Assembly: GCA_963539665.1 (NCBI GenBank) | Contig: CAUTOX010000002.1 | Location: 787 to 64,786, forward strand | Source: an uncultured Treponema sp. | Lineage (GTDB): Bacteria > Spirochaetota > Spirochaetia > Treponematales > Treponemataceae | DNA: 64,000 nt | Direction of reading: 5' to 3' | Part shown: piece after piece, positions 1-64,000 of the stretch | How positions within the stretch are numbered: position 1 is the stretch's first letter | Layout: every line of letters starts with the position of its first letter | The notes under the pieces: model-generated | What the model was told of the DNA's origin: nothing | The model's database searches: none | Seen by the model: the letters and a program-made list of their open reading frames with translations, nothing else | Made by a program: the position numbers and the translations under genes

Positions 1-72
1 TTTTGCGCAAACGTCCTCGCTGAACAGGTCGACGAATACCGAATCTTTGTAGCGGCGGTTGTGTTTGGCCAT
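1..72 (-). CDS. First 24 codons of a further Rpn-family (PD-(D/E)XK, TIGR01784-type) nuclease/putative transposase paralog; the rest lies outside the window
   Basis: Reverse complement of 1-72 reads MAKHNRRYKDSVFVDLFSEDVCAK. This is identical to the N-terminus of ORF 190..1068. The gene is truncated by the window edge. Confidence 0.6.
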   Translation of the reverse strand, partial: MAKHNRRYKDSVFVDLFSEDVCAK

Positions 73-189
73 GCCGGTTCCTCCTGTCGGCGGATTTTAA
101 CACAATCGCATGATTTTGTAAGCGGAAAGAAGAGCAATATGCGCCGCAAACAGAAAGCGGAAGCGCCGGCCATCGCTAGTATGCAATAT

Positions 190-1068
190 TTACAGCATCG
201 CAACATCTTCTACGCTGAGGCCGGTTGCCTGTGCAATAACATCAATAGCAATGCCGAGCCGCTTGAGATTACCGGCATCTTCTAACGCTTTTTGATGTAA
301 CCCGTCAGCAAGCCCTCTCTCAACCCCTTGTGCAAAGGCGATTTTGCTGGCTTCTTCGCGCTGCACTTCGATGTCTACGTCATAATCGTATTCTGCTATC
401 AGCATGTTCATTACCTCCCGTGATTTGCGTTGCAGGTAGTCTTTCAAGATGTCGTTTTGGATGCACTCTTTTATTGCATTCCGAAAGCCGTTTTCTGAAT
501 CGAGGGCGATATGACTGCGGACGATCTCGACAAATGCGCTGTATTCGGCGAGGGGGCGGCAGCTTGATACGATTTTGTCCGCCCTGCCGTAGTTTATGTT
601 TATGACGCGGACATACAGCTCCAAACTTGGAGCGGCAGGGCGCGTCATAAATGCGTCAGAAAGTTTAAGCGTATCGCTCGGCGGCAACTGCTCTCGGCCG
701 TTATAGAATAGGTAAAATTCAGGAGTCGGAATCATTTTGAGCGCCCGCAGGTAGCGGTCGCGGGGGCTTTGGATTTGTTCGTACAGGCGTGCGGCGTACT
801 CCAGAAAGCGCAGCGGCATATTGGCGTTGACGGTCGATTGGTGCTCCGCGAGCACGATAATTTTGTTGTCAATCAGGCAGGACACATCGTTGCGGAAGCT
901 CATGTACATAACGCGGTCGAGGCGCAACGGCTTGAGTTCGGCAGATGCGTCAAGGCTTGTGCCGTGCAGGGCGTTGTACAGCGCAAGAAAGTTGTCTTTT
1001 GCGCAAACGTCCTCGCTGAACAGGTCGACGAATACCGAATCTTTGTAGCGGCGGTTGTGTTTGGCCAT
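190..1068 (-). CDS. Rpn-family recombination-promoting nuclease / putative transposase (PD-(D/E)XK; TIGR01784 'T. denticola putative transposase' type)
   Basis: 292-aa ORF. The N-terminus YKDSVFVDLFS...NFLALYNAL...IIVLAEHQST...MPLRFLEY is characteristic of the Rpn/Transposase_31 family. A paralog lies at 45076..45978. Confidence 0.8.
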   Translation of the reverse strand: MAKHNRRYKDSVFVDLFSEDVCAKDNFLALYNALHGTSLDASAELKPLRLDRVMYMSFRNDVSCLIDNKIIVLAEHQSTVNANMPLRFLEYAARLYEQIQSPRDRYLRALKMIPTPEFYLFYNGREQLPPSDTLKLSDAFMTRPAAPSLELYVRVININYGRADKIVSSCRPLAEYSAFVEIVRSHIALDSENGFRNAIKECIQNDILKDYLQRKSREVMNMLIAEYDYDVDIEVQREEASKIAFAQGVERGLADGLHQKALEDAGNLKRLGIAIDVIAQATGLSVEDVAML

Positions 1069-1173
1069 GCCGTTTCCTCCTGTCGGCGGATTTTAACACA
1101 ATCGTGCGATTTTGTAAGCGGAAAGAAGAGCAATATGCGCCGCAAACAGACAGCGGAAGCGCCGGCCATCGCA
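997..1173. repeat. Direct repeat of 1..177 (offset 996 bp): first 24 codons plus about 105 bp upstream of the Rpn paralogs
   Basis: 1-72 is identical to 997-1068. 73-177 matches 1069-1173 with a few mismatches. Similarity ends near 177/1173. Confidence 0.85.
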
Positions 1174-1625
1174 CTCACAACATCGTATTATATAGAAGAT
1201 TTTACGTCCTGCATCAAACCCCTCGCAAGGGACCTGCGTAACTCCCGCTGCAAAATAAGACAGCTTGCAAGCGGCAAATCCGCGCCGTTCATGCGTTTTG
1301 ACGCAGCCCTTGCACGGGGCGCTCTAAAAAGAGCGGCCGCCCGCCAAGCTGCTCGCCTGCCCATCCGCATTCTCTCTGCCGCATCGAACGATGACGCGCT
1401 CTTGCCTGCCCCTCGCCGCAATCGCCTACTCTACAGGTATACTCCTCTCCATTAGAATGCCCGCCGCCCTAAGAACCGCCGCGCCAGCACATCCCGCCTT
1501 TTGCGTTCCCCCGGCAAGACTGTATAATTTTTCTTGACAATACATCGCTACATGGCAGATAATAGCCGACAAAACTATATTGCAGCCGATTGGTTACAAT
1601 ATAGTTTAAATTTATTTTTTTAATT

Positions 1626-3923
1626 ATGGAGGATAAGATGAAAAAAATCATTTCTTTCATCTCTTTTTTCCTGTTGCTTTCTGCGGCGGCAGTTGCGGAA
1701 ATTACAGCGAAAAAGACGGCTGACGGAAAGCTGGAAGTTACGTTCTTCTACGGCAATCCGCGTGCGGAACAGGTCTTGCTTGCGGCAGACTTTACCAATT
1801 TTAAAGACGGCGCCCTGCCAATGACCAAAACGGACAAGGGTTTTACGCTCACTCAGATTTTTGAACCGGGCGCATCGGTGAAATACAAGTTTATTGTTGA
1901 CGACAACTGGACAACAGACCTCCGTGCGCCGGACTTTGTTGACGACGGCTTCGGCGGTAAGAACAGCTTTGCCGAGTTGGATTCGCTGGTCGCTGATGCT
2001 GGCGGCGCGGACAAGGCAAAAGACTCCGCAGCGGACAAAACGGCAAAGAAAAAAGGCCCAAAGGTTCAGTTCCAGTCTTGGACGATGCTTGGAATGCAGA
2101 CGAAGTTCAGTACACAAGGAAAGTTCGACAAGGATGCCAAAATAGACGATAGAAATAAGAAAGTAACAAAAGCGGACAATGTTGCGCTTGGCTTCAAATC
2201 GTATAACAAATTGCTTGGCGACCTTACGGGCAATATGCCGTTTTTTATTGAACTTTCAGTTTCTGGAGAAGACTATGAAGATGCACATGTTAAGCTGTAT
2301 GACCGTACGCTCAGCAGTGGAGCAAATGCAAATCTGGTAAAAAGCAGCCTCGGACATCTTATCTCTGATCCTGTAATGTACCTTGCAAACGGCACAGAGG
2401 GAAACTGGAAGAATGAGCCAAAACTTGGCCACCTGAAATTCGGATGGAATACGCCGTATGTCAATTACACGACCGGCTATATCTATGCGAGGCTGCCGGC
2501 GCGGAAAGAAATCATTTGGAATACCATTGCCGATAACTGGGAAGCCGGATATGAACACGTCGGCGGTTACAATTTATTTGAAAACGGCGCAAAATGGCAG
2601 AAAATCGGCGATAACACGCTGAAAGTCGGCGTAAACTTCAATAAATCGGCCGACCGCAAAGGAAACAACTTCGGTTCTTATGCATTCGCAACATTTGACG
2701 CCAATATGTGGAAAATCGACGCGCAGTGGAATACGATGTTCGGAAGAGAATACCAGTTCTATAAGCCGGTTGAAAACGACATCATCATCGGTGCAAAAGC
2801 CAAAATTGCCGACGTTTCAATCGCGGCGCAGGGACTTATCGCTATCCACAATATGAAAACGGCCGACCTTGTTAGTGACCCTAAAAATGGCTGGAGCATC
2901 GCAGATGTCTTTGGTTATTCAACAGATGTATTCTATCGTTCCGGTAAATTTGACGGTATCGAAAATCTGGCAGGGAACATTACCGTTGGTTATAAGAACG
3001 ACAAGTTTAACGTAAATGCCGAATATCGGTTCCGCGGTATGGAAGCATCCATGCTCTATGTTCGCAACAACCATGATGACAACGATCACCGTATCCGCAA
3101 TATGCTTGGCTCAAAAAATACCCAGCAGGTAACGCTGAAGTTCGGCTTCAATCCGCTAGATGCGCTTTCACTCGGCTTAAAGACAAGCATGGAGACAGAA
3201 TTGAAGCATTACGGCACCAGTGCGTCTGATAATGAATTCGTCGGCAACGTTATGAGTTCTTTGCCTGCGGGATATAAAGGCGGAACCGATCCAACACTTT
3301 TGGATAAATTCGGTGCGGAATTCGGATTTACTCCATCCGCAACCTATAAATTTAATGACCTGCTCGGCTTTAAATCCTCTCTATACGCGTACGGAATTAT
3401 GAATTTCGCCTCATATAGAAAAAGAGGAGCATCGGCAGATTACGAATACAGCGCATCCGATAGTAAATTTGCATTTAAGTATGCAGGACTTGCATTCAAA
3501 TCTGAAAAGCTCAGCGATGTCGTAGAAGCTTTGGACGTATACTATGGCCTTGACAATTCAAAGAAAGACCTTCTCGGTAACACCTTGATTGCAAGAGTTG
3601 CGCTTCCGTTCGACATGGAAGTAACTGGCGGTATCGGAATCCGTTCCATCAAGAGTACAAAGGGCGGGAAAGACTACAAAAAAGATGCTTTGAACCCATT
3701 CGGCTTTGCCTTGGGCTTTGCAAAGAAACTGCAGGCTATCAAGTCACCGAAAGTATATGCACAATTCATGTGGAATATGGATATATATAAAGGATTTGGA
3801 GATGGTCCGACTGAGCTGAATCTTTCAAACGGCGCAAACCTCGGCAAATGGGAGTATACCAAAGGGTTGGATAAGTATGACGGCGCAGGTGCATTGCGCG
3901 TAGGCCTGCACTGGAATTTCTAA
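1626..3923 (+). CDS. Putative outer-membrane beta-barrel protein with an N-terminal CBM48/AMPK-beta-like (early-set) carbohydrate-binding domain
   Basis: Signal peptide (MKKIISFISFFLLLSAAAVA; the likely start is the ATG at 1638). The segment VLLAADFTNF...VKYKFIVDDNWTTD resembles glycogen-binding modules. A long region of alternating beta-strand-like sequence ends in LRVGLHWNF, a C-terminal aromatic residue typical of OMPs. Confidence 0.5.
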   Translation: MEDKMKKIISFISFFLLLSAAAVAEITAKKTADGKLEVTFFYGNPRAEQVLLAADFTNFKDGALPMTKTDKGFTLTQIFEPGASVKYKFIVDDNWTTDLRAPDFVDDGFGGKNSFAELDSLVADAGGADKAKDSAADKTAKKKGPKVQFQSWTMLGMQTKFSTQGKFDKDAKIDDRNKKVTKADNVALGFKSYNKLLGDLTGNMPFFIELSVSGEDYEDAHVKLYDRTLSSGANANLVKSSLGHLISDPVMYLANGTEGNWKNEPKLGHLKFGWNTPYVNYTTGYIYARLPARKEIIWNTIADNWEAGYEHVGGYNLFENGAKWQKIGDNTLKVGVNFNKSADRKGNNFGSYAFATFDANMWKIDAQWNTMFGREYQFYKPVENDIIIGAKAKIADVSIAAQGLIAIHNMKTADLVSDPKNGWSIADVFGYSTDVFYRSGKFDGIENLAGNITVGYKNDKFNVNAEYRFRGMEASMLYVRNNHDDNDHRIRNMLGSKNTQQVTLKFGFNPLDALSLGLKTSMETELKHYGTSASDNEFVGNVMSSLPAGYKGGTDPTLLDKFGAEFGFTPSATYKFNDLLGFKSSLYAYGIMNFASYRKRGASADYEYSASDSKFAFKYAGLAFKSEKLSDVVEALDVYYGLDNSKKDLLGNTLIARVALPFDMEVTGGIGIRSIKSTKGGKDYKKDALNPFGFALGFAKKLQAIKSPKVYAQFMWNMDIYKGFGDGPTELNLSNGANLGKWEYTKGLDKYDGAGALRVGLHWNF

Positions 3924-4005
3924 AACTCTTTTTATCAAACTAAACGCACTTGCAGTGTGCGCCGTAAAGCCAAATCGCTTGCGGCTCACGCTGTGCTAAC
4001 AAACA

Positions 4006-4037
4006 AAAGCAGTTGCCCCATGCGGCAACTGCTTTTT
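4006..4037 (+). terminator. Rho-independent terminator downstream of the beta-barrel gene
   Basis: AAAGCAGTTGCC (4006-4017), a 6-nt loop, GGCAACTGCTTT (4024-4035), running into a T stretch. Confidence 0.7.
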
Positions 4038-4399
4038 GCATTTATAGAAGAATTAGCCGCTGGCAGTTTTCGTAAATAAAATAAATACCGCTTTACCGAT
4101 GCTTTTTTGCACTCTGCCCCGCCCGCTCCAAGTTCCCCCACAAGAAAAAGCGCACCTTTAAGCAGTATTCTATATTCCTTACGCATACGGAATTTTATTC
4201 ACGCGGAGGCTACCCCGACACTCTGCGTCAAGGGGTTTTGATTGACAGCGCACTTTTTTACTTATAATATGGCGGCCAAACAAATGGGAAGAGAACAAAT
4301 TGAGCGAGTAATCCCGTGCGGCAGCGCACCGCACACCGTTCAAGACACTGCCGGAATGCGGCGTTTCCGTAAAATGCAGCGGCAGAGGAGGCGTCGAAA

Positions 4400-5161
4400 T
4401 TGTCAAGTTTTATCACATTGTGCTGTCTTTTTACCTGCGTTGCATGGCCTTCCTTCTTAAACACGCTCGCATATCCGCTCAACATCCGCTGGAGCCGGAC
4501 AATTTCGCAATACATTGTAAAAGTACTCGCTCCGCGCGTATTCGCCATTCTCACTTGCTATCGGAATTTTCATTTTTTTGCCTACAATGACAGCAAAAAA
4601 CTCCTGCCGGAACAGTTTATCATCATTTCGAACCATCAAAGCCTTTTCGACATTCCCGCTTACATGAATTTTTTGCGCAACAAGGAACTGCGCTTTGTCG
4701 CAAAAGACAACCTTGCGCGGCACATTCCGCTTGTTTCAGAAATGTTGCGCGCACAGGAACATTGCATGATACCCCGCCGCGGCAGTCCGATGCTTGCAAT
4801 GAAAGTTGTCGAACGGTTTGGCCAGCGAATCCGCGAGCGGAATCAAATTCCCGTGCTTTTTCCGGAAGGTACGCGCTCGCGAGACGGCAACGTCGGCCGG
4901 TTTTATTCTGCGGGATTCCGGAAACTCTCCGAAACGCTCAATCTGCCGGTTGCGGTATGCGCACTCGACGGCGGTTGGCGAATCCGCGACATCGGCAACA
5001 TCATGCGCCGCCTGAAAAACGGCTGCTACCGCATCAAGGTTGTGAAAATCTACCCCGCCCCGCAAACAAAAGAAGCGGCCGCTGCAATTCTTGAAGAAAG
5101 CCGCGCGCTCATTCAGCGGCAGCTCAATGAATGGCGTACGCTCGGAACAGATAAAAAATAA
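4400..5161 (+). CDS. plsC: 1-acyl-sn-glycerol-3-phosphate acyltransferase
   Basis: HX4D motif NHQSLFD and the FPEGTRSRDG motif. There is an N-terminal hydrophobic segment. The exact start is uncertain. Confidence 0.75.
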   Translation: MSSFITLCCLFTCVAWPSFLNTLAYPLNIRWSRTISQYIVKVLAPRVFAILTCYRNFHFFAYNDSKKLLPEQFIIISNHQSLFDIPAYMNFLRNKELRFVAKDNLARHIPLVSEMLRAQEHCMIPRRGSPMLAMKVVERFGQRIRERNQIPVLFPEGTRSRDGNVGRFYSAGFRKLSETLNLPVAVCALDGGWRIRDIGNIMRRLKNGCYRIKVVKIYPAPQTKEAAAAILEESRALIQRQLNEWRTLGTDKK

Positions 5162-5200
5162 CGCAGTACGCGCATCATCGTTCCGGCAATTCGGCTCTTT

Positions 5201-5752
5201 TTGATGCAGCGTCCAAACGAGGAAAATATGAACCGTTCGCCTCAGATTAGAACTGCGCTGCCGAGCGATTTACGGGCTATTCAGGAAATTTTTGCCCGCG
5301 CGCGCCGCTTTATGCAGCAGTCAGGCAATCCGAATCAATGGGAATCCGGCTATCCTTCCGACACCCTTATCCTGCATGACATCGTAGAACAAAATTGTTA
5401 TGCCATCGCATCCGGCGCAACCGTTTACGGCGTTTTTTCGCTGATTGCCGGCGCCGACCCGACGTATGCGGAAATAAACGGGGAATGGCTTAACGACGAG
5501 CCGTATGCAGCGTTGCACCGCGTCGCCGCCAGCGGTGAATCGAGCGGCATTTTTTCCGCCGCGGCGGCTTACGCAAAGACGCGCCACGACAATCTCCGCA
5601 TCGACACGCACCGCGACAACAAAATCATGCAGCATCTCATAAGCAAACACGGCTTCCGCTTTTGCGGCATCATCACAATCGAGAAAAATAATGTGCAGGG
5701 GAACAAAACAAGCGCACGGCTCGCCTATCAATGGAGCCGAACGGCAGACTGA
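5201..5752 (+). CDS. GNAT-family N-acetyltransferase
   Basis: 183-aa ORF. Its size and pattern (IRTALPSDLRAIQEIF..., HRVAASGESSGIF..., RIDTHRDNKIMQHLISKHGF) fit small GNAT acetyltransferases. Confidence 0.55.
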   Translation: MMQRPNEENMNRSPQIRTALPSDLRAIQEIFARARRFMQQSGNPNQWESGYPSDTLILHDIVEQNCYAIASGATVYGVFSLIAGADPTYAEINGEWLNDEPYAALHRVAASGESSGIFSAAAAYAKTRHDNLRIDTHRDNKIMQHLISKHGFRFCGIITIEKNNVQGNKTSARLAYQWSRTAD

Positions 5753-5785
5753 ATGCCCGTATATTTTAGCCGCTTGCATACTGCG

Positions 5786-6277
5786 CCGTCCGGTAGACTG
5801 CAATCGGGCAGGCAGACAGTCCGCCGACCGATCGCAATATCATCGCGGCAGCAACCGCCGGATATTCCTCCGTCCCGACCTGCGGCAACGCAGAGGCTCT
5901 TCCGCAAGCACGGAATGCTGCATCGCCAGACAAAAGCCAAACAGCACACACGGCAAGGTCGTGAGAGGTGCAAGGCGCATCATTAACAGCAAATCAGCCT
6001 CGCCCTCCGGTACACTGCAATCGTGCCGCTCGTCAACCAGCCGACCGATCGCAATGTCATCGCGGCCGAAACCGCCGGATATTCCTCCGTCCCGACCTGC
6101 GGCAACGCAGAGGCTCTTCCGCAAGCACGGAATGCTGCATCGCCAGACAAAAGCCAAACAGCACACACGGCAAGGTCGTGAGAGGTGCAAGGCGCATCAT
6201 TAACAGCAAATCAGCCTCGCCCTCCGGTACACTGCAATCGTGCCGCTCGTCAACCAGCCGACCGATCGCAATGTCAT
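5786..6277. repeat. Tandem repeat, 217-bp unit, about 2.3 copies
   Basis: The string CCGGTAcACTGCAATCG...GACCGATCGCAATgTCATCGCGGC recurs at about 5789, 6006 and 6223. ORF-track entries repeat with a 217-nt offset (5968 vs 6185). Confidence 0.85.
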
Positions 6278-6324
6278 CGCGGCAGCCCCTCGCGTGATTG
6301 CGGCACACCGCGCCTCGCAGAAAA

Positions 6325-7620
6325 TTATTCATCCATCAGCGTGATTTCGACGCGGCGGTTGCGCTTTCTGCCGGATTCGGTGGCATTGGACGCGGCTGGT
6401 TCGGAGGCTCCTTTTCCAGCGGTGAATATGCAATCGGACTTCCGAACGCCTAAGCCGCTCAGGTAATCTGCAACCGACGCCGCCCGTTCTTCGGACAGCT
6501 GCTGCTGAGAGGCAACTGTCCCCCGATCAGCGCAATGGCCGGTAACGAGGATGTCATTGCTGAAATTTTTAAGAATATCGGCAATACCGTCCAGTTTTTT
6601 CTTTTCACCGGCGGACAAGTCGGCGGAATCCGCCTCAAACTGGATGTCCTCCATGATTATGGTCAGCCCTTTTTTGCTTTCCGCAACCTGCACATCCTTT
6701 AAGCCCAGCTCATTTACCCGCTCGGTAATTTTAGAAAGATTCTCTTTTGTCGCGCTGCGCGTGTATTCCGTTACTTCCGCGCGCGCCGTTCCCTGAAACG
6801 TAACCGTCTCCCCGCCAAACGTCTGCATGAATATCCGAAAAGATTCGCTGTAATGGTCAATAGCCCCGCGCTCGTTGTCCCACCAAATCTTCTGATTGGA
6901 TTGCCCCGCTGTTACCGCAGGAAGATGACGCTTGTCCGCACCGGAAGCAGCCGCCGGACTTTCAAAATACAAATTGTACTGAACTTCAATGAGGCTCAAT
7001 ACCGTTCCGTCCGCCTGCCGCGCATCTCCCTTGTACTCGTACGAAGCGACAAACGGAACTTTATACGGATGGGGAATCCCGAACGTTCGCCGCAAATCAT
7101 GCGCTTCGGAGCCTTCCGCAGTCCACTTTGCGCCCGCTCGCAGCGGTTCAGCAGGAAAAACCGGAACATTCCGCACGGTCGGCATAAAGTAATTATCGCC
7201 GATTTTATATTTGCCGTCCGCCGTGCGGGAAAACACGCTCCGATATTCCTCTCCCCATGTGAAATTCCCCGCACCGCGCGTAACAGTAGAATTCTCGGAA
7301 GTCATAAAATGCACCTGCTCGGTACTTGTCCCCGCTGCATCGACATCCGTTACCGTTGCTGTGATGCGGTTGAGAATGTCTGCGTGATGATGGAAGTTGC
7401 CATTGAAGAACACATCTTCGTAGACGCTGGAAAGGATGCGGCTTTGCGCGCCCTTTTTGAATTTGAACGAAAAGGTCTTCGCCGCGCCATCCGTAATGAG
7501 CGGCGCATTGTCCGCATCCCTGCGGTTTGCTTCCGAATTGAATTGAGTCTGCGCTCCGATACCGGATATAAAAACGGCCAGCATACCAAGAGCTGCGCCA
7601 AACATCCGTATATTCATCAT
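6325..7620 (-). CDS. OmpA-family protein (signal peptide, C-terminal OmpA-like peptidoglycan-binding domain)
   Basis: N-terminal signal sequence MMNIRMFGAALGMLAVFISGIGA. The C-terminus LVTGHCADRG...SEERAASVADYL...GKGASEP...NRRVEITL is an OmpA_C-like signature. Confidence 0.75.
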   Translation of the reverse strand: MMNIRMFGAALGMLAVFISGIGAQTQFNSEANRRDADNAPLITDGAAKTFSFKFKKGAQSRILSSVYEDVFFNGNFHHHADILNRITATVTDVDAAGTSTEQVHFMTSENSTVTRGAGNFTWGEEYRSVFSRTADGKYKIGDNYFMPTVRNVPVFPAEPLRAGAKWTAEGSEAHDLRRTFGIPHPYKVPFVASYEYKGDARQADGTVLSLIEVQYNLYFESPAAASGADKRHLPAVTAGQSNQKIWWDNERGAIDHYSESFRIFMQTFGGETVTFQGTARAEVTEYTRSATKENLSKITERVNELGLKDVQVAESKKGLTIIMEDIQFEADSADLSAGEKKKLDGIADILKNFSNDILVTGHCADRGTVASQQQLSEERAASVADYLSGLGVRKSDCIFTAGKGASEPAASNATESGRKRNRRVEITLMDE

Positions 7621-7816
7621 TCACTCCTCCGCACCGCGCATAATTGCCGCCCGCAAACCGGTTGGTTACCAGCAGTTGCAGCATTCTCTACCAGCCTGTT
7701 TCCGCCGGACATTCCGCCCCGAGCGCGTTTGGCTTGGGAAAACGCGCTTAAAACTAAACTGGCAGCAGGCTGGACAATACCCTATCATCTTTACGGAAAA
7801 ATTCTCTTAGGCCGCC

Positions 7817-9934
7817 TCAGACTTTAAACTGCCGTACTTCTCCAACCAATCCTTCGATGCTCTCTTTATTCTTCCGCGCCAGCTCATTGACTTCCTGTAC
7901 CGCGTTGTTGATCTGCGTAACGCCCGCGCTCATTTCGCTCATGCTGTTGCTGATTACGCGGGTAAGTTCGTCGAGCTTCTGCATCTCTACAGCAGCGCCC
8001 TTTCCGCCTTTCAGCATTTGACCGGAACCATCTTTGACTTCGGCAGTAACGGCGCTGATGGTTTTGATTGCTGCCAACACTTCGCGGCTGCCGTTTTCCT
8101 GTTCTTTCATCGCCATTGTCAGCTCTGCGCTCATGCCGCGCACATTTTCGGCAAGTTGGAAAATGGCGTTGAACTTTTCTTCGACAGTTTTAGAGCTTGC
8201 GGACAGACCGGCGATTTCGTCGCTGAGCTTTTTCAGCGTGTCGGTAATAGCCTTGCCCTGCGCGGAAGATTCTTCCGCCAGCTTCCGAATCTCATCGGCC
8301 ACAACCGCAAAGCCTTTTCCGGCTTCTCCTGCGTGAGCAGCTTCAATAGCGGCGTTCATAGCGAGCAGGTTGGTCTGGCTTGCAATATTCTGAATGATGC
8401 TCGATGCTTCGATGAGGCCGCCGGAGGCTTCGGCAATTTTCTGAGTAACGGTATTTGAGTTTTGGAGCGTCGTTTTACCTTCGGAGGTAGCAGTTGCGAG
8501 CATTTTCACCATATTGTCGCTTTTTTCCAGCGACTGCGTAACGGATGCAATATTGGCGACCATCTGATCTACGGAAGAAGATGACTGGGCAACGCTTGCC
8601 GCCTGCGTTTCGATGCTGTTGTCTAGCTGATTAATCGTGCGGACAATTTCTTCGATGGCAGCGGCAGTTTCGGAAACGCTTGCCGCTTGAGTCATGGCTT
8701 GTTGCTTTACCCCTGCAATATTCGCGCTAATTTGGTGCACTGCGCTGGCCGTCTCCGTCATGTTGGCTGCAAGCTCATTGCCAAGCTCTCCCATCATAGT
8801 GCTGGCAACGCCGACTTGCTTGATAGACGCACCAATTTTCTTGATTGTTTCGTTGAAATAGTTGGATAGATCCGTTATTTCATCGTTCCCCTTAACCGGC
8901 AATCGTGCCGTAAGATCGCCTTCTCCTTGCGCGATATTTTGTAAGCCCGCAACGGTTTTATTCAGCGGCTTAATGAGTATTACCTGTATAAATACCGTAA
9001 CAATGAGAATTAAAACACCGATAGAAAAGACCGCAAGCATGATATTAATAAACAGCACATGATTAAATGTTTCGAAGATAACCCGTTTATCAACTGCAAG
9101 GCAGAGATACATACCGGTTTCGGCAACAGGCGCAGTGATAATAATTTTTTCATCATCTTCAAGCATCCCATTGTTGATTGTTTCCGCAGTAAGATTGAAG
9201 AGCTGCTGTCCAATTATGTTTTTATCCTTATTATTCAAACAAATACCATTTTCATTTATAAGCGACAATGAGTATTCGCTGATGTCGGGAAAGGCGATCG
9301 TAGCAAAATACGCGCTTAAAGGTTCAAGACCAAGATCGATTGTTACTACGCCGAGCTTCTTTTTGTTCCGCGCATCCAATAACGCGGAAGTTATGGTAAT
9401 CATGGGAACGCCGGTTACGGCATCATTATACAGTTCGCTCCAAACATATTTTTTATTGCGGGCAATTCCGTCGTTCTTATACCAGTCAAATTGCTTGTAA
9501 TCATTCTGCTCATTATTGTATTCCCATGTCAGCTTGACAGTTCCGCCATCATCAAACCAGTACGGGCCGTACAATTTTGCGTCCGGCACAACATACGGTT
9601 CAAGCCAATAGCCGCCGCCTACAATAGAAGCGTCGGAAGCCATGGTAATGGCGCTGATAGCGGAGAGTTCTTCCGGATGGTCAAACCCGATACCTGTAAG
9701 CAACATCGTATAATGAACTGCGGCCGCTTCAAATTTGGAAAATATATTTCCATAAATCGTATGCGCTTCTTTTTCAATCCTTCCCGACAAGCCTATCTTT
9801 ATATTATGGATGATTAATTTTGAAAACGCTCTAAAAGTAATAGTACCGAGCATACTTATAATCAGTATAAATAGTCCGATTACGATAGCTGACATCTTAA
9901 ACGACAAGCTGTGTATTTTCCGTGAAAGTTTCAT
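7817..9934 (-). CDS. Methyl-accepting chemotaxis protein (Cache-type periplasmic sensor, HAMP, MCP signalling domain)
   Basis: Two TM segments flank a Cache-like region. HAMP segment: [22 protein letters not shown]. Invariant MCP hairpin: [41 protein letters not shown]. Confidence 0.9.
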
Positions 9935-10546
9935 GTTCGATTCCTCCTTTCGCTTTTTAAAAAATATTCTTAAATAAAAACAGCGCGGTCAGGATACATT
10001 TCGGCATACCTGCGCGTATACCGAAAAAACATCGCTTGTGTGTATAGCCCCATGAATAAAGGCGGCTTTCTAAGACAGCCCCCCTCAACGGCTATTTTGA
10101 ATATAGAATGGACTCTCAAGATGTGGAAGACATCTTTTATCAAAAAAGGCACCTTCGTGCGAGACTTTAAACTTTTCGATTTCTTATGTCAAGTTTTCAA
10201 TTAATTGGTCATTTCGCGGCGTGATTTTTCTCTGCGGCAAGGCTCCGCAATGTTGTTAAACCTTGTTCAATAGTGCAAAGCGAACAGCGGCCTGTCCAGT
10301 GCCCCCATCTTTACGGCAACTGCCGGGCGTTTTCTGCGGAACTGCTTTATCGGAAAAACCTAACGGCAATGCTGCCTGCGCTTCGATGCTTTCTTTCTTC
10401 CGCGGGGCGGCGTGATTTTCAACCAGTTTTCCTGCACGGAAAGCCTGAAGCAGGCGCGCGACAATGTTTAGGCTGTTCGATACAATCCAACCGCTCTGCG
10501 TCCGGCAGACAAAAAAGGCGCCGGAGCGCAGAACTTGTATCTACTA

Positions 10547-12631
10547 TCACACCTTAAACTTGTCTATCTCGTTATCAAGCAGACTAATGCTCTCGCGGTT
10601 TTGGTCGGTGGTCGCTTTGGCGGCGGCAATGGTTTGCTTGATTTGCTCAGTGCCGGAAATGATTGCGCTGACAGCATTCTGGATTCCTTCGGCTGCGGCG
10701 GCAAGGGCGTTCATTTCCTCAGAGGAGGCTTTGCTGTTGTGCATAATGGTAGACGACCCCTCTTTTACTTGAATGGTAATGCTGTTCAAATGCTGGGCGG
10801 TTTCAAGTATTTGGCGGCTGCCAATAATCTGTTCCTTCATGGCGTTCATAATAACCGTTTCCTGCTCTTTGACCGTCAGCGTCAACCCCGCAATCGTATT
10901 GAACTGGCTTTGCAGCATAGAGGCAGTTTCGGCAAGATGGTCGAGCTTTTGCTTGAATACGTTAAGGACATTTGTAATCGTCTTACCTTGAGTGTTCGAC
11001 TCTTCGGCAAGTTTCCGAATTTCGTCTGCAACAACGGCAAATCCTTTGCCCGCTTCTCCCGCATGGGCTGCTTCAATCGCCGCATTCATCGCAAGTAAGT
11101 TCGTTTGACTTGCAATATTCTGAATTACAGTACTCGCTTCCAAGAGGCCTTCCGAATCCTCGTGAATGGTATGCACTGCATCGGCGGCAATCTGGACGTT
11201 CGCAACGCCCGTTTGCGCTTCGGATTCAAGATTCGTAACGGATACAACATTCTTTTCCAAAATCCCATTTACCGAATTGATATTTGCAAACATTTGTTCG
11301 ACGGCGGCGGACGATTCCGACACTTCCGACGTTTGATTTTCAATCTGGATGTTGAGATCGGTAATTCCCTGTAAAATCATGTTGAGCGCCTTCTGCGTTT
11401 CAAGAATACCGGACGACTGGTGAATTATCTGCGTCTTAATATCTTCTATATTAGAAACCATGTGCCCCACTGCATTGCCGCTCTGCTCCATTTCATTAAC
11501 AAGCGCCCGCTCCGTCTGCTTTATGTTCGTCATCTTTTCTTTGACGAGTACGAATGCGCCGCGGATTTGCGCAACTGCAACATTGAACGGCTTTGCAATA
11601 ATGCCCGCCTCGTCGTTTGTTTCTGCAATCGGTTTTGTAAAATCTCCCGTTCCAAAAACCTCAAATCCGGTGAACAGCCGGTTCATCCGGTTGAACAGCT
11701 TATTTACCAGAAACACGTTGCTCGCCATGATACACGCCAAAAATATGAGCGCGAACAGCAGCGGCTTTTTCAGGAGCGTAAAGAAAGTTGGAATAAAATC
11801 AGTTTCCGGCGTCAGCAGAACCATACGGAACGGATAATCATCCATGTGCTTTTCCGCATACAGCATACGTCCTTTATCTGCCGTTTTCCAACAATGGATT
11901 GAATTGATGGAACACGCAAGAGCCGCAGAAGTCTTCACGAACGCCGACAACGGCTGTCCGACAGCCCGTTCATCGGAGGCTAAAACAACGGTATCCGATT
12001 CATCCGCCAGCAGGATCATACTGTTTTTGCTGGGGAGGTTTTCTTTGAGCAGCGCGATCATTTTAGAATAATCGATGCCGACCGTAACAAAGCCGACCGT
12101 TTCATTATTTTCTATCACCAACGTATCAAGCCACAGCGACGGCAGTCCAGTATTATTGTCAATGCCGATATTGTAGGAGATTGCATCTTTATTTTGCAGC
12201 CGCTCAAACAGGCATACATCCGGCGGATTATCCCTTGACATACGCTGTATCTGCATCGGAGAGCCGGCTCTTTTGATGTAATACTCATTTTTGCCTGCGT
12301 GTACAATTCCGACAGCGGAAAAATCCCGCTCGGCAACTTTTTCCATCTTTTGCAACGCCAGTTTTCGGATATTTTCATTTTCCGTTTCTTCAGAAAGCCA
12401 GCGGTGCAGCGCGGGGCCGGAAGCCCATTCTTCCGCAACGGTTACGCCGCGTATCAATGCCTTTTCAAACTCTACATTCGAAAGTTTTATAATGCGCGGC
12501 ATCAAGCTGTATACAAAATCCGCCATACGCTTCCGGCTCGGAATGATACTGACTGCAAGAATAAAGACAGATGCGAGCACCAGCATGAATGAAATAAAAA
12601 TGTTCGAAATACTTCTAATTTGCATAAACAC
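10547..12631 (-). CDS. Methyl-accepting chemotaxis protein
   Basis: Carries the same conserved signalling hairpin ([41 protein letters not shown]). It has an N-terminal TM segment, a periplasmic domain and a second TM segment. Confidence 0.9.
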
Positions 12632-12984
12632 ATTCCTAATAAAATCAACTTATTATCTTACGCCTTATTCGGCAAACTGCCGCATAATTTAAGGGCACGA
12701 ATAATAATACTCCATAAAATCTCATTTGTAAGCATTTTTTTTACTGCTCCGGAAACAAGAAAACGCCCGAACAACCGCCTCCTCGTAAAAACTGCGGCTG
12801 CCGTCCAATTGGCGGCAAAACCTTTTCGCGCTCTATTGAAATGAGTTTTTTTACCGATATATATTTTAGGCATTTGAAAAGGTGCAAGGCGCTTCAAATG
12901 CCTAAAATATTTTTAAATGGGCACACGATGCGTGAATAAAAAAACATTTCAAGCGTCTGTAAACTACATTTTCTGGAGCACATC

Positions 12985-15123
12985 ATGGAAACAGCGAACA
13001 CGTATGGCCGCAATTCAGCGGAAAAATCAAAAAAAGTATTTTCTATTACAAAAAAGCTCGTTATTTTTTTCGGCGTTTTGACTTTGGCAAGTTCCTTCAT
13101 GCAGGAACTGCTGGCGGTTCTGTCGGCGCGCAAGGCGGTCATCGAAAAAGTCGAAACGTTTTTTATCGAAAAGGCGGAGGACGTTGCGGAAATCGTTGAC
13201 GGCCGCGCTGATTCCATCTTCCAGTTTGTTGAAGGATTGGCGCGTACGCCTGCGCTCAGCGATCCGAATCTCACGTATGCAGAAAAAACAGAAACGCTTG
13301 CAAAGGCGGCGGCGCTTAACTCTCAAATTGAATATTTCGGCGTGTGCGACTTGCAGGGCAATCAACATGATGCCAAAGGAATAGTCGTAAACATCAGCGA
13401 CAGGGAATGGTTCCGCAGCGCCGCGGCCGGAAAGCGTTTTATCTCCGAACCGATACTGTCACGCAGAACTAACAAGATGCAGATTATCTTTGCCGTACCG
13501 ATTTTGGACGAAAATCGTCAGGTTATCGGCGTTTTGAGCGCAATGGTTCCGGAAAACGGCGCATCGGACATTATAAAAAACATTACAATCGGCACGACGG
13601 GAGAAAGCTACATCGTCGGTTTAACCGGAACCGTCGTCGGGCACAAAGATGAATCATTTGTTAAAAAGCAATACAACCCGATTGAAGAAGCCAAGCGCAA
13701 TAAAGAACTCGAATCATCGGCGCATTTTATTCAATACGCTTTGTCGCATGAGGCGGCGGAAGTTTTAGAATACGACTACAACGGCGATCGGTACATCGCC
13801 TCATTTGCAACAATGAAGAGTACCGGCTGGACGGTGATTATCAAGGCGCCGGTTGATGAATTCATGGGAGCGGTAAACCGCCTGCGCGTTTCGATGTTCG
13901 TTATGGGCAGCATCATTATGGCGATTGTGCTTGTACTGGTATACTTTGTAGCGGATAAAATCGCAAAGCCGCTCCGCGTGGCGGTCGATGCGCTCAAAAA
14001 CATTGCGCAGGGCGAAGGCGATTTGACGGTCCGTCTTGCCGTTGAAACGCAGGACGAAATCGGACTTATGTCAGAATACTTTAATCAAACAATTGAAAAA
14101 ATCGCCCATTCAATGCGCTCTGTCAACCAAAACGTCGGCATTATGGAAAGTATCGGAACAGACCTTGCAAGCAATATGTCCAATACGGCCAGCGCAATAA
14201 ATGAAATCAGTTCGAACATCGACGGCGTAAAGCAGCAAGCAATCTCGCAAAGCGCGAGCGTTACCCAGACGGCTGCAACAATCGGCGAAATCATGACGAC
14301 AATTCGCCAGCTTAACAGCAGCATAGAAAATCAATCGGCAAGCGTTACCGAATCATCGGCGGCGGTTGAAGAAATGGTTGCAAACATCGCTTCAATCACG
14401 CAGACAATCGAAAAAACAAACGATGCAATTAAAAGCCTTGCGTCCGCCACAGAAAACGGCCGGAAAACCGTTAATGATTCCGCCCGCATTACGCTTCAGG
14501 TTGAAGAGGAATCCGGCAGTTTGCTTGAAGCAAGCAGCGTTATCGAAAACATCGCAAGCCAGACGAACCTGCTAGCGATGAATGCGGCAATCGAAGCAGC
14601 GCACGCAGGAGAAGCGGGAAAAGGCTTTGCCGTCGTTGCCGATGAAATCCGGAAACTTGCCGAAGAATCTTCCGTACAGGGCAAACGCATCACCGCAACG
14701 CTCAAAAATTTGAGCGGAGAAATTGACACGCTGTCCAAATCGTCCGCCGCCGCAGACAAAGATTTTGAAAGCATTTACAAACTTGCCGAAGATGTCAAAG
14801 ACATGAGCGCACGTTTGATGTCCGCGATGGTTGAACAGGAAAACGGCAGTAAGGAAGTGCTTGCGGCAATCCGTACAATCAGCACGGTTACGATGGAAGT
14901 AAACGACGGGTCGGCAAAGATGCTGCAGGGAAGCAAGCAAGTTGCCGGAGAAATGCAAAAACTCGGAGATTTAACGAGCGTCATCACCGAAAGCATGAAT
15001 GAAATGTCAATCGGCGCAGCTCAAATAAATAATGCGATGCAGGAAGTAAACGAAAGCTCGCAGAAAAATAAAGAAAGCATCGAAACGCTTGCTTCCGAAG
15101 TAAAAAATTTCAAATTGGAATAG
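12985..15123 (+). CDS. Methyl-accepting chemotaxis protein (Cache-type sensor), paralog of 7817..9934
   Basis: HAMP segment [22 protein letters not shown] and the conserved MCP hairpin. Overall collinear with the 7817..9934 product. Confidence 0.9.
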
Positions 15124-15129
15124 CAGACT

Positions 15130-15785
15130 AACGCGCTCCCAACATCCCGACCGCCAAAGCTTTTTGCCGTTAGGCAAAAGCGTCGCGGACGGCACGACCA
15201 CTAAAACAGAACGCGGCATCTTCCGCCGTCTGCGGCCTTCTGTCCGCCCAACCGCGCCAGCATACCGACTATCGTAGCGTTTTGCCGTAGGCAAAAGGCG
15301 TCGCGGACGGTACGTCCACTAAATGTTCAACAAGGCTCCTACCGCCGTCTGCGACCTTCTGTCCGCCCAATCACGCCAGCATACCGGCCATCGCAGCGTT
15401 TTGCCGCAGGCAAAAGGCTACGCGGCTGGTACGTCCCCTAAATGTTGAACGCGGCGCCTACCGCCATCCGCAAGGCACTACCATCAACCAGCTTGCCTAC
15501 AGGCAAACTAGTCGCGGACGGCACGACCACTAAAACAGAACGCGGCATCTTCCGCCGTCTGCGGCCTTCTGTCCGCCCAACCGCGCCAGCATACCGACTA
15601 TCGTAGCGTTTTGCCGTAGGCAAAAGGCGTCGCGGACGGTACGTCCACTAAATGTTCAACAAGGCTCCTACCGCCGTCTGCGACCTTCTGTCCGCCCAAT
15701 CACGCCAGCATACCGGCCATCGCAGCGTTTTGCCGTTAGGCAAAAGGCATCACGGACGGCACGACCACTAAAACAGAACGTGGCG
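15130..15785. repeat. Cluster of about 6 hairpin-bearing intergenic repeat units (about 95-120 bp) with a 329-bp higher-order period
   Basis: GTTTTGCCGTAGGCAAAA and GGACGGTACGTCC hairpins recur. The segment at about 15174-15405 is repeated at about 15503-15735. ORF-track entries 15007..15294 and 15438..15623 share an identical N-terminus at an offset of 329. Confidence 0.85.
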
Positions 15786-15843
15786 CCTACCGCCGTCCGC
15801 CACCGCTCAAAATTCTCCAAGTCGGAGATTCGGCTAAAAGAGC

Positions 15844-15881
15844 TAAAACCTGCTCGGAAACAAGGACATCGAACAGGTTTA
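15844..15881. mobile_element. Minimal MITE-like element (paired termini only) just downstream of the clpB stop
   Basis: TAAAACCTGCTCGGAAAC..CATCGAACAGGTTTA resembles the termini of the 52712-52835 element. Confidence 0.4.
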
Positions 15882-15886
15882 TTTTA

Positions 15887-18478
15887 TCAATCGAAGGCAA
15901 GACTGCCGCCATCGGAAGCAACGCGCACTTGTATTTCGGAGCCGTCGGCATATTTGCCTTGCAACAGCTCTTTTGAAAGCGGATTTTCAATAAAGGCTTG
16001 CACCGCGCGCTTAATCGGCCGCGCCCCGAACGCCGGATCGTATCCCTTTTCCGCAATAAAATGCACCGCACCATCGTCAACGCGCAGTTTTATCCTCCGG
16101 TCGGTAAGCCGCGATGCAACGCGCTCCAACTGAATTCTCACAATTCCTTCGATGCAGCTCCGGTCAAGATGGCGGAACAATACCGTTTCGTCAATTCGAT
16201 TTAAGAATTCAGGACGGAACGTCGCCTTTAGCAGCGCATTAACCCGTTCCCGCGCGGCATCCATCTTTTCGTCAGTGTCCGCTTCGAGAATCTCCGCGCT
16301 GCCAATATTGCTCGTCATGATGATGATTGCGTTCTTAAAATCGACCGTGCGCCCCTGCCCGTCGGTAAGTCTGCCGTCATCAAGGACTTGCAAGAGGACA
16401 TTGAACACATCCGTATGCGCCTTTTCAATTTCGTCGAACAAAATAACGCTGTACGGCCGCCTTCGCACCGCTTCCGTCAGCTGCCCGCCTTCGTCATAGC
16501 CCACGTAGCCGGGCGGCGCTCCAATCAGGCGCGTTACACTGAATTTCTCCATATATTCGGACATATCGATGCGCGTCAGGGCTTTTTCGTCATTAAACAG
16601 AAAATCGGCGAGCGTTTTCGCAAGTTCGGTTTTTCCAACGCCCGTCGGCCCAATAAACAGGAAGCTGCCGACCGGTCTGTTCGGATCGCTTAAACCGGAA
16701 CGGTTCCGCCGAATTGCGTCGGAGACCACTTGCACCGCCTCTTCCTGCCCAATAACCCGCCGATGCAGCACGGATTCAAGCTCAAGGTACTTTTGCTTTT
16801 CTCCCGCAAGCATTTTTGCCACCGGAATGCCCGTCCACGTGCTGACAACACGCGCAACATCTTCTTCCGTAACCTCTTGCCGAAGGAGTGATGCGCGGCT
16901 TGAGCCGGATTCCGGCTGATTTTCGTTCGCCGCAGCCGCAAGCTGTTTTTCAAGCGTCGGGATTTTGTCGTATTTTAATTCCGCCGCCTTTGCAAGATTA
17001 CCTTCCCGCGTGAATTTTTCCATCTCAAAGCGCGCCTGCTCCAGCTCCTCTTTGACTTTGCGGCTCCGGTCAATCTCAGACTTTTCATTTTGCCATTGCA
17101 GCTTCATCGCGTCCCGTTTAGACGAAATTTCGGCAAGTTCCTTTTCGAGTTTTGCAAGCCGATCTTTCGAAGCCGCATCGTCTTCTTTCGACAGCGACTG
17201 CCGTTCAATCGAAAGCTGCAAAAGTTTCCGCTCAAGCTGATCCAGCTCGGTCGGCTGACTTTCAATTTCCATTTTGAGCCGACTGGCAGCCTCGTCTACA
17301 AGGTCAATCGCCTTGTCCGGCATAAAGCGGTTCGTGATATAGCGGCTGCTGAGCGTTGCTGCGGCCACCAACGCCTCATCATTGATGTGTACGCCGTGGT
17401 GAATCTCGTATTTTTCGCGAAGGCCGCGCAGAATGGCAATCGTATCGCCAACAGACGGTTCATCGCAATACACTTGCTGAAAACGCCGTTCAAGCGCCGG
17501 ATCCTTTTCAATGTACTTGCGGTATTCATCGAGCGTTGTAGCTCCGATGGCGCGCAGCGAACCGCGCGCAAGAGCCGGCTTTAACAGATTCGAGGCATCC
17601 ATCGCGCCGCCTTCGGTTGCGCCTGCGCGTACAATCGTGTGCAGCTCGTCGATGAACAGGATAATCCGGCCTTCGGACTTTTCGACTTCACTGACAACCG
17701 CCTTGAGCCGCTCCTCGAATTCGCCGCGGAATTTTGCGCCGGCAACCAAAGCGCCCAAATCAAGCGAAAGCAGCCGCTTATTTTTCAGGCTTTCCGGCAC
17801 GTCGCCAGAGGCGATGCGGCGGGCAAGACCTTCAACAACGGCAGTTTTCCCAACGCCCGGTTCACCGATGAGCACAGGATTATTCTTTGTGCGGCGGCAA
17901 AGCACCTGCATAACGCGGCGGATTTCTTCATCGCGCCCAATAACAGGATCAATTTTATCTTGGCGGGCAGCGGCGGTAAGATCCCGCGTGTATTTTTCGA
18001 GCGAGCGCATGGAGCTTTCAGGATCCTGCGAATCGATTTGCACGTTGCCCCGCACGGATTTAAGCGCTTCCAACACCGTTTTATTGGTTATCCCGTTTGA
18101 TTGCAGCAGTTCTTCCGTCCGTCCGCCGCTTTCCGTCATGGCGAGCAAAACGTGTTCGGTCGAAAGATACTGGTCTTTGAGCGCCGCCATGTGCGTTTCC
18201 GCTTTTGCAAGAACCTTCTGCGCTTCATTGGAAAGGCGCATCTGCGTGTTTCCCGTTACTTTCGGATATTCTTTCAGCCGTTCTTCAAGCTGTTTCGCCA
18301 GCGATGCGACATTGCCCCCAATCCGCTCGATCACCGGCGGAACAATCCCGTCTTCCTGAGCCAGCAACGCCAGCAGCAAATGCTCAAGTCCTATTTCACT
18401 GTGATCGTTTTTTTGTGCAAGCGCACTCGCATTTTGCAGCGCATCTTGCAATTTGAGTGTAAAGTGTTCGTAGTCCAT
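15887..18478 (-). CDS. clpB: ATP-dependent chaperone ClpB
   Basis: 863 aa. Contains a Clp_N repeat, two AAA+ modules (GEPGVGKT and GPTGVGKT) and a long coiled-coil middle domain between them. Confidence 0.95.
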
Positions 18479-18605
18479 GCCTCTAAAATAAACATGGAAA
18501 AGCAGCGAATCAAATTTTATTTATCGAATGCCTGCGTGCCGAATACCCGTAAAGCAACCGTTCCGGCAAGCGGGAGTAAGCTGCACGCCGCTCAGTCCGC
18601 TGCAT

Positions 18606-19345
18606 TTACGCTCCCGAATCGTCCGGCTGCCCGAATTCGCACAGGGCCTTTCCGATCCGCGCGTGTTCAATAAGCTCAAGGTCTTTGCGTAAACATTTGT
18701 AAAGTCGAATTTCGCCTGTGCCGTCCCCGCCTGTAATCAACTTCATGAGCTTGCGGCCGCCTTCCTGATATTCAATATTCCGCACAAAAGCGCTCCACGT
18801 GTGTTTTATGGAGGTGTATTCCGGCAAATACGGCGGTAGAAAAATCAAGGTCTGCGAGTATTTTTTGCAATTTGATACAAGGCCTCTTTCTTGTGAAAAG
18901 CAGCATTGTCCATGATGATGACATGCCCTTTCGGTAAACAGCGCAGGAGTTTGTTTTCAAACCACTTTTCGAACACCAACGCCTTCATCCTTCCGCTGTA
19001 GATGCGCGGAGCAAACAAAACTCCTGCACATTGTACCGCAACCAGCCCAATTCGAGCATGACGCTTGCCGCTGATGCGAATATTGACGCGCTTTCTGCGT
19101 TTACTACGCGCATATTGGCGGTACACCTGCGTCTAAATTCCTGTTCCATCTATGATAGACGAGTTTTTCATTGGAAAACTCTTTGATTTTTTCCAAATAT
19201 GCCTCTACTTGTTTGGGAGCTTACTCTTTGCAGAATGAGCTCGTTTTTCGCGAAACCTGAGTTTTCTCAGTCGTTTCAGCACGGAAGATTGATGACTGCC
19301 GAAATATTCTGCAATTTCTTTTAAGTAGGCATAAGGATGCGCTTC
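18606..19345 (-). pseudogene. IS630/Tc1-mariner family transposase, decayed (frameshifts, in-frame stop, 5' truncation)
   Basis: The fragments ...YLKEIAEYFGSHQSSVLKRL..., ...LVY(I)DGTGI*..., ...GHVIIMDNAAFHKK... and ...FLPPYLPEYTSIKHTWSAF... sit in different frames. Together they give the DDE_3 pattern (DNAxxH ... LPPYSPxxNxIE). Confidence 0.7.
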
Positions 19346-19349
19346 TATT

Positions 19350-19403
19350 GTGCTATTTGTGCGATTTAGAACTCGTAAACCTGTTCGATGTTGTCAAACA
19401 GGG
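19350..19403. mobile_element. Partial copy of the TAGACCTGTTCG-type MITE, abutting the truncated IS630 5' end
   Basis: GTGCTATTTGTGCGATTTAGAACTCGTAAACCTGTTCGAT matches the central and right parts of the full copy at 52712-52835. Confidence 0.6.
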
Positions 19404-19540
19404 CATGTTTTCGGGAATGACTTTCTTATTAATCAGACAGCGGATTTTTGTTTTTACGTCGCCGCTTGCAGAGTTGGCTTGAACAAAACGCGTGATTTCT
19501 ACTATAGGTCTATTCAGGATTTCGCTGCCAAACAGATTTA

Positions 19541-20077
19541 TTATTTTCCTAACGCTTCGGCAATTTTGTTGATTAAATCTTTTGACGGGCGGAACATTTG
19601 CGTCGTTCCGTCATCAAGCGTAATTTCCAAAAGCGCACTGTTATCACGTAGAGCAGAAAGCACGTTTTCCACAGCATCTTGAGAAAGGAGTGTCGCCGTG
19701 CGGACAAAACCGCGTTTGGCATTTTTATCAAGCGTTTTAATGTCAGTGAGTTCTGCGCTTACTCCGAAAGACAAGACAAAACGCGCCCGTTCAACAAACG
19801 CATCGTTTTTCGAGTAAAGCGTAAAGTTCGTGTAGGCAGGCGAAACGTAATCGCGGTTTTTCATACGGTACGTAAAATCAATCGCAACGGAAGATTTTTC
19901 CTGCGGGGCTGCGGCAGGCATCGCGGACGGCCTGATGTAGTGCTTTAAAGTCCCGTCTTCCATAAAGACCGTCATCACTTTGCTGCTGTCTGATGAGCGG
20001 CTCAGCGTCGCGCAGGAAACAAATACAAGCAGTGATACAAACACAAATACGATTTTTTTCAATAAAGCGCTCATCAA
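19541..20077 (-). CDS. Hypothetical lipoprotein
   Basis: 178-aa ORF with a signal peptide and lipobox (LLVFVSC). No recognisable domain. Confidence 0.55.
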   Translation of the reverse strand: MMSALLKKIVFVFVSLLVFVSCATLSRSSDSSKVMTVFMEDGTLKHYIRPSAMPAAAPQEKSSVAIDFTYRMKNRDYVSPAYTNFTLYSKNDAFVERARFVLSFGVSAELTDIKTLDKNAKRGFVRTATLLSQDAVENVLSALRDNSALLEITLDDGTTQMFRPSKDLINKIAEALGK

Positions 20078-20104
20078 TAAACCTCATATTTGGAATTGGA
20101 TATA

Positions 20105-20137
20105 CAAACACAAATGCCCGAATAAAAATATTCGGGC
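20105..20137 (-). terminator. Candidate rho-independent terminator after the small lipoprotein gene
   Basis: GCCCGAATA / TATTCGGGC stem (20116-20137). On the minus strand it is followed by the T-rich ATTTGTGTTTGT. Confidence 0.45.
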
Positions 20138-20163
20138 GTTGCTATTCATCCTAACCGCGCGTC

Positions 20164-20451
20164 TTACTCGCCGGAAACAACCGTTGTTACAACCATGTAT
20201 GGAATGAGGGGGCTTGCCGGATAGTCAACCCGGACATCTACCGTTCCAACATTCGTAATACCGCCATTTTTGGCAGCCTGATAGACACCGCCTTCACCTT
20301 TAAGCGGCAAGCCTCCAAAGAACGCCTGTTTTGCTTCGCCGGTTTTTGCGCCGACTTTGCCGGTTGCGCCAGCGACAGGGCTTACGGTTGTGCAAGAAGC
20401 AAGCATCAATGCCGCTGCTCCTGCAAGTAATACGGTTGCGATTTTTTTCAT
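20164..20451 (-). CDS. Small secreted lipoprotein (TRL-like, glycine-rich)
   Basis: 95 aa. Signal peptide plus lipobox MLASC. Strong RBS AAGGAAGG upstream. Confidence 0.65.
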   Translation of the reverse strand: MKKIATVLLAGAAALMLASCTTVSPVAGATGKVGAKTGEAKQAFFGGLPLKGEGGVYQAAKNGGITNVGTVDVRVDYPASPLIPYMVVTTVVSGE

Positions 20452-20542
20452 GATCGACCTTCCTTAATTCCGCAACTTTTATTGCGGATAGTTTTATTGA
20501 GCGGCACACATCAGTTGAGTAATCAACTACCAGTCAATACCA

Positions 20543-20572
20543 ATTGATTGATTGATTGATTGATTGATTGAT
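20543..20572. repeat. Tetranucleotide microsatellite (ATTG)7, read as (CAAT)7 on the lipoprotein-gene strand
   Basis: Seven perfect ATTG units at 20543-20570, 92 bp upstream of the start codon at 20451. Confidence 0.95.
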
Positions 20573-20775
20573 CCGCTCTGGCTTATGAAGCGTATCCCGA
20601 CGGGATCGTTATTTCATTGACCGTACTATAGCGCATTTTCACATGAGGGACAAGAGGCGCACGGAAATAATTTTTTTTCAAAATTCATTTCCGTGCAGGG
20701 GCGGAGCCTTTCTACGAAAAAAAAACTTTACACTCCCCACGTGCATTCGATGCCGTCAGTCATGCTGCCACCTTC

Positions 20776-21365
20776 CGGCGTATCTCGCCGCCTATCGTGC
20801 CATCCCGTCAATCTTCCGCCCGCACGGACAGTGCGGCCCCGCAAATGATGACAGTACATTGCTCATCGATGACATATCGTACAAGCCGCCTGACGTAAAA
20901 TCATGCCCGCCGCCATTTTCTTCACAGCCGCCGCACATTCCACGAGGACGCACGGAATACGGAAAATCTACCGCGTCGCCTACTTGCATTTGGCACCGCC
21001 AGCCGCGCAGCCCTTCCAGCAGAGCCTCGCACAAGACACCGGCGTATCTCGCCGCCTATCGCGCCATCCCGTCAATCGTCCGCCCGCATGGACAGGGCTA
21101 TCCCGCAAATGATGACAGTACATTGCTCATCGATGACATATCGTACAAGCCGCCTGACGTAAAATCATGCCCGCCGCCATTTTCTTCACAGCCGCCGCAC
21201 ATTCCACGAGGACGCACGGAATACGGAAAATCTACCGCGCCGCCTACTTGCATGTGGCACCGTCAGTCACGCTGCCACCTTCCGGCGCATCTCGCCGTTC
21301 GTCGTCTTATCCAGTCAATCTTCCGCCCAAACGGACAGTGCGGCCCCGCAAATGATGACATCGCG
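20776..21365. repeat. Tandem repeat, 264-bp unit, about 2.2 copies
   Basis: GGCGTATCTCGCCGCCTATCG...GATGACAGTACATTGCTCATCGATGACATATCGTACAAGCCGCC recurs at an offset of 264. ORF-track entries 20903 and 21167 have identical N-termini. Confidence 0.85.
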
Positions 21366-21551
21366 CCGCTCTTTGCTGGCATTCAACGTGTCGCCGGCTC
21401 GCCATCAACCGCCCTATCCGGCAATCCTGTCATTCATAGATGCCGCCCATGACCGCGCTTCTGCTTGCACTGCCGTCCCTGCCCAGACCGAATTGCAGGC
21501 TGTCGACCGCGGACACGCGGTATGGGGAAGCGGGGCAAATTTGCCCATTCA

Positions 21552-21581
21552 TTGACAGCAGCAAAAGTTCTTCTATATAAT
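21552..21581 (+). promoter_or_regulatory. Candidate sigma70-type promoter of ptsI
   Basis: TTGACA (21552-21557), an 18-nt spacer, TATAAT (21576-21581). The ptsI ATG is at 21591. Confidence 0.35.
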
Positions 21582-21590
21582 GCCGCAATT

Positions 21591-23306
21591 ATGGATACTT
21601 TTGTTGGAATTGCCGTCGCTGACGGAACGGGAATCGGTACAGCGTTTTTTATTCCCGAACAGGTAAACCGGGTAATTCCGCAAAAGAAGGGTGCGGAAGA
21701 TGCAGCTGCCGGCTGGCTGCGCTTTATGGCGGCAAAGCAGGCAGTTGCGGAAAGCATAGCGGCCGATCTTGCCGCGCTGCCGAAGGATGCGCAATCAAAT
21801 GCCATTCAGCGGGAGATTTTTGAAACCTACTTTCTGATGCTTGAAGATGCGGTTTTTCTGAAAGAAGTGCAACGCTCGTTTGAAGAATCCGCAGACAGCA
21901 TCGAACTCACCATACAGACAAAGGCGATAGAGTATGCGGCGCGGCTCCGTGCAGCAGGAAACGAATATCTTGCCGAACGCGCTCAAGACATTACGGATGT
22001 GTTTGATAAAGTACTCGACCAAATGCTCGGCATCGTTTCGTTCGACATTCACAGCGTTCCCTCCGGCAGCGTGATTTTTGCGAAAACGCTCAGCCCGACC
22101 GACACCATCGTTCTTTCGGAAAAAAATATAGCGGGTTTGGCTCTTGAAGAAGGCGGACGGTCGAGCCACGTCGTCATTCTTGCGCGGAATTACGGCATTC
22201 CCGCAATTGTCGGTATACGCGCCGCAGATGTCCGCGCAAAAATTCAAAATGGGGCGCCGGTTATCGTTGATGCGCAGGCGGCAAAAGTTATTGCCTCCCC
22301 CGACCAACAAACGGCTGAGCGCTACGCGGCGCGCCTTGAACAAGAGCGGCAGGAACGAGCGCACTTGAAAACCTACCTCGAAAAGCCTGCGCGCACAAAG
22401 GACGGAACGGAATTCACGCTCTACGCAAATATCGGTACGCCGGAAGAAGCGGAATTGGCTTATGCGGAAGGCGCTGACGGCATCGGGCTTTTCAGGACGG
22501 AGTTTTTGTATATGAGCCTTGCGGAAAACGCAAACGCACACGACGGCGCATTTGCGGAGGACGCGCAATTTGAAGCGTACAAACGGGTTTTACTTGCGAT
22601 GAAAGGCAAACCTGTTACCATCCGTACGCTGGATGCCGGCGGCGACAAAGTCATCGACAGCGCGGAAATTCCTATGCCGGATGAAAAAAATCCGCTGATG
22701 GGCCTGCGGGCAATCCGGCTAAGCCTTTCGTATCCCGCGCTTTTTAAAACACAACTGCGCGCCCTGTACCGCGCAAGCGTTTACGGCACGCTCAAAATCA
22801 TGCTGCCGCTCATCACAACGGCGGAACAAGTCGAACAGAGCCTTACGCTGATCGAAGAAGTCAAAAGCGAACTCCGGACGCAAAACATTCCGTTTGATGC
22901 GGATGTTCCCGTCGGCATTATGGTTGAAACAGCGGCGGCCGCCATCGCCTCCGACTGCCTCGCAAAGTTGAGCGCGTTTTTTTCCATCGGCACCAACGAC
23001 CTCGTGCAATACGCGCTCGGCGTCGATCGGGAAAACCTTAATGTCTCCGCGCTCTACGATGAGTACAACCTCTCCGTACTGCGCCTCATCAACATGACCA
23101 TCCGCAGCGCGGCGCAAAACAAAATCCCGCTGTCCGTGTGCGGCGAGATGGCCGGCCGCCGGGAAAGTATTTTGATTTTAGGCGGCATGGGTGTTCGCGC
23201 ACTCAGTATGAGTCCCAAGCTCATCTCCGGAACGAAAAAGCTGCTGTCGCAATTTACGATTGCCGAATTGCAGGCGATTTCATCCGCAGAACTCAATATG
23301 TTTTGA
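21591..23306 (+). CDS. ptsI: Phosphoenolpyruvate-protein phosphotransferase (PTS enzyme I)
   Basis: GGRSSHVVILARNYGIPAIVG (phospho-His region), the PEP-utilising TIM-barrel motifs GLFRTEFLY and SIGTNDLVQY. The start is placed at MDTFVGIAVADG (21591), not at ORF start 21465. Confidence 0.9.
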   Translation: MDTFVGIAVADGTGIGTAFFIPEQVNRVIPQKKGAEDAAAGWLRFMAAKQAVAESIAADLAALPKDAQSNAIQREIFETYFLMLEDAVFLKEVQRSFEESADSIELTIQTKAIEYAARLRAAGNEYLAERAQDITDVFDKVLDQMLGIVSFDIHSVPSGSVIFAKTLSPTDTIVLSEKNIAGLALEEGGRSSHVVILARNYGIPAIVGIRAADVRAKIQNGAPVIVDAQAAKVIASPDQQTAERYAARLEQERQERAHLKTYLEKPARTKDGTEFTLYANIGTPEEAELAYAEGADGIGLFRTEFLYMSLAENANAHDGAFAEDAQFEAYKRVLLAMKGKPVTIRTLDAGGDKVIDSAEIPMPDEKNPLMGLRAIRLSLSYPALFKTQLRALYRASVYGTLKIMLPLITTAEQVEQSLTLIEEVKSELRTQNIPFDADVPVGIMVETAAAAIASDCLAKLSAFFSIGTNDLVQYALGVDRENLNVSALYDEYNLSVLRLINMTIRSAAQNKIPLSVCGEMAGRRESILILGGMGVRALSMSPKLISGTKKLLSQFTIAELQAISSAELNMF

Positions 23307-23323
23307 AAAACGGCGGTTTACCC

Positions 23324-24775
23324 ATGACGCAACGCATTGAATCCGATATTTCCGAAGATACAGCGGCTCCGGCGGACGGACAGAAAGTCGGCATAACGGA
23401 AAAAAAATACGAAGGCCTCCCAACGGTTGCGATTGTCGGCCGTCCGAATGTCGGCAAGTCAACGCTGTTCAACCGGTTTATGAATCGGCGAATGGCGATT
23501 GTCAATCCAACGCCCGGCGTTACCCGCGATCCGGTTGAAGGCAACGCGCTGCTGAACGGGCGCCCCGTACATTTTATGGACACCGGCGGCTACAAGCTGC
23601 AACGGGATGCGGGCACAAAAGAAGCGGAGCTTGACGAGCTGGTCGTTGAGCGTTCGCTGGAAGCCCTGCAAAAAGCCGATTTGATTGTGCTGCTGCTTGA
23701 AGCGGGGCAAATTACCGGCGAAGACGAAGAACTCATCCTCAAGCTGCGGCCGCATTGGAAAAAGCTCATCGCAGCGGTCAACAAAACCGAAGGCGGCAGA
23801 AACGAAAGCGATGCATGGGAATGCGCCAAGTTCGGGTTCAACGAGCTGTTGTTCATTTCCGCCTCGCACGGCGACAACATTAGCGAGCTGGCGGAACGGA
23901 TTGTTTCGCGGCTCGATTTTTCCGCCGTCAAGGAGATTGACAGCTCTCCCCCTATCCGCATCGCCATTCTTGGAAAGCCGAACACCGGCAAATCGACGCT
24001 TTCAAACCGCCTGACGCACTCAAACGCTTCGATTGTCAGCGATTACGCCGGAACGACGCGCGACACGGTAGAAGGCGCGTTTGAATACCGGAAGCAAAAG
24101 TTCACCGTACTCGACACCGCCGGTATCCGCCGCAAAGCGAAAGTCAATGAAGATGTCGAATATTATTCGGTGAACCGCGCAATTAAAACGCTTGACCGCA
24201 CGGATATTGTATTCCTTCTGATTGATGCGGAAGAAGGCCTTGCCGAGCAGGACAAAAAGATATGCAGCCTTGCGTATGAACGGGGGCGCGGCATCATATT
24301 CGTCCTCAATAAGTGGGACACACAGCAACAAGACCGCAAAACCATCCGCGAACGGAAAGAATGGATCAATATCATGTTCGGTCAGATGGAATTTGCGCCG
24401 ATTATCCCCGTATCCGCGCTCAATGGCACGGGAATCAAAGATTTACTGGACACCGCGCTTGAACTGTACGGCCAGCTGACGCGCAAAATCGAAACATCCG
24501 CGCTGAATGCCGCGCTCAAAGATTGGTTGCTGCAATATCCGCCGCCGGCAAGCAAAACCGCGCACTTTAAAATCCGGTACATCACGCAGACATCGGTCAA
24601 TCCCGCAGCCTTTCTGATTTTTGCAACTCGTCCCGAAGTCGTCCCGCAAACATATACCGCATTCCTCAAAAACCGCATCCGGAAAGATTTAGGCTTCGAC
24701 AAGATTCCCGTGCAGCTTGAAATCAAAGCAAGCCGGAAAAAGTGGGCGGACAGGCGGGATGCGGAGATGCCGTAA
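23324..24775 (+). CDS. der: Ribosome-biogenesis GTPase Der (EngA)
   Basis: Two tandem G domains (GRPNVGKST and GKPNTGKST; DTGG and DTAG; NKTE and NKWD) plus a KH-like C-terminus. The start is taken at the ATG at 23324, because the upstream ORF extension overlaps ptsI. Confidence 0.9.
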   Translation: MTQRIESDISEDTAAPADGQKVGITEKKYEGLPTVAIVGRPNVGKSTLFNRFMNRRMAIVNPTPGVTRDPVEGNALLNGRPVHFMDTGGYKLQRDAGTKEAELDELVVERSLEALQKADLIVLLLEAGQITGEDEELILKLRPHWKKLIAAVNKTEGGRNESDAWECAKFGFNELLFISASHGDNISELAERIVSRLDFSAVKEIDSSPPIRIAILGKPNTGKSTLSNRLTHSNASIVSDYAGTTRDTVEGAFEYRKQKFTVLDTAGIRRKAKVNEDVEYYSVNRAIKTLDRTDIVFLLIDAEEGLAEQDKKICSLAYERGRGIIFVLNKWDTQQQDRKTIRERKEWINIMFGQMEFAPIIPVSALNGTGIKDLLDTALELYGQLTRKIETSALNAALKDWLLQYPPPASKTAHFKIRYITQTSVNPAAFLIFATRPEVVPQTYTAFLKNRIRKDLGFDKIPVQLEIKASRKKWADRRDAEMP

Positions 24776-24789
24776 GCGCTTAACATTGT

Positions 24790-25480
24790 TGACCGCCTGT
24801 CTCAAGTTTGTCTGACGACAAACTTGCCAGTGGAGTCGTCGCCGGGGCGGACAGGACGGACTGAACCGAGAAGCGTTGACATGGTCGGCTGTCCACTTCA
24901 TGTTTTGCTGCAAGCAAAACATGCTAGCAGAGACGTAGACAGGCAGGAAGGATGCCGTAAGGACGTTACGCTGTCGGCCGCCTGCCTCAAGTTTTGTCTG
25001 ACGGCAAACTTGCGAGCAGGGACGGCTCGGCGGCGTAGCAGCTAGCAAGTTTTGCGTTTGCAAAACTTGGAGCAGACGGCCGTGCCGTTAAATCTTCCAA
25101 GTGCCATTTCTCTGTCCGCAGTGGTCGGGAGAACGAGCACCGTCGTAATGGAGTGGCTTGACCGACCGCTTCCAGTTTTGCGGGCACGAAACTGGCGAGC
25201 AGGTTCGTGGCACGGCGGTCGCGGTCGTGTAAAAAGGAACGCGGAGAGAACAGGGTATCTACTGCGGCGGGAGAATGGGCTTGACCACGTAGCAACTCGC
25301 AAGTGTTGCGCTTGCAAAACTTGGAGCGGACGGCCGTGCTGTTAAATCTTCTAAGTGCCCTTTCATCCGTCCGCCCCCCATTATGCAAGACCTTCTCGCC
25401 TGTTTTGCATAAAGCAAAACAGGAGGCAGGCGGACGCGGCCGTTCCAGCATTCCGGTATCACTTTCATCCGCCTGCCCCA
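24790..25480. repeat. Cluster of hairpin-bearing intergenic repeats (same family as 15130-15785)
   Basis: Seven spaced hairpins of the form CAAG-TTTTGC-loop-GCAAAA-CTTG, for example CATGTTTTGCTGCAAGCAAAACATG, CAAGTTTTGCGTTTGCAAAACTTG and CCTGTTTTGCATAAAGCAAAACAGG. GGACGG...TCCGTCCGCC blocks lie between them. Confidence 0.8.
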
Positions 25481-25482
25481 TA

Positions 25483-27861
25483 TCAGAATTCTGCGCGGGT
25501 GTAGAAAAAAGTGCAGACGTAAGCGGTTGTAATGCCGATGAGAATCGACAGGCCCATCATGCGGACGGGGACAAAGCTGCTCAGCGACAGGGCGCCGAAT
25601 GAAACAGCAGTTGTTACAAACGACAGCGCAATGGCAAATGGCTCTAGCTTGGCGTTTTCGCTTTTATCTTTGCGTTTCTCGTTTTCAATCATGTAAATAA
25701 CGTAGTCAAGCCCCAACCCAAACACCAAAATAATTCCCGTAATGGAGAAAAACTCCAGCTTGATGCCGGCCGCCGCAAAAACCGCCGCTTCAAACAGCAC
25801 GATAAGCAGCGGGACGGACAAGATTTTGAACGTCTGCTTCCACGTATACGCGAATTTGAGCGCCGCGAACAAAATGAGGTAGACGACCGCAAAGAGCGTT
25901 AAAATCGTGCGGGAAAGCCGGTCTAAATCATTGTTCATGTCGTGCATTTTATTGATGAAATACGCGCCGTCAACTTTTTCGGCAAGCGCACGGTACGCTG
26001 CCTCGTCCGTAACCGACACCGGCAAAATGACGGAATAATATTTTTTTCCGATTTGCCCAATCCATGTCGAAGAAACAGCGTTCTCCAAAAAAGTAGGAAG
26101 CTCTTTTTCCGGCGAAACGAAATCGGCCGCGCTCGCATCAAATTCCACCTGCAAGCGTTCCGCATACGGCGCATCGAAGCCCAACGCCTCGTATTGCGCG
26201 TGTGCAAGGGGAAGCAATTTTGCCGCCGCTTGGCGCGATGCCGTTTGCTTTGCGCGCGACGGAATAAACGCCGACGTGCAGACAAAACCGCCCTGCGCCT
26301 TTCCGTGATTAAGGCGCTTCAATTCCGCAGCAAGACGCTCCTCATGCTGCAACAGCTCCTCCGCAGATTCTCCGCTCACCACAAACCAGCCGGACGGATT
26401 GTACTGCAAGATGCCCGCCGCTTCCTTTTCGTTTTCAAATTCCCGCCCCTCAAGCCGGTAGAGCCGGTCAACTTTATTTTCAATCGTAAGGTTCTTGTGG
26501 AACGCCGTCAGCATTGCCGCCGCCGCAACGAACATTCCGGTTACGGCGACGCGCCCCGCAGCCTTCGGATTGTACCATGCCGGCGTTTTTACCAGATGAA
26601 TGAACGTAACCTTCCGCGCTCCCGATGGCATCGGAATGTGCGGAAAGATGCAAATCACCGTCAAAAAGGAGCTGAATATGCCGGTCATTGAAAAAACGGA
26701 CATCTGCCTAAGCAAATTAAACGGCGCAAAGACGAGCGCAAAATAGCAGAGCACCGTCGAAAACATCGAAAGCAGAAGCCCTTTAAGCAAATGATTCCGC
26801 GTCTGCATTCCGGTTTGGAGGGCGCTATTTCCTTTCCAGTTGACAAAATAGTGGAGACTGTAGTCGATGCACGAACCAATGAGCGATGTGCCGAACACAA
26901 GCGTCAGAATGTGCATTTTCCCGAAAACCGCAAGGGTCGAAAGCGCAGCCGTCGCCGTCGATACCGCAATCAGCGCAGCCGAATACACAATCGGGAGGTG
27001 GCTCCGAAAGATTAAAAGCAAAATAGACAGCACCGCCAGCAAGGAAACGGCGGAAATAACCGTAATTTCGCGCGAGGCGTTTGAAGAGCTTTTGTAGCTG
27101 TGAAAGGGCGTTCCCGAATAGACAAAACGGATGCCGTCTTTTTCAAGCGGATCGCACACCTGCCGTATTTGCACGACGGCATTCGCCTTGCTTGCAAGCG
27201 CCGCCCCCTTTTTGCTGAGCGTCCCGCGAATCATCACGTACCAGCGATCGTTTGCAAAAGAAGCGAGCGTCCCCGCCTTGGGCGACATCTTCGTTCCGGA
27301 GTCCTGCAATTCCGAAAGATAATGCTGCATAACCGAATCGCCGAGCATGAACGGATCTCTTTCCAATGAATCAAGCGAGGCAATGGTGAACGCGCTATAG
27401 GCTTTCGTCAGCGCATCCTGCGCAAAGCGTTCTGAACCGCCGTCCATATTAATAGAAGAAACAGCTGCATCATTCAAAAGATTCCAGCGGTAGCGTTGGG
27501 CAAAATCCAGAGCGGATTCAAGCAGCGACGCATCCTGATACAGCGTAATCGACTTAAAACGCGGGCTATCTTTGAGTTCGGCATATACCGTTTCCGCAGT
27601 CCGTTTTGCCGTTTCAAAATCGATATGGGAAACCAGAATAAACACATTCTGCGCTGTTATTTCGGTTAATTTGTCGTCAGCCGCATTTAAAGCCTCGCTT
27701 AACGCAGGCTTCGGCAACATATTGAATAAATCCGTGTCAATGCTGACTGCGCCCTTCCGCATAAAAAACGCGGATGCGAACGCAAGCGCGGCCAACGCAT
27801 GAAAAGCAAACCAGATTTTCCGGAAGGCGCTATTTTGCAATAAAGTAAGATTTTTCAGCAT
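25483..27861 (-). CDS. MMPL/RND-superfamily membrane exporter
   Basis: 792 aa. Two blocks of about 5-6 TM helices are each preceded by a large soluble loop, the typical MMPL/'putative exporter' topology. Confidence 0.6.
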   Translation of the reverse strand: MLKNLTLLQNSAFRKIWFAFHALAALAFASAFFMRKGAVSIDTDLFNMLPKPALSEALNAADDKLTEITAQNVFILVSHIDFETAKRTAETVYAELKDSPRFKSITLYQDASLLESALDFAQRYRWNLLNDAAVSSINMDGGSERFAQDALTKAYSAFTIASLDSLERDPFMLGDSVMQHYLSELQDSGTKMSPKAGTLASFANDRWYVMIRGTLSKKGAALASKANAVVQIRQVCDPLEKDGIRFVYSGTPFHSYKSSSNASREITVISAVSLLAVLSILLLIFRSHLPIVYSAALIAVSTATAALSTLAVFGKMHILTLVFGTSLIGSCIDYSLHYFVNWKGNSALQTGMQTRNHLLKGLLLSMFSTVLCYFALVFAPFNLLRQMSVFSMTGIFSSFLTVICIFPHIPMPSGARKVTFIHLVKTPAWYNPKAAGRVAVTGMFVAAAAMLTAFHKNLTIENKVDRLYRLEGREFENEKEAAGILQYNPSGWFVVSGESAEELLQHEERLAAELKRLNHGKAQGGFVCTSAFIPSRAKQTASRQAAAKLLPLAHAQYEALGFDAPYAERLQVEFDASAADFVSPEKELPTFLENAVSSTWIGQIGKKYYSVILPVSVTDEAAYRALAEKVDGAYFINKMHDMNNDLDRLSRTILTLFAVVYLILFAALKFAYTWKQTFKILSVPLLIVLFEAAVFAAAGIKLEFFSITGIILVFGLGLDYVIYMIENEKRKDKSENAKLEPFAIALSFVTTAVSFGALSLSSFVPVRMMGLSILIGITTAYVCTFFYTRAEF

Positions 27862-28450
27862 CGCTGAGCTCCAGAGGATATTTTTGGTCGGAAAAGCGAT
27901 ACGTTATCGTGTCGCCGGAGGCTTCGGTCATGACGATTGCGTTCATGTCCGCTCCATTTGCGCCGGAAAGCGTAATCGACTGCAAGACAGCGGCGATGGC
28001 GCGGTCTTTGGGAGAAAGAATTGCGCGCCAGCGTTCCGAATCGCCGGAAAACTGGACGGTAAAGTTTGCAGAAAGCGCATCGGCATTACCGGAAAATACC
28101 GCCGACAGCGTTGATGCAATGCTCGTAAAAATCTGATTCGACGAAGCGTCAATCACCGTCTGCCTGCCGTCTTGCATCGTCTGAATGACGGATGTTTTGC
28201 CGACCGCCAGTGTCGAAGGAAATGGCTTGAGCGTCTTCCACATGATACCGTCAAGGCTAAAGATAAATGTACCGCTCGACTTCAATTCTCGTCCGGCCTT
28301 TTTGATGGTCTTTACCTGCGTAAAATTCCCCGTCATGTTCGGGCGCGCGGAAAGCTGTTTGCAGACCGATTGAAAAGTCAGCTCTCCTGCGGAAAGCGCG
28401 GCGGATAAAAACACTGCGGCGAAACAGGCTAAGATTTTTTTCATTTTCAA
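27830..28450 (-). CDS. LolA-like outer-membrane lipoprotein carrier family protein
   Basis: 206 aa with a signal peptide. The pattern GNFTQVKTIKKAGRELKSSGTFIFS...GIMWKTLKPF resembles LolA-like proteins. It overlaps the MMPL gene start, so the two look operonic. Confidence 0.5.
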   Translation of the reverse strand: MKMKKILACFAAVFLSAALSAGELTFQSVCKQLSARPNMTGNFTQVKTIKKAGRELKSSGTFIFSLDGIMWKTLKPFPSTLAVGKTSVIQTMQDGRQTVIDASSNQIFTSIASTLSAVFSGNADALSANFTVQFSGDSERWRAILSPKDRAIAAVLQSITLSGANGADMNAIVMTEASGDTITYRFSDQKYPLELSDAEKSYFIAK

Positions 28451-28485
28451 CTCCTTATAAAAAAATAAATGAATCGTTCAGCATG

Positions 28486-28522
28486 AGACCTGTTCTGAAA
28501 CTAAAGTTTCAGAACAGGTCTA
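28486..28522. mobile_element. Minimal palindromic MITE copy (termini only), probably also a bidirectional terminator
   Basis: AGACCTGTTCTGAAACT-AA-AGTTTCAGAACAGGTCT is a perfect 17-bp inverted repeat. Confidence 0.6.
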
Positions 28523-28583
28523 TTATCGGCAAGAGTACCGAATTACGCGGCATCGGCGCATCGTTGCAAAGCCTGCCGGATGT

Positions 28584-29009
28584 TCAGGATTCCGTCATTG
28601 CGGCCTTTACTTTTTCTATAAAAATTGCCGGACAGACAAACGATGATTCCCACGTATCGATTTTCAACGTCATCTGAACGGTTTGCGCCTTTGTGCAAAT
28701 CGCGCCGCTTTCATCAAAAATCTCATAATTGATTTTAATGCAGTTTTCATATTCGACAAGCGCCGCGCGAATCCGCGCATTTTCCCCAAATCGCAGCGGA
28801 CGGACATATTTTATAGTAATGTTGGTAATTGGAAAAGCGTAGCCGTTTGCGCGCATCTCTTTGTAGCCGAACCCAACAGCATCGAGAAGCGCACAACGCG
28901 CACGTTCCATGTACTTGACATAATTTCCGTGCCACACAACATCCATCGAATCCACATCGTAAAACTCAACGTGCAGGGGAATCTCAACAGCCGGCAAGTC
29001 CTTCGGCAT
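28584..29009 (-). CDS. Acyl-CoA thioesterase, hotdog fold (4HBT/YbgC-like)
   Basis: 141 aa. VEFYDVDSMDVVWHGNYVKYMERAR matches the YbgC/4HBT catalytic N-terminal motif. Confidence 0.7.
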   Translation of the reverse strand: MPKDLPAVEIPLHVEFYDVDSMDVVWHGNYVKYMERARCALLDAVGFGYKEMRANGYAFPITNITIKYVRPLRFGENARIRAALVEYENCIKINYEIFDESGAICTKAQTVQMTLKIDTWESSFVCPAIFIEKVKAAMTES

Positions 29010-29691
29010 ATTTCCTCCTTAATATCGAACACAACCGCCCCGCCGCACACGTTCAACCGCGCCCTGCAGGCCCGTGAGCGTATCGATACAGCGCATTTGA
29101 AATCGCCATGAATTGTATAGATATAACACGCACTCGTAAAGTTCGGGAGTAAGACAACCGATTTGGCGGATTTCGTTATGTTACCGCCAGCCAGTTTGTT
29201 TCCTCAAAGCAAACAAGAGCGAACGGCACGAAAAGACGTGCTTATGGCATCGTTCTCGTTACTCGCCGTCGGCTAATGATCGGCCAACTGACGACAAAAG
29301 TATGAAAAAACGTAAATTATTAGGTTGAATGCCGAGTTTTTGGAAATAGTTAAGGGCACCTCGAAAAACTCGCTTTTTGCGATTTTTTCGAGATTGCGAC
29401 GAGTTGTAACTCGCTGGATTATCGCGAGTTACAACATCGCATTTTCAAAGTTACCTCTAAAAACTGAAGTTTTTAGAGGTTCCCTTAAGAAACAAGGAAA
29501 GAAGCGCGGCCGAACATCATCAACAAGATGGAACAAAAATGCAGAAATGCTGAAAAAGAAATGTCTAAACATCTCCGCCGCACTTCTTGCACAATGATAA
29601 ATCAGATTGTAATTCAATTTCATAACTGACCGGACTTTCTATTCTGTTGCGCGGCAAGGAATCTGGAAGGGTTCCTTAGAAAGCACTCGTT

Positions 29692-30370
29692 TCATATCTT
29701 TCTCGTTGCCTTGCACGTCTTTGTTCCTGAATTATACATCTTTTGGAGATATTCTTTAAGAAGATAGCCTGCATCGGGCACGAAAGTTCCTATAAGCCCT
29801 TCCGTTATATCAACGAAAGATCGGCTATCATGTTCTTTGCCCGGACGGAAGCAGAGTTTTTCAGTGTGCCGTCGGCCGCGCATATTCCCTGCAAGTTGAA
29901 GCCGAAAAACCATCCTTATTGATGATTCTCCCCTGTCTGCCAGTCCTTTCATAACCTTGTGAGAGGGCTTATAACGGTTTTTACAGACTGAAATAGGCGT
30001 CGAATCGACATAAACAGTGCAGGCTGTTCAGATAGAGCTGGTATTGTACAAAAGCGCCTATGGCTCCCGCTGCCTTGTTTGCGGCTTTCAAAAAATTCTC
30101 GTAATTCGTGAGCATAGGAAAATATGAAATGTAATGTTCGTTGGCATTTTTATGAAAGGGCATCTCAAAAAACCTTGTTGGATTTTTAGAGATGCTCGTC
30201 GATTTTTCATAAGTCTTTATATATCGGTAACTTATGAAAAACATCGCAAAAGGAATCTCCGGGAAACCTCTAAAAAACTGAATTTTTTGGAGGTTCCCAA
30301 ATATTTTAAGGTCGCTAGGCCTGTCGAATATGTGGATAAGGTTCAATGTTACGACATCAGCAACTGTCAT
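29692..30370 (-). pseudogene. Possible DDE-transposase debris (family not determined)
   Basis: Two short adjacent minus-strand ORFs. One contains VPDAGYLLKEYL, reminiscent of the DAGY(x)S motif of IS4/IS5/IS1182-type transposases. They are surrounded by palindromic elements. The evidence is weak. Confidence 0.25.
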
Positions 30371-30488
30371 CCTGCGTTTAGGGACACGCTTGCCATAATA
30401 CAGAGCGAGGTTCTTTTTTCCGGCAGGAGTTTTAAGAAAATGATGGCTACAATCATCAATTGTGCAATAGAGCTGTTCGATAACCCCA

Positions 30489-30589
30489 TTATCGAACAGG
30501 TCAACGATCTAAATCGTTCTATTTGCGCAAGTTAGATCATCGTATTTTAAAGTAACCAGTTCTGAAACTGAAGTTTCCGAACAGGTCTA
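30489..30589. mobile_element. Inverted, slightly truncated copy of the TAGACCTGTTCG-type MITE
   Basis: TTATCGAACAGGTC..CTAAATCGTTCTATTTGCGCAAGTTAGAT..AGTTCTGAAACTGAAGTTTCCGAACAGGTCTA is collinear with the reverse complement of 52712-52835. Confidence 0.7.
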
Positions 30590-31188
30590 ATATAATGAGG
30601 TCAGGCTATTTTTGCTTTTGTTGGGGTAAATAAAATTCTAAGAACGTGTTTGAAGTCTTCTATGAAGCTAATTTTAACTGGTTAAATGGAATAATTTTCA
30701 TATATTTTAGGTCTTTTTCAATCAATGAGACGTAAAATAAAGCTTGTTTCGCTTGAAACAGCGGTCTCGTTGGAAAAACAAAAAACGCAAGGCTAATAGC
30801 GCTTTGTAATCTATAGTATTGAGCGTTATAGCAATCTTTTATATAAGACTTTAAACAAGTTCTGAACTACAGAACTCCGGAGGCTGTTTATTCAAAAATT
30901 GCATCCTGCGGCGCGGAGGCTCAAATTTTGACAAATCAATGAACAAAAAGTAGAATAGGCCCGTTCGTAAACTTTATTGTCGAACAGGTTTAATCAACAT
31001 CCTTCAGGCAGGTATCGGGGGCTGTTGTTCCAATAAGGTGGTTGTAGGCAACTTTAATCCTCATTATTACGATGCAGGGTGTTGGGGGATTAAAAATTTC
31101 GCACGAATAAACCGAAAAACGCCCTGCGTTTGTTTAGAAAAAGTTTATATCTGACAGAGCTTTTGCCCGCACGGAGAATCATGACGTT

Positions 31189-32901
31189 ATGAAACAAAAT
31201 GAAAGTGAACAGACTTTAGGTCAAACCAATGCAGCTGATCTTGATTTACTGCGCATTTTAAAAGAGTACGCATTGCCGCTTCTGGTTGCAAAACCGGTTT
31301 TTACCGATTCGAAAATAACGGATTTTGAAATTGTATTCAAAAATGAAGCGTTTTCGTCGCAACTCAATCATATCTGCACCGATTGTAAATATTATTCGGA
31401 AATGAAAGACAACCTAAGCAGCTTGATTGATTGGTTCGATTTGGCTGTCAGCGCGTCTGCCGGTAAGACGATTGAACCGATCATCTACAAATCGGAAGCG
31501 ACGGACAGGTGGCTCCGTGTGGTTATAAAAAGCGCTGCGCAGGGCGAAGTTATTTTTACGCTGGAAAACATAACGAATGAAATTGCAACGGATATGAAGC
31601 TGCGGGATTCCATGTACCGCGATTTTTTGACCGGCTTACAAAACCGCGCAAAGTTTTCGGAAGACATTGCCGCATATATCGAAAAAGCGGACACAGCTCA
31701 TACGCAACTCGGCCTGCTGCTCATCGACATTGACAACATGAAGAACCTCAATGATTTACGGGGGTATCGCGAAGGCGATGCGCTGCTGCGCAAGGCGGCT
31801 GATTTGCTCCGCACTTTTGAAAAGAACGGCATCGCCTGCTATCGCTTTGGCGATGATGCGTTTATGGTCATCATGCCGAATATGCCGACGCTCGATTCGC
31901 TTGCGAACACGACGGATGCGATTTTTGAAGCGCTTACGGCGCAAAATATACCCGTTTCCGGCGGAGTGGCGGCGTATCCGGAGAATTCCGGTTCGGCGGA
32001 CGACTTGCTGCGCTTTGCAGACATTGCCGTGCACTGCGCAAAAAAAGACGGCAAGGGGCGTTTCGTCTTCTTTAAACCGGATATGCAGCTCCTGTTCATT
32101 CAAAAGCTCAACATGCAGACAAAAATGAACGAGGCGGTTTACTGCGAATCGTTCCATTTGGAGTACCAGCCGCAGTTCGACATAAAAAGCGGGCAGTTGC
32201 GCGGGTTTGAGGCGCTCATCCGCTGGCATGACAAGGAGCTTGGCAATATATCGCCGGCGGTGTTTATTCCGGTTGCGGAAGAAAGTGGGCTGATTCTGCC
32301 GATAAGCGCGTGGGTTTTGAAGACGGCGTTTTCCGCGCTCAAAAAGTGGCAGCAGGATTTTAATTTCGACGGGCTGCTTTCGGTCAATATATCGCCGCTG
32401 CATCTTAAACAGCCGTCATTTATTTCCGAACTTTCAACGCTCCTGTGCGCCTATGACATAAAGCCAGAATCCATCGAGCTTGAAATTACCGAAGGCATTA
32501 TGATTGATAATATGGATGAAACGATAGCAAAGCTGATGCGGCTCAAGGAAATGGGCTTCCGTATTTCGCTTGACGACTTTGGAACCGGCTATTCCTCGCT
32601 TAGTTATTTGCAAACGCTGCCGCTGACTACGCTGAAAATCGATAAATCGTTTATTACTAACATAACTGCAAAAGACGGCGTACAGGCGAACATCACTGAT
32701 TCGATTATCAAGATGGTTTCAAAGATGGGATTGGAAACGATTGCCGAAGGCGTAGAGCACCCCGCGCAGCTTGCGCTGCTTAAAAAACTTGACTGCCACA
32801 TCGTACAAGGATTTTTACGCGGCAAACCAATGTCGGAAGAGCATTGTCGCAGCTACCTCAGCGGCGATGCGGATGCGCTTATCGTCGAAAAAAAAGAATA
32901 G
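31189..32901 (+). CDS. GGDEF-EAL protein: degenerate GGDEF domain plus intact EAL c-di-GMP phosphodiesterase domain
   Basis: The GGDEF position reads RFGDDAF (degenerate). EAL-domain motifs present: FEALIRW, DDFGTGYSSL, KIDKSF, EGVE and QGF. Confidence 0.85.
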   Translation: MKQNESEQTLGQTNAADLDLLRILKEYALPLLVAKPVFTDSKITDFEIVFKNEAFSSQLNHICTDCKYYSEMKDNLSSLIDWFDLAVSASAGKTIEPIIYKSEATDRWLRVVIKSAAQGEVIFTLENITNEIATDMKLRDSMYRDFLTGLQNRAKFSEDIAAYIEKADTAHTQLGLLLIDIDNMKNLNDLRGYREGDALLRKAADLLRTFEKNGIACYRFGDDAFMVIMPNMPTLDSLANTTDAIFEALTAQNIPVSGGVAAYPENSGSADDLLRFADIAVHCAKKDGKGRFVFFKPDMQLLFIQKLNMQTKMNEAVYCESFHLEYQPQFDIKSGQLRGFEALIRWHDKELGNISPAVFIPVAEESGLILPISAWVLKTAFSALKKWQQDFNFDGLLSVNISPLHLKQPSFISELSTLLCAYDIKPESIELEITEGIMIDNMDETIAKLMRLKEMGFRISLDDFGTGYSSLSYLQTLPLTTLKIDKSFITNITAKDGVQANITDSIIKMVSKMGLETIAEGVEHPAQLALLKKLDCHIVQGFLRGKPMSEEHCRSYLSGDADALIVEKKE

Positions 32902-33361
32902 CGAGCGGAACAACCTATCTGCATTGCGGCGGTCAATCGGAGACTGGTGCGCTTGCGGCTTTCCGAAAAACAACTTCCGTTTCGGATGCGCCCCAATGCA
33001 GCATGAGAGCATCGCCCTTCCGCACGAATAATTTTCCGCCGCCTCCAACAGCTGGACAATGCAAGGAATGCCGCAACTAAAATGGGATGCGGTACAGGCA
33101 TTTGGCGGAGTTGCCTCTGACGGCTTGCCGTGTACATAAAAGACCTGTTTCTAAACGGAAGGTACCGAACTGGTTTAAAATAATCGATTTTTACAGTGTA
33201 TTTATCGATTGTATGATATAATCGCCGCACGTTTGCGCGTTGGCTTTGCAAAGCGGTGAATCTGTTTTTATCGCGGTCGCTGCATACGGTCAATCAAAAT
33301 GCCTTAAAAAGGAGCGTATCCTTCGCTTCTCTAAATAAAACGGATTATTTTCACAATTGAG

Positions 33362-34759
33362 GTGAATATGTATCGGTCAAGCAAAAGACTTTCCGCAGTT
33401 CTGATCAATTTGTTCGTTCTTGTTCTGTCTGTTGCGCTTTCAATTGCGTTGGTTTTTGAAAACGGCAGCGATTCAAATACGCTCGTTTCCGTAATTCTTC
33501 CGTTTATGACGTTTATCGCACTGCTTTCTATCGGATTGGCACTCAAAAGGGGAATCGACAAGCGGCTCCGCAAGCGGTATTTAGATTCGGGAGAAACGAA
33601 GCTGCTTGAAAATTTTATTGACCGGCTGCGTTTCTGCTATTCTTTTGACGACTTGTACAAGGCGATTGCAGAAACGCTTGAGTTAGAAGCGGATTGCGCG
33701 GTTTTATTTATTGACCGCGAAAAAAATTACGTGCTCTACAACAGTCCTGCCCGGCTTGCATCCCATCCGGAAACCCGAAAAACACTTTCAAACAATTTCA
33801 CGGAGCAATGGAAGGACGGTTTTTATTTTCTCGGCAGCAATTTGGGCGTTGTTTCTACGCATAAACTTGCGCGCGGTTTTCTGCTATGCAGCCAAAAGCG
33901 CCAGTTTTTTGTGTTTAACCAGTATACGCGGATGTTTGACAGCGAGATTTACGGCAAGCTCTACGAAGAATACGTGCGCTTTCTTTCCCGAATAAAAATA
34001 ATCGCGAATCTTTCTGAAATTTCGGCGTTGACGAAGGAATGGGAGCAGTTGGCCGAAACGCAAGTGTCTTTCCTGCCGCACAAGATTCCGGAGATTCCGC
34101 ATTTGAAGATTGCGACATATTACCGTCCGCTCGTCAATGTTTCCGGCGACTATTACACAATTCTACCGCTTTCAAAATCCAAAACGCTTTTGATGCTCGG
34201 CGATGTTTCTGGAAAGGGACTGCCGGCAGCGCTCATCATGGGACTGGTTATGAATACGGTCAAAATAAAGGAAAATAAAGAAGATTTGGCGGAATTGGTA
34301 CAAGCGGTTGACAAGGCGATTAAAGGAATGCGCTTGCAGGATAAATACACCGTCCTATTCTTGGGAATTGTCGATACGGAAAAAATGAAAATCACGTACA
34401 TAAACGCCTCCATGTCCGACCCGATTATTTTGTCGCGCGCACCGGACGGCTACCGGATCAAGTCGCTTGTATCGAATGCGAGCCTTGTTGGGATTATCGC
34501 AATGGATGACGTTTCCGTGTCCGAGCACCGACTTTTTCGCGGAGACACGATTCTCCTTGCTTCCGACGGCGTTTCAGAAGTCATGGATGATAAGGGCGTA
34601 GAACTCGGCGACACGGAGATTTTTAAGGCGACGCTGCAAGCCGGAGCCGCCAAGCAGCCGCAGCAGATGGTAGATGATATTGTGAAGCTCATTATGGATT
34701 ATAACGGCGACAAGCGTCTGCACGATGATGTAACCATGATGATTGCAAAGGTAGGCTGA
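33362..34759 (+). CDS. Membrane-anchored SpoIIE/PP2C-family serine phosphatase
   Basis: N-terminal TM helices. C-terminal PP2C motifs: SGDYYTI...LMLGDVSGKGLPAAL...ASDGVSE...DDVTMM. The ATG at 33368 is the likely start. Confidence 0.8.
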   Translation: MNMYRSSKRLSAVLINLFVLVLSVALSIALVFENGSDSNTLVSVILPFMTFIALLSIGLALKRGIDKRLRKRYLDSGETKLLENFIDRLRFCYSFDDLYKAIAETLELEADCAVLFIDREKNYVLYNSPARLASHPETRKTLSNNFTEQWKDGFYFLGSNLGVVSTHKLARGFLLCSQKRQFFVFNQYTRMFDSEIYGKLYEEYVRFLSRIKIIANLSEISALTKEWEQLAETQVSFLPHKIPEIPHLKIATYYRPLVNVSGDYYTILPLSKSKTLLMLGDVSGKGLPAALIMGLVMNTVKIKENKEDLAELVQAVDKAIKGMRLQDKYTVLFLGIVDTEKMKITYINASMSDPIILSRAPDGYRIKSLVSNASLVGIIAMDDVSVSEHRLFRGDTILLASDGVSEVMDDKGVELGDTEIFKATLQAGAAKQPQQMVDDIVKLIMDYNGDKRLHDDVTMMIAKVG

Positions 34760-34760
34760 T

Positions 34761-36989
34761 ATGCTTTTTATGTTACTGAATCTTGCTTTTGCGCTCTTTT
34801 TTGCGTTTGAGACAGCTTATGTTACGCGGGTTGCAAGTAAGTACGGCGATGAAAATAATCCGGTTATTAATAATATTCTGCTTGCGATTGTTCCCGTTTC
34901 AATTCTTGCGCTTGCCATTGCAACGCGGAATTTTCTTACTCCGCCGCTGTTTACCGCTATGCTGCGCCTATGCTTTCTGGTTGAAGGCATCCTACTCGTC
35001 AATATTGCGTTTTGTTTTCCCTATTATGCGTGGAAGCATTCAAATCTCCTGCTGCGGATAATAAAGCTCCTGCTGTATATCGGCGTGTTTTTGGTTGTGC
35101 ACTTTAAGTTCCGCGCTATTACGATAACGCTCAGCGAGGGAATGCGCGTTGAGTCCGATTATTTGTTTACCGGACTTGCGCATAAATATTTTCCGTGGAC
35201 TTGGGTAACGCTCTTTCACTTTTTTTTCCGCTATTTGATTCCTGCATTCATGTGTATTCTGATGCTCGTGCATAACGATATGTTTTCAGCAAAGCTTGGG
35301 CAATACAAGGGCTATCTGCATACCGCAGCACTTGCTGCAATGTGGCTGACGGCGTATTTGCTCCAAAAAGTTTCCGCAGTTTACGGAGGATACAATCTGC
35401 TCCACTTTGCTATATACATTCCGCTGCTGGTTATTATTCCCGCCGCGTCTTGGCTGCCCTCCGCGCCGTCCGGCAAGGCGTTGCTCATCTTTATTCTGAA
35501 GTGGATTGCGCTCTATATACTGCCGGCATTGATTTTGGGGCTGTTTTTTGTCTTTCTCCATCAATTTGCAATGCGGAATATGCTGCTCTTTGCGGCGATT
35601 GCGTGCTCTGGAACGGGGATTGCGCTGGGGCTTGTTACCGTTATTTCGGAAATTATTCAGAATACGCGGCTCGGCCATACGTCCGACTACGCTACGATTT
35701 TCGAAAAGGAGCTTGCAGCGATTGACTACACGGACGAAATGGATTCGATTGCGAATACGATGTTCAAGATATTCCGAAAAAATGCGGAAGCCTCTTCCAT
35801 GTCGGTATTTATCAACGGCGGCAACAGCACCTTTGAGACGGCCTATTCTTCTACGGGGCGCAAAACGAATCTGACCGGCCTCGACCGGCTCTTTGAATCG
35901 CTGCTCAATATCGGAAAAACCGTCGTCATTTACAACGAACTGGAAACGCTCTATGCGCTTGTTTCGATTAAAGACCAGTTGGAAAAGTTTTTTTCTGACA
36001 CCCATTCCGACGCGCTGTTCATCTTGAACGAAGGGCGCGACGTACACGGCTTTATTCTGCTCGGACTAAAAGAAAGCCGCGACCATTACCGCGAGTACGA
36101 TTTAAATATTTTTACGAAGCTGTATTCGTATTTTTTCGTGTTCGGCTATTATATGCGCAATATTTCCAACAAGGAAATCATCGGCACGGTCAACCGCGAA
36201 CTGCGTATGTCGTCGCAAATCATTACGTCCATTCAAGAGAACATTGACGCGCTGAATAACCCGAAAATCGATGCGGGACATCTTATGATTCCGGCGCACA
36301 ATATCGGCGGCGAATTTGTCGATATGATTCGCCTGACGGATACGCGGCATCTTTTTGTAGTCGGCGATTTGAGCGGCAAAGGCATCGCCGCCAGCATGAG
36401 CATGGTTATCCTCAAAGCGATTATTCGCGAGTATCTTGCAGAAACGCATGACTTTAAGCAGCTGGTCGTGAAGGTTAATTCATTTATACGCAACAATTTA
36501 CAGAAGGGCACGATTTTTTCCGGTATGTTCGCAATTATGAATTTTGAAAACGACACGCTGTATTACATCAACTGCGGCATACCGGCCATGCTGCTGTACA
36601 CGCAAGCGTACAATAACGTCATCGAGATTCAGGGAGCCGGCCATTATTTGGGCTTCGTGTCCGACATTGCGCCGTATCTTTCCATTAAGCAGATAAAACT
36701 GCATGAATCGGATATTGTGCTGACCTGTACGCACGGCTTAACTGAGTCGCATTCGCTGAGAGGCGAGGAGTACGGCAAAGAGCGCATTCAGCGCAACATG
36801 GTTGCCAATTCAATGTATCCGGCGCATCGTATGGTTCGTTTCTTGTATGATGACTTGACGAAATTCATGTCGCACGAAATGGAAGACGACGTGAGCATCT
36901 TGGTGCTCAAATATTTGAAGACCAATGAGACGGAAAAAGCGGAAGCAGAGAGGCGGAACGAAGCGGAATCGTTTGCCCCGGAGCAATAA
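34761..36989 (+). CDS. Polytopic membrane SpoIIE/PP2C-family serine phosphatase
   Basis: About 9 TM helices, then a PP2C domain (GGEFVDMI...VVGDLSGKGIAASM...THGLTES...DDVSILV). Confidence 0.8.
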   Translation: MLFMLLNLAFALFFAFETAYVTRVASKYGDENNPVINNILLAIVPVSILALAIATRNFLTPPLFTAMLRLCFLVEGILLVNIAFCFPYYAWKHSNLLLRIIKLLLYIGVFLVVHFKFRAITITLSEGMRVESDYLFTGLAHKYFPWTWVTLFHFFFRYLIPAFMCILMLVHNDMFSAKLGQYKGYLHTAALAAMWLTAYLLQKVSAVYGGYNLLHFAIYIPLLVIIPAASWLPSAPSGKALLIFILKWIALYILPALILGLFFVFLHQFAMRNMLLFAAIACSGTGIALGLVTVISEIIQNTRLGHTSDYATIFEKELAAIDYTDEMDSIANTMFKIFRKNAEASSMSVFINGGNSTFETAYSSTGRKTNLTGLDRLFESLLNIGKTVVIYNELETLYALVSIKDQLEKFFSDTHSDALFILNEGRDVHGFILLGLKESRDHYREYDLNIFTKLYSYFFVFGYYMRNISNKEIIGTVNRELRMSSQIITSIQENIDALNNPKIDAGHLMIPAHNIGGEFVDMIRLTDTRHLFVVGDLSGKGIAASMSMVILKAIIREYLAETHDFKQLVVKVNSFIRNNLQKGTIFSGMFAIMNFENDTLYYINCGIPAMLLYTQAYNNVIEIQGAGHYLGFVSDIAPYLSIKQIKLHESDIVLTCTHGLTESHSLRGEEYGKERIQRNMVANSMYPAHRMVRFLYDDLTKFMSHEMEDDVSILVLKYLKTNETEKAEAERRNEAESFAPEQ

Positions 36990-37022
36990 TCGCGCCGCCC
37001 GCTGATTTGAGAGGAGAAATGA

Positions 37023-37349
37023 ATGGAACAGTTGGACGTAATTCAGAAAGAAGGTTCGAACTACGTGCTTTTTGGCTTGAGCGGCGCATTTAACGCATAC
37101 ACGGCGGTGAATGCGCAGACGAAAATATATGAAGAAATACAGAAAAATAATGTCGTCCTCGAATTATCGAAACTCATTGAACTCGATGATGCCGGCATGG
37201 GCATCATTATGGCCGCTCACAATGATGCCTGCGAATCCGGCAAAAAACTCTATCTGCTGTCGCTTTCCAATGAAGCGGATAAAGTAATCTCACGCACCGG
37301 ATTTAAGGATGTTTTCAATATCATAAATGCAGTAACCGAAGTGATATAA
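37023..37349 (+). CDS. STAS-domain anti-sigma-factor antagonist (SpoIIAA/RsbV-like)
   Basis: 108 aa. The size, the pattern (VVLELSKLIELDDAGMGIIMAAHN...LYLLSLSNEADKVISRTGF) and the position directly after two SpoIIE phosphatases all fit. Confidence 0.7.
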   Translation: MEQLDVIQKEGSNYVLFGLSGAFNAYTAVNAQTKIYEEIQKNNVVLELSKLIELDDAGMGIIMAAHNDACESGKKLYLLSLSNEADKVISRTGFKDVFNIINAVTEVI

Positions 37350-37625
37350 AAGGAACGCAGGAGCGGCGACGTTTCTTTTGCGGCTTCTTGCTGCCCCTCG
37401 CCGTATTTGCTTTTGCCGCTCGCCTGTACATTTCGGGACAGGAGAGGAAAGCGGCATACGCCCGCGTATACAAAGCGTTTTTATTGACAAGTATACGGGA
37501 CTGGAAAATTCTCAAATCCTCCGCAACATTCCCTCATTTTTCAAAGTTGATTTACGCCTGTAGCTTTCCTTGCAACTTGCAATCAATCTTGCAGAGCGTT
37601 TTTAAGTGGTGCTATAATCGGCCGC

Positions 37626-38711
37626 ATGGAAAAGACGGCTATAAAGACGATTGGCATTCTGACTTCAGGCGGAGACGCGCCCGGCTTGAATTCGGCAATT
37701 CGCGGGATTTGCAGGTCTGCGATGAATAATTATGGAATCAAAATCATCGGCATTCGGAACGGCTTCCGCGGTTTGGTGAACGATGATTGTTTTGAACTAA
37801 AATCCGAAGATGTGTCGGGCATTTTGACCAGAGGCGGAACGATTTTGGGAACGGCGCGCGACAAACCGTTCAAGAATCCGGTTCCAAACCCGAAGACAGG
37901 TCTTTTGCCGCTTGAGGCGATTCAAAAGAGCTGGCGAAAGTGGAAGCTCGACGCGCTGGCGGTACTGGGAGGGAATGGGACAAACACGACTGGCAGCTTG
38001 CTTGCGGACGAAGGCTTTAATGTCGTCGGGCTGCCGAAAACAATCGACAACGATATTGTCGGCTCCGATATTACGTTCGGCTTTCATACGGCGGTTGACG
38101 TTGCAGCCGAAGCTATTGACCGCATTCACACGACGGCGCACAGTCACAGCCGCGTGATGGTTGTCGAAGTAATGGGGCACAAGGCGGGCTGGCTTGGGCT
38201 GTATTCGGGAATTGCTGGCGGCGGCGATGTTGTTTTGCTGCCGGAGATTCCGTATGACATTCAGTCGGTTGCCGCAGAAATTCTCCGCCGCCGCGATGCG
38301 GGTAAGGATTTTTCTATTGTGGTTGTTGCCGAAGGCGCACTGTCGAAGGATGAAGCGAAATTGGACAAAAAGGCGTTTAAGAAAAGCCGCCGCGAGATGC
38401 CGTATTCCATCGGGTACCGGGTGGCGCACGAGCTTGAAAGCGCAACCGGCCTTGAGTCGCGCGTAACGGTACTCGGCTACTTGCAGCGCGGCGGAACGCC
38501 GTCCCCGTATGACCGCGTGCTTGCGACGCGCTTCGGTGTGGCTGCGACAGATTTTATCGTCAACGGCAGATTCGGAAATCTCGTTGCCATGCAGGATAAT
38601 AAGATCGTTGCCGTCCCGCTGAAAGAGCTTGCCGGCAAAGTGAAAAATATTCCCCTTGACCATCCACTTTTGGCAAGCGGACGCGCAGTAGGAATGAGTT
38701 TTGGCGAGTGA
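37626..38711 (+). CDS. pfkA: 6-phosphofructokinase
   Basis: GILTSGGDAPGLNSAIRG, GGNGT, PKTIDNDI, MGHKAGW and LGYLQRGG motifs. ATP versus PPi specificity was not determined. Confidence 0.9.
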   Translation: MEKTAIKTIGILTSGGDAPGLNSAIRGICRSAMNNYGIKIIGIRNGFRGLVNDDCFELKSEDVSGILTRGGTILGTARDKPFKNPVPNPKTGLLPLEAIQKSWRKWKLDALAVLGGNGTNTTGSLLADEGFNVVGLPKTIDNDIVGSDITFGFHTAVDVAAEAIDRIHTTAHSHSRVMVVEVMGHKAGWLGLYSGIAGGGDVVLLPEIPYDIQSVAAEILRRRDAGKDFSIVVVAEGALSKDEAKLDKKAFKKSRREMPYSIGYRVAHELESATGLESRVTVLGYLQRGGTPSPYDRVLATRFGVAATDFIVNGRFGNLVAMQDNKIVAVPLKELAGKVKNIPLDHPLLASGRAVGMSFGE

Positions 38712-39588
38712 TTTTAAGTGTCGTTTTTGCAATGTCTGTAATGGGTACGGCTGTAAGGGCGAAATGCCGGGCATGGGGGGCGTTGACGACAGCCGCAATT
38801 TTATCTTGAACTGCGCAGACTGGGAAAAAATATATCATGCTGCCCTCCGTGATGGGAGTGCGCATGAAATCGACCGTATTCGGGTTAAAGCGGCGCACAT
38901 CGGGATTGCTCCGGTAACGGGCGCCGTTCAAAATGTCGGCTTTCAAAACGAACATGATTTTTACCTGCCGTATTTTACCGCTGCATATAACTGCGGCATT
39001 TTAGTCTGCACGGGCGATGGCGCGCCGGATGACAAGCTCGCGCTCAGCATCGAGGCAGTGCGGTCGCTCGGAACAAAGGCGTATTGCTTCCTCAAGCCCT
39101 ATCCCGACGATAACCTTTTGCGCCGCGTTGCGCTCGTCAAGGATCATGCGCTGGCAATCGGGATGGATATCGATGCGTACAATATTGTGTCGATGCGCGA
39201 TCAAGTGCGGCTGGAACGGAAAACGGCGGAGCAGATTGCATGGTTGCGCGGCGTTTCAAACCTGCCGCTCATGCTGAAAGGTATTTTTACGCCTGACGAC
39301 ATTGCGCTCTGCCGCGCTGTGCGGCCGGATATTGCGGTTGTCTCAAACCACGGCGGACGGGTGGATACCTGCATCGGTAGTACGGCGGAATTCTTAAAAG
39401 CGGCGGCGGGCGAATTGCATTCGTGTTGCGGAGAAGTATGGGTTGACGGCGGCATCCGTACCAAGCGCGACATCCAAACAGCGCTCTATCTTGGCGCTGA
39501 CCGCGTACTCATCGGCCGACCGTTCATCACTGCCGTTTGCAGAAGCGTTGGCACGATGGAAAACGCAATCCGCTCGCTGCTCGGCTGA
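38701..39588 (+). CDS. FMN-dependent alpha-hydroxy-acid dehydrogenase/oxidase family protein with an N-terminal Cys-rich motif
   Basis: SNHGGR, DGGIRTKRDI and LGADRVLIGRPF motifs. The N-terminus reads CRFCNVCNGYGC...PGMGG. A non-ATG (TTG) start overlaps the pfkA end, so the start is uncertain. Confidence 0.7.
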   Translation: MASDFKCRFCNVCNGYGCKGEMPGMGGVDDSRNFILNCADWEKIYHAALRDGSAHEIDRIRVKAAHIGIAPVTGAVQNVGFQNEHDFYLPYFTAAYNCGILVCTGDGAPDDKLALSIEAVRSLGTKAYCFLKPYPDDNLLRRVALVKDHALAIGMDIDAYNIVSMRDQVRLERKTAEQIAWLRGVSNLPLMLKGIFTPDDIALCRAVRPDIAVVSNHGGRVDTCIGSTAEFLKAAAGELHSCCGEVWVDGGIRTKRDIQTALYLGADRVLIGRPFITAVCRSVGTMENAIRSLLG

Positions 39589-40017
39589 ATGGGGCGCCCG
39601 TTAGCTCTGTTGCGCCGCGCGGCCGGATATTGCGGCTGTCTCAAACCGCGGCGGACGGGTGATACCAGCATCGGTAGTACGGCGGAATTCTTAAAAGCGG
39701 CGGCGGGCGAATTGCATTCGTGTTGCGGAGAAGTATGGGTTGACGGCGGCATCCGTACCAAGCGCGACATCCAAACAGCGCTCTATCTTGGCGCTGACCG
39801 CGTACTCATCGGCCGACCGTTCATCACTGCCGTTTGCAGAAGCGTTGGCACGATGGAAAACGCAATCCGCTCGCTGCTCGGCTGAATGGGGCGCCCGTTA
39901 GCTCTGTTGCGCCGCGCGGCCGGATATTGCGGCTGTCTCAAACCGCGGCGGACGGGTGATACCAGCATCGGTAGTACGGCGGAATTCTTAAAAGCGGCGG
40001 CGGGCGAATTGCATTCG
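39292..40017. repeat. Tandem repeat, 297-bp unit, about 2.4 copies: the 3' end of the preceding gene (with its stop codon) is reiterated
   Basis: ORFs 39589..39885 and 39886..40119 both encode ...IGSTAEFLKAAAGELHSCCGEVWVDGGIRTKRDIQTALYLGADRVLIGRPFITAVCRSVGTMENAIRSLLG, identical to the C-terminus of 38701..39588. Confidence 0.9.
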
Positions 40018-40178
40018 CGCTGCGGCAAAACGCGCTGCCTGAAAACCATTGCGGCCGTCGCCTTATATATACTTCTTTACCTGCGTTCTCGCAGTTTTCA
40101 TATTTTTCTGCACGGATGAGATGAGAGCTGCGGGATGTTGCGCTCTGAATCTTTCCCGCCTATTTTCGACACCGCATT

Positions 40179-41495
40179 TTACGCAACACGCGCGGCAAGA
40201 ATCATTGCCGCCGCTTTGTCGAATGTGAGGCCGGATGTAACTTCGCGCGTTTTAAGATTTTTGAGCGAAAGCGTGCCGGCGGAAGCGTCTTCTTCGGAAA
40301 TCAAGATGCCCCACGTAACGCCTTTCGCCTCCGCAACGGCATACTGCTGCGCCATCTTTTTCTGGTCGGGGAAGACCTCAACCAAAATCCCGCGGGCACG
40401 GAGCGCGGCGGCAGTCTTTTGATAGTGAACGAAATGCGCCTCGCACTGGCAGAAAATCTCCGCATCAAGGTAGCTTGTCTTCTTTTCAAGCCGTCCAAGC
40501 TGTTCGAGCGCGGCAATTAACCGGTCAAGTCCAATGCTGCCGCCGACACCCGGAATGCGCTCTTTTGTGTAGAGGGCGGTCAAATTGTCGTAGCGGCCGC
40601 CGGAGCAAATGGAGCCGATGGACGGCAGGTCGATTAAAAATGTTTCGTACACGAGGCCGGTGTAGTAATCAAGGCCGCGCGTAATCGTTGGATCAAAGAC
40701 GAACGCGGCTTCAATTCCAGCCGCGCACATCATCGCATATAGCGCGCGCATCCGCTCGCCGTCCGCCGCAATGCCTCCGGCAAGGCCTTCAAGCCGAGAT
40801 ACCGTCTCTAAAAACCCCTCTCCGGCAGGAACTCGAATGTAGCCGGTAATTTTTGCGGCAGCCTCCGCCCCGCAAAGCTCCGTAAGCTGGGCTTGCACCG
40901 CATCATCGCCGATTTTTGTACGCTTATCCACGGTGCGGAGAATCTCATCGCTTTTGTCCGCCACTCCTTCCGCCGCTAAAAATCTGCCGAACAAGCCGCG
41001 GTGATTTACGTGAATGCTGATGCCGCCCGCGCCAGCCGCTTCAAGCGCCTCTTTCATGACATTTAGAATCTCAAAATCGGAAGCCGCGCTGTCGGAACCG
41101 ACCGTATCGATGTCGCACTGCACAAATTCCCGATACCGCCCGGCCTGCGGCTTTTCCCCGCGCCACACCTTTGCAACGTGATAACGCTTGAACGGCACAT
41201 AGAGCGAACTGCGGTGTTCGGCCGTAAAGCGCGCAAACGGCACGGTTAAATCGAAGCGCAGCGCAACGTCTCGGCCGCCGTTGTCTTCAAATCGGAACAC
41301 CTGCTTTTCTGTCTCCCCATTGCTTTTGCGCAGGAGAATATCCGAATACTCGATCGCCGGCGTGTCGATCGGCACAAATCCGAACGAACGATACACGGCC
41401 GTTATTTTTTCGATAAGCGAAGTCCGCGCAATCTCCGCTTCCGGCAAAGAATCGCGGAACCCTTTGAGAATCCTTGGTTGAATGAGCGTATTCAT
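40179..41495 (-). CDS. hisS: Histidine--tRNA ligase
   Basis: Class II aaRS motifs (GFRD..., RYREFVQCD, GGRYD) and a C-terminal anticodon-binding domain. 438 aa. Confidence 0.9.
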   Translation of the reverse strand: MNTLIQPRILKGFRDSLPEAEIARTSLIEKITAVYRSFGFVPIDTPAIEYSDILLRKSNGETEKQVFRFEDNGGRDVALRFDLTVPFARFTAEHRSSLYVPFKRYHVAKVWRGEKPQAGRYREFVQCDIDTVGSDSAASDFEILNVMKEALEAAGAGGISIHVNHRGLFGRFLAAEGVADKSDEILRTVDKRTKIGDDAVQAQLTELCGAEAAAKITGYIRVPAGEGFLETVSRLEGLAGGIAADGERMRALYAMMCAAGIEAAFVFDPTITRGLDYYTGLVYETFLIDLPSIGSICSGGRYDNLTALYTKERIPGVGGSIGLDRLIAALEQLGRLEKKTSYLDAEIFCQCEAHFVHYQKTAAALRARGILVEVFPDQKKMAQQYAVAEAKGVTWGILISEEDASAGTLSLKNLKTREVTSGLTFDKAAAMILAARVA

Positions 41496-41529
41496 GCAGG
41501 TATACTAGTTAAAAAGAGGAGAAGTAACA

Positions 41530-42333
41530 ATGCTTTTAGCTTTTGACATCGGAAACACGAACATAAAAACCGCAATCGCTGAAGACGGCAAGATTCTCAG
41601 CGAATGGCGGCTGAGCACCGATCCTAAACGCACGGGGGACGAATATTTTTCGATTCTCCGCCCGCTGCTGCGCGATGCAGCCGTCGATTGCTCGAAAATC
41701 GAAAAAGCCGTCATCAGCTCCGTTGTGCCGGCGCTCATCGGCGCATTCGTTATCGTTACGCAGCATCTGCTCGGCAAAAAGCCGCTCATCATCGGCCCCG
41801 ACATCTACCCGCAGCTGCCGATAAAGCTGCCGGCAAGCGCGGCGCATGAGATCGGCACCGACTTACTGTGCAATGCTCTTGAAGCGTGGGAACGCTACCA
41901 GCAGCCGGTTATAATAGTTGATTTTGGTACGGCGCTGTCCTTTACGGCAGTCGGAAACAATGCGAACATCGTAGGCGTTGCCATTGCTCCGGGCATCGGC
42001 ACGGCGCTCAAGGCGCTTTTCATGAATACCGCGCAGCTGCCGTCCACCCCGCTCGACATTCCGCCGTCCAGTCTCGGAAAAACTACCACGTGGTCGATTC
42101 AAGCGGGAATCGTGCTCGGCTACAAGGGGCTGGTCGAATCGCTTATCCGGCAAATGAAGACGGATATGCAGCAGGAATTCGGCATACCGGCAGAGCGGAT
42201 TAAAGTCATCGGCACCGGCGGCCTCAATAGTATGCTTGAACCGATAACGTGTATCTTTGACACGATGGATAAAGCATTAACTGTCTACGGCATCATCCGC
42301 GCCGCCTCTTATTGCGCGGCGGGTTGCGAATAA
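41530..42333 (+). CDS. coaX: Type III pantothenate kinase
   Basis: LAFDIGNTNIK N-terminus, DFGTA and GTGG motifs. 267 aa. Confidence 0.85.
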   Translation: MLLAFDIGNTNIKTAIAEDGKILSEWRLSTDPKRTGDEYFSILRPLLRDAAVDCSKIEKAVISSVVPALIGAFVIVTQHLLGKKPLIIGPDIYPQLPIKLPASAAHEIGTDLLCNALEAWERYQQPVIIVDFGTALSFTAVGNNANIVGVAIAPGIGTALKALFMNTAQLPSTPLDIPPSSLGKTTTWSIQAGIVLGYKGLVESLIRQMKTDMQQEFGIPAERIKVIGTGGLNSMLEPITCIFDTMDKALTVYGIIRAASYCAAGCE

Positions 42334-42364
42334 TTTACCGTAAAGTAATTGCTTTCTGCACGGA

Positions 42365-42625
42365 CCGCTCAAGGTTTTTCATCGGGAAAACTTGAGAGAG
42401 GGGCTGCATACTGCGGGCGGAAAACGTTGTCTACCGGATAGCGAGCATTGTCGTCTATCTGCATCCAGTTTCTCAAATGCGAAACAGGTTAATGGTTCGT
42501 AACGAGGCGAACAGTTAAGGCGCTTGCCTCATTTTAGAGCCGTTACACTCGTCTGCAACCTTATCATCCCCCGAGCCAGATTTTCCTTTGCAAAAACTGG
42601 AGCGGACAGGGGGCTGCGGAAAGTT
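42365..42625. repeat. Three units of the hairpin-repeat family, between convergent coaX and the helicase gene
   Basis: CAAGGTTTTTCATCGGGAAAACTTG, GCATCCAGTTTCTCAAATGCGAAACAGG and CCAGATTTTCCTTTGCAAAAACTGGAGCGGACAGGGGG. Compare the array-unit core CTGCATCCGGTTTGTTTGGCGTAAACCGG. Confidence 0.7.
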
Positions 42626-42664
42626 TTGGCATAAAACAAGAGTAAATAAACTGTCGGAATGTTT

Positions 42665-44905
42665 TTAGCGCGTTCGTATTTCTTGCCATCCCAGCACCCG
42701 CTGCTTCATTCCGGCGATATCCAGCACCCCTAAGGCAAATCCTTTGCGTACCAGCTCAGAGGGAACATACTCGTCGTATTTGTCAAAGACGGGGACTTCG
42801 TTTTCGTACACAAGCTCCAGCGGGTCAAAGTTTTGTGCGGCTTCTTCGGCAATAATGCGATAGAATTCCTGTGCGCTTACCTGCATGGTAAACTGTAGGT
42901 AGTACGGTCTGGACGGACTCAAGCCTTTGAGCCCAAGCCGTGCACCGCAGCGGAGCTTGAGAAAGCGTTCCAACGCAAGAAAGGCATAGCTGCCCAGCTG
43001 AGGAAAGAGCGCCCACATAGAGCCGCCGAGGGAAATGAGCGGGTGAGTGTCCATCCCTGCCTTGCTGAACGTATTCCGCGCTTCCTGCAAACGGCACACG
43101 GCATGGCGCATCAGGTACGGATAGCTTTTCTGTTCGGCAAGAACAGTATGCATCCGTTCCAAGATACAGGTGTGTATATCGCCTGCCACATCACCGAAAT
43201 ACGCAGGGATATTCCCCTTTACCAGCGTACAGTATACCTCGCGGCGCTGGTGATCCACCTCGTCCACTGCCCACACCCTGCCTGCAATAGCTATCTTCTC
43301 GCCCGCAGGCGGCGGTTTGACGATTGTTCCCAGCTCTTCGGAACCGGAACGCACCGTGTATTCGATATTTTCTTGGAACACTGCGTAAAACTTATAATTG
43401 TTGACAACCCGCTCCCCGGTAATCCCGACAATCAGCCCGCCGTTTTCCGTGCGGTTGATATGATCAATAGTGATAAGGTGCCGGAGCAAGGTACGGAAGT
43501 CCTCCTGACTGATGCGGCGGAATACCGAAAGGGTCAGTACTCTGGAGGCCAGCTCCGCCGGTGTCATCTCACCTGAGGAGGCAAGCGTACTCATGGTCTG
43601 GTGATAGAGCAGGGAGAAGGGCAGCTTTTCCGTGCGCGGCGGTTCCACAAAGCGCTCTTCGATATAAAGCTGAACAAGTGCAATTCCTTGAATAAGATAC
43701 CACGGAATCATCTCCGGCAGCATCGCCCGCGCTTCGGGATGATCTTCCCGCATAACAAACCACATTTCCGAAGGAGTGCCGCGCCGTCCGGTACGTCCCA
43801 TACGCTGTAAAAAACCGGAAACGGTAAAGGGTGCATCAATCTGGAATGCCCGCTCCAGTCTCCCGATATCAATCCCCAGTTCCAGTGTAGCGGTAGCGCA
43901 CACACTGATAAGCGAGTCGTCATTCTTCATCTCCTCTTCCGCACTTTCGCGGTACGAAGCGGAAAGGTTGCCGTGGTGAATTAAAAAGCGGTCGGGTTCG
44001 TGATTAGCTTCACAGTATTGCCGGAGGTGCTGGCATACGGATTCGCACTCCTCGCGGGAATTGGTAAACACGAGGCATTTTTTACCGCGGGTATGCTCAA
44101 AGATATAGCCCATCCCCGGGTCTGCGGCCTTGGGGGCAGTATCCGTCGCGGGTTCTACCGTAAGCGCTTCGATGGTAATAGGCTTACCTTCGTCAGCTTG
44201 CGGCTCCGTATTGAAGAAGTGTTCCATCGAAAGCCGCCACACCTCTTTGCCGCCGTCGCATTTGGGGATAACCGTTTCTCTCCCGCTGCCTGCAGCAAGA
44301 AAGGCTCCCGCTTCTTCGGGATCGCCGAGTGTGGCGGAAAGACCAACCCGCCGGGGATTGCAGCCCGCCGTCCGGCAGAGCCGCTCAATTAAGCAAAAGG
44401 TTTGCCCGCCGCGGTCGGCACGCAGCAGGAAGTGGACTTCATCAATGACGACAAAGCGTAGGTCATGGAACAAAGAGGGTATTTCGCTCTGCTTGGTGAT
44501 CATCAGCGCTTCAAGGGATTCCGGGGTGATCTGCAAAATCCCCGCCGGTTTACGGAGCAGCTTCCGTTTTTGGCTTTGCGGCGCATCGCCATGCCATCGC
44601 GTTACGGCGATTCCTGCTTCCTCGCACAGCTCGTTCAGCCTCCCGAACTGATCATTGATGAGCGCCTTGAGCGGAGCGATATACAACACTCCCACCGAGG
44701 CAGACGGCTCTTCGTACAAGAGGCTCAGGATTGGAAAAAACGCCGCTTCGGTTTTGCCGGAGGCGGTGGATGCCGTCAGCAGCACATTGTTATCGGTATT
44801 GAAAAGAGCATCGCCCGCCGCATTCTGCACCGCGCGAAGCGTCTGCCAACCGGAGCGGTAAATATAATCCTGTATAAAAGGGGCGTATTGATTAAAAATG
44901 TCCAT
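42665..44905 (-). CDS. DEAD/DEAH-box SF2 helicase (Lhr-like; SngC-like component of a Shango-type system)
   Basis: Motif I ASTASGKTEAAF, motif II VVIDEVHFL, motif III GLSATLG, motif VI QRMGRTGRRG. There is a long C-terminal extension. Confidence 0.8.
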   Translation of the reverse strand: MDIFNQYAPFIQDYIYRSGWQTLRAVQNAAGDALFNTDNNVLLTASTASGKTEAAFFPILSLLYEEPSASVGVLYIAPLKALINDQFGRLNELCEEAGIAVTRWHGDAPQSQKRKLLRKPAGILQITPESLEALMITKQSEIPSLFHDLRFVVIDEVHFLLRADRGGQTFCLIERLCRTAGCNPRRVGLSATLGDPEEAGAFLAAGSGRETVIPKCDGGKEVWRLSMEHFFNTEPQADEGKPITIEALTVEPATDTAPKAADPGMGYIFEHTRGKKCLVFTNSREECESVCQHLRQYCEANHEPDRFLIHHGNLSASYRESAEEEMKNDDSLISVCATATLELGIDIGRLERAFQIDAPFTVSGFLQRMGRTGRRGTPSEMWFVMREDHPEARAMLPEMIPWYLIQGIALVQLYIEERFVEPPRTEKLPFSLLYHQTMSTLASSGEMTPAELASRVLTLSVFRRISQEDFRTLLRHLITIDHINRTENGGLIVGITGERVVNNYKFYAVFQENIEYTVRSGSEELGTIVKPPPAGEKIAIAGRVWAVDEVDHQRREVYCTLVKGNIPAYFGDVAGDIHTCILERMHTVLAEQKSYPYLMRHAVCRLQEARNTFSKAGMDTHPLISLGGSMWALFPQLGSYAFLALERFLKLRCGARLGLKGLSPSRPYYLQFTMQVSAQEFYRIIAEEAAQNFDPLELVYENEVPVFDKYDEYVPSELVRKGFALGVLDIAGMKQRVLGWQEIRTR

Positions 44906-45075
44906 CGTGTTTTCTCTGTTGAGCAGTGTACCTTCTTGTATACATTTGAATCACCGCCGTTCATGTCAGTACTGAGAATGATGTATCCAGTCAGTTCACC
45001 CGTCGGTTATTCCTCTGCATTCTTAGCGTCTTCACGGTTTATCTTTAAAGTAACCGCGGAAGTACGCGCAGGTAC

Positions 45076-45978
45076 CTATAGCGCTTCGACTTCTGCTGGA
45101 GAGATACCGGCTATTTTGCAAATATCTGTAAGGGGATAGCCCATAGAGAGCATCATTTTTGCCGTTTCGAGGGCTTTTTGACGAGAGCCTTGAGATATTC
45201 CTTGGGATATTCCTTGGGATATTCCTTGAGATATTCCTTGAGCAAAAGCTATTCTGCCTGCTTCTTCTCTCTGTACCGCAATATCGGTATCGTAGTCATA
45301 TTCGGCTACCAACATATTGATTACCTCCCGTGATTTTCGTTGTAGGTATTCTTTTAAGATTCCTTTTTCTATACATATCTTTACTGCATTGGTAAAGCCG
45401 TTTGCGCTGTCGAGTTGGGTTTGTTTTCTTACCTCTTCTACAAACAGGCTGTATTCTTCAAGCGGCTTGCAGGCTGCTAAGACTTTGTTCGCCTTATCTG
45501 TATTGATGTTCAAAACCTGTACAGTCAACTCCAGCGGGGCATGCTCGGGTTTTGTCATAAATGCATCTGAAAGCTTTAGAGTCGCGGTTTCAGGGTAATC
45601 TTCCAGCCCATTGTAAAATACATAGAACTCCGGAGCTGGTATCTTTGATAACTTTCTTAGATATCTGTCTGTTGGTGCTTGTAACTTTTCATAGATCCTT
45701 GCGATGTATTCCAAAAAGCGTAGGGGCATATTCTCGTTTACCGTAGACTGATGCTCCGCAAGAACGATGATTTTATTGTCCACAAGGCAAGACACATCGT
45801 TGATAATGTTCATGTACATGACATTATCAAGGCGTATGTTTTCTACCGGGCATGAAAGCTGTAAATTAGTATTATGCAAGGCATTATAGAGTGATAAAAA
45901 GTTCTCTTTAGCTTTTTCATCCTCACTGAATAGATCAACGAACACTGAATCTTTATATTTCCTGTTTGCCGTACCCAT
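45076..45978 (-). CDS. Rpn-family recombination-promoting nuclease / putative transposase (PD-(D/E)XK)
   Basis: 300 aa. YKDSVFVDLFSEDEKAKENFLSLYNAL...IIVLAEHQSTVNENMPLRFLEY. Paralog of 190..1068. Confidence 0.8.
   Translation of the reverse strand: MGTANRKYKDSVFVDLFSEDEKAKENFLSLYNALHNTNLQLSCPVENIRLDNVMYMNIINDVSCLVDNKIIVLAEHQSTVNENMPLRFLEYIARIYEKLQAPTDRYLRKLSKIPAPEFYVFYNGLEDYPETATLKLSDAFMTKPEHAPLELTVQVLNINTDKANKVLAACKPLEEYSLFVEEVRKQTQLDSANGFTNAVKICIEKGILKEYLQRKSREVINMLVAEYDYDTDIAVQREEAGRIAFAQGISQGISQGISQGISQGSRQKALETAKMMLSMGYPLTDICKIAGISPAEVEAL
45188..45243. repeat. 12-bp in-frame tandem repeat, about 4.6 copies, encoding (GISQ)4 in the Rpn C-terminal region
   Basis: CCTTGAGATATT / CCTTGGGATATT units run consecutively at 45188-45235, followed by a partial unit. 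Confidence 0.9.
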
Positions 45979-46222
45979 AACTGTTCATCCTATTCCGGCA
46001 AGGATACCGGTCGGTCAAAACTCACCCCGAACCATATGCAAGGATGCACAAGGTTTGTTATAGCATAGACCGCCAGATTTTTAAAGATACATAGAAGACT
46101 TAACCGCCAAAGCACAAAGTACGCTGTTAATTGGTTGTACGTCACTGTATGCAGGAAAAACTATGTAAAAACTCGCTGCTGCGCATTCCTTCGGCCATCC
46201 ATCACTCTTCTGCGCACTCACC

Positions 46223-47554
46223 TTAAATCGTAAACTCGGCATAGTTTTCATCGGTGGTGTCCGATACCGCATCAGACTTTGCGTACGAAAATGTATCGGA
46301 GTTTAGTAGCTCGATAATGCTCATTCCCGGATTTTGGTACAAAATATCCAGCAGCTCGATAAAATCCCGGATTACTTCGCGCGGGGTGATATGCACATCG
46401 GCGCCGATCCGCTCATATTCAATTCTGATAAACGCCGCCAAGTCGTCCGTGGTGATTTTCTGCTCATAGCCGTAGAGACCTGCGTGCATCGCAGCGAGCT
46501 TTTCACAGAGGATCAACATTTCTTCCGCAGTAATCGGGTCAAGCCGGATTACCGGCGCAAGTAAGTCCCGTGCACCGGGCTTGGAAAACTTCCCCTCTGC
46601 AAGACGGGAGCGGAGCGCCTCGTAGCTGTACACACCGCGCCGCTTATCCTCTATCGCCTGCGGTGTCGCCCCCATGATAATACCGAGGTATTTTGCCTTT
46701 CCTTGTAAGGTGTCGTTGTACATGGTGAGGAGTTTTTCGTAATTGTACTGGCGCGTGATGGAGTTGGGAACTTTATAAATATTGACGAGTTCGTCGATCA
46801 TAATCATCATGCCGGAATAACCCGCCAGCCGGAAAAATGTTGCAAAGAGCTTGAGATACTCGTACCAGTCATCATCCGTAATAATGATATTAACACCGAG
46901 TTCTTCCTTTGCTTCGCGCTTGAGGGCATATTCGCCCCGGAACCACCGCACTACTTTTGCTTTCGTTTCATCATCGCTCTTGAGGTACGCATGATAATAG
47001 GCTGAAAGTAATTGAGCAAACTCAAAACCGTGTACCAGCTCGCTCACCGAAGCGGTTACCGCGTAAATCTTTTGATCGACAAGCGCAGTCAATGCCGGAT
47101 CTCCGGGTTGAAGCCCGCTTTCTTGCAAGGCTTCACTTTGCACGGTGCTGATCCACCGCTCCAATATCAGCGTGAGTGCACCGCCCTCCGGTTTTGTCTT
47201 TGTGGAAAGATTCCCGATCAACTCGCGATAAGTTGCAAGCCCCTGTCCCCGCGTTCCTTGCAGCCTCCGTTCCGGCGACAGGTCTGCATCCGCAACAATG
47301 AACCCGCGATCCATCACATAATTCCGGATAGTTTGCAGTAAAAAACTCTTTCCCGCTCCATACCGCCCGACAATAAAGCGGAACGAAGCGCCGCCTTCGG
47401 AGATAATATCAACATCATGCAGCAAGGCTTGAATTTCATTTTTCCTACCGACGGTGATATACGGCAGCCCGATACGGGGCACTACACCGCCTTTTAAAGA
47501 ATGCAATACCGTCTGCGCAATCCGCTTTGGAACTTTTCTTTCCGCTTCGTTCAT
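46223..47554 (-). CDS. DUF2791/BrxD-like ATP-binding protein (SngB-like)
   Basis: 443 aa. The N-terminus LKGGVVPRIGLPYITVGRKNEI, then Walker A VGRYGAGKSFLL and Walker B MMIMIDELV, match the DUF2791 'BREX system ATP-binding' architecture. Confidence 0.75.
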   Translation of the reverse strand: MNEAERKVPKRIAQTVLHSLKGGVVPRIGLPYITVGRKNEIQALLHDVDIISEGGASFRFIVGRYGAGKSFLLQTIRNYVMDRGFIVADADLSPERRLQGTRGQGLATYRELIGNLSTKTKPEGGALTLILERWISTVQSEALQESGLQPGDPALTALVDQKIYAVTASVSELVHGFEFAQLLSAYYHAYLKSDDETKAKVVRWFRGEYALKREAKEELGVNIIITDDDWYEYLKLFATFFRLAGYSGMMIMIDELVNIYKVPNSITRQYNYEKLLTMYNDTLQGKAKYLGIIMGATPQAIEDKRRGVYSYEALRSRLAEGKFSKPGARDLLAPVIRLDPITAEEMLILCEKLAAMHAGLYGYEQKITTDDLAAFIRIEYERIGADVHITPREVIRDFIELLDILYQNPGMSIIELLNSDTFSYAKSDAVSDTTDENYAEFTI

Positions 47555-47805
47555 GTTATTTTATCTCCCACTATCCAGGACAACCGCATACGAATATTTT
47601 AAGCAGTTGTCTTCATTTTGTGCGAAATTTTTGAGAAAATTTCGCACAGGTTATTTTAAAAGCATAGAGCAATCGCATCAGAAGTGTAGATCGAATTCCG
47701 CAAAATAATAGGTTGGGCAACCATTTGAGATGCAACGCATCGAAATTCTGGTTGAACGGCCTATTATTTTGCGGGGGATTTACAATAGCCTCTGATGCGA
47801 TTGCC

Positions 47806-49923
47806 CTATCCCAATATCCCGATAATATCATCACGATAATCTTCCACAAGGGTAATTGTTTTACCGTCGCATTCTACCACCGTATCGCCGATAAGATCAA
47901 ACAATGCCTCGTTGATAGCATCGGCGATAACGCTCGGCATTCCATGCTGTGCTGCAATCAATTCCTGCACCGGCTCTCCGCGGAGCAGCATTTGCATCAA
48001 CTGGGTCTGCATACTATCCAATGGAAGAGCTTGTGCCCCCTTCATCGCTTGTTGGTATTCCCCGTGATTGTCGAGCAGATTTGTCTGACTCTGCGTTGTC
48101 GCCTTTTCTGCTGCGCCCGTATCATCTTGAGCGATAGGTGGTGGACTTTCTTTTTGTTTTACAGAAATAACCGCACGGTCTACCGCTCCAAGCTTCTCTT
48201 CTTCTGTCAAAAGACTGGACTGCGTTTTGAGCGCATCCTGTCGGATTTTATTCAGACCGGAAAAGTCAATCGTAATCTTCTGCCGCGCGGCTTCGATTTT
48301 GGCTTTTCGATCCGCTTCAATAACAGCTTCAATGTAGGGGACTGCCCATGCCGCTTCTTTCCGCTCTTTTAATGGATGTTTCGTTTTTAGATAGAGGCGT
48401 AAGCGCCGGTCGGTTTCATGGAGAAGATCGACGAGCCGCTGTTTTTGAAAAGAAGACTTCTGATATGACCGTATATACCATTCTTTATTCTTAAAAATAT
48501 ACGAGCGGCAGGAAGTCAATTCATACGTAAAGGATTTTTTTATTTCCTTGTTATGAAAAAATACACCGCTCAGAGGATACCATGGTGTGGAACTCCGAAT
48601 ACCGAAGCACAGCCTAAAAAGAGTTTGTCCATTTTCACGGTACTGTGCCGTAACGAGGCGAAATACTGCGGCAAAGAGTTTGACTGCTTCCGCGCCATAC
48701 AGCTGTATCACCGTTGATTCGGCGGTTTTCTTTTTGCCGAACTTACAAAGCGCCTTAAACACTTCGGCATCGCTGTATTTTTTAGGATGGCGCAAAATTT
48801 CAATCTCTGCATCTTCTTCCAACAATTCTTGATCAATATAAAGGCGCGCTGTTGTCGGCTCGATATTGTTCACTACGGCAAACTCCAGCGCCCATTCATG
48901 CAGTCTTTTTTGCAGAGTTTGACCGCCAAGTCCGGCATCGATATAGGCTCTTTCAAATTCTTGTATTTTTCTCAGACTGTCTTCCGCAGAGACCGCTCCG
49001 ATTCCATTCAACAGCTCTAACAGATAAATAAAAACAAAAGCTTCGCAGTGTTTTTGAAAATTCCCTTTCCGCAGTTCTGTCCGCCACGTAAAATATCCGC
49101 GCAGCTGCTTTATGGATAAATCATGATAGGTCATAAAACCATAGCTATATAGGTCTCCATACCAAGGGACATTATCTTCATAGTCCTCCATGAACTTCCC
49201 CTGTATATAGAAGTTTTTGTATCTCAATTCAAAAGAAAGAAGGAACCTCTCTTGGTAAAGAGCCTGCATCTTGCGTATTTGCTCAGGAACCGCCTGTTTC
49301 TTTTTTTGAACTTTTGCTTTTTTCTCTGTTTTTGAATTTGCATCTCCTATCTGCTGTTGCTTCTGATTTTTACCATATAAAGGCGTTTCCTTGTATTGCG
49401 TCTTCTCATGAATATCCGCATGGAGGACTAGCGTGCATCCTTTTTGTTCATCGAATGCCTCGCCCCCGCCCGGTGCCGTTTGAACTGCTGCTCCTGAAAT
49501 TACCGGTTCAGGCAATGCTTGAGCAGAAAACTTTGAGTGCGCTTCATCGCGTGTATTTGAGGGCTGATCAGTATTGTTCGTATTATGGGAAGGATGATTT
49601 TCTGCATAAAAAAGCACTGCTGCCATGTGTTTGCAATTATTACCACTTGTCGCATGAGGGCACGAGCAGTCCATATTGGAAACGCCGCCATCGGAAAGGG
49701 ATATGCTGACAGTGTAGATTTCAGAGCCCGCTACGTTTGCACGGATTTTTTGCTCGTTCCTCTCGAATGAAGCAACACAGCCGTGCTTGTAATAGTTCAA
49801 TCCGCGATTTAGTATTTTATCAGCAAATAAAGCGTTCCAATCCATAAGCCGGTATGCTAACACAACATGACTTCTTGTCAATATACGACAAAACCGATTG
49901 GAAAAATACCATATTAGAGCCAT
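47806..49923 (-). CDS. SWIM zinc-finger + TerB-N + TerB-C domain protein (SngA-like)
   Basis: SWIM CxCxnCxH motif: MDCSCPHATSGNNCKHMAAVLF. A low-complexity linker follows. TerB-N-like block: HDLSIKQLRGYFTWRTELRKGNF...FVFIYLLELLNGIG. TerB-C-like tail: LDSMQTQLMQMLL...IADAINEALFDLIGDTVVE. The more likely start is MDWNALF at 49845. Confidence 0.7.
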   Translation of the reverse strand: MALIWYFSNRFCRILTRSHVVLAYRLMDWNALFADKILNRGLNYYKHGCVASFERNEQKIRANVAGSEIYTVSISLSDGGVSNMDCSCPHATSGNNCKHMAAVLFYAENHPSHNTNNTDQPSNTRDEAHSKFSAQALPEPVISGAAVQTAPGGGEAFDEQKGCTLVLHADIHEKTQYKETPLYGKNQKQQQIGDANSKTEKKAKVQKKKQAVPEQIRKMQALYQERFLLSFELRYKNFYIQGKFMEDYEDNVPWYGDLYSYGFMTYHDLSIKQLRGYFTWRTELRKGNFQKHCEAFVFIYLLELLNGIGAVSAEDSLRKIQEFERAYIDAGLGGQTLQKRLHEWALEFAVVNNIEPTTARLYIDQELLEEDAEIEILRHPKKYSDAEVFKALCKFGKKKTAESTVIQLYGAEAVKLFAAVFRLVTAQYRENGQTLFRLCFGIRSSTPWYPLSGVFFHNKEIKKSFTYELTSCRSYIFKNKEWYIRSYQKSSFQKQRLVDLLHETDRRLRLYLKTKHPLKERKEAAWAVPYIEAVIEADRKAKIEAARQKITIDFSGLNKIRQDALKTQSSLLTEEEKLGAVDRAVISVKQKESPPPIAQDDTGAAEKATTQSQTNLLDNHGEYQQAMKGAQALPLDSMQTQLMQMLLRGEPVQELIAAQHGMPSVIADAINEALFDLIGDTVVECDGKTITLVEDYRDDIIGILG

Positions 49924-49943
49924 CTGGCAAGAAGTGAGCGAAT

Positions 49944-52450
49944 AGGATTTAATTTTGCAGTCCGCCGTCCTCCGGTGTGTTTGTGTAAACCTGCGAGGGG
50001 GAAATGCGTTGGGGCGGGCGGGATGAATTTTCCGGCGGAGTTAATTTTGCAGTCTGCCTACATCCGGCGTGTTTGGCGCAAACTGGCGAGAGAGGAATAC
50101 GTTGGGGCGGGCGGATGGATTTTTTCAGACGGATTTAGCTTTACCATCCGCTTGCCTCCGGCGTGTTTGGCGCAAAACGGCGAAAGGGGATGCGCTGAGG
50201 CTGGTGGGATGGATTTTTCTGACGGATTTAATTTTACCGTCCGCTTGCATCCGGTTTATTTGGCGCAAACCGACAAGAGGGAATGCGTTGGTGCGGGTGA
50301 GATGGATTTTTCCAGCGGAGTTAATTTTACCGTCTGCCTGCATCCGGCGTGTTTGTGCCAACCGGCGAGGGAGAAATGCGTTGATGCGGGATGGATGGAT
50401 TTTCCGGCAGAGTTAGTTTTACTGGCTGCCTGCATCCGGTTTGTTTGGCGTAAACCGGCAAGAGGGAATGCGTTGGGGCGGGCAGGATGAATTTTTCCGG
50501 CGGAGTTAATTTTATCGTCCGCCGGCCTCCGGTGTGTTTGGCGCAAACCAGCGAGAGAGGAATGCATTGGGGCTGCCGGGATGGATTTTCCGGCGGAGTT
50601 AATTTTACTGGCTGCCTGCATCCGGCGTGTTTGTGCAAACCGGTGAGAGAGGGAAATGCGTTGGGGCAGGCGGATGGATTTTTTCCAGCGGATTTAATTT
50701 TATCGTCCGTCTGCATCCAGCATGTTTGGCGCAAAACGGTGAGAGGGGAATGTGTTGGAGTGGGCAGAGGGATTTTTTCCAGCGGATTTAGTTTTACCGT
50801 CCGCCTGCATCCGATTTGTTTGGCGCAAACTGGCGAGAAGGGAATGCGTTGGTGTGAGCGGATGGATTTTTTCAGATGGAGTTAATTTTACCGTCCGCCT
50901 GCATCCGGTGTGTTTGCAACCGGCGAGAGAGGAGTGCGTTGGTGCTGACGGGATGGATTTTTCCAGCGGAGTTAATTTTATCGTCCGCCTGCCTCCGGTG
51001 TGTTTGTGCAAACCGGCAAGAGGGAATGCGTTGGGGCGGGCAGGATAGATTTTTTCAGATGGATTTAATTTTACCGGCCGTCTGCATCCGGCGTGTTTGT
51101 GCAAACCGGTGAGAGGGGAATGCGTTGGGGCGGGATGGATGGATTTTCTGGCGGAGTTAGTTTTATCGTCTGCCTGCATCCGGCGTGATTGGCGTAAACC
51201 GGAGAGAGAGGAATGCATTGGGCGGGCGGATAGATTTTTTCAGATGGACTTAATTTTACCGTCCGTCTGCATCCGGCGTGTTTGTGCAAACCTGCGAGAG
51301 GGAATACGTTGGGGCGGGCGGATGGATTTTTCAGATGGATTTAATTTTATCGTCCGCCGGCCTCCGGCGGAGTTAGTTTTACTGGCTGCCTGCATCCGGT
51401 GTGTTTGTGCCAACCGGCGAGGGAGAAATGCGTTGGTGCTAGCGGGATGGATTTTCCGGCGGAGTTACTTTTATCGTCCGCCTGACACCGGTTTGCGTAT
51501 GCAAAACGGTGAGAGGGAATGCGTTGGTGTGGGCGGAGGGATTTTTTCCAGCGGATTTAATTTTACCGTCCGCTTGCATCCGGCGTGTTTGGTGCAAAAC
51601 GGTGAGAGGAGGATGTGTTGGTGCGGGCGGGATGGATTTTCCGATGGATTTAATTTTACCGTCCGCCTGCATCCGATTTGTTTGGCGCAAAAAGGCGAGA
51701 GGGAAATACGTTGGGGCTGACGGGATGGATTTTCCGGAGGATTTAGTTTTACCGTCCGCCTGCATCCGATTTGCGTGTGCAAACCGGCGAGAGGGGAATG
51801 TGCGGGTGCTGGCGGGCTGGATTTTTCCGGCGGAGTTAGTTTTACTGCCTGCCTCCGGCGTATTTGGCGCAAACCGGCGAGAGGGGAATGCGTTGGTGCG
51901 GGCGAGATGGATTTTTCTGACGGATTTAATTTTACCGTCCGCTTGCATCCGGCGTGTTTGGCGCAAAACCGGAGAGAGAGTACCGCGCTGGTGCTGGCGG
52001 GATGGATTTTTCCGGCGGAGTTACTTTTGCAGTCCGCCGTCCGCCGGCGTGATTGGCGTAAACCGGAGAGAAAGGAATGCATTGGGCGGGCGGATAGATT
52101 TTTTCAGATGGATTTAATTTTACCGTCCGTCTGCATCCGGCGTGTTTGTGCAAACCGGTGAGAGAGGGAAATGCGTTGGGGCGGGATGGATGGATTTTTC
52201 GGATGGATTTAATTTTACCGTCCGCCTGACTTCGGTTTGCGTGTGCAAACCAGTGAGGGGAGTGCGTTGGTACGGGCGGGATGGATTTTTCCGGCGGAGT
52301 TAATTTTACTGGCTGCCTGCATCCGGCGTGTTTGTGCAAATCGGAGAGAGAGGAATGCGTTGGGGCGGATGGATTTTTTTCAGATGGATTTAATTTTACC
52401 GTCCGCCTGCATCCTATGTGCTTGTGCAACCGGCGAGAGGGAAACGACGC
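49944..52450. repeat. Array of about 27 degenerate tandem units of about 93 bp (hairpin-repeat family, minus orientation relative to the other clusters)
   Basis: Units start near 49947, 50040, 50133, 50226 and so on. Each contains TTAATTTTACCGTCCGCCTGCATCCGGCGTGTTTGTGCAAACCGG..GGGAATGCGTTGGGGCGGGCGGATGGATTTTT. Open reading frames appear in most frames on both strands. Confidence 0.9.
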
Positions 52451-52552
52451 TTGAAGACCGGACTCTAGTCGAGAACTCTTAAAAAAGGCTGCTGCCGCAA
52501 AACACTAAAAGCGGCAGCCGAACAAAACAGGCGCTCCTGCTGTTGGAAGAAC

Positions 52553-52695
52553 TTCTCTTCAGCATAATGAAGGGATGTCCTTCACGGTAATGAAGAACAC
52601 TCCTTCAGCATAATGAAGGGACGGCCTTCACGGTAATGAAGAACACTCCTTCTGCATAATGCAGGACAGCTCTGCACTATGCTGAAGGCAGAGGT
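52553..52695. repeat. Tandem 46-bp repeat made of two 23-bp half-units, about 3 copies, giving six phased CCTTCA-n6-TGAAG palindromes
   Basis: CCTTCAGCATAATGAAGGGATGT and CCTTCACGGTAATGAAGAACACT alternate. The offset between equivalent positions (52563, 52609, 52655) is 46. Confidence 0.8.
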
Positions 52696-52711
52696 CAGTT
52701 CCATCGTTCAA

Positions 52712-52835
52712 TAGACCTGTTCGGAAACTTCAGTTTCAGAACAGGCTACCTTGAAATGCGATGTTCTAAATCGTGCTATTTGCGCGATTTAGAACTCGAC
52801 GACCTGTTCGATAACTCTGTTATCGAACAGGTCTA
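52712..52835. mobile_element. Full-length (124 bp) MITE-like element with TAGACCTGTTCG...CGAACAGGTCTA termini and three internal palindromes
   Basis: TAGACCTGTTCGGAAACTTCAGTTTCAGAACAGG / TTCTAAATCGTGCTATTTGCGCGATTTAGAA / GACCTGTTCGATAACTCTGTTATCGAACAGGTCTA. Related copies lie at 30489-30589, 19350-19403, 28486-28522, 63021-63057 and 15844-15881. Confidence 0.7.
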
Positions 52836-53143
52836 ATCTCTATTCTCCGCTGCCCAACAAATTTCGTTTGAACCTAGTTTTGCCGCATGATAAAACGAGC
52901 GCGGGCGGTAACTCCGTTGCGTCTTTCAAATACCTTTTTTCTCGTCCGTAAAAGTCCATTTTCCTCCAAACATATCCATAATAGCATGGTTGTGGATATG
53001 CTCGGGCAGACGGAAGTTCTGTTATGTCTTTTAAACACTCTTTTTACCGCCCGCCGTTCCCATGTAAAAAGATTTCGTTATTTTGACAACCGGCGGTTTT
53101 ATTTATAGAATGCGGCTTCATATGACAGTTTGTAGGCGGGAAA

Positions 53144-55069
53144 ATGGCATACGTAAAAAATCTCTTCGATTCCAATTTTATTCAATATGCGAGTTATGTT
53201 ATCCGCGACAGGGCGATTCCCGAACTCATCGACGGCTTTAAGCCTGTCCAGCGGCGTATTTTGCATACGCTTTTGGAAAATGATGACGGCAAATTCACCA
53301 AAGTTGCAAATGTTGTCGGCAAAGTCATGGCATATCACCCGCACGGAGATGCGTCCATTTATTCCGCGCTCGTAAATCTTGCGAATAAAGAGATTTTTAT
53401 CGACAAGCAGGGGAACTTCGGCAATATGTACACCGGAGACAGCGCGTCGGCTCCCCGTTACATCGAATGCCGCCTCCGTCCCGTTACCAAAGAAATTATC
53501 TACAATCCCAAAATCACGCAGTACGTGCCGAGCTATGACGGACGCAGCAAGGAGCCGGTCGTATTCCGCGCAAAGTTGCCGCTCGTCCTTATCACGGGCG
53601 CGGAGGGGATTGCAGTCGGCATGAGTACGCAGATTTTAAGCCACAACGTCCATGAAGTTATCGAAGCCGAAAAAGCGTGCCTGCGCGGCGAGCCGTTCCA
53701 ACTTTTTCCCGATTTTCCGACCGGCGGGCTGATTGACTGCACGGAATACAAAGACGGACTGGGAAAAATCGTTGCGCGCGCCAAAATGGATACGAGCGAC
53801 GATAAAAAAATCGTTATCACGGAGCTTCCGTACGGCAGCACGTCGGAAAGTCTTATGGATTCGATTGAAAAAGCGGCGCGGAACGGCAAAGTCAAAATTG
53901 CGTCGATAAATGACTTTACTGCGGACACCGTAAATATCGAAATCCGCCTGCCGCGCGGCGTGTACGTCAAAGACGTTGTAGATTCGCTGTACGCATTCAC
54001 CGAGTGCGAAAAGACCGTCTACTGCAATCTGCTTGTTATAAAAGAAAATATGCCCGTTCAGATGACGGTAACGCAGGTTATTGAACACCATGCAAAGCAG
54101 CTGGTGGAAGTTCTGCATGACGAACTTGAGTTTGAAAAGTCGGAATTAAATGAAAAGCTGCACCTCCGGACGCTTGAGCGCATTTTTATCGAAGAGCGGA
54201 TTTACAAGTCGATAGAAGAGATGAAAACGGACGAAGCGGTCAAAGCGGCGGTCAAAGACGGCTTTATTCCGTTCAAAAGAGAGCTTTTGCGCGACGTAAC
54301 TGACGAGGACGTTGCTCACCTGCTCAAAATCCCCATCCGGCGCATATCGCTGTACGACATAAACAAAAACCGCGAGGAAGTGAACGCGATAAACGCGCGG
54401 CTTAAAGAAATTGCGCGCCTTTTGCGCCATCTTACCGACTATGCGCTCAGCTGGCTTGAGGGGATTGAAGCGAAACTTGAGCCGCCGCTCCTTACGCGCC
54501 GCACGACGCTCCAAACGATTGAAACAGTCGATGCGCGGAGCGTCGTCAAGCGCGATATTGCCCTGCGCTACGATGAACGCGCCGGTTATCTTGGTACGCA
54601 AGTGTATTTCGGAAGCGAATTGCTGAAAATCAGTCAATTTGACCGCATTCTCTACGTGCGGAAAAGCGGCATCTACACGGTTACGGAAGCCCCCGCAAAG
54701 GTTTTCGTTGGCCCCCAGCTGCGCTGCGTAACCTTTGCTGACAAGGAAAGCCTCGCAAAAATCCTGTTTACTGTCATTTATATGGAAAAAGAGACGCATC
54801 TGGCGTACATCAAACGCTGTAAGATTTCGGGCTACATCATGAACCGCGATTATTTTCTTGCGCCGGACGGAATGGACGTGCTGCACGTGGATATGCGAAA
54901 GAGTTTCACGTTTACGCTCCGCTACGTGCAAAAACCGCGCGTAAAAATCCTGACGGAAACATTTAAGGCCGAAAGTTTCCCGGAAAAAGGGCTGAAAGCG
55001 CAGGGCGTAAGAATTTCGGTAAAAGAGGCGGAAGCAGTTATTGTCGAAAATGAATCGGTAACAGGCTGA
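53144..55069 (+). CDS. parC: DNA topoisomerase IV / gyrase A-type subunit (short ParC-like form)
   Basis: DGFKPVQRRILH, AYHPHGDASIY and the active-site region SAPRYIECRL. At 641 aa it lacks a long C-terminal beta-pinwheel region, like spirochaetal ParC. Confidence 0.8.
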   Translation: MAYVKNLFDSNFIQYASYVIRDRAIPELIDGFKPVQRRILHTLLENDDGKFTKVANVVGKVMAYHPHGDASIYSALVNLANKEIFIDKQGNFGNMYTGDSASAPRYIECRLRPVTKEIIYNPKITQYVPSYDGRSKEPVVFRAKLPLVLITGAEGIAVGMSTQILSHNVHEVIEAEKACLRGEPFQLFPDFPTGGLIDCTEYKDGLGKIVARAKMDTSDDKKIVITELPYGSTSESLMDSIEKAARNGKVKIASINDFTADTVNIEIRLPRGVYVKDVVDSLYAFTECEKTVYCNLLVIKENMPVQMTVTQVIEHHAKQLVEVLHDELEFEKSELNEKLHLRTLERIFIEERIYKSIEEMKTDEAVKAAVKDGFIPFKRELLRDVTDEDVAHLLKIPIRRISLYDINKNREEVNAINARLKEIARLLRHLTDYALSWLEGIEAKLEPPLLTRRTTLQTIETVDARSVVKRDIALRYDERAGYLGTQVYFGSELLKISQFDRILYVRKSGIYTVTEAPAKVFVGPQLRCVTFADKESLAKILFTVIYMEKETHLAYIKRCKISGYIMNRDYFLAPDGMDVLHVDMRKSFTFTLRYVQKPRVKILTETFKAESFPEKGLKAQGVRISVKEAEAVIVENESVTG

Positions 55070-55675
55070 ATGGAAAAGCTAACCGCCTATGCCGCAGCGG
55101 AGTTGACCGTAAAAAAATCACGCTTTTTCAGCGAACTCTTTCCGTGCGCTGACCAAGCCGCCGCCCGCGCAATCATAAAAGCACAGAAAGCGCGATACAG
55201 CGACGCCGCCCACGTGGTACACGCTTTCGTGTTGGGCGCGAACGCGGAAATTATGGGCATGAGTGATGACGGAGAGCCGTCCGGAACTGCCGGCCGCCCC
55301 GCACTCGATGTGCTCAAAGGCAAACAGTGTACGGATTTAGTATTAACGGTAACGCGCTGGTTCGGCGGCATCCTTTTAGGGACCGGCGGCCTTGTCAAAG
55401 CATACGGCGAAAGCGCAAAGCGCGTCATTGCAGCGGCAGAAAGCGCAGGCGCATTTGCCCCCATCATTGCCGAAAAAATATTTACGTTCACCTGCGATTA
55501 CGCGCACTACGAAGCCGTCCGCCGCCAGATGGAACGCTTCGCCGTTCGCGGTTTAACAGAAAACTTCGGGGCGCTCGTTACCGTGCGCGGCTCCATCCCC
55601 GCCGAAAAATCCCCCGCATTCGCCCGCCAGCTTACAGATTGCAGCAAAGGCGCCATTGCATTAGGCTGGCAGTGA
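55070..55675 (+). CDS. yigZ: YigZ/IMPACT-family (UPF0029) protein
   Basis: KKSRFFSELFPC...HVVHAFVLG...SDDGEPSGTAGRPALDVL. There is a C-terminal DUF1949-like region. Confidence 0.75.
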   Translation: MEKLTAYAAAELTVKKSRFFSELFPCADQAAARAIIKAQKARYSDAAHVVHAFVLGANAEIMGMSDDGEPSGTAGRPALDVLKGKQCTDLVLTVTRWFGGILLGTGGLVKAYGESAKRVIAAAESAGAFAPIIAEKIFTFTCDYAHYEAVRRQMERFAVRGLTENFGALVTVRGSIPAEKSPAFARQLTDCSKGAIALGWQ

Positions 55676-56216
55676 AAGCCAAAAGACGAAATGCTGCATA
55701 GTGCGCCGCCTGCACAAGTTTACCTGCGGATATCCTTGAGCATCCGGCATTCGGGCATCTATTTTCACCGTCCGCGCCCATTGGTATTCCGCTTGTATCG
55801 TAGACGCTGCATTTTGAGCGCAAGCCGCGCAATTCACACGAGCGCTTTTCTAAATCACGTTCTATTGGCAGTACGTTCCGATTGGTACGCTCGTTATCAT
55901 GGGGTGATTTGAAAGAAATTCGGAAAAACGGAACTTAGGACGGGCAAACGGAGTTCGCTCCTGCTACACAGGAGTTACATTCCTCCACAAACTCCATGAA
56001 GTCGCATGCCGCAACATTCAGAGCCGCCCGAAGATCTCTGCATTTGACCGGCAGCTCAGCCATCGTTATTGAGCAAGGTTCATTTCTTAAAGGCAAAAAT
56101 ATTCCGCGTTATGCTATACTAGCCCTGTTCGCTTTGAACAGGACTGCGAGTTCAAGGGACGCACTTCCAAAGCGGAAGGCGAGGAACAGGTTTAATTACT
56201 ACTGAGGTACACAGAT

Positions 56217-59210
56217 ATGAACGCTGCATTTGAAAATAACAGAGCGCAACTTTCACAGTTGACGGAATTATTTGAAAGGAATAAAAAGCAGTACAATACA
56301 TCGGCTTATGATGAAGCAAATACCCGTACCGATTTTATTGACAAGTTTTTTGAACTTTTAGGTTGGGATATAAGGAATGAACAAGGTTATTCTGAACAAT
56401 ATCGGGAAGTTGTGCGTGAAGACAAGGTAACGATAGCCGGAAGGGTGAAGGCTCCCGATTATGCCTTCAGAATAGGCAGGGTGAGGAAGTTTTTTGTAGA
56501 AGCGAAAAAGCCGAGCGTGAACATTAAAGATGACCTTGAGCCGGCGTTTCAGGTAAGGCGGTATGGGTACACGGCAAAACTCCCTTTGTGTATACTTACC
56601 GATTTTGAAGAATTTGCCGTGTACGACACCCGTATAAAACCTTCGCCTTCCGATAAACCAAGTACAGCCCGTATCTTTTACTGTACCTTCGATGAGTATC
56701 ATAAAAATTTCGATTTTATTTTTAACACTTTTTCAAAAGAAGCGATTTTAAAGGGCAGTTTCGATACCTATATTCAGGAGAACAAAAATAAAAAAGGCAC
56801 TTCCGAGGTCGACAAAGAATTACTAAAACTGATTGAAAGCTGGCGGACGGATATTGCAAAAAATATCGCACTGCGTAATCCTTCGCTCAATATTTATCAT
56901 CTAAACACTGCCGTACAAAAAATTATCGACCGCATCATTTTCTTGCGAATTGCGGAGGATAAAGAAATGGAAGAGTACGGACTTTTGCAAAAGATAACCG
57001 AAAGCGGCACAGTGTATCAAAAGCTGCAAGCTGTTTTTGACAGAGCTAATGCAAAGTACAATTCGGGACTTTTTAAACCGCATGACTGGCTCCGCAGTTT
57101 GACTATTGATGATGCGGTTCTTTCTTCTATTATAACAAGGCTTTATTACCCCGAATGTCCGTACGAGTTTTCTATTTTACCGGTGGAAATACTCGGCAAT
57201 ATTTATGAACAGTTTTTGGGAAAGATCATAAAATTCCGCAATATCGGAGGTCGACGTTTTGACGGGAGTCAAAACTCGGAGGTTTCGTCCGATAGGACGA
57301 ACACCCGACACACTGCGCTGATCGAAGAAAAGCCAGAGGTAAAAAAAGCCGGCGGTGTGTACTACACCCCACAATATATCGTCCGCTACATTGTAGAAAA
57401 TACCCTCGGCGTAAAAATAAAGGGGCAAAGCCCTGACGCTATTGCTCAGCTTAAAGTGGTTGATCCCGCCTGCGGTTCAGGCTCCTTTCTTGTTGAAGCG
57501 TATCAGCAGCTCTTGAATTATCATTTGGACTATTATTCAAGCGAAAAGGAGCAGAAGCTGGCTCTGAAAAAAAGCCGTATTTATGAATCAGGGCAAAATG
57601 TTTATAAACTCACTATTGAAGAAAAGCAGCGTATTTTGCTGAATAATATTTACGGAGTGGATATAGACGGTCAAGCTGTGGAAGTTACCAAGCTTTCGCT
57701 CTACTTAAAGCTGTTGGAAAATGAAGGGAGCGAAACGCAAGGGCAGTTATTTAAGTTTTCGGACATGAAGCTTTTACCCTCGCTCGATTCGAATATTAAA
57801 TGCGGCAATAGTCTTGTCGGTTCCGACTATTATAACGAAAAAGACGTAAGCCTTTTTGACGATGAAGTAATGCGGAAAATCAATACCTTTGACTGGGACA
57901 AGGAATTTCCGGAAGTCTTTGCTCAAGGCGGTTTTGACTGTGTGATTGGGAATCCGCCGTATGTGAACATCAGTGTATTTCCTGAACTGCACACATATTT
58001 GCAAATAACATATCCTATAATACACACAGGTTATAACGATTTGATGTATTATTTTATGTATCGCGGTATTGAGTTCTTAAAAGAAGATGGATTGTACGGT
58101 ATTATTACTTCAAATTATTTTTTGGGAAATGAATATGCGAAAAAATTACGAGTCTTTTTATCCGACAAGATTACCAAAATTTTAAATTTTAAAAATGCAA
58201 AAATATTTAGCGCAAATGTACATACTGCATTAGTATTTGCAGAAAAACATACAACAAATGACATCGATATTTTTACATATTCAAGCGATAAAGCTCCTGA
58301 TTCCGTAATTATAGAAAATGATTACTCATATATCACGATGAAAAGGAATACACTCAGTGAAGTATGGATTCTTGCCGATAGCAAAAAACAGCATGTTATT
58401 GACAAAATGAAAACAGATTCAATATATCTTGGTGATATAATGATTATCGAAAAAGGATCATCATCAGGTAAAAATGATATTTTTACAGTACCGCTTTCCG
58501 TTGCGGAAGAAGGTGCTTTTGAAAAAGACCTTATACGAAAAAATATAAAAAACGGCGATATTCATAGATACCGTTTAGAAAATAGGAAAACCGTTCTGAT
58601 TTATACAGATAACAAAACCGACATAAAAAAGTATCCGAATATTTATAAATATCTTTCAGCACATAAAAAAGAACTCAGCAACAGAAATGAGGTTTCAAAA
58701 GGAGCCTATGCATGGTATCGATTAGAGCGCCCTCGTGATAAAAATATTTTTGATGCAAAAGAAAAATTGATTGTCCCATATCGGGCAACACAGAATCGCT
58801 TTGCATATGATAATCAACAGTATTTCAATGACGGCGGTGATATCCGTGCATTAGTAATGAAAGAAAATATGCCTTTTAATATTAAATATCTACTGGTATT
58901 ACTCAACTCAAAACTACACAACTGGTATTTTGGCTTTATCGGTAAATCAAAAGGAAATACGCGGGAATATTTTAATAAACCTCTTGCAGAAATTCCCATA
59001 AAAACTATTTCACCGGAGGATCAAGCCCCGCTTATCACTCTTGCAGACCAGATGCTTGAAACGCAACGCAGATTGCAGCAAGCCCTATCCGATGAGGATA
59101 AAAAACTCTTGGAACAACGAGCGGCAATTATTGATAAGCAGATAGATAAGGCGGTATACCAGCTATACGGCTTAACGGAAGAAGAAGTGAAGATTGTGGA
59201 GGGGGAGTAA
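56217..59210 (+). CDS. Type IIG restriction enzyme / N6-adenine DNA methyltransferase (single chain: N-terminal PD-ExK nuclease, Eco57I-type gamma-class MTase, C-terminal specificity region)
   Basis: HsdR_N-like nuclease motif APDYAF...FFVEAKKP. Helical linker ILGNIYEQFLGK. AdoMet motif VVDPACGSGSFLVEAY. Catalytic motif VIGNPPYV. 997 aa. Confidence 0.85.
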   Translation: MNAAFENNRAQLSQLTELFERNKKQYNTSAYDEANTRTDFIDKFFELLGWDIRNEQGYSEQYREVVREDKVTIAGRVKAPDYAFRIGRVRKFFVEAKKPSVNIKDDLEPAFQVRRYGYTAKLPLCILTDFEEFAVYDTRIKPSPSDKPSTARIFYCTFDEYHKNFDFIFNTFSKEAILKGSFDTYIQENKNKKGTSEVDKELLKLIESWRTDIAKNIALRNPSLNIYHLNTAVQKIIDRIIFLRIAEDKEMEEYGLLQKITESGTVYQKLQAVFDRANAKYNSGLFKPHDWLRSLTIDDAVLSSIITRLYYPECPYEFSILPVEILGNIYEQFLGKIIKFRNIGGRRFDGSQNSEVSSDRTNTRHTALIEEKPEVKKAGGVYYTPQYIVRYIVENTLGVKIKGQSPDAIAQLKVVDPACGSGSFLVEAYQQLLNYHLDYYSSEKEQKLALKKSRIYESGQNVYKLTIEEKQRILLNNIYGVDIDGQAVEVTKLSLYLKLLENEGSETQGQLFKFSDMKLLPSLDSNIKCGNSLVGSDYYNEKDVSLFDDEVMRKINTFDWDKEFPEVFAQGGFDCVIGNPPYVNISVFPELHTYLQITYPIIHTGYNDLMYYFMYRGIEFLKEDGLYGIITSNYFLGNEYAKKLRVFLSDKITKILNFKNAKIFSANVHTALVFAEKHTTNDIDIFTYSSDKAPDSVIIENDYSYITMKRNTLSEVWILADSKKQHVIDKMKTDSIYLGDIMIIEKGSSSGKNDIFTVPLSVAEEGAFEKDLIRKNIKNGDIHRYRLENRKTVLIYTDNKTDIKKYPNIYKYLSAHKKELSNRNEVSKGAYAWYRLERPRDKNIFDAKEKLIVPYRATQNRFAYDNQQYFNDGGDIRALVMKENMPFNIKYLLVLLNSKLHNWYFGFIGKSKGNTREYFNKPLAEIPIKTISPEDQAPLITLADQMLETQRRLQQALSDEDKKLLEQRAAIIDKQIDKAVYQLYGLTEEEVKIVEGE
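57250..57305. repeat. Double-hairpin module inside the RM coding sequence (candidate in-frame repeat-element insertion)
   Basis: GTTTTGAC-GGGA-GTCAAAAC (57256-57275) and TTCGTCC-GATA-GGACGAA (57284-57301). The layout is the same as GTTTTGCC-GTA-GGCAAAA ... GGACG-GTA-CGTCC in the intergenic repeats. Confidence 0.55.
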
Positions 59211-59360
59211 TAATATTATGAGATATGATTATATGAATACAAAAAAACGATAACGGAAGATTTTAAACTATTAACAGCTCGTAATATAATAGATATTCTT
59301 GATGGTGATACAAAATTTGGTACATTTACATTTGAGAATGGCAAATATTTTGCAATTGCT

Positions 59361-60209
59361 ATGCCGTATTTAACAGGTCCAATGTTGTGTAGTATTTCAA
59401 CTCAATTCGGTCTTGCGGTTAGATACAATTTTGATACAACCAATGATAAAAAACAAAATAAAAGCAGATGGACATATCTAACTGATTTATTTGAATATTC
59501 TATTATGACCGGTTCTTGTTCAAATTTGCTATCATATCTTTTCGCACGAAAAAATTTTACAAATGAAACTTTTAAACAAAATATGAAAGATGATTCTTAT
59601 GGGTATCAAAATTATCAAGAGTTAGACGATAACGAAACTAATTATGCATACAAAATAATTATTGAACGAGTTATTAAAGAAATAAATGAATTATTAAAAT
59701 TTAGTCAAAAAGAACTCGCTATTGTATCAGATAATATTATTATAAAACCTATTACTGATGATATTAAAATTGAAACACCAAAAATAAAAAATATGGATGA
59801 TAAATATATTCAAAGTAAAGCTAACCAAGCTAAAGTTCATATCGAACAAGGTCAGTACGATACAGCCCTTACTCAAGCCCGCACAATATTGGAAGAAGTA
59901 TTTTGTTATGTCCTTGAAAGGAAAAATATAGAACCTATAGCAGCAGGAAAAATTGGAGAACTTTATAAACAAGTACGAGAAGTTTATAATATGCATATAG
60001 ATGATAATACTGATAAAAGAATAAAAAAATTATTATCGGGACTTAACACGATTGTTGATGCTATAGCGGAAATGCGAAATCAAATTAGCGATGCTCATGG
60101 ACAGGGTTCAAAAAGAAAAAGCATAAGAGATTATCATGCCCGACTCGCTGTTAATTCGGCTATTACGGCAGCAGAGTTTATTTTATCGGTATATGAACAT
60201 GCTACATAG
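59361..60209 (+). CDS. Abi_C-domain (abortive infection C-terminus) protein; the reading frame may begin at 59218 through a -1 shift at an A7 tract
   Basis: The C-terminus LSGLNTIVDAIAEMRNQISDAHGQGS...YHARLAVNSAITAAEFIL matches the Abi_C signature (RN..sdaHG). AT-rich. The in-frame open stretch extends upstream to 59229 without an ATG. Confidence 0.65.
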   Translation: MPYLTGPMLCSISTQFGLAVRYNFDTTNDKKQNKSRWTYLTDLFEYSIMTGSCSNLLSYLFARKNFTNETFKQNMKDDSYGYQNYQELDDNETNYAYKIIIERVIKEINELLKFSQKELAIVSDNIIIKPITDDIKIETPKIKNMDDKYIQSKANQAKVHIEQGQYDTALTQARTILEEVFCYVLERKNIEPIAAGKIGELYKQVREVYNMHIDDNTDKRIKKLLSGLNTIVDAIAEMRNQISDAHGQGSKRKSIRDYHARLAVNSAITAAEFILSVYEHAT

Positions 60210-60222
60210 CATAAAACTGTAA

Positions 60223-60350
60223 CAAGCCCTATCCGATGAGGATAAAAAGCTCTTGGAACAACGGACGACAATTATTGATAAGCAGATAGATAAGGCGGTA
60301 TATAAATTGTATAATTTAGCGGAAGAAGAAGTAAAGATTGTGGAGGGGGA
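60223..60350. repeat. Diverged direct copy (offset 1144 bp) of the last 128 bp of the RM gene (59079-59206)
   Basis: CAAGCCCTATCCGATGAGGATAAAAA.CTCTTGGAACAACG...ATTATTGATAAGCAGATAGATAAGGCGGTATA...GAAGAAGAAGT.AAGATTGTGGAGGGGGA is present at both sites. The second copy would encode ...QALSDEDKKLLEQRTTIIDKQIDKAVYKLYNLAEEEVKIVEGENDY*. Confidence 0.85.
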
Positions 60351-60352
60351 AA

Positions 60353-62626
60353 ATGATTACTGAAATTACGATGAAAAATATCGCGACTTATAATAATATT
60401 GGTGTTAAACTTGAGGGATTAAAACGGCTCAATTATTTTTTTGGAAACAATGGTTCCGGAAAATCTACAATCGCAAAATATTTGCAATCGCTTGTAATAG
60501 GTGATCCGGAAAATAAATATTCATCATGTTCAAAAGAAAATTATAACCCTATGCAGGAAGAAATTCTTGTGTTTAACCAAGATTTTGTCGAGAGAAATTT
60601 TAGGCAAAGCCAAGTCCTAAAAGGTGTTTTCTCATTAAATCAAAAGAATGCTGAAATTGATAAACAAATAAAACTAAACGAAGAAAGTATTTCAAACAAA
60701 CGTAGAACAAAGAATGACATGGAAGAAGAGAATAACATACTTGATCAGCAAAACAATCAACTTAAAACAGAATTAACAAAAAAATGTTTTAATAAAAGAA
60801 ATGTTTTTAAATCTTTTTCAAAAATGAGACTTGATCATTCAAAGAATATGAAAAATAATTTAGAACAAGTTGAAAAAATCATTCAGAATAATAGTATTGT
60901 AAAACCAGACTTTAGTACCCTAAATGATTTATATAAAAAGCTTTATGAAGATGATTTAAGCAGTATTGATGTTTTACTTGATATACAATTATTTGATGAG
61001 TTATTGCAAAAACATAATGAACTATCAGTATTGTTGCAAGAAATTATTATAGGTAAAGAAGATGTACAATTAGCAAAATTGATAAATGAATTTGGTTTAA
61101 AGTCTTGGGTTGCGCAAGGTAAAACATTTCTTGAGAAAACAAAGACTGTTTGTCCGTTTTGTCAAAAAGAAACGATAGACAATGATTTTATTTCGCAATT
61201 AAATGATATTTTTGACGAATCGTCAAAACAAAAGATAGACAAAATAAAAAGTGAAAAAATCATTTATGAGAATACATTCAAAAGGGTTTTGCAAAATATT
61301 CAAGCCGTATATGAAAAATACAATGTGAAAAACATTGTTTCAAATCTACAAATGAGCTTAAAAACCATTTATGATATTAACTTAAAAATAATAAGTGATA
61401 AAATCAATGCACCGAATGAAAAGAAAGCACTTGATGATATAACAGAATCATTTAAAAATATACTATTACAAATTAATAAGGAAATAGAAAATAATAATAC
61501 TCTTGTCAACTCTCTTGATACTCAAAAAGAGTCTTTAGAAAAACAAATATGGGATTACATTGCTCTTGACTGCAAAGATGATATTCTAAAATATCAAGAA
61601 GAGACTAAATCAACTACTGAAATTATTAATAAAAATAAAACTGGAATTGCGAGACTACTAGCGGAAATACAACAATTAGAACAAGAAAATGCTACACTAA
61701 GAGATAAAACTGTTAATACTACAGAAGCCGTTTATAATATAAATAAAATTTTGGAAAACTCCGGCTTTATGGGTTTTAAAATTTGTGAACAAACTAAAGA
61801 AAATAACATCTCCCAATATTATTTATCAAGAAATTCGAAAACACGTGAAGGTAATATATTTAATAGTTTGAGTGAAGGAGAGAGCAATTTTATTGCATTC
61901 TTATATTTCTACCAACTTTGTTTAGGTACTACGGATATTCAAGAAGGTTCTGAAAAAAAGAAAATAATTGTTATCGACGACCCTGTTTCAAGTATGGATA
62001 GCCAAGTATTATTTATCGTTTCAACATTAGTAAACAGGTTAATAACATATAAAGGCAGGAGCGGAGGAGAAAAAAAGGAGTTTCTAAATGGAAACATTGA
62101 ACAAGTTTTCATATTAACTCATAATTATTACTTCTATAAAGAAGTTGCAATGCAAAAACGACCTATATGTAAATCCCAACAGCATTATCTAATCGAAAAG
62201 AATGCGATTAATGAGTCATACATAAAATTGCGTGAATATAAAGAATACGATGACTATGCATTAATGTGGCAAACAATAAAAGAAGCAAAAGAAAAATTAT
62301 CTGATGACAATAAAGAACAAAATATTCTCCTGGCGAATTTATTTAGACGTATTTTAGAAAGCTATGCTAACTTTATAGGGCTTGGTACGGATTCTTGGGC
62401 AACTATTCTGGCGGATAATGACAAAGATAGTATGGAACATCATTTGAAAACTGCTTTTATTTCAATGATCAATGATGAAAGTCACAAAGTTTCGCCATTT
62501 GATAATTTTTATTTTCAAAAGATTCATAATGCTAATCCATCAAAGTTGTTTGAAGTATTTGAATCAATCTTCAATACTATTGGTAAAGAGCATTACGATA
62601 GGATGATGGAACCCAATAAATTATAA
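60353..62626 (+). CDS. AAA_13-family ATPase with coiled-coil CxxC hook and a PrrC/RloC-like C-terminal region (candidate anticodon nuclease)
   Basis: Walker A FFGNNGSGKSTI. Long coiled-coil segment with VCPFCQ. Walker B/D-loop IIVIDDPVSSMD. H-loop ILTHNYYF. C-terminal LFRRILESY...(37 aa)...NDESH resembles the PrrC/RloC Arg-Glu-His arrangement. The start is taken at the ATG at 60353. Confidence 0.7.
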   Translation: MITEITMKNIATYNNIGVKLEGLKRLNYFFGNNGSGKSTIAKYLQSLVIGDPENKYSSCSKENYNPMQEEILVFNQDFVERNFRQSQVLKGVFSLNQKNAEIDKQIKLNEESISNKRRTKNDMEEENNILDQQNNQLKTELTKKCFNKRNVFKSFSKMRLDHSKNMKNNLEQVEKIIQNNSIVKPDFSTLNDLYKKLYEDDLSSIDVLLDIQLFDELLQKHNELSVLLQEIIIGKEDVQLAKLINEFGLKSWVAQGKTFLEKTKTVCPFCQKETIDNDFISQLNDIFDESSKQKIDKIKSEKIIYENTFKRVLQNIQAVYEKYNVKNIVSNLQMSLKTIYDINLKIISDKINAPNEKKALDDITESFKNILLQINKEIENNNTLVNSLDTQKESLEKQIWDYIALDCKDDILKYQEETKSTTEIINKNKTGIARLLAEIQQLEQENATLRDKTVNTTEAVYNINKILENSGFMGFKICEQTKENNISQYYLSRNSKTREGNIFNSLSEGESNFIAFLYFYQLCLGTTDIQEGSEKKKIIVIDDPVSSMDSQVLFIVSTLVNRLITYKGRSGGEKKEFLNGNIEQVFILTHNYYFYKEVAMQKRPICKSQQHYLIEKNAINESYIKLREYKEYDDYALMWQTIKEAKEKLSDDNKEQNILLANLFRRILESYANFIGLGTDSWATILADNDKDSMEHHLKTAFISMINDESHKVSPFDNFYFQKIHNANPSKLFEVFESIFNTIGKEHYDRMMEPNKL

Positions 62627-62648
62627 TTACAAAAGGAGGAGTCCGATT

Positions 62649-63001
62649 ATGTCTTATGAACCAGTTATTGAACAAGTAAAAATGCTGCCGGAGCCGCTAT
62701 TGGCTTCCTTAAAATTCACCGCTACAGGAAGTTTGAACTTCCGAAAGCGCTGAATTGGTGTGCGCAAGCACACATATAAATAGGCGATGTTTTGTATTTT
62801 TGCAAAACTCGCGTTTAAGTTGAACGACTTTATCTTAGTCGTTCAACTTAAACTATAGTGACAGCTTTTATCAAATTGCTTGAAGCAGAGCAAGGTTGTG
62901 TTACGGGAAATTATACCAAGCAAGCATTCTTTGCATTAGCAGGGAAAATCCATCTTGACCAAGATGCAGTAACCGAATTACGCGAGGCAAGATTGATATG
63001 A
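62649..63001 (+). pseudogene. Disrupted antitoxin gene (DUF2281/VapB-like), split by an insertion of about 150 bp
   Basis: A good RBS (AAGGAGG) precedes MSYEPVIEQVKMLPEPLLASLK. After the multi-hairpin insert (about 62716-62866) a different frame reads ...FIKLLEAEQG...FALAGKIHLDQDAVTELREARLI*. The stop overlaps the next ATG (ATGA). Confidence 0.45.
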
Positions 63002-63024
63002 TTTTGGTAAACACGAATATTAAA
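62998..63024 (+). pseudogene. Stub of a PIN-domain (VapC-like) toxin gene, truncated by a MITE
   Basis: MILVNTNI is a typical VapC N-terminus (MxLxDTNI). The frame runs straight into the element at 63021-63057 and stops. Confidence 0.4.
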
Positions 63025-63057
63025 CCTGTTCGGAAACGCAGTTATCGAACAGGTCTA
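63021..63057. mobile_element. Minimal MITE copy (termini only)
   Basis: TAAACCTGTTCGGAAACGCAGTTATCGAACAGGTCTA is the left and right termini of the 52712-52835 element joined together. Confidence 0.6.
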
Positions 63058-63120
63058 TTATCATAGACTTTTGGAATAATCCTACAGCTGCTGTTGGAAA
63101 AAAACATTGGCTCTTGACTA

Positions 63121-63345
63121 TCATCTTTTAAATATTTGCTTAATTACTTTGCCCCCTCCCCTCAAAAAAAATAAACCAGAAACCGGTGTTTTTCTTACAA
63201 CTCATCTACCTCTCTCTACCCCAAAATAAGATTCATCAAGTTCAAAAGTTCCAATTTCTTTTTCAGTTTTTTTGAATATCTTTCTCATATTATATTGAAA
63301 TATCGATTAACTGCGTTACGATTTACACCCACAATTCAATTTTAG
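63121..63345 (-). pseudogene. IS1595-family (ISXO2-like) transposase fragment with frameshifts and stops
   Basis: Minus-strand pieces VGVNRNAVNRYFNII / REKIFKKTEKEIGTFELDESYFGVER* / VVRKTPVSGLFF / LRGGGKVIKQIFK lie in different frames. Compare the family pattern E(I/L)DESYFGG...GKTPVFG(L/I)..RGGKV. Confidence 0.5.
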
Positions 63346-63544
63346 CCGTTGCAGTAGCAGTTTGTCCTCTACAAAACATAAAATTATTTTGTTTGTTTTT
63401 TATTGTACTAAGTCTCTGATGTACAGGACTTATAGCCTCCATTTTTTGAGGTGCCAGTCAAGAGCTAATTGTATAATACAGGAAAAACTGCTATCATTAG
63501 AAAATGTCGCTTTTAAAAAACTTGTATTGGGTGGAGAACTAAAA

Positions 63545-64000
63545 ATGAAACAAGAAGTCGTGCAAACTTCTTCAATAGATATTGATCGTGCTATTGTTGA
63601 AATTACATCAAAACTTTCTAAATCAACGCATGAATATAACGCAATTATATTTTTTGCAGCAGCGGAGTATGATTTTCCAACTCTTGCCGTAAAAATGAAA
63701 AACGCTTTCCCTAAAGCGCAAGTAATCGGCACCAGCGCTCCCGGTGAAATAACTCCAAATGGTTTTATAAAGCAATCATTAGTAGTTTCAGCCTTATCGT
63801 GCAGGAAAACATCGTTTCAAGGGGTTTTTATAGATAATGTCGATAAATTTCCAATTATTGATAAACAAAAAATTGAACAAGCCGCTGCAAAATGCGGTAT
63901 TTCAATAAATAGCCCTTCTTCACATAAAGATGCCTTTGCATTAACATTTATAAATGGCGCTCGCAATATCGAAGAAGCTTTTTTATCGCTTTTTTACGCC
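63545..64000 (+). CDS. FIST-domain sensory protein, N-terminal part (continues beyond the window)
   Basis: ATG at 63545, open to the window end (152 codons). AIIFFAAAEYDFPTLAVKMKNAFPKAQVIGTSAPGEITPNGF resembles the FIST_N domain. Not listed in the ORF track because there is no stop inside the window. Confidence 0.5.
   Translation, partial: MKQEVVQTSSIDIDRAIVEITSKLSKSTHEYNAIIFFAAAEYDFPTLAVKMKNAFPKAQVIGTSAPGEITPNGFIKQSLVVSALSCRKTSFQGVFIDNVDKFPIIDKQKIEQAAAKCGISINSPSSHKDAFALTFINGARNIEEAFLSLFYA

Follow-up and report, generated by a model that had tools for sequence, protein, structure and literature searches.

The window analyzed here, i.e., a 64,000-nt stretch from the assembly of an uncultured Treponema sp., carries an operon of predicted defense genes between coaX and parC, with repeats of a single ~90-bp family on both sides of it (Table 1). 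The operon comprises sngC, sngB and sngA, with an Rpn/YhgA-like PD-(D/E)XK gene inserted between sngB and sngC. TerB_N/TerB_C, BrxC_BrxD and DEAD plus Helicase_C domains are encoded together (Pfam), and all three genes have PADLOC matches. Judged by this gene content, the island at 42665–49923 is a true Shango system with a predicted anti-phage role, in agreement with an earlier sequence-only reading of this DNA that had called it Shango-like. The true sngA start may lie further in than the annotated position 49923, as suggested by promoter-like sites at 49881–49854 and 49930–49903. On the coaX side, all relatives of CoaX belong to Treponema, and an exact-sequence look-up of CoaX among public assemblies returned no match.

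Table 1 Features of the coaX–parC region (positions in the window)
Feature	Position	Strand	Evidence and remarks
hisS	40179–41495	−	Pfam
coaX	41530–42333	+	Pfam
Left repeat unit 1	42334–42421	+	nhmmer E 3e-6 genome-wide, profile positions 1–89; diverged, full-length
Left repeat unit 2	42428–42513	+	nhmmer E 1.7e-6, profile positions 3–87; diverged, full-length
Left repeat unit 3	42550–42609	− (best)	nhmmer E 1.6e-3, profile positions 28–87; weak, partial
sngC, Shango DEAD-box helicase	42665–44905	−	PADLOC SngC 1.9e-280
Rpn/YhgA-like PD-(D/E)XK gene	45076–45978	−	Pfam Transposase_31, 24.4 bits; GC 41%
sngB, Shango BrxD-like ATPase	46223–47554	−	PADLOC SngB 5.4e-190
sngA (SWIM + TerB_N + TerB_C)	47806–49923	−	Pfam; PADLOC SngA 2.6e-66
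27-unit array	49934–52444	+	Repeat search, TRF, unit list; head-to-tail, period ~93 bp
Spacer upstream of parC	52438–53082		Common to G025 (92% from 52438), not to G021
23-bp palindromes	52546–52683		In parC spacer
MITE	52712–52835		In parC spacer
parC promoter-like site	53083–53111		Promoter scan
parC	53144–55069	+	Conserved block 53083–55675
yigZ-like gene	55070–55675	+	Conserved block 53083–55675

The gap between the convergent genes coaX and sngC is filled by two full family units and one weak one, the first of which begins at the base directly after the coaX stop codon. The sequence-only reading had placed three units at 42365–42625: units are indeed present, but only two are full, the third being weak and apparently inverted (with a quasi-palindromic hairpin core), and the cluster starts 31 nt earlier. 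Units 1 and 2 share the orientation of the array on the far side and have a similar, ~94-bp spacing. With a profile derived solely from the array, nothing was found in this flank even at E < 10, so that a family profile iterated over the whole genome with nhmmer was needed; since this profile gave no match at E < 1e-3 in a locally dinucleotide-shuffled control genome, the left-flank matches exceed chance. On the other side, the array lies immediately outside the SWIM-TerB gene, as had been read, with 11 bp between it and the annotated start of sngA. It is the largest of the family in this assembly, and its 27 units, all on the plus strand, are 90–95 bp long, do not keep a reading frame and show a mean pairwise identity of 78%.

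The earlier claim that homologous repeats flank the island holds in that one family lies on both sides, but the flanks are homologous at the family level only. Left units are 59–63% identical to array units, compared to 78% inside the array, and their similarity to the array consensus falls at the 24th and 4th percentiles among 520 units from other loci, with no special kinship between left units and array. The longest exact run common to both flanks is 11 nt, and their identity is too low for excision by homologous recombination. Neither a target duplication nor a common junction sequence was seen between them. The left units are unique sequence, and the junction of coaX with unit 1 also occurs in an independent metagenome sample (L218), so this junction is not an assembly chimera. 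The sample behind ERZ772953 has this coaX junction.

Size and architecture of the repeat family

The iterated profile identified 550 units in this genome (G000), grouped into 162 clusters and spread over 85 contigs; they amount to 50.5 kb, i.e., 2.1% of the assembly and ~9.5% of its non-coding DNA. Units occur singly or in arrays of up to 28 hits, most of them unidirectional head-to-tail runs of ~90-bp units, and fill gaps right to the gene ends. In each unit an AT-rich linker precedes a GC-rich nested palindrome, with compensatory changes in both its outer (~9 bp) and inner (~7 bp) stems. Within the stems, 85% of cells were paired compared to 33–53% when the partners were slid, and two-sided changes affected 49 cells compared to 17 ± 3 in shuffles, none of 500 shuffles reaching 49. 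The strongest covarying column pairs by mutual information were likewise located in the two stems. The evidence for covariation thus consists of mutual information and pair counts in place of RNAalifold, from which a consensus structure for 195 HMM-aligned units was not obtained; the folding of single array units did not surpass that of shuffles (z −0.5 to −1.2).

Three lines of evidence make a DNA-level element more likely than an RNA. Orientation relative to flanking genes was unbiased genome-wide (32 co-oriented and 22 anti-oriented), with no operon preference; no excess of G-T over A-C remained once two doubtful terminal pairs were excluded (144 vs 123); and Rfam returned no match at E ≤ 1 across positions 41000–54000 and a single chance-level hit for four other arrays. 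The sister species (G021) carries at least 149 units and four relatives 19–36, while 58 of 60 sampled genus members have none: the family is native, and confined, to a small gut-Treponema clade.

Gene order and allele exchange around the island

The Shango island sits at a species-specific junction of two small conserved blocks, hisS–coaX and parC–yigZ. The first is 95.0% identical at the nucleotide level to the sister species, with homology breaking off 14 nt short of the coaX stop, at 42319, and the second is 96.9% identical, with homology starting at 53083. Both are unusually similar to the sister species (95–97% vs a median of 84.6%), a hint that the locus recombined recently. Compared with G025, a further relative, homology begins precisely where the array ends on its outer side (52438), with tRNA-Gln and tRNA-Glu genes on the other side of the matching breakpoint in G025. 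In the sister species coaX is followed by an SDF gene; in G000 this gene lies elsewhere, and two family units again occupy the breakpoint. The sequence-only reading had proposed comparing the coaX–parC interval of relatives for alternative cargo; no conserved interval of this kind was found in relatives, which left no site at which other cargo between these flanks would be visible.

To place these breakpoints in a genomic context, array-bearing gaps were compared with 1.03 Mb of the sister genome, an extent that limits the synteny test to 27 informative arrays. Overall, 4 of these gaps were collinear and 23 broken, compared to 318 collinear and 103 broken among all other gaps (odds ratio (OR) 17.8, p 3e-10). 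Against gaps of ≥300 bp, the difference (85% vs 66% broken) was not significant (OR 2.9, p 0.09). A G000 array lay within 100 bp of block ends 3.2 times more often than of random positions, and 13% only of internal block ends had an array in either genome. In 4–8 other cases the array was kept beside one conserved flank while the other neighbor had changed. Unit counts at orthologous sites in G000 and the sister species were 7 vs 1, 7 vs 0, 10 vs 2, 4 vs 7 and 8 vs 8. The synteny comparison provides a quantitative but underpowered hint that arrays mark places of gene-order change.

Beside the 20 largest other arrays, 29 of 30 genes were housekeeping or unrelated to defense, including pyk, pgk, a class II Asp/Lys/Asn-type tRNA synthetase, pgm, MCPs and transporters, and one was a DNA methyltransferase. 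Four-gene blocks bracketed by the family numbered 3, compared to 3.3 ± 1.7 expected. A link between arrays and Rpn genes was rejected: only two Rpn loci exist in the genome, and their distances to the closest cluster are 2.6 and 9.4 kb.

Shango is rare in the genus, with 1 of 151 genomes carrying it. The sngB–sngC segment of the island is 96% identical at the nucleotide level (blastn) to the Shango locus of another Treponemataceae genus (g31), and sngC is 98% identical in amino acids (BLASTP) to that allele, with homology ending at 42686 and the last 5 residues differing. sngA is a mosaic: near-identity to the donor-type allele is confined to its last ~45 residues, and the remainder is 54% identical in amino acids (BLASTP). 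The limits of inter-genus homology therefore lie inside sngA and sngC and not in the repeats, and these alignments indicate that the sngB–sngC alleles were recently exchanged with another genus by recombination inside genes. In the other genus, sngB–sngC sit in a conserved locus free of family repeats; donor-type loci had no family units and lack the Rpn/YhgA-like gene. Likewise, family units and coaX/parC neighbors were both missing from three further Shango loci, two in same-genus genomes and one in a genome of another genus (71–86% SngB).

Likeness to known repeat systems

A precedent is given by the NIME arrays of Neisseria, in which dRS3 inverted repeats alternate with RS units, and which have been proposed to promote exchange of the genes they flank, including "array-flanked genes inserted into chromosomal arrays" (Bentley et al. 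2007, PMC1797815). Both NIMEs and the Treponema family consist of non-coding ~50–150-bp units in many intergenic gaps, with GC-rich palindromic parts alternating with AT-richer parts and with copy number varying between relatives, also at syntenic sites (G000 vs G021). However, the Treponema family is one homologous head-to-tail family and not a mosaic of >100 RS families, and the dRS3 motif ATTCCCN8GGGAAT had no match in the window with 1 mismatch allowed. Association with variable genes, a further NIME trait, is seen here against all gaps and loses significance against long ones (ORs above), with mostly housekeeping neighbors. K-mer counts gave no DNA-uptake sequence signal in this spirochaete, and we know of no phage or recombinase that targets the Treponema units.

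REPs are ~20–40 nt long and occur as inverted doublets or in alternating orientation. The units resemble the REP/BIME/REPIN elements of Enterobacteria and Pseudomonas in being hairpin-capable imperfect palindromes with hundreds of intergenic copies, clustered in arrays, lineage-specific and without clear coding, but are ~90 nt long and nearly all head-to-tail rather than inverted doublets. A RAYT as cognate transposase was rejected: the PF01797 matches are Y1 transposase genes of two ordinary, 97%-identical ~578-bp IS200 copies (contigs C135 and C152), whose end hairpins (CCCCGACGCTTGCGTCG) are unrelated to the repeat family and which no family units flank. MIRUs are few (tens of loci), lie mostly inside operons and carry small overlapping reading frames. 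Mycobacterial MIRU-VNTRs and the Treponema family share 50–100-bp head-to-tail units, many intergenic loci, copy-number variation and arrays abutting genes, whereas the number of clusters, the covarying nested hairpin, unit lengths (90–95 bp) that do not keep a reading frame and the lack of operon preference set the latter apart; the likeness to MIRU-like intergenic VNTRs is a resemblance of kind, not homology.

Treponema is known to hold integrons, as in the chromosomal integron of Treponema denticola. attC sites (60–140 bp) and the units described here are both hairpin-forming imperfect palindromes that can flank acquired genes, but the units are contiguous without cassettes and dispersed over the contigs, and none of the unit ends showed RYYYAAC/GTTRRRY core sites when the consensus was inspected by eye. 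The best TIGR02249 match in a search for an integron integrase reached 72 bits against a cut-off of 265, with similar sub-threshold matches in 14 of 14 control genomes. A CRISPR array was also rejected, as the units tile without spacers and are only 78% alike. Finally, the TD-1 and TD-2 motifs of Treponema denticola (Rfam RF03155 and RF03162) are likewise dispersed orphan intergenic hairpin repeats; identity with them was dismissed given the Rfam result above and the differing tandem ~90-bp architecture. A search of the literature yielded no report relevant to such a Treponema repeat, and the family is apparently an undescribed, REP/NIME/MIRU-like, clade-restricted, structured tandem repeat.

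Origin and role of the flanking repeats

The flanking repeats are probably ordinary members of this abundant, clade-restricted non-coding family, marking a plastic region and not a dedicated landing pad. Given ~160 intergenic family sites genome-wide, the bracketing of the island most probably arose as a by-product of the repeat's abundance. Specifically, units would seed new gaps, expand locally by slippage or unequal crossing-over, and build up in gaps that are long, dispensable and recently rearranged. The two gaps beside the Shango operon would be of this kind and for that reason both carry units, with the 27-unit array having grown in place on one side only; the repeats would at most add fragility, i.e., hairpin-induced stalling or breaks that favor illegitimate joints. 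The sequence-only reading had proposed the clusters as landing pads for defense cargo, which is not supported by the chance-level bracketing, by the array neighbors or by the search for a recombinase tied to the repeats (no RAYT, no integron integrase); such a role is unproven and not favored. Its companion idea of recombination hot spots is supported in part, the junction being plastic and most array gaps broken, with an excess of breaks that is not significant in the length-matched comparison.

An active NIME-like hot spot or landing pad, at which hairpin units would act as substrates of a structure- or site-specific enzyme or as break-prone sites, capturing and exchanging foreign DNA, and between or into which Shango was inserted, is unlikely. 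It accords with the Neisseria precedent, the share of non-collinear array gaps (23 of 27, compared to 24% of all gaps), the enrichment of arrays at block ends, the exact G025 breakpoint at the array edge, the coincidence of the coaX-end breakpoint with the start of unit 1, and the units at the relocated SDF gene. Set against this are the p value of 0.09 for length-matched gaps, the scarcity of arrays at internal block ends, the housekeeping neighbors and chance-level bracketing, the missing enzymes, the position of both Rpn genes away from other arrays, and the homology limits inside genes in the sole traceable transfer (sngB–sngC). We consider it quite improbable that the units are recognition sites of a putative structure-specific recombination or repair activity, with arrays as joints for swapping blocks and foreign genes including Shango, although this would explain why array edges meet breakpoints to the base and why array gaps are rarely collinear. 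The chances are slim, too, that insertion of the island split one pre-existing tract, leaving decayed relics on the left while the right part expanded to 27 units. Arrays make up enough of the non-coding DNA that neutral insertions would often land in them, they expand and contract quickly, and left units 1 and 2 match the array in orientation and spacing; yet the left units are no nearer to the array than units of other loci, their identity to it is well below that within it, the third is inverted, the flanks share no target duplication or junction sequence beyond the 11-nt run, and no relative has an uninterrupted coaX–parC tract. Of the earlier suggestion that the island arrived within a tract later expanded on one side, the second half fits the copy-number changes at orthologous sites (7 vs 1, 7 vs 0, 10 vs 2).

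We give very little weight to a local function for the flanking genes, whether as structured RNA, insulator, terminator or promoter array for Shango or parC. Covarying stems, the array adjoining the sngA start and left units in the convergent coaX/sngC 3' region would suit it, but promoter- and terminator-like sites were no commoner than in shuffles and none was periodic in units; of the promoter-like sites, that of parC is situated outside the array and those of sngA between array and gene body, and the family, which has no orientation bias or Rfam match and whose single units fold no better than shuffles, stands beside unrelated genes. That the bracketing is unreal, the contig being chimeric across repeats, is hardly credible: the MAG does comprise 180 contigs, 24 contig ends lie inside arrays and the end of contig C9 carries the same array subfamily, but the left units are unique, the coaX junction recurs in the independent sample, the G025 contig bears out the sequence running from the outer array edge towards parC, and an identity of 78% leaves the array units divergent enough for assembly.

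Some observations run counter to the by-product view and are consistent with repeats that take an active part in rearrangement. The outer borders of the repeat–island–repeat segment are exact homology breakpoints (42319 and 53083 relative to the sister species, 52438 relative to G025), and for a pre-specified block the chance of family units in both adjoining gaps is ~0.35% (0.059 squared). Most informative array gaps (85%) are non-collinear with the sister species, and the SDF relocation, the one-sided retention of arrays and the high similarity of the core blocks belong here as well.

Taken together, these results describe a repeat family that accounts for ~2% of the genome in a gut Treponema and causes breaks in its assemblies, and a clear case in which Shango alleles were exchanged recently between genera through in-gene recombination. 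If the hot-spot reading were true, the family would be a spirochaete counterpart of the NIME/minimal-mobile-element system of Neisseria. On the by-product reading that we favor, the locus illustrates how an abundant intergenic repeat can mimic a cassette-exchange platform around a defense island.

Repeat units on both sides of the Shango genes

The middle gene block, predicted from PADLOC and Pfam matches to be a bona fide Shango system, is flanked by real members of one abundant, clade-specific family of ~90-bp nested-hairpin intergenic repeats. The array of 27 units that the sequence-only reading had placed directly outside the sngA start was confirmed, with all units on the + strand. Of the three units claimed on the left, i.e., in the coaX–sngC gap, two are near-full-length and oriented like the array, as alignment established, and the third is weak and aligns best on the opposite strand; unit 1 begins 31 nt before the start given by that reading. 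An HMM built from the 27 array units found no match in this gap, even at E < 10; the left units were detected with a family profile refined in four genome-wide iterations, and since this profile had no match at E < 1e-3 in a locally dinucleotide-shuffled genome, we take them as true, diverged family members. The junction is no chimera of the metagenome-assembled genome (MAG), as the same coaX/unit 1/unit 2 sequence recurs in a contig from an independent metagenome (L218, sample ERZ772953).

Features of the Shango region and further repeats in the window
Feature	Position	Strand	Details
Gene order			hisS(−), coaX(+), sngC(−), Rpn/YhgA-like(−), sngB(−), sngA(−), 2.5-kb array, parC(+), yigZ-like(+)
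Left unit 1	42334–42421	+	near-full-length; iterated profile E 3e-6; first base directly after coaX stop
Left unit 2	42428–42513	+	near-full-length; iterated profile E 1.7e-6
Left unit 3	42550–42609	best alignment on −	weak; iterated profile E 1.6e-3
Right-hand array	49934–52444	+	27 head-to-tail units, 90–95 bp; 11 bp from annotated sngA start
Donor-type homology segments	42686–44907, 46197–47575, 47809–48026		nucleotide alignment to Shango genes of another genus
sngA–sngB spacer	47611–47776		26-nt inverted repeat at 47698–47774
Sigma-70-like promoter matches	49854–49930	−	two, at the annotated sngA 5′ end (start 49923)
Tandem repeat	39306–40025		297 bp, 2.4 copies, 97% matches; downstream of gene ending at 39588
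Other family clusters	24779–25436		seven units, mixed orientation
	10422–10482		one unit

The two flanks thus carry homologous repeats, as had been proposed, without any special kinship: left units were 59–63% identical to array units vs. 78% among array units, and their similarity to the array ranked at the 24th and 4th percentiles among 520 units from other loci, i.e., they are no closer to the adjacent array than family units elsewhere. The longest exact run common to the left flank and the array is 11 nt, too short for efficient homologous excision by RecA-dependent recombination.

Across the genome, the family comprises 550 units, which form 162 clusters and occur on 85 contigs; at 50.5 kb in total, they account for 2.1% of the assembly and about 9.5% of the non-coding sequence. 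The window's array is the largest. Array copy numbers may be too low in this fragmented MAG (2.36 Mb, 180 contigs, 49% GC; genes called as crude ORFs), in which 24 contig ends fall in family arrays. Arrays are mainly unidirectional and lie 4–80 bp from adjoining genes. In each unit, an AT-rich linker precedes a nested palindrome; unit length does not preserve a reading frame, so that the array is non-coding. When 39 units, taken from different loci, were aligned, pairing in the two stems reached 85% vs. 33–53% with slid partners, and 49 cells were changed on both sides vs. 17 ± 3 after shuffling (0/500 shuffles as high), the strongest covarying column pairs mapping to the two stems. Single units folded no better than shuffles. 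Because G-T showed no excess over A-C (144 vs. 123, leaving out two doubtful terminal pairs), unit orientation was not biased with respect to genes (32 vs. 22), promoter- and terminator-like sites occurred at shuffle level, and Rfam held no match, a DNA-level palindrome is favoured over a specific RNA, if not proven. The family is restricted to a small clade: we counted at least 149 units in the sister Treponema species G021, 19–36 in four relatives, 5 in one genome, and 1 in another; of 60 other genus members sampled, 58 had none.

The family is similar in kind to REP/BIME, NIME, and MIRU elements but differs from each of them in defining tests. A REPIN/RAYT system was rejected (no RAYT was found, and the Y1 transposases are part of ordinary IS200 copies), as were NIME dRS3 (motif not found in the window) and an integron (integron integrase not found). 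These two IS200-like copies of ~578 bp, which encode a Y1 transposase only (C135:4195–4771 and C152:2741–3315, 97% identical), end in CCCCGACGCTTGCGTCG hairpins that bear no relation to the repeat family. Neither of the two other family clusters in the window adjoins defence genes, the neighbor of the seven-unit cluster being an MMPL-family membrane protein. At the end of another contig (C9:73–502), five units of the array's subfamily lie beside an MntR/DtxR-like repressor gene, preceded by a poly-G run; hence either this subfamily occurs at more than one locus or a second neighbor of the array exists in the sample.

A species-specific segment with a probably remodelled operon

The best match to the window's CoaX is from G021, an “uncultured Treponema sp.” (97%), and CoaX relatives point to a gut Treponema MAG. 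No relative has a coaX–parC interval: among the 40 listed, hisS–coaX is followed by varied genes with ParC never within 10 kb, and the genes preceding parC–yigZ likewise vary. Homology to G021 ends at 42319, 14 nt short of the coaX stop, and restarts at 53083, at the −35 box of a promoter-like site of parC; in G021, an SDF symporter gene and an MmeI-type gene come next after coaX, without repeats. Homology to another relative, G025, starts at 52438, the exact outer array edge, beyond which that genome carries tRNA-Gln(CTG) and tRNA-Glu(CTC) (L191 15898–16364, 275 bp off) and neither array nor Shango genes; the window contains no tRNA genes. These breakpoints define a species-specific 10.8-kb segment (left units, island, and array) with sharp borders. 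In the genome of the window, the orthologue of the post-coaX SDF gene of G021 lies elsewhere, on another contig (C140:381–1852), and has two family units ~50 bp from its start; this site is a second breakpoint marked by the family.

Compared to G021, hisS–coaX (40179–42319) is 95.0% identical and parC–yigZ (53083–55657) 96.9%, while the 253 alignments ≥1 kb between the two genomes have a median identity of 84.6%, with just 11 at 95% or above. This suggests a recent homologous exchange of core DNA flanking the variable segment on both sides, and fits a recombination-active neighborhood without implicating the repeats. G021 also aligns twice to the region of the 297-bp tandem repeat.

Of 151 genomes sampled from the genus, one carried SngB; at 98–99% amino acid identity, the protein is present in >100 public contigs and, within another genus of the Treponemataceae, in about ten species. 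In that genus, the locus is conserved, compact, and free of family units (grpE-dnaK-dnaJ-x-ogt-sngA-sngB-sngC-helicase-flavin reductase-SDF). At the nucleotide level, the window is 96% identical to these donor-type loci in sngB and sngC vs. 73% in dnaK; SngA is 54% identical in amino acids with its last ~45 residues near-identical, i.e., a mosaic gene, and SngC differs in its final five residues. The traceable transfer thus replaced sngA-3′/sngB/sngC, and its homology limits lie inside sng genes and outside the repeats, as would be expected for homologous replacement within a pre-existing Shango locus; the pattern resembles a recent inter-genus allelic replacement within the operon. The Rpn gene (41% GC), missing from donor-type loci, is a later or separate insertion. 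Other Shango loci, in two genus members and one third-genus genome, have neither coaX/parC neighbors nor family units.

Within the operon, the sngA–sngB spacer is 76% identical to the flavin reductase–SDF intergenic element of donor-type genomes (L196 17529–17692), and could represent a small element of mobile or terminator-like type. As the promoter matches fall inside the annotated sngA 5′ end, the real start codon may be further downstream, and the promoter lies outside the array.

Repeat arrays and genome plasticity

The repeat clusters had been proposed to act as hot spots or landing pads for defence cargo. A landing pad dedicated to defence genes found no support: about 6% of intergenic gaps contain family units, and four-gene blocks with family-bearing gaps at both sides numbered 3 vs. 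3.3 ± 1.7 expected under random placement. The 30 genes beside the 20 largest other arrays were metabolic, chemotaxis, transport, and translation genes, with a single DNA methyltransferase, and neither of the only two Rpn genes in the genome is associated with other arrays.

A broader role, in which family arrays would be active, NIME-like, in rearrangement or capture, we consider unlikely. On its side, 23 of 27 informative array-bearing gaps were non-collinear in G021 (1.03 Mb compared, 40% of one sister genome, with aligned blocks averaging about 86–87% identity and hence from a different species) vs. 103 non-collinear and 318 collinear among all other gaps (OR 17.8, p 3e-10). Non-collinearity is common among long gaps in general, however: relative to gaps ≥300 bp, 59 of them non-collinear and 30 collinear, the excess shrank to OR 2.9 (p 0.09). 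An array of the window's genome lay ≤100 bp outward of 6.5% of 139 internal collinear-block ends vs. 2.0% of random positions (13% when counting arrays in either genome), both species retained several arrays next to a conserved flank on one side, with differing neighbors on the other, and copy number differed at collinear sites (7 vs. 1 and 7 vs. 0). The arrays are thus dynamic, and their enrichment at plastic junctions may be causal or reflect a preference for long, dispensable gaps.

Taken together, we favor with moderate confidence, as the most likely reading, that the bracketing of the island is a co-occurrence: on either side of a species-specific junction that was recently remodelled, the family would have colonised the gap, and one of the two gaps would have expanded in place.

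Follow-up and report, generated by a model that had tools for sequence, protein, structure and literature searches.

A Shango locus predicted in an uncultured Treponema, with a SWIM-headed SngA and an Rpn-family gene in mid-operon

Does the cluster of genes at positions 42665-49923 of the window (the whole 64,000-nt stretch of the uncultured Treponema contig analysed here) represent the Shango anti-phage system, and do the zinc finger on its TerB-type protein and the extra gene within the operon belong to that system? Anti-phage activity of Shango has been shown in Pseudomonas aeruginosa and Escherichia coli (PMC10250203; Millman et al. 2022 preprint), and no description of its mechanism was found in the literature searched. 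What is known is the Shango system itself; new here are a SWIM-headed SngA and an Rpn gene in mid-operon. Two things set the Treponema copy apart: its SngA has captured the SWIM head of a different candidate defence gene, and the Rpn gene has been inserted into the operon. The reading we favour, with somewhat better than even confidence, is that of an intact, mobile Shango system in which SngA is a sensor/adaptor with an exchangeable head, SngB and SngC form the motor, and the Rpn gene is a separate, nested defence gene.

Gene layout and assignment to Shango

The ORF check returned four ORFs running in one direction on the minus strand (Table 1), at exactly the positions given in the initial annotation, which had described three same-strand genes with a fourth among them. 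The products of the three matched the PADLOC Shango models for SngA (2.6e-66), SngB (5.4e-190) and SngC (1.9e-280), with profile coverage of 54-527/528, 439/439 and 5-715/720, respectively. The TerB_N- and TerB_C-like blocks noted in the 705-aa ORF were borne out by Pfam (PF13208, aa 202-421, E 1.4e-16; PF15615, aa 536-700, E 2.9e-20), as was the proposed DUF2791/BrxD-like ATPase (443-aa SngB; BrxC_BrxD/DUF2791, E 6.8e-168), whose Walker A (GRYGAGKS) and Walker B (MIMIDE) motifs are intact. Pfam scans did not list the TerB domain proper (PF05099) for SngA: the hits were confined to TerB_N, TerB_C and SWIM in the window protein, and to these three and YjbR across 78 SngA genes. The 746-aa SngC is indeed an SF2 helicase (DEAD, 4.4e-30; Helicase_C, 9.6e-19) with motifs I, II, III and VI intact (ASGKT, DEVH, SAT and QRMGRTGRRG), and it resembles Lhr and ligase-associated DEXH helicases in NCBIfam. 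As to whether the trio stays together in relatives, 67 of 81 related loci (designated L001, L002 and so on) have sngA, sngB and sngC side by side, with an sngB-sngC gap below 200 nt in 59 of the 67. Judged by the PADLOC models for all three components, an intact Shango system of three genes (sngA-sngB-sngC) is present, in agreement with the earlier designation of the locus as a Shango variant.

Table 1. Features of the Shango locus in window coordinates.
Feature	Position	Strand	Remarks
sngC	42665..44905	-	Lhr/BrxHI-like DEAD/DEAH SF2 helicase, 746 aa; Pfam and PADLOC
Inserted Rpn cassette, 1292 bp	44906..46197	-	ATGGA at both junctions (= first five bases of sngC)
Rpn-family gene	45076..45978	-	PD-(D/E)XK nuclease / 'putative transposase', 300 aa; NCBIfam and Pfam
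Four-residue repeat (QGIS) x4	45193..45240	-	Rpn C-terminal domain; alignment A5; x1 in L001
sngB	46223..47554	-	DUF2791/BrxD-like P-loop ATPase, 443 aa; Pfam and PADLOC
Palindromic (MITE/REP-like) element, 245 nt	47561..47805	-	sngA stop to sngB start
sngA	47806..49845 (longest ORF to 49923)	-	TerB_N/TerB_C scaffold protein with N-terminal SWIM head; Pfam and PADLOC
TerB_C domain of SngA	47824..48318	-	Pfam PF15615
TerB_N domain of SngA	48661..49320	-	Pfam PF13208; present in 78/78 relatives
Conserved short segment GCTLVLHAD..QYKETPLYG	49369..49440	-	Low-complexity linkers on both sides
SWIM head, aa 1-88 of 679-aa protein	49582..49845	-	Helix, four strands, CxCx8CxH zinc knuckle, helix
Promoter-like site TTGACA-16 nt-(TG)TAGCAT	49854..49881	-	Consensus match only, 10/12 positions

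The three genes have had different histories. Across phyla, identity to the window proteins is 74-98% for SngB and 75-98% for SngC, and, with the near-identical L001 set aside, 36-55% for SngA; dN/dS against L001, at a dS of about 0.13-0.17, amounts to 0.32 for sngA, 0.023 for sngB and 0.115 for sngC. These values mark SngA as the variable, fast-evolving part of Shango and sngB and sngC as extremely conserved. Against L002, dS is 1.14 for sngA versus 0.14 for both sngB and sngC, and a recombination breakpoint falls inside sngA at about 48026-48197, the final ~73 codons belonging to a 96%-identical backbone common to both loci; this pattern indicates replacement of the sngA allele on that backbone. 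Since the flanks of the cassette differ in L001 and L002, it is mobile, and its surroundings in the window include a cluster of Type IIG RM, AbiJ and PDC-S06.

Could the trio serve Treponema primarily in DNA repair or processing, the SWIM head targeting host DNA structures, rather than in phage defence? The Lhr- and DEXH-like character of SngC would fit such a role, and comparative genomics of Ter-associated operons is said to have suggested DNA processing. We nevertheless regard this as the most improbable of the readings weighed here, given the experimental phage protection by homologous systems cited above, the mobility of the cassette, its position near other defence genes, the Rpn defence gene it hosts, the descent of its SWIM head from a family that is itself a PADLOC defence candidate, and the fast evolution with allele swaps of a single subunit, as in conflict systems.

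The SWIM head of SngA and its exchange

The TerB-type protein, given as 705 aa in the initial annotation, is probably 679 aa long and starts at M27 (ATG at 49845), because the homologues of the SWIM head all align from their own residue 1, because L083 lacks a Met where the window has M1, and because the promoter-like site falls within the extra 26 codons. With 8 nt between the end of that site and the M27 ATG, an sngA transcript initiated there would be leaderless or have a very short leader. The SWIM zinc finger itself, likewise noted as atypical for Shango, was recovered by Pfam above the cut-off (aa 70-107 of the 705-aa ORF; E 2e-6; 27.6 bits versus 19.6). Its zinc-site residues C60, C62, C71 and H73 are invariant across 52 homologues, and the AF2 model of the head (pLDDT >90) found its best Foldseek match in ZSWIM8 (PDB 9rwz; probability 1.00, rmsd 1.9 Å over 78 columns), with a CxCxnCxH zinc site common to both. 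In eukaryotes, ZSWIM8 acts as the substrate receptor of a cullin-RING ligase; it shares 19% sequence identity with the head, a resemblance that does not imply functional equivalence. For the SngA core, modelled with a pLDDT mostly >85 from TerB_N to TerB_C, Foldseek found no PDB structural analogue supporting a role (best E 0.44).

Between SWIM and TerB_N the disordered stretch measures about 90 aa, instead of the ~200-aa linker proposed earlier, and encloses a conserved segment in which G162 is invariant (alignment A1) and L167 reaches a conservation of 90% or more over 78 sequences. The segment is found in headless, YjbR-headed and SWIM-headed SngA alike, and represents the last strand of the ancestral YjbR-like head followed by a Y-x-D/E-T-x-L-P motif. 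Of 81 related SngA genes, 62 encode a full YjbR-like head and 15 none; 3 loci run into the end of their contig, and 2 share the SWIM head with the window; the YjbR identity derives from a profile match to PDB 2kfp/3h9x (E 2.9e-12) and from Pfam YjbR matches in 14 of 18 heads. The YjbR-headed form, in the majority in the nearest clade (Clostridia, Bacteroidales, Spirochaetales and other gut/rumen MAGs), has the TerB_N/TerB_C core and the conserved segment (G-[FY]-T-[IV]-V-L ... Y-x-D-T-x-L-P) in common with the window protein, and its partners SngB and SngC are 74-89% identical to their window counterparts, whereas the window SngA lacks the ~125-aa YjbR-like (PDB 2kfp-like) head save its last strand. 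By this comparison, the SWIM head stands in the place of the YjbR-like head typical of most relatives, and the general feature is therefore a swappable head, not a one-off addition.

The best homologues of the SWIM head are residues 1-90 of ~540-590-aa proteins that resemble PDC-S62, a PADLOC single-gene defence candidate, and go by the name 'SWIM zinc finger family' (~550 aa); identities are 40-59% and E-values as low as 1e-26. Homology begins at residue 1 in both, and nucleotide similarity runs into the 5' flank, with 71% identity to a donor-type gene in L082 reaching 39 nt upstream of the ATG. The ~450-aa body of these proteins is missing from the window SngA, which has the TerB_N/TerB_C core attached instead, and the SngA core was found in 0 of the 152 closest SWIM-head proteins. 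The alignments indicate that a PDC-S62-like SWIM gene was the donor, its 5' end having supplied the head together with ~40 nt of upstream DNA (the promoter region). SWIM-headed SngA is restricted to three near-identical contigs, those of the window, L001 and L083, with identities of at least 92%. Being held to one narrow lineage, the fusion could have arisen recently and matter little. Its ORF is unbroken in three independent assemblies, and the head is under purifying selection (11 synonymous versus 5 non-synonymous changes relative to L001; pN/pS 0.12).

The fourth gene and the palindromic element

The initial annotation counted a fourth gene in the operon among the variant features of this Shango. 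The gene is present, but the comparisons show it to be an Rpn-family cassette inserted independently and exactly at the sngC start codon, not a Shango component. It matches the Rpn subfamily model TIGR01784 of NCBIfam (52.7 bits versus a cut-off of 52.1) and Pfam Transposase_31 (24.4 versus 21), and its C-terminal three-helix-type tail matches the RpnA C-terminus. Zhong et al. (2023) describe Rpn as toxin-antitoxin defence genes complete in themselves, which are enriched in the vicinity of other defence genes and have variation in the number of a four-residue repeat as their hallmark. The fourth gene agrees with this description in its defence-gene surroundings, in a repeat copy number that varies among close relatives, and in a candidate internal start (GGGAGG, 8 nt, ATG at 45313-45315), the M222 of which would yield a candidate 79-aa RpnS-like antitoxin. 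It differs in that it is nested inside another defence operon, with putative toxin and antitoxin roles, and in that the repeat starts 25 residues past the candidate internal Met versus the 8-20 reported.

If the Rpn-family gene were a true fourth Shango component, it might act as the nuclease effector missing from the ATPase/helicase pair, canonical Shango having no recognisable nuclease domain; its position inside the operon in the same direction, its intact ORF and its retention under purifying selection in the window and L001 (dN/dS 0.125) would be in line with such a role. We consider this quite unlikely: the gene is absent from L002, where sngB and sngC show 96% DNA identity to those of the window and are spaced by ~20 nt, and from all 65 other complete loci; the near-identical L001 is the sole other carrier, and the remaining 79 genome loci yielded no Rpn homologue. 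The boundaries of the cassette are sharp and marked by an ATGGA duplication, the window contains a 61%-identical paralogue at 190-1068, and the self-contained nature and repeat variation of Rpn genes likewise argue for an independent insertion.

The palindromic element between sngA and sngB has a predicted folding energy of -97 kcal/mol. It is polymorphic, being missing in L001 and L083 and present as a 98% identical copy in L002, with diverged further copies in L002 and L003. Expression of the operon could suffer from such a hairpin and from the Rpn cassette having taken the place of the sngC ribosome-binding region. This raises the prospect of a decaying or transcriptionally broken Shango, its genes uncoupled by the palindromic element and the Rpn insertion and its SWIM fusion an accidental by-product of recombination, for which the displaced native sequence upstream of the sngC ATG, the 245-nt separation of sngA from sngB, and the orphan sngA genes known in other genomes (L003, L053) can be cited. 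Decay is unlikely, if the least so of the alternatives, as all ORFs are full length with motifs intact, sngB and sngC have evolved at a dN/dS of 0.02-0.12 since the split of window and L001 despite the Rpn insertion, and the head retains its synonymous bias and uninterrupted frame. Because the window and L001 both carry the Rpn gene and sngC still shows the constraint given above, Shango function would have persisted after the insertion.

Proposed mode of action and relation to known systems

For the intact, mobile Shango system that we favour, we propose that the conserved C-terminal part of the sensor/adaptor SngA would hold the SngB ATPase and the Lhr-like SngC helicase as a BrxD/BrxHI-like motor pair, while the N-terminal head on its disordered linker would recognise the trigger, be it a nucleic-acid structure or a protein/RNP of the phage, and thereby license ATP-dependent action of SngB/SngC on invading DNA. 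SWIM domains are predicted DNA binders and also protein/RNP-recognition modules, as in ZSWIM8; that the SWIM head is a 'sensor' is what we infer. A head swap from YjbR-like to SWIM, or exchange of the whole sngA allele, would then provide new sensing with the motor unchanged. The Rpn gene would act on its own, as a nuclease toxin with an intragenic antitoxin; in this view it is a second defence gene lodged within the operon, not a Shango subunit.

The motor pair recalls BREX, the type 2 form of which reportedly contains a BrxD-BrxHI pair: SngB matches BrxD models (E 1.4e-46) and SngC BrxHI models (E 2.2e-124). However, the NCBIfam BrxD equivalog score of SngB is 159, far under the cut-off of 350, neither PglX, PglZ nor other BREX core genes are adjacent to the window trio, and the partner in the window is a TerB_N/TerB_C protein. 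With Shango of P. aeruginosa PA14 and E. coli (PMC10250203, Johnson et al. 2023; Millman et al. 2022 preprint), the locus shares the three protein families, their order and their orientation, and the window proteins match the PADLOC Shango HMMs almost end to end. Unlike these systems, the Treponema system is known from its genes alone and resides in a spirochaete; its SngA carries an 88-aa SWIM head and a ~90-aa linker outside the PADLOC SngA model, and in its operon a 245-nt palindromic element separates sngA from sngB, and an Rpn gene separates sngB from sngC.

Shango genes and the nested Rpn gene

All four open reading frames proposed in the initial annotation lie exactly at the coordinates it gave, on the minus strand (see the table), and its assignment of three of them to the Shango anti-phage system was borne out by profile searches. 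SngB matched its PADLOC model with an E-value of 5.4e-190 and Pfam PF10923 (BrxC_BrxD/DUF2791) with 6.8e-168, and SngC matched its PADLOC model (1.9e-280) together with Pfam DEAD and Helicase_C. The match of SngA to its PADLOC model (2.6e-66) spans aa 177-704, thus beginning only at aa 177, and the protein carries Pfam SWIM (aa 70-107, E 2e-6), TerB_N (202-421, E 1.4e-16) and TerB_C (536-700, E 2.9e-20; all in 705-aa numbering), so that the anticipated TerB_N, TerB_C and DUF2791 hits were all recovered. Walker A (GRYGAGKS) and Walker B (MIMIDE) of SngB are intact, as are helicase motifs I, II (DEVH), III (SAT) and VI of SngC. The co-directional trio occupies 7.2 kb, with a single foreign gene splitting sngB from sngC, and the synteny predicted for relatives was found in 67 of 81 related loci. 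Judged by these profile and motif matches, which exceed chance resemblance, the locus is a new variant of the known Shango system. TerB proper (PF05099) was not reported by Pfam scans at E <= 0.01 for the window SngA or at E <= 0.001 for 78 relatives, so that "TerB protein" here means TerB_N plus TerB_C; these flanking domains were detected where the literature speaks of a "TerB-domain" protein, and the PADLOC SngA HMM, the operational definition, was matched. SngB and SngC share 90%-identity clusters with Treponema vincentii and Treponema sp. OMZ 805/838. Searching PDB sequences with SngA and SngB gave nothing useful, and neither Rfam nor tRNA scanning returned a match in the window. Only the Shango systems of P. 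aeruginosa and E. coli have been shown to protect against phage (PMC10250203; Millman et al. preprint), and the literature searched contained no description of its mechanism. That the module serves DNA repair instead of defence seems the most improbable of the alternatives.

Features of the stretch discussed in the text (window coordinates)
Feature	Coordinates	Strand	Description
Third Rpn-family gene, fragment	1-72		at window edge
Rpn paralogue	190-1068	minus	61% aa identity to the Shango-nested Rpn
sngC, 746 aa	42665-44905	minus	DEAD + Helicase_C
Rpn cassette	44906-46197		1292-bp insertion relative to L002
Fourth gene, 300 aa	45076-45978	minus	Rpn family
sngB, 443 aa	46223-47554	minus	BrxC_BrxD/DUF2791
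245-nt element	47561-47805		between sngA and sngB; nested inverted repeats
sngA, long ORF, 705 aa	47806-49923	minus	SWIM + TerB_N + TerB_C
Possible gene-conversion tract	49036-49395		codons ~151-270 (679-aa numbering)
Most likely sngA start (ATG)	49845		M27 of the long ORF
93-bp tandem repeat	49945-52443		~27 degenerate copies (~75% identity)
Small tandem repeat	52546-52683		23/46-bp units (CTTCAGCATAATGAAG...)
Second defence cluster	56217-62626	plus	low G+C, 0.29-0.42

A fourth gene inside the operon had been listed as a peculiarity of this Shango variant. Its presence stands, but we reclassify it as a nested Rpn-family gene. It scores 52.7 bits on NCBIfam TIGR01784 ([quoted passage not shown]), which is borderline relative to the cut-off of 52.1, and 24.4 against 21 on Pfam Transposase_31, while PDDEXK_2 stayed under threshold. 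Comparison with L002, an uncultured Treponema MAG whose backbone is 96% identical, places the cassette exactly at the sngC start codon. ATGGA is present at both junctions, which could be mere microhomology or a target-site duplication; the cassette showed no terminal inverted repeats. Among the other loci, only the near-identical L001 carries the cassette; there, the C-terminal repeat of the Rpn protein is (QGIS)x1 versus x4 in the window, the remainder being 92% identical. Rpn genes encode nuclease toxins and, by translation from within the gene, a C-terminal antitoxin; they differ between strains by four-residue repeats in the C-terminal domain and are enriched near defence genes (Zhong et al. 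2023). Inside the gene, GGGAGG is followed after 8 nt by the ATG of M222, a plausible internal start for a putative RpnS antitoxin. Further family members are scattered through this genome: a paralogue and a fragment of a third lie elsewhere in the window. Because sngC is kept under purifying selection in two lineages carrying the insertion, the Rpn gene is read as an independent defence or putative toxin-antitoxin gene nested in the operon. That it is instead a true effector subunit of Shango, as its place between sngB and sngC might suggest, we regard as very unlikely. Additional DNA between sngB and sngC was also seen in L054 (3.2 kb) and in L020, L031, L032, L038 and L057 (250-420 nt), so that insertions into the Shango operon recur.

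The SWIM head of SngA

The initial annotation had placed a SWIM finger on the TerB component, and this proved correct: the zinc signature CxCxnCxH (CSCPHATSGNNCKH) scores 27.6 bits on PF04434 (gathering cut-off 19.6), with agreement from structure prediction and Foldseek. A first AF2 run, in which only two sequences covered the head, left it unfolded; a head-specific alignment cured this and gave pLDDT > 90 over residues 1-88, modelled as a helix, four strands, the zinc knuckle and a final helix. Among PDB structures, this model fits the ZSWIM8 SWIM region best (9rwz; probability 1.00, rmsd 1.9 Å). The zinc ligands C60, C62, C71 and H73 (679-aa numbering) are invariant in 52 aligned homologues. 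Relative to L001, the head shows 11 synonymous versus 5 non-synonymous differences (pN/pS 0.12), and in a sliding window dN/dS is 0.05-0.14 over the head, whereas it is at least 1 in the linkers; the head is thus under purifying selection. The fusion ORF is unbroken in three independent assemblies, namely the window, L001 and the metagenome locus L083. Given the invariant ligands, the fold, the few non-synonymous changes and this unbroken frame, the SWIM head is a maintained domain, neither an annotation artefact nor a decaying relic.

Of the 705-aa SngA with SWIM, TerB_N and TerB_C that had been described, the domains held up, but the length is likely 679 aa: the most likely start is the ATG at M27 of the long ORF. 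This is indicated by four features: all head homologues align from their own residue 1 to M27; L083 has no Met where the window has M1 of the long ORF; nucleotide similarity to L082, a metagenome locus with a donor-type SWIM gene, stops 39 nt upstream of this ATG; and a promoter-like site, TTGACA-16-(TG)TAGCAT (10/12 positions, a consensus match only), ends 8 nt before it. The ~200-aa low-complexity linker claimed earlier was not confirmed. The SWIM fold of residues 1-88 is followed by ~90 poorly ordered residues, broken by the conserved segment GCTLVLHAD...QYKETPLYG, and then by a mostly helical TerB_N-to-TerB_C core that AF2 modelled confidently. Foldseek with the full SngA model gave no significant match (best E 0.44); LysR-type DNA-binding domains, matched weakly over ~75 residues, were the sole recurring hit and were not relied on.

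As to the source of the head, the SngA N-terminus aligns with the opening ~90 positions of the single-gene defence candidate PDC-S62 and weakly matches DpdE; only positions 17-103 of the 566 in the PDC-S62 profile are covered. A short-query word-index search with the head returned 4 matches only, so that an exhaustive HMMER search was required, which gave 3226. The top-scoring ones fall in residues 1-90 of proteins 540-590 aa long, whose similarity to PDC-S62 covers a larger part of the sequence. The module is also N-terminal in an SNF2/DpdE-like helicase (P0226) and an LRR protein, as well as in small proteins that stand alone. In ~80 metagenome loci, the closest head relatives are stand-alone ~550-aa genes; an SNF2-helicase neighbour of the SWIM head, which had been expected, was rejected, as 0 of these ~80 loci have an SNF2 gene nearby. 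L082 and the window share 71% nucleotide identity over the head plus 39 nt upstream. The simplest reading of these alignments is that recombination put the 5' end and promoter region of a PDC-S62-like SWIM gene onto a headless Treponema sngA.

The fusion is confined to one narrow lineage of uncultured Treponema, since protein, genome-locus and metagenome surveys brought up only P0001 and L083. In a collection of 5.8 billion proteins, SWIM was carried by a single cluster (P0001, 92% identical) among the best 120 of 435 SngA homologues; none of 80 loci from species-representative genomes had SWIM on SngA; and a metagenome scan with head and junction yielded only one further copy, the near-identical L083. 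Conversely, the SngA core was absent from all 152 closest SWIM-head proteins. A chimeric SWIM + TerB_N query for independent fusions was uninformative: its 122 candidates were all <= 355 aa, and P0001 was missed as well.

Variation of SngA on a conserved SngB/SngC pair

The region upstream of TerB_N was profiled in SngA from 81 loci. A full YjbR-like head of ~125 aa is present in 62 of them, identified by a profile match to PDB 2kfp/3h9x (PSPTO_3016; E 2.9e-12) and, for 14 of the 18 heads submitted to Pfam, by a YjbR hit; 15 are headless, including other Treponema copies and T. putidum, two have a SWIM head in addition to the window, and in three the head region is cut by contig ends. The YjbR-like head profile found no match (hmmsearch) in SngA of the window, L001 or other Treponema. 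The window protein keeps only the terminal strand motif of that head; the G-[FY]-T-[IV]-V-L strand and the Y-x-D-T-x-L-P motif are retained in every SngA form. It is about at this region that the PADLOC SngA profile starts, so that the reference proteins behind the model appear to lack a large head. From this distribution, a modular N-terminal head is a general SngA feature, with SWIM as a third, rare state.

Variation extends beyond the head. Across Clostridia, Bacteroidales, Spirochaetales, Chloroflexi and planctomycete MAGs, identity to the window is 74-98% for SngB and 75-98% for SngC; for SngA it is 36-55%, the near-identical L001 excepted. In the genome loci L002-L081, SngB and SngC of Treponema and of gut and rumen MAGs of Clostridia, Bacteroidales, Chloroflexi and planctomycetes are 74-89% identical in amino acids. 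Such conservation across phyla is unusually high for a defence system and suggests that the motor pair has spread recently between phyla and is strongly constrained. Between the window and L001, dN/dS is 0.32 for sngA, 0.023 for sngB and 0.115 for sngC; a broken or decaying operon, which the insertion at the sngC start codon might bring to mind, is unlikely beside such values. L002 is 96% identical at the DNA level over a stretch comprising the final ~220 nt of sngA, sngB and sngC, versus 69% in the remaining sngA, and synonymous divergence is 1.14 for sngA versus 0.14 for sngB and sngC. This switch inside the gene, together with the difference in dS, indicates by alignment that the sngA allele has been replaced between L002 and the window, with a breakpoint inside sngA, and has not merely evolved faster as a protein. 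SngA is thus, on comparative grounds, the variable Shango subunit. The cassette flanks differ in L002, and downstream in L001, so that the cassette is mobile.

Several further observations concern sngA and its surroundings. Over ~120 codons, sngA has no synonymous differences to L001, with dS of 0.1-0.3 in the flanking parts, which suggests a recent gene-conversion tract. Orphan sngA genes occur in L003 (8746-10623; next comes a DctM transporter gene) and L053 (9272-11362; a two-component system follows); the gene directly after sngA in L041 is AAA-ATPase_like + PDDEXK_9, and in the similar L040 sngB lies 5.5 kb downstream of it. The 245-nt element has a predicted folding energy of -97 kcal/mol, is 98% identical in L002 and absent from L001 and L083, and has diverged copies at L002 1256-1401 and L003 4421-4503; scattered in this way, it resembles a small palindromic (MITE/REP-like) element of Treponema. 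The 93-bp array, which lies directly upstream of the sngA promoter region, has a strong G-over-C skew (+0.285), no long ORF, no Rfam match and, for its conserved 20-mer, no exact match in viral contigs. As the L001 and L083 contigs both end inside this repeat, it accompanies the SWIM-headed cassette in all three assemblies. The small tandem repeat separates the array from a topoisomerase IV subunit A-like gene. At 6 kb from Shango, the second defence cluster encodes a Type IIG restriction-methyltransferase (PADLOC 1.6e-199), AbiJ (1.2e-70) and PDC-S06/AAA_13 (4.2e-180).

A sensing model and its relation to known systems

The anatomy of the proteins is best accommodated by a model in which SngA would act as a sensor/adaptor subunit: its conserved C-terminal part would engage the BrxD-like ATPase SngB and the Lhr/BrxHI-like helicase SngC, its flexible, exchangeable head would recognize the infection signal, and exchange of the head or of the sngA allele would re-target Shango. 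Tentatively, we regard the head as an exchangeable specificity module, swapped (YjbR-like, none, or SWIM with a promoter from a PDC-S62-like candidate), as sngA alleles may be, on an almost invariant SngB/SngC motor that spreads across phyla; the SWIM form might then sense another trigger than the YjbR form, perhaps not DNA but a phage protein or RNP. If true, this would be the first handle on infection sensing by Shango.

The initial annotation was essentially right in observation and interpretation; what our analysis adds is the pattern of head modularity, the head donor, the sngA allele swap and the reclassified fourth gene. The locus, together with its relatives, suggests that SngA is the subunit under diversifying pressure and its N-terminal head a swappable module, and the phage-sensing question in Shango becomes experimentally approachable via this head. 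They also offer natural examples of a domain passing from one defence gene family to another (PDC-S62-like to SngA), of an Rpn gene with hallmark repeat variation nested in another defence operon apparently without inactivating it, and of near-invariant SngB/SngC motors common to bacteria of several phyla from the gut, rumen and oral cavity.

With respect to known systems, BREX differs in that the window SngB, at 159 bits, fails the NCBIfam BrxD equivalog cut-off of 350, and that BREX core genes are not near this Shango locus, its neighbours being hisS, coaX, the repeat array and the topoisomerase gene. Unlike the YjbR-headed majority architecture, the window SngA lacks the YjbR-like domain; and, in contrast to PDC-S62-like SWIM proteins of ~550 aa, it lacks their family body and has TerB_N and TerB_C instead.

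Follow-up and report, generated by a model that had tools for sequence, protein, structure and literature searches.

A Shango operon with a nested rpn gene

The window, by which we mean the whole 64,000-nucleotide stretch of Treponema DNA analysed here, carries on its minus strand a single operon encoding a TerB-domain SngA, an ATPase SngB and a helicase SngC, the composition of the Shango (SngABC) anti-phage system, which is reportedly named after Millman et al. 2022. All three components are present, ordered sngA-sngB-sngC, and match their models very strongly (Table 1). The operon differs from the canonical system in two respects: sngB and sngC, which normally adjoin or overlap, are here separated by a fourth, unrelated gene, and SngA has an extra N-terminal SWIM finger. 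The fourth gene, rpn, lies on the same strand as its Shango neighbours in the gap of 1,317 bp between sngB and sngC.

Table 1. Features of the Shango operon and of the segment inserted in it (window coordinates)
Feature	Position	Strand	Evidence
sngA, first Shango operon gene (SWIM + TerB_N + TerB_C)	47806..49923	-	PADLOC SngA E=2.6e-66; Pfam
sngB, BrxC/BrxD-type ATPase	46223..47554	-	PADLOC SngB E=5.4e-190; PF10923 E=7e-168
ATGGA left copy (5-bp direct repeat), old sngC start codon, now opens a 12-codon relic ORF	46198..46202	-	Empty-site alignment
Inserted segment, 1,292 bp, 42% GC: 219-bp 5' flank + rpn CDS + 170-bp 3' flank	44906..46197	-	Absent from L012 and L014
rpnL, full-length Rpn-family PD-(D/E)XK nuclease, 300 aa	45076..45978	-	TIGR01784, PF04754
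Internal Shine-Dalgarno (SD) GGAGG, in R217-E218-V219 codons, 8 nt upstream of ATG (M222)	45324..45328	-	75/76 unique CDS
Predicted rpnS, in-frame internal ORF, 79 aa (M222-L300), putative antitoxin	45076..45315	-	Start conservation, tail homology
12-bp tandem repeat x4.6, encodes (GISQ)4, in both RpnL and RpnS frames	45188..45242	-	Tandem Repeats Finder
Weak terminator-like hairpin, 5-bp stem, just 3' of rpn stop	45054..45071	-	Consensus scan; no commoner than in shuffles
ATGGA right copy, present sngC start	44905-44901	-	Empty-site alignment
sngC, DEAD/DEAH helicase	42665..44905	-	PADLOC SngC E=1.9e-280

The rpn product aligns with NCBIfam TIGR01784 ('Rpn family recombination-promoting nuclease/putative transposase') over residues 10-299 at 52.7 bits, and thus belongs to this family across its full length, albeit by a narrow margin over the cut-off of 52.1 bits; Pfam PF04754 (YhgA-like) is matched with 24.4 bits (cut-off 21). 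A total of 5,387 homologs were found at E<=1e-10, those bearing a name being annotated as Rpn family, and residues D61, D67, E75, H76, Q77 and S78 (the D...E-H-Q-S block) are invariant across 48 aligned homologs. An AlphaFold2 model from a 48-sequence, low-diversity alignment was poor (mean pLDDT 50.6). Rpn genes are also the subject of Kingston et al. 2017. The GC content of the rpn coding sequence is 41.0%, against 50.2% in sngB, 54.8% in sngC and 49.1% in the genome. Coordinates, family models and composition therefore agree with the first-pass annotation, which had described an AT-rich, 300-aa Rpn/PD-(D/E)XK gene on the same strand between the ATPase and helicase genes.

The genome has just three Rpn copies including the inserted gene. 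The other two are tandem paralogs at the contig start (window 1-1068; contig 22-1848); they share 63-64% amino acid identity with the inserted Rpn, have a GC content of 52%, and both retain an internal GGGAGGT followed by ATG. Given this level of identity and the difference in GC (41% vs 52%), rpn was not copied from the genome's paralogs, and its closest relatives beyond its own lineage, at 80-84% DNA identity, reside in other Treponema genera. Judged by these sequence comparisons, the inserted rpn is a horizontally acquired gene, and apparently neither a Shango component nor a local duplication. The paralog at 190..1068 had been described as lacking the tandem repeat of the inserted gene, which holds for the perfect DNA repeat, but a degenerate four-residue periodicity (GVER-GLAD-GLHQ) remains.

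Insertion at the sngB-sngC junction

The orthologous locus was compared in genome contigs and metagenome contigs. Genome contigs were scanned with SngB, the best 80 of about 350 loci were taken, and SngA, SngB, SngC and Rpn were placed in them by tblastn. In about 60 of these best 80 loci, other phyla being represented, sngB and sngC overlap or lie at most 25 bp apart. Two Treponema loci, L012 (SngB 98% identical in amino acids, about 96% in nucleotides) and L014 (94% in amino acids), represent empty sites with a spacer of 24 bp. From these empty sites it follows that the rpn segment is an insertion with defined boundaries, which splits sngB from sngC. The suggestion that a selfish paralog had split the operon thus stands for the insertion itself, but not for the source, the inserted gene being only 63-64% identical to the genome's own paralogs.

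The sequence ATGGA is single in both empty sites, where it includes the sngC start codon, and borders the insert on both sides in the window. This duplication, taken as a single event, may stem alike from a staggered cut or from a circular intermediate at a 5-bp microhomology. A relic ORF of 12 codons derived from the former sngC initiation region is seen at window 46202-46161 on the minus strand (MDGRRNAQQRVFT and a stop). No second copy of the insert flanks was found in the window's own genome, and neither the 401 genomes of the family nor about 108 other Rpn loci gave a match to them. DNA similarity to these other Rpn loci and to 98 of the 401 family genomes starts at the ATG, typically halts at the repeat and never extends past the stop. 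A search for terminal inverted repeats on the insert was negative, and a promoter and terminator scan gave nothing beyond shuffle expectation. A possible extended -10 element (TGCTATAAC) was noticed in the 5' flank of the insert, by eye only. An ORF of 63 aa at 46081..46272 (56 aa in contig L199), which starts within sngB in another frame, was considered spurious.

History of the locus

Look-ups of the closest Rpn proteins led to a metagenome contig of 23.8 kb (L199) which is collinear with the window over sngA-rpn-sngC-coaX-hisS at 95.8% nucleotide identity, and to the shorter contigs L198, L200 and L090, whose junctions are identical to those of the window. The four-gene order is common to the window and these four metagenome contigs; it is fixed in the lineage of the window, and the insertion is old within it. 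The same gene order in relatives would have marked rpn as an integral component of the operon; the order is indeed conserved within the lineage, but is absent from the nearest other Shango loci.

In the comparison of the window with L199, dN/dS was 0.04 for sngB, 0.07 for rpn, 0.07 for sngC and 0.32 for sngA, with a synonymous divergence of about 0.09-0.18. Thus rpn, sngB and sngC are under purifying selection, and both rpn and the helicase gene downstream of it have been kept by selection since the insertion. A polar effect on the helicase had been raised in the first-pass annotation; given the low dN/dS of sngC since the insertion, a destructive one is unlikely.

The Shango genes themselves have a mixed history. 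SngA of the window is only 54-56% identical to the SngA proteins of L011 and L012, whereas their SngB and SngC are 97-99% identical. High-identity sharing of SngA is confined to the C-terminal ~70 aa, which suggests a modular exchange of its SWIM/TerB_N part; matches to other Treponema loci set in again near 48014. SngB proteins of at least 83% amino acid identity occur in metagenome-assembled genomes (L015-L089) labelled as Firmicutes, Bacteroidales, Chloroflexi/Anaerolineae, Planctomycetes, Myxococcota, Victivallales and others, mostly from rumen or gut, and SngB is absent from 36 representative genomes of the same genus. For the Shango variant with a window-like SngB, the sequence comparison implies a very recent spread between phyla. 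Between sngA and sngB, the window has an AT-rich spacer of some 250 bp (47555-47805); L012 has one too, in inverted orientation (window 47809-47664 matches L012 3006-2861 at 72%), and most other Shango loci have merely 10-25 bp or so at this position. Upstream of sngA, window 49945-51000 gives multiple offset self-similar matches to L199 (76-82%), fitting a tandem array of about 93 bp.

An internal start and a predicted RpnS

The first-pass annotation had pointed to an in-frame Met within ..EVINMLVAEYDYD.. as the possible start of a short, repeat-bearing C-terminal product. This Met is M222 (ATG 45315..45313), 26 residues ahead of the first repeat; it is invariant in the 48-sequence alignment and replaced, by Arg, in one of the 120 listed homologs (P0066). 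Among 76 unique homologous coding sequences, the SD heptamer upstream of it reads GGGAGGT in 59, AGGAGGT in 16 and AAGAGGT in 1. The codons that form it depart sharply from those used elsewhere in the same genes: Glu at the SD position is GAG in 76 of 76 (19% elsewhere; Fisher p=3e-53), Arg is CGG or AGG in 59 of 59 (30% elsewhere; p=6e-30) and Lys is AAG in 16 of 17 (30% elsewhere; p=8e-8), p-values that overstate independence, the sequences being related. Neighbouring synonymous sites vary freely in the same sequences, for example the Arg of Q-R-K three codons upstream. A strong internal SD with its ATG is thus conserved against codon usage. In 49 of 54 unique pairs, the internal start was predicted to pair more strongly with the anti-SD than the start of the full-length gene, with means of -13.2 and -8.5 kcal/mol, respectively (-11.7 and -4.2 for the gene of the window).

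Residues 262-299 of Rpn match the crystal structure of RpnA_S (PDB 7TH0; phmmer, E=7e-4), and the RpnA model NF007361 matches residues 263-297; on these matches, the C-terminal tail is a homolog of the crystallised antitoxin. Because the internal GGAGG and ATG are under synonymous constraint and the tail is homologous to RpnA_S, a short C-terminal product starting at M222 is strongly indicated, and what had been proposed for this Met gains weight accordingly from the sequence comparisons. In the low-confidence AlphaFold2 model, the repeats lie in a long helix (residues 207-278) with two short helices after it, pLDDT exceeding 80 only in residues 270-300.

In many Treponema, stand-alone RpnS-like cassettes, which start with MNMLVAEYDYD..., were seen 200-400 bp downstream of full-length Rpn genes (for example L142:~980, L148:~1262 and L156:~1128; also G151, G164, G211 and others). 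The rpn gene of the window has no such cassette downstream.

A four-residue repeat of variable copy number

Tandem Repeats Finder detected in rpn a repeat with a period of 12, 4.6 copies and 95% matches, which bears out the in-frame (GISQ)4 repeat of the first-pass annotation. The repeat had also been thought prone to slippage, and relatives were compared for its copy number, which is not invariant: the orthologous insertions carry four GISQ units in the window, two in L198 and a single one in L199, L200 and L090. The length differences between these alleles are exactly 24 or 36 bp, in surroundings that are almost identical, hence the four-residue repeat changes copy number between orthologous copies of rpn. 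Among the 120 listed homologs (78-95% identity), the region consists of 1-7 G-[I/L/F]-x-x units, and the tail behind them is mosaic and hypervariable.

Other cargo at Shango junctions

In other Treponema Shango loci, the sngB-sngC junction holds different genes. L013 and L010 (SngB 98-99%) have at this position an Rpn gene of a different subfamily (PF12784, PDDEXK_2; E=1.6e-16), located at L013:7537-8288 and L010:4368-5096; its (GMQQ)n repeat has 7 or more units, and the L013 contig breaks off within it. The L010 copy is internally degraded and retains its RpnS-like tail ORF. In L011 (T. vincentii OMZ 806, SngB 99%), the junction (7333-10255) holds MazF, a Gly-rich lipoprotein-like ORF, an XRE regulator and RelB-YoeB, and the sngA-sngB junction (1944-5976) a type II methyltransferase and a type IIG restriction-modification (RM) enzyme. 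Among further Shango loci, an EcoRI-type RM system occupies the sngB-sngC junction in L016, and a RhuM/Fic gene in L026. The left boundaries of the junction insertions differ by a few bases among loci. In the simplest reading, Treponema Shango loci repeatedly gather toxin-antitoxin (TA) and RM cargo at their intergenic junctions. Two Clostridiales loci (L021:3675-4176 and L038:7330-7815) have in common, at the sngB-sngC junction, a GC-rich stretch of about 0.5 kb that seems not to be coding and may be a small repeated element.

Conversely, about 108 further Rpn-homolog loci were read with their flanks, and only the four contigs of the window's own lineage adjoin Shango genes. Since the junction is filled differently in other Treponema Shango loci, we favour a nested defence module that is independent of Shango over a Shango effector. 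The recruitment of rpn as an effector, one of the options in the first-pass annotation, is accordingly not favoured, the slot being filled elsewhere by unrelated TA and RM cargo and the other Rpn loci lying mostly away from Shango.

Discussion

A gene-within-gene TA system, RpnL/RpnS, has been described for E. coli RpnA-E, the plasmid-encoded RpnP2 and C. difficile Rpn (Zhong et al. 2023, PMC10400941). These rpn genes act as TA and anti-phage modules in which the toxic endonuclease RpnL is blocked by RpnS, whose translation starts inside the gene; the ribosome-binding site for this start in rpnA lies in the K240-E241 codons upstream of M244, and four-residue repeats in a helix common to RpnL and RpnS vary in number among strains and set the cognate pairing (PMC10400941). 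The genes spread by horizontal transfer and cluster with defence genes, have variable ends without inverted repeats or target-site duplications, and in some cases are followed by additional stand-alone small homologs termed 'RpnSs' (PMC10400941).

The gene of the window resembles these systems in its N-terminal PD-(D/E)XK YhgA-like domain, in an SD placed in a [K/R]-E codon pair shortly ahead of a Met (K240-E241...M244 in E. coli, R217-E218...M222 here), in strain-variable four-residue repeats made of one hydrophobic plus polar residues or Gly and predicted in a long helix, and in a hypervariable, HTH-like tail homologous to RpnA_S; its insert lacks terminal inverted repeats and is sited among defence genes, and some Treponema relatives have stand-alone RpnSs cassettes downstream. 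On the other hand, the protein scores only 25 bits against the RpnA equivalog model, by its tail alone, its repeats begin 26 residues after the Met as compared with 8-20 in characterised RpnS, the insert is bordered by a 5-bp direct duplication resembling a target-site duplication, and the gene lies inside the operon of another defence system, not beside one. From its sequence features the rpn gene of the window fits the published RpnL/RpnS type, only its nested position being new. We consider it probable that rpn is an RpnL/RpnS-type TA and anti-phage module which came from another Treponema and was inserted at the sngC start codon of a horizontally mobile Shango operon.

The ATGGA duplication, single in the empty site and present on both sides of the insert, together with the historical annotation of the family as 'putative transposase', could be taken to mean that the segment is an autonomous mobile element, with Rpn as its transposase and a 5-bp target-site duplication. 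However, the duplication is accompanied neither by terminal inverted repeats nor by common flanks or ends: in the 401 family genomes, the ~108 Rpn loci and the window's own genome, only the coding sequence is matched. With just three rpn copies in the genome, and no evidence of autonomous rpn transposition in the published analysis (PMC10400941), a transposon reading of the 1,292-bp insert was rejected, and we regard such an origin as very improbable. Equally remote is a neutral or mildly harmful passenger, that is, a selfish addiction module polar on sngC which degrades Shango function. The insertion did take away the 24-bp sngB-sngC spacer and the native ribosome-binding context of sngC, and the degradation of the other Rpn type in L010 is in keeping with such a passenger, but sngC, sngB and rpn of the window's lineage are intact and have evolved at a dN/dS of 0.04-0.07 over a synonymous divergence of ~0.09-0.18 since the insertion.

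A less remote, if still unlikely, alternative casts Rpn as a co-opted effector or partner of Shango, a system that has no nuclease of its own; rpn would then be co-transcribed with sngB and sngC and licensed by them. Such an arrangement has a precedent in the anticodon nucleases PrrC and RloC, which are embedded in type I RM loci; PrrC is held latent in the EcoprrI type I locus, where it is physically regulated by the host RM enzyme. As in those loci, a putatively toxic nuclease gene is set between the genes of another defence system. In favour of co-option, rpn is on the Shango strand and nothing stronger than a weak terminator-like hairpin divides it from sngC; at least five contigs preserve the four-gene order, with rpn, sngB and sngC under purifying selection; and another Rpn homolog occurs near Shango in L015. 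That L013 and L010 have a second, unrelated Rpn subfamily (PF12784) at this junction might also be more than coincidence. Unlike PrrC, however, Rpn gives no indication of an RM-like coupling, and with its own putative antitoxin frame kept it would be self-contained; the junction is without a gene in about 60 of the best 80 Shango loci, including the nearest (L012 and L014), and holds MazF, RelB-YoeB, RM or Fic genes in sister slots. Close Rpn homologs (60-89% amino acid identity) are otherwise found outside Shango, and Rpn genes in general are known to cluster with defence genes (PMC10400941). Co-option of the PrrC type is retained as a slim chance because two Rpn subfamilies recur at one junction. 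A broader form of this idea, in which the Treponema sngB-sngC junction is a docking slot for toxic effectors (two Rpn subfamilies, MazF and YoeB) whose expression or release is coupled to the Shango ATPase and helicase, is likewise doubtful.

If rpn is, as we prefer, an RpnL/RpnS-type module, then by analogy with the rpn systems of E. coli, plasmids and C. difficile (PMC10400941) RpnL, the full-length protein, would be a toxic DNA endonuclease, and the 79-aa product from M222 would bind RpnL via the long repeat-bearing helix and keep it inactive. RpnS would probably be made in excess of the full-length protein, given its stronger SD. Repeat number would tune the cognate pairing of RpnL and RpnS and diversify under phage pressure, as extrapolated from the same work (PMC10400941). 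The module would presumably act independently of Shango, and the short intergenic junctions would be the sole spots where cargo can land without destroying Shango, hence the site of rpn.

Our analysis would extend the RpnL/RpnS gene-within-gene architecture to Treponema, including its internal start, strain-variable four-residue repeat and hypervariable tail, with unusually clean comparative support in the form of an internal SD conserved at synonymous sites in 76 sequences. The natural allelic series of 1, 2 and 4 repeats at one orthologous locus could be used to test repeat number as a determinant of pairing specificity. The current understanding would be altered only if a functional coupling of Shango and Rpn were demonstrated. 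The nested rpn bears on the annotation of composite defence islands and on the interpretation of Shango: it shows that a defence operon can offer, at its intergenic junctions, slots in which additional defence and TA genes settle as cargo.

Follow-up and report, generated by a model that had tools for sequence, protein, structure and literature searches.

What is a 2.5-kb run of tandem repeats doing directly ahead of an anti-phage operon in an uncultured gut Treponema? A sequence-only reading of this DNA had described about 27 head-to-tail, structured units of about 93 bp at that position and had proposed that the open frames in them point to composition rather than coding. We have followed up this description across the window, by which we mean the whole 64,000-nucleotide stretch that was analysed, and in related assemblies. 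The features to which the argument refers are as follows.

42665-44905, minus strand: sngC (PADLOC SngC, 2e-280; Pfam)
45076-45978, minus strand: YhgA/Rpn-like gene (Pfam)
46223-47554, minus strand: sngB (PADLOC SngB, 5e-190; Pfam)
47806..49845, minus strand: sngA, first gene of the Shango operon, with SWIM, TerB_N and TerB_C domains (Pfam; PADLOC SngA, 2.6e-66; identical to the 679-aa database product P0246)
49846..49944, minus strand: conserved gap between array and sngA, with two σ70-like candidate promoters (promoter scan; cross-assembly identity)
49945..52443, no strand: tandem array with 28 unit starts (Tandem Repeats Finder, core anchoring, alignments A1 and A2)
50874..50908, no strand: example of inverted repeat A, CAGATGGA-N13-TCCGCCTG around the AT-rich core GTTAATTTTAC (RNAalifold, pairing counts)
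50903..50927, no strand: example of inverted repeat B, CCGG...GTTTG/CAAACCGG, here a shortened copy (pairing counts)
51319..51350, no strand: truncated unit 16, a 32-bp internal deletion scar (spacing of 32 between core matches)
52483..52520, minus strand: intrinsic-terminator-like hairpin, GGCTGCCGC...GCGGCAGC followed by T6 (read from the sequence and folded)
52557..52668, no strand: small hairpin tandem of 46 bp in 2.4 copies (Tandem Repeats Finder; the relative L083 has one copy fewer)
52700..52840, no strand: dispersed REP-like palindromes with further copies in the window (self-BLAST; contig ends)

The array and the Shango operon

PADLOC profiles identify the operon beside the array as a Shango anti-phage system, described as SngABC (Millman et al. 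2022 preprint 10.1101/2022.05.11.491447; Johnson et al. 2023, PMC10250203); here sngA is followed by a minus-strand stretch (42665..47554) that holds sngB, the YhgA/Rpn-like gene and sngC. The titles and abstracts of the Shango literature indicate no linked repeat array. As the sequence-only reading had it, the array separates this minus-strand operon from a divergent parC on the plus strand, and its neighbours are Shango, the Rpn-like gene, parC and housekeeping genes. The same reading put the array about 20 bp from the annotated start of sngA, which is right for the longest open reading frame (ATG 49923) but not for the gene in the source record, whose ATG at 49845 (679 aa) lies 100 bp away. 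Gene callers prolong sngA into the array, yielding 815-aa and 796-aa products.

The operon's promoter had been expected in or right next to the first unit, and only the second of these places yields candidates. The promoter scan found two σ70-like sequences on the minus strand of the adjoining 100-bp gap, TTGACA-16-TAGCAT (49881-49854) and TTGCCA-16-TATTTT (49930-49903). The gap is 93-96% identical in four other assemblies, against only 76-81% for the adjoining unit 1. Promoters within units were rejected, as the scan predicted no σ70-like promoter inside any of them and the σ54 and σ28 consensus sequences were matched poorly by eye. At the far end, the terminator-like hairpin may end minus-strand transcription just ahead of the array; in L083 its surroundings match at about 97% identity, and L084 has the hairpin too. 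Short-read contigs end near the REP-like palindromes beyond it.

Units, strains and age

Tandem Repeats Finder reports the array as 49945-52443, with a period of 93 and 15-27 copies, depending on the row. When units are anchored on their core, 28 starts about 93 bp apart result; 26 of the spacings are full ones of 90-95 bp, and the final unit is partial, for a total of 27.5. A 27-nt core pattern has 20 matches versus none expected in shuffles and occurs nowhere else in the window. The units are less alike than the 85-90% judged by eye, at about 73-78% identity (78% matches in Tandem Repeats Finder; pairwise mean 73%, maximum 87%). The recurrence of about 51175-51290 at about 52040-52160 was recovered as a two-unit block (51103-51358 against 51966-52226, 88% match), and apart from it unit identity is independent of lag, with no higher-order periodicity. 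Exact repeats of at least 25 nt number 35 pairs, the longest 54 nt. The plus strand is rich in G and T (G 34.5%, C 19.2%, T 28.1%, A 18.2%). Units differ mostly by point substitutions, chiefly transitions, among which G>A and C>T dominate as expected from plain mutation pressure. The G-rich tail that had been named as an element of each unit is present, but it is the most variable part, and a canonical G-quadruplex motif occurs in one unit only. Neither the dispersed REP-like element nor the flanks resemble the array, so an origin from either was rejected.

The array also lies beside sngA in four further loci from four sample or run accessions (L080, L083, L084 and L085), all metagenome assemblies reached through members of protein clusters. 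Between the same flanks, which are 95-97% identical between strains, there are 27.5 units in the window, at least 22 in L083 and 5 in L084, counts taken from short-read metagenome contigs in which chimerism is possible. The number of copies thus seems to vary from strain to strain, and unit content seems mosaic: for only 5 of the 22 or more units in L083 is there a clear orthologue (90-100%) in the window, and L084 has a 195-nt stretch 100% identical to the window beside 2.3 units that are merely 75% identical. Because divergence among units (about 25%) far exceeds that of orthologous units or flanks between strains (0-10%), the array must be much older than the strain splits.

Searches outside this lineage gave no true match. 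Exact-pattern scanning of 185,579 species representatives gave two single chance matches among those listed; a two-unit periodic pattern gave 66 single matches in JGI metagenomes and 2 in IMG/VR among those listed, none of which resembled the unit by BLAST or Tandem Repeats Finder; and blastn against plasmids and phages returned no array match. In the collections scanned, and among the matches listed, the array's distribution would therefore seem restricted to the lineage. No described array of such units was found in the literature either, and the earlier statement that no described element has this unit stands against Rfam, sequence collections and literature alike.

The reading we favour

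We judge it somewhat better than an even bet that the array is a non-coding bacterial minisatellite, a VNTR-type tandem DNA repeat with no specific product, driven by recombination and probably near-neutral in a variable defence hotspot. Its repeats run head-to-tail and are non-coding, and their number appears to differ between strains in the short-read metagenome assemblies. An ancestral segment of about 93 bp, which by chance held two short inverted repeats, would have been amplified long ago, and its copies would have drifted to about 75% identity. The residual exact matches (25-54 nt) would permit occasional unequal homologous recombination or slippage that deletes, duplicates and reshuffles whole units, which would account for apparent totals of 5, at least 22 and 27.5 units, mosaic in content, in different strains. 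On the minus strand the array would be bracketed by an intrinsic terminator and the promoter of Shango, with no internal promoter predicted, and is presumably not transcribed. It may have arrived with the SWIM-type 5' module of sngA and not with Shango as such, and its likely effect would be neutral or at most that of a spacer.

Mycobacterial MIRUs, which are minisatellite or VNTR loci of 40-100-bp intergenic tandem repeats, offer a comparison. Like them, the array consists of head-to-tail, intergenic, non-coding units of tens of base pairs whose number apparently varies between strains, presumably through slippage or unequal recombination. Unlike a typical VNTR, it is far longer (27 units, 2.5 kb) and its units are far more diverged (about 75% identity); and unlike MIRUs, to which it has no sequence similarity, it does not lie within an operon and its unit content is a mosaic between strains.

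Several observations pull against the minisatellite reading. An old array is still present despite bacterial deletion bias, which could mean selective maintenance, and the unit period is kept within 87-95 bp. Over 43 units, a few G/C positions (among them G33 and C49 of A2, which form a pair) and the AT-rich core show little or no variation. Hairpin A has a marginal excess of both-side changes (16 cells changed on both sides over hairpins A and B against 10.5 in shuffles, with 10 of 500 shuffles reaching 16). The array also co-occurs constantly with a SWIM-bearing SngA and the Rpn/YhgA-like gene, in one lineage only, and the copy numbers come from short-read metagenome contigs that are possibly strain-chimeric.

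Alternatives

Unlikely, in our view, is a role for the array as a DNA-level platform of protein-binding sites next to the Shango promoter, one that sequesters, nucleates or insulates. The unit would then be an AT-rich core within inverted GC-rich arms plus a GTTTG/CAAAC palindrome, recognised by a DNA-binding protein that acts as a dimer, for which the SWIM domain of the SngA variant or a nucleoid protein might be candidates, by analogy with sopC-type centromere arrays or operator arrays. Both inverted repeats are indeed kept in the consensus and occur in every unit, repeat A (alignment columns 27-34 and 48-55) with 82% of cells paired and marginal covariation and repeat B (columns 59-70 and 74-82) with 83-88%, over 43 units. 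Shuffled partners pair equally well, however (82.7% versus 83.7% of cells), so that the pairing reflects the consensus and not selection, and the inner stem of repeat B has no both-side changes at all. Mismatches of the G·T and A·C kinds are about equal (37 versus 39), as fits a constraint on duplex DNA, or none, but not a constraint on RNA. The best-conserved block is the core, TTTTC..GGA.TTA.TTTTA, as a binding site might require; yet that core is A/T, and A/T positions in the array mutate about half as often anyway. Retention of so old an array argues for a platform, as does its presence solely with the SWIM-bearing SngA of the P0121 cluster, homologues of the OMZ 855 type lacking both; against this, the co-occurrence is that of a single lineage, one strain apparently manages with 5 units, and unit 1, on the promoter side, shows just 76-81% identity between strains. 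The F partition centromere sopC has 12 x 43 bp tandem repeats, each with an inverted repeat, and the array likewise has one in every unit. Its palindromes, unlike those of sopC, are imperfect and drifting, and it is chromosomal with apparently 5 to 27 copies; nor are there parA/parB or sopA/sopB-type genes nearby. A Pfam scan of large open reading frames between about 25 and 63 kb found no partition ATPase, centromere-binding domain or dedicated DNA-binding gene near the array, and a repeat-type partition centromere was rejected.

Quite improbable is that transcription of the G+U-rich plus strand yields a long, repetitive non-coding RNA, or else an array of small structured RNAs, acting with the defence operon or regulating it. 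Windows of three units (279 nt) fold with a mean z of about -1.6 on the plus strand versus -0.7 on the minus strand, the covariation score of hairpin A is matched by only 2 of 500 shuffles, and base composition is strongly asymmetric between strands, all of which would suit an RNA. Yet the folding energy of the consensus unit is at shuffle level (z = -0.32 on the plus strand, +0.15 on the minus strand), and the RNAalifold consensus contains a single 5-bp version of repeat A (-4.8 kcal/mol). The long-range complement of the original description, GGCGGATGG...CCGTCCGCC, has no covariation, and a shorter local hairpin shares its 3' arm. A·C mismatches, which break helices in RNA, are as frequent as G·U, so wobble mismatches have no strand bias. 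No σ70-like promoter was predicted on the plus strand in or upstream of the array and no terminator before parC; promoter-side units diverge about twice as fast as sngA 4-fold sites (about 21% versus 10.7%), and unit content differs between strains. The array is thus not demonstrably structured, and its covariation is marginal for hairpin A and absent for the long-range stem. Rfam 15 gave no covariance-model match at E <= 1 over 49000-53500 and ARAGORN no tRNA or tmRNA gene in the array region; an Rfam family and a tRNA array were both set aside.

A bolder version, to which we would give little credence, makes the array a functional cis-partner of the SWIM-Shango variant: a DNA platform of 93-bp sites, or a transcript, recognised by the lineage-specific SWIM zinc-finger of SngA, which would hold the sensor on the chromosome, set operon expression or act as a self-decoy, with more than 45 diverged units across strains kept by selection and not by drift. 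All array-bearing loci do combine the rare SWIM N-terminus of SngA with the Rpn/YhgA-like gene, and being a single lineage they count as one observation. The array was found only with SWIM-bearing SngA. At the Treponema sp. OMZ 855 loci (L081/L082), whose SngA homologue is a non-SWIM one, sngB and sngC are 96% identical in DNA, and there is no array, sngA being preceded at a distance of 25 bp by a methyltransferase gene. Since a Shango locus can be without it, the array is not a general Shango component, as judged from this one comparator locus outside the lineage.

Very hard to credit, and already largely refuted, is a decayed gene for a protein of 31-residue repeats (93 bp being 31 codons). 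In its favour, the period of the consensus is a multiple of 3, a consensus unit as read from the sequence is open in 4 of 6 frames, and reading frames of 60-207 aa open on both strands. These frames change relative to the unit, however: unit length is not divisible by 3 in 13 of 26 cases in the window and in 16 of 20 in L083, and such frame-breaking lengths recur in all three strains examined. The longest stretch free of stops runs to 224 of the window's 833 codons; for L083 the figure is 172 of 525. Unit variation has no codon periodicity (3-periodicity p = 0.98), there is no start or signal context, and no conspecific strain examined has an intact long reading frame at the site. A query of the four open array frames concatenated, which was meant to catch spurious frames in related arrays too, found no homologue among 5.8 billion proteins. 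Frame retention, codon-periodic variation and homologues, as expected of a tandem-repeat protein gene, are all absent; the array is non-coding and its open frames reflect composition, as had been proposed.

An assembly artefact is next to incredible: the window does come from a 75.9-kb metagenome-assembled contig and a number of further assemblies are interrupted within the region or close to it, but four more show the same repeat at the same junctions, the longest exact repeat of 54 nt can be resolved by ordinary k-mers, and the parC-side contig breaks fall near the dispersed REP-like element, outside the array, which is therefore real and not peculiar to one contig.

Among other repeat classes, CRISPR arrays resemble it in being long and regular and in lying beside defence genes, with units that coincide only in part between strains. 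Here there are no unique spacers, however, all of the roughly 93 nt of the unit being repeated in every column, and no cas genes nearby, and CRISPR was rejected. Immunoglobulin switch regions and R-loop repeats are likewise kilobase-scale tandem arrays with one G-rich strand; here the 27 units hold a single canonical G4 motif (loops up to 12 nt, against about 0.9 expected in composition shuffles with loops up to 9 nt), the G-rich strand has no predicted promoter, and a G-quadruplex or switch-like repeat was rejected. No integron attC core sites (RYYYAAC/GTTRRRY) were seen in the unit by eye.

Kilobase-scale non-coding satellite arrays are uncommon in bacteria, whose genomes tend to shed useless DNA. 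Were the array bound or transcribed in step with the SWIM-bearing Shango variant, it would open a first way into the question of how a Shango system is regulated or anchored; the present evidence falls short of that. As a minisatellite, the array is old (its units about 25% diverged) and yet has been kept, and in its defence-island hotspot it differs between conspecific strains through reshuffling. It is therefore likely to be useful as a strain marker, and it carries a practical warning for work on this species: several short-read assemblies break in or beside the array, and gene callers extend sngA into it.

The array and its units

Tandem Repeats Finder returned a single array at 49945-52443 with a period of 93 and overlapping descriptions at 185 and 278; matches run from 74 to 78% and indels from 4 to 7%. 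With the most strongly conserved 18-mer as anchor, there are 28 unit starts, with 26 spacings of 90-95 bp, one of 32 bp and a final unit that is partial. The sequence-only reading had the coordinates, unit size and count (about 27) right, and the internal recurrence it noticed is real (51103-51358 matches 51966-52226 at 88%). Its estimate of 85-90% likeness among units was too high: pairwise identity averages 73%, peaks at 87% and is independent of the distance between units within the array. The plus strand is 34.5% G, 19.2% C, 28.1% T and 18.2% A, and its GC skew is about +0.29. A 27-nt core pattern has 20 matches at three mismatches or fewer versus none in shuffles, and none outside the array in the 64-kb window. 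Searches of 185,579 species representatives, JGI metagenome contigs, IMG/VR, and plasmid and phage collections gave no true match to the repeat, using fairly strict patterns that could miss diverged relatives, and no published description of such an array was found in literature searches.

Features in and around the array (window coordinates)
45076-45978, minus: YhgA/Rpn-like gene (Transposase_31, PD-(D/E)XK) between sngB and sngC
49881-49854, minus: σ70-like promoter candidate TTGACA-16-TAGCAT in the sngA-array gap
49930-49903, minus: σ70-like promoter candidate TTGCCA-16-TATTTT in the sngA-array gap
51319-51350: truncated unit, 32-bp spacing between core anchors
52483-52520, minus: intrinsic-terminator-like hairpin right of the array
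52557-52668: 46-bp hairpin mini-tandem right of the terminator hairpin; one copy fewer in the L083 assembly
52700-52840: dispersed REP-like palindromes, with further copies elsewhere in the window
53083-53111: parC promoter candidate, followed by parC
28473-28524, 29397-29472, 30456-30591, 30960-30995, 19347-19389, 15836-15878, 63019-63059: other REP-like copies

The best-supported reading, which we hold with modest confidence, is that the array is a non-coding minisatellite; as such it is of a known kind (bacterial VNTR/minisatellite), but unusually long and diverged. A ~93-bp segment would have been amplified at an early stage, its copies then drifting away from one another, and unequal recombination would reshape the array. 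A terminator lies on one side of the array and the Shango promoter on the other, and the interval between them is probably not transcribed. Exact repeats inside the window array (35 pairs of at least 25 nt, the longest 54 nt) are enough for occasional RecA-type unequal exchange.

Four further metagenome assemblies (L080, L083, L084 and L085) carry the repeat at the same sngA junction. The L080 and L085 contigs stop after 1.3 units. L083, whose flanks are 95-97% identical to those of the window, runs from a REP element through the mini-tandem, the terminator and a series of at least 22 units, interrupted by a scaffold gap, to sngA. Clear orthology to window units is limited to five of them (x17-19 to w05-07 at 94%, 100% and 90%; x21-22 to w27-28 at 98% and 100%), and the remaining 16 have non-collinear best matches at 82-89%. 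The 23.8-kb L084 contig has flanks as in the window but just five units, including a 195-nt stretch 100% identical to window 50165-50358 that adjoins 2.3 units at only ~75% identity and is then fused to the right flank. For unit 1, beside the promoter, at least four versions occur, with 76-81% identity among them, versus 93-96% identity across assemblies for the promoter gap between array and sngA. The 125 nt adjoining sngA differ by ~21% between the window and L080, versus 10.7% at fourfold sites of sngA, a divergence that fits replacement of units and does not fit orthologous drift.

Alternative readings of the repeat

Two rivals are retained because the array long predates the divergence of the strains and has nonetheless persisted, because its period stays tight and a few G/C positions are (nearly) invariant, and because it co-occurs with the rare SWIM-type SngA. 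The first, that the units form a DNA-level protein-binding platform, we regard as unlikely.

The second, that the array is a transcribed or structured RNA, is more doubtful still. For the consensus unit the fold energy is -35.7 kcal/mol versus -34.6 ± 3.6 for shuffles (z = -0.32; +0.15 for the complementary strand), and three-unit windows have mean z of about -1.6 on the plus and -0.7 on the minus strand. RNAalifold kept only a 5-bp hairpin (-4.8 kcal/mol), no Rfam match was found at E <= 1, ARAGORN found nothing, and the single canonical G4 motif equals shuffle expectation. The long-range stem proposed from sequence alone does not covary, with 492 of 500 shuffles scoring as well. For the two local inverted repeats, an alignment of 43 units from two strains has 83.7% of cells paired versus 82.7% with shuffled partners; both-sided changes do exceed expectation (16 versus 10.5, with 10 of 500 shuffles reaching 16); the tool states a false-positive range for related sequences, and this excess falls inside it. 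Would-be wobble mismatches are equally common as G·T on the plus strand (37) and A·C on the minus strand (39), and G>A (92) and C>T (79) are the commonest substitutions between units. The pattern is consistent with mutation pressure acting at the DNA level rather than with selection for an RNA helix. The idea of a novel structured element is largely unsupported.

A decayed gene is close to excluded. Length is not divisible by three for half of the window's units and for 16 of 20 units in L083, ORFs shift frame relative to the unit, and variation between units lacks codon periodicity (phase means 0.139, 0.144 and 0.146; permutation p = 0.98). The longest stop-free stretch spans 224 of 833 codons, and a search with all four open frames in the query gave no homologue among 5.8 billion proteins. 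We therefore rejected a coding reading, and the intact long ORF in relatives that would have marked a decayed gene is absent from every conspecific assembly examined. An assembly artefact is even closer to exclusion, since four further assemblies share the junction and exact repeats of at most 54 nt are resolved by ordinary k-mer assembly; parC-side breaks of short-read contigs fall near a REP-like element.

The flanks of the array

The database product of sngA (P0246, SngA, 679 aa), identical to the window's, begins at ATG 49845, which places the array 100 bp from the start codon rather than the 20 bp first described. The window's ParC is likewise identical to database product P0258, and these two matches place the window on a 75.9-kb NCBI/ENA MAG contig. 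In some assemblies gene callers have moved the sngA start into the array, adding over 100 codons (L083 1993-4440; database products P0247, 815 aa, and P0251, 796 aa) and so yielding spurious N-terminal extensions in protein databases.

On the other side, the minus strand of 52478-52845 has an MFE of -159.8 versus -99.1 in shuffles (z = -10.4); the array is not so structured. These ~370 nt have no ORF and no Rfam match, are built of REP-like hairpins and the 46-bp tandem, and end in the terminator at 52483-52520. They may encode a small structured RNA, or palindromic elements may simply be stacked here. The REP-like family occupies intergenic DNA (e.g. GACCTGTTCTGAAACT-AAGTTTCAGAACAGGTC and GACCTGTTCGATAAC...GTTATCGAACAGGTC). 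A gene-poor stretch rich in such elements (28400-31200) coincides with the window's cumulative GC-skew minimum, and large ORFs there change from mostly minus on the left to plus on the right; this may mark a switch related to replication, or reflect nothing more than orientation.

The Shango operon and its neighbourhood

The host, an uncultured gut Treponema, has a ParC with 78% identity to the T. porcinum protein; sequences from its own and sister species come from human-gut metagenomes. Sister-species loci (ParC 92-93% identical) lack the array and carry, upstream of parC, either an IS element with GH18 or an M23 peptidase; the site is a variable hotspot. Downstream of parC, low-GC DNA (30-37%) at 56217-62626 encodes a type IIG Eco57I/MmeI-like restriction-modification enzyme, an Abi_C protein and an AAA_13 ATPase, and is a second defence cluster; sister strains L006 and L010 have other genes in its place.

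The minus-strand operon is Shango (PADLOC: SngA 2.6e-66, SngB 5e-190, SngC 2e-280). Its YhgA/Rpn-like gene is present in all array-bearing loci; proteins of the Rpn type act as recombination-promoting nucleases and as toxins in defence. Across window 42679-48026, sngC, sngB and the 3' end of sngA are ~96% identical in DNA to Treponema sp. OMZ 855 (L081 = CP051194.1; L082), whereas the 5' half of sngA, which in the window encodes the SWIM domain, is only ~69% identical. This split points to recent horizontal transfer followed by module replacement inside sngA. The SWIM domain, the Rpn-like gene and the array are all missing from the OMZ 855 locus, where the end of a methyltransferase gene lies 25 bp upstream of sngA. 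The array therefore goes with the SWIM-bearing 5' module and that module's promoter rather than with the Shango system at large. If RNA-seq or binding data tied it to this SWIM-Shango variant, the array would gain interest.
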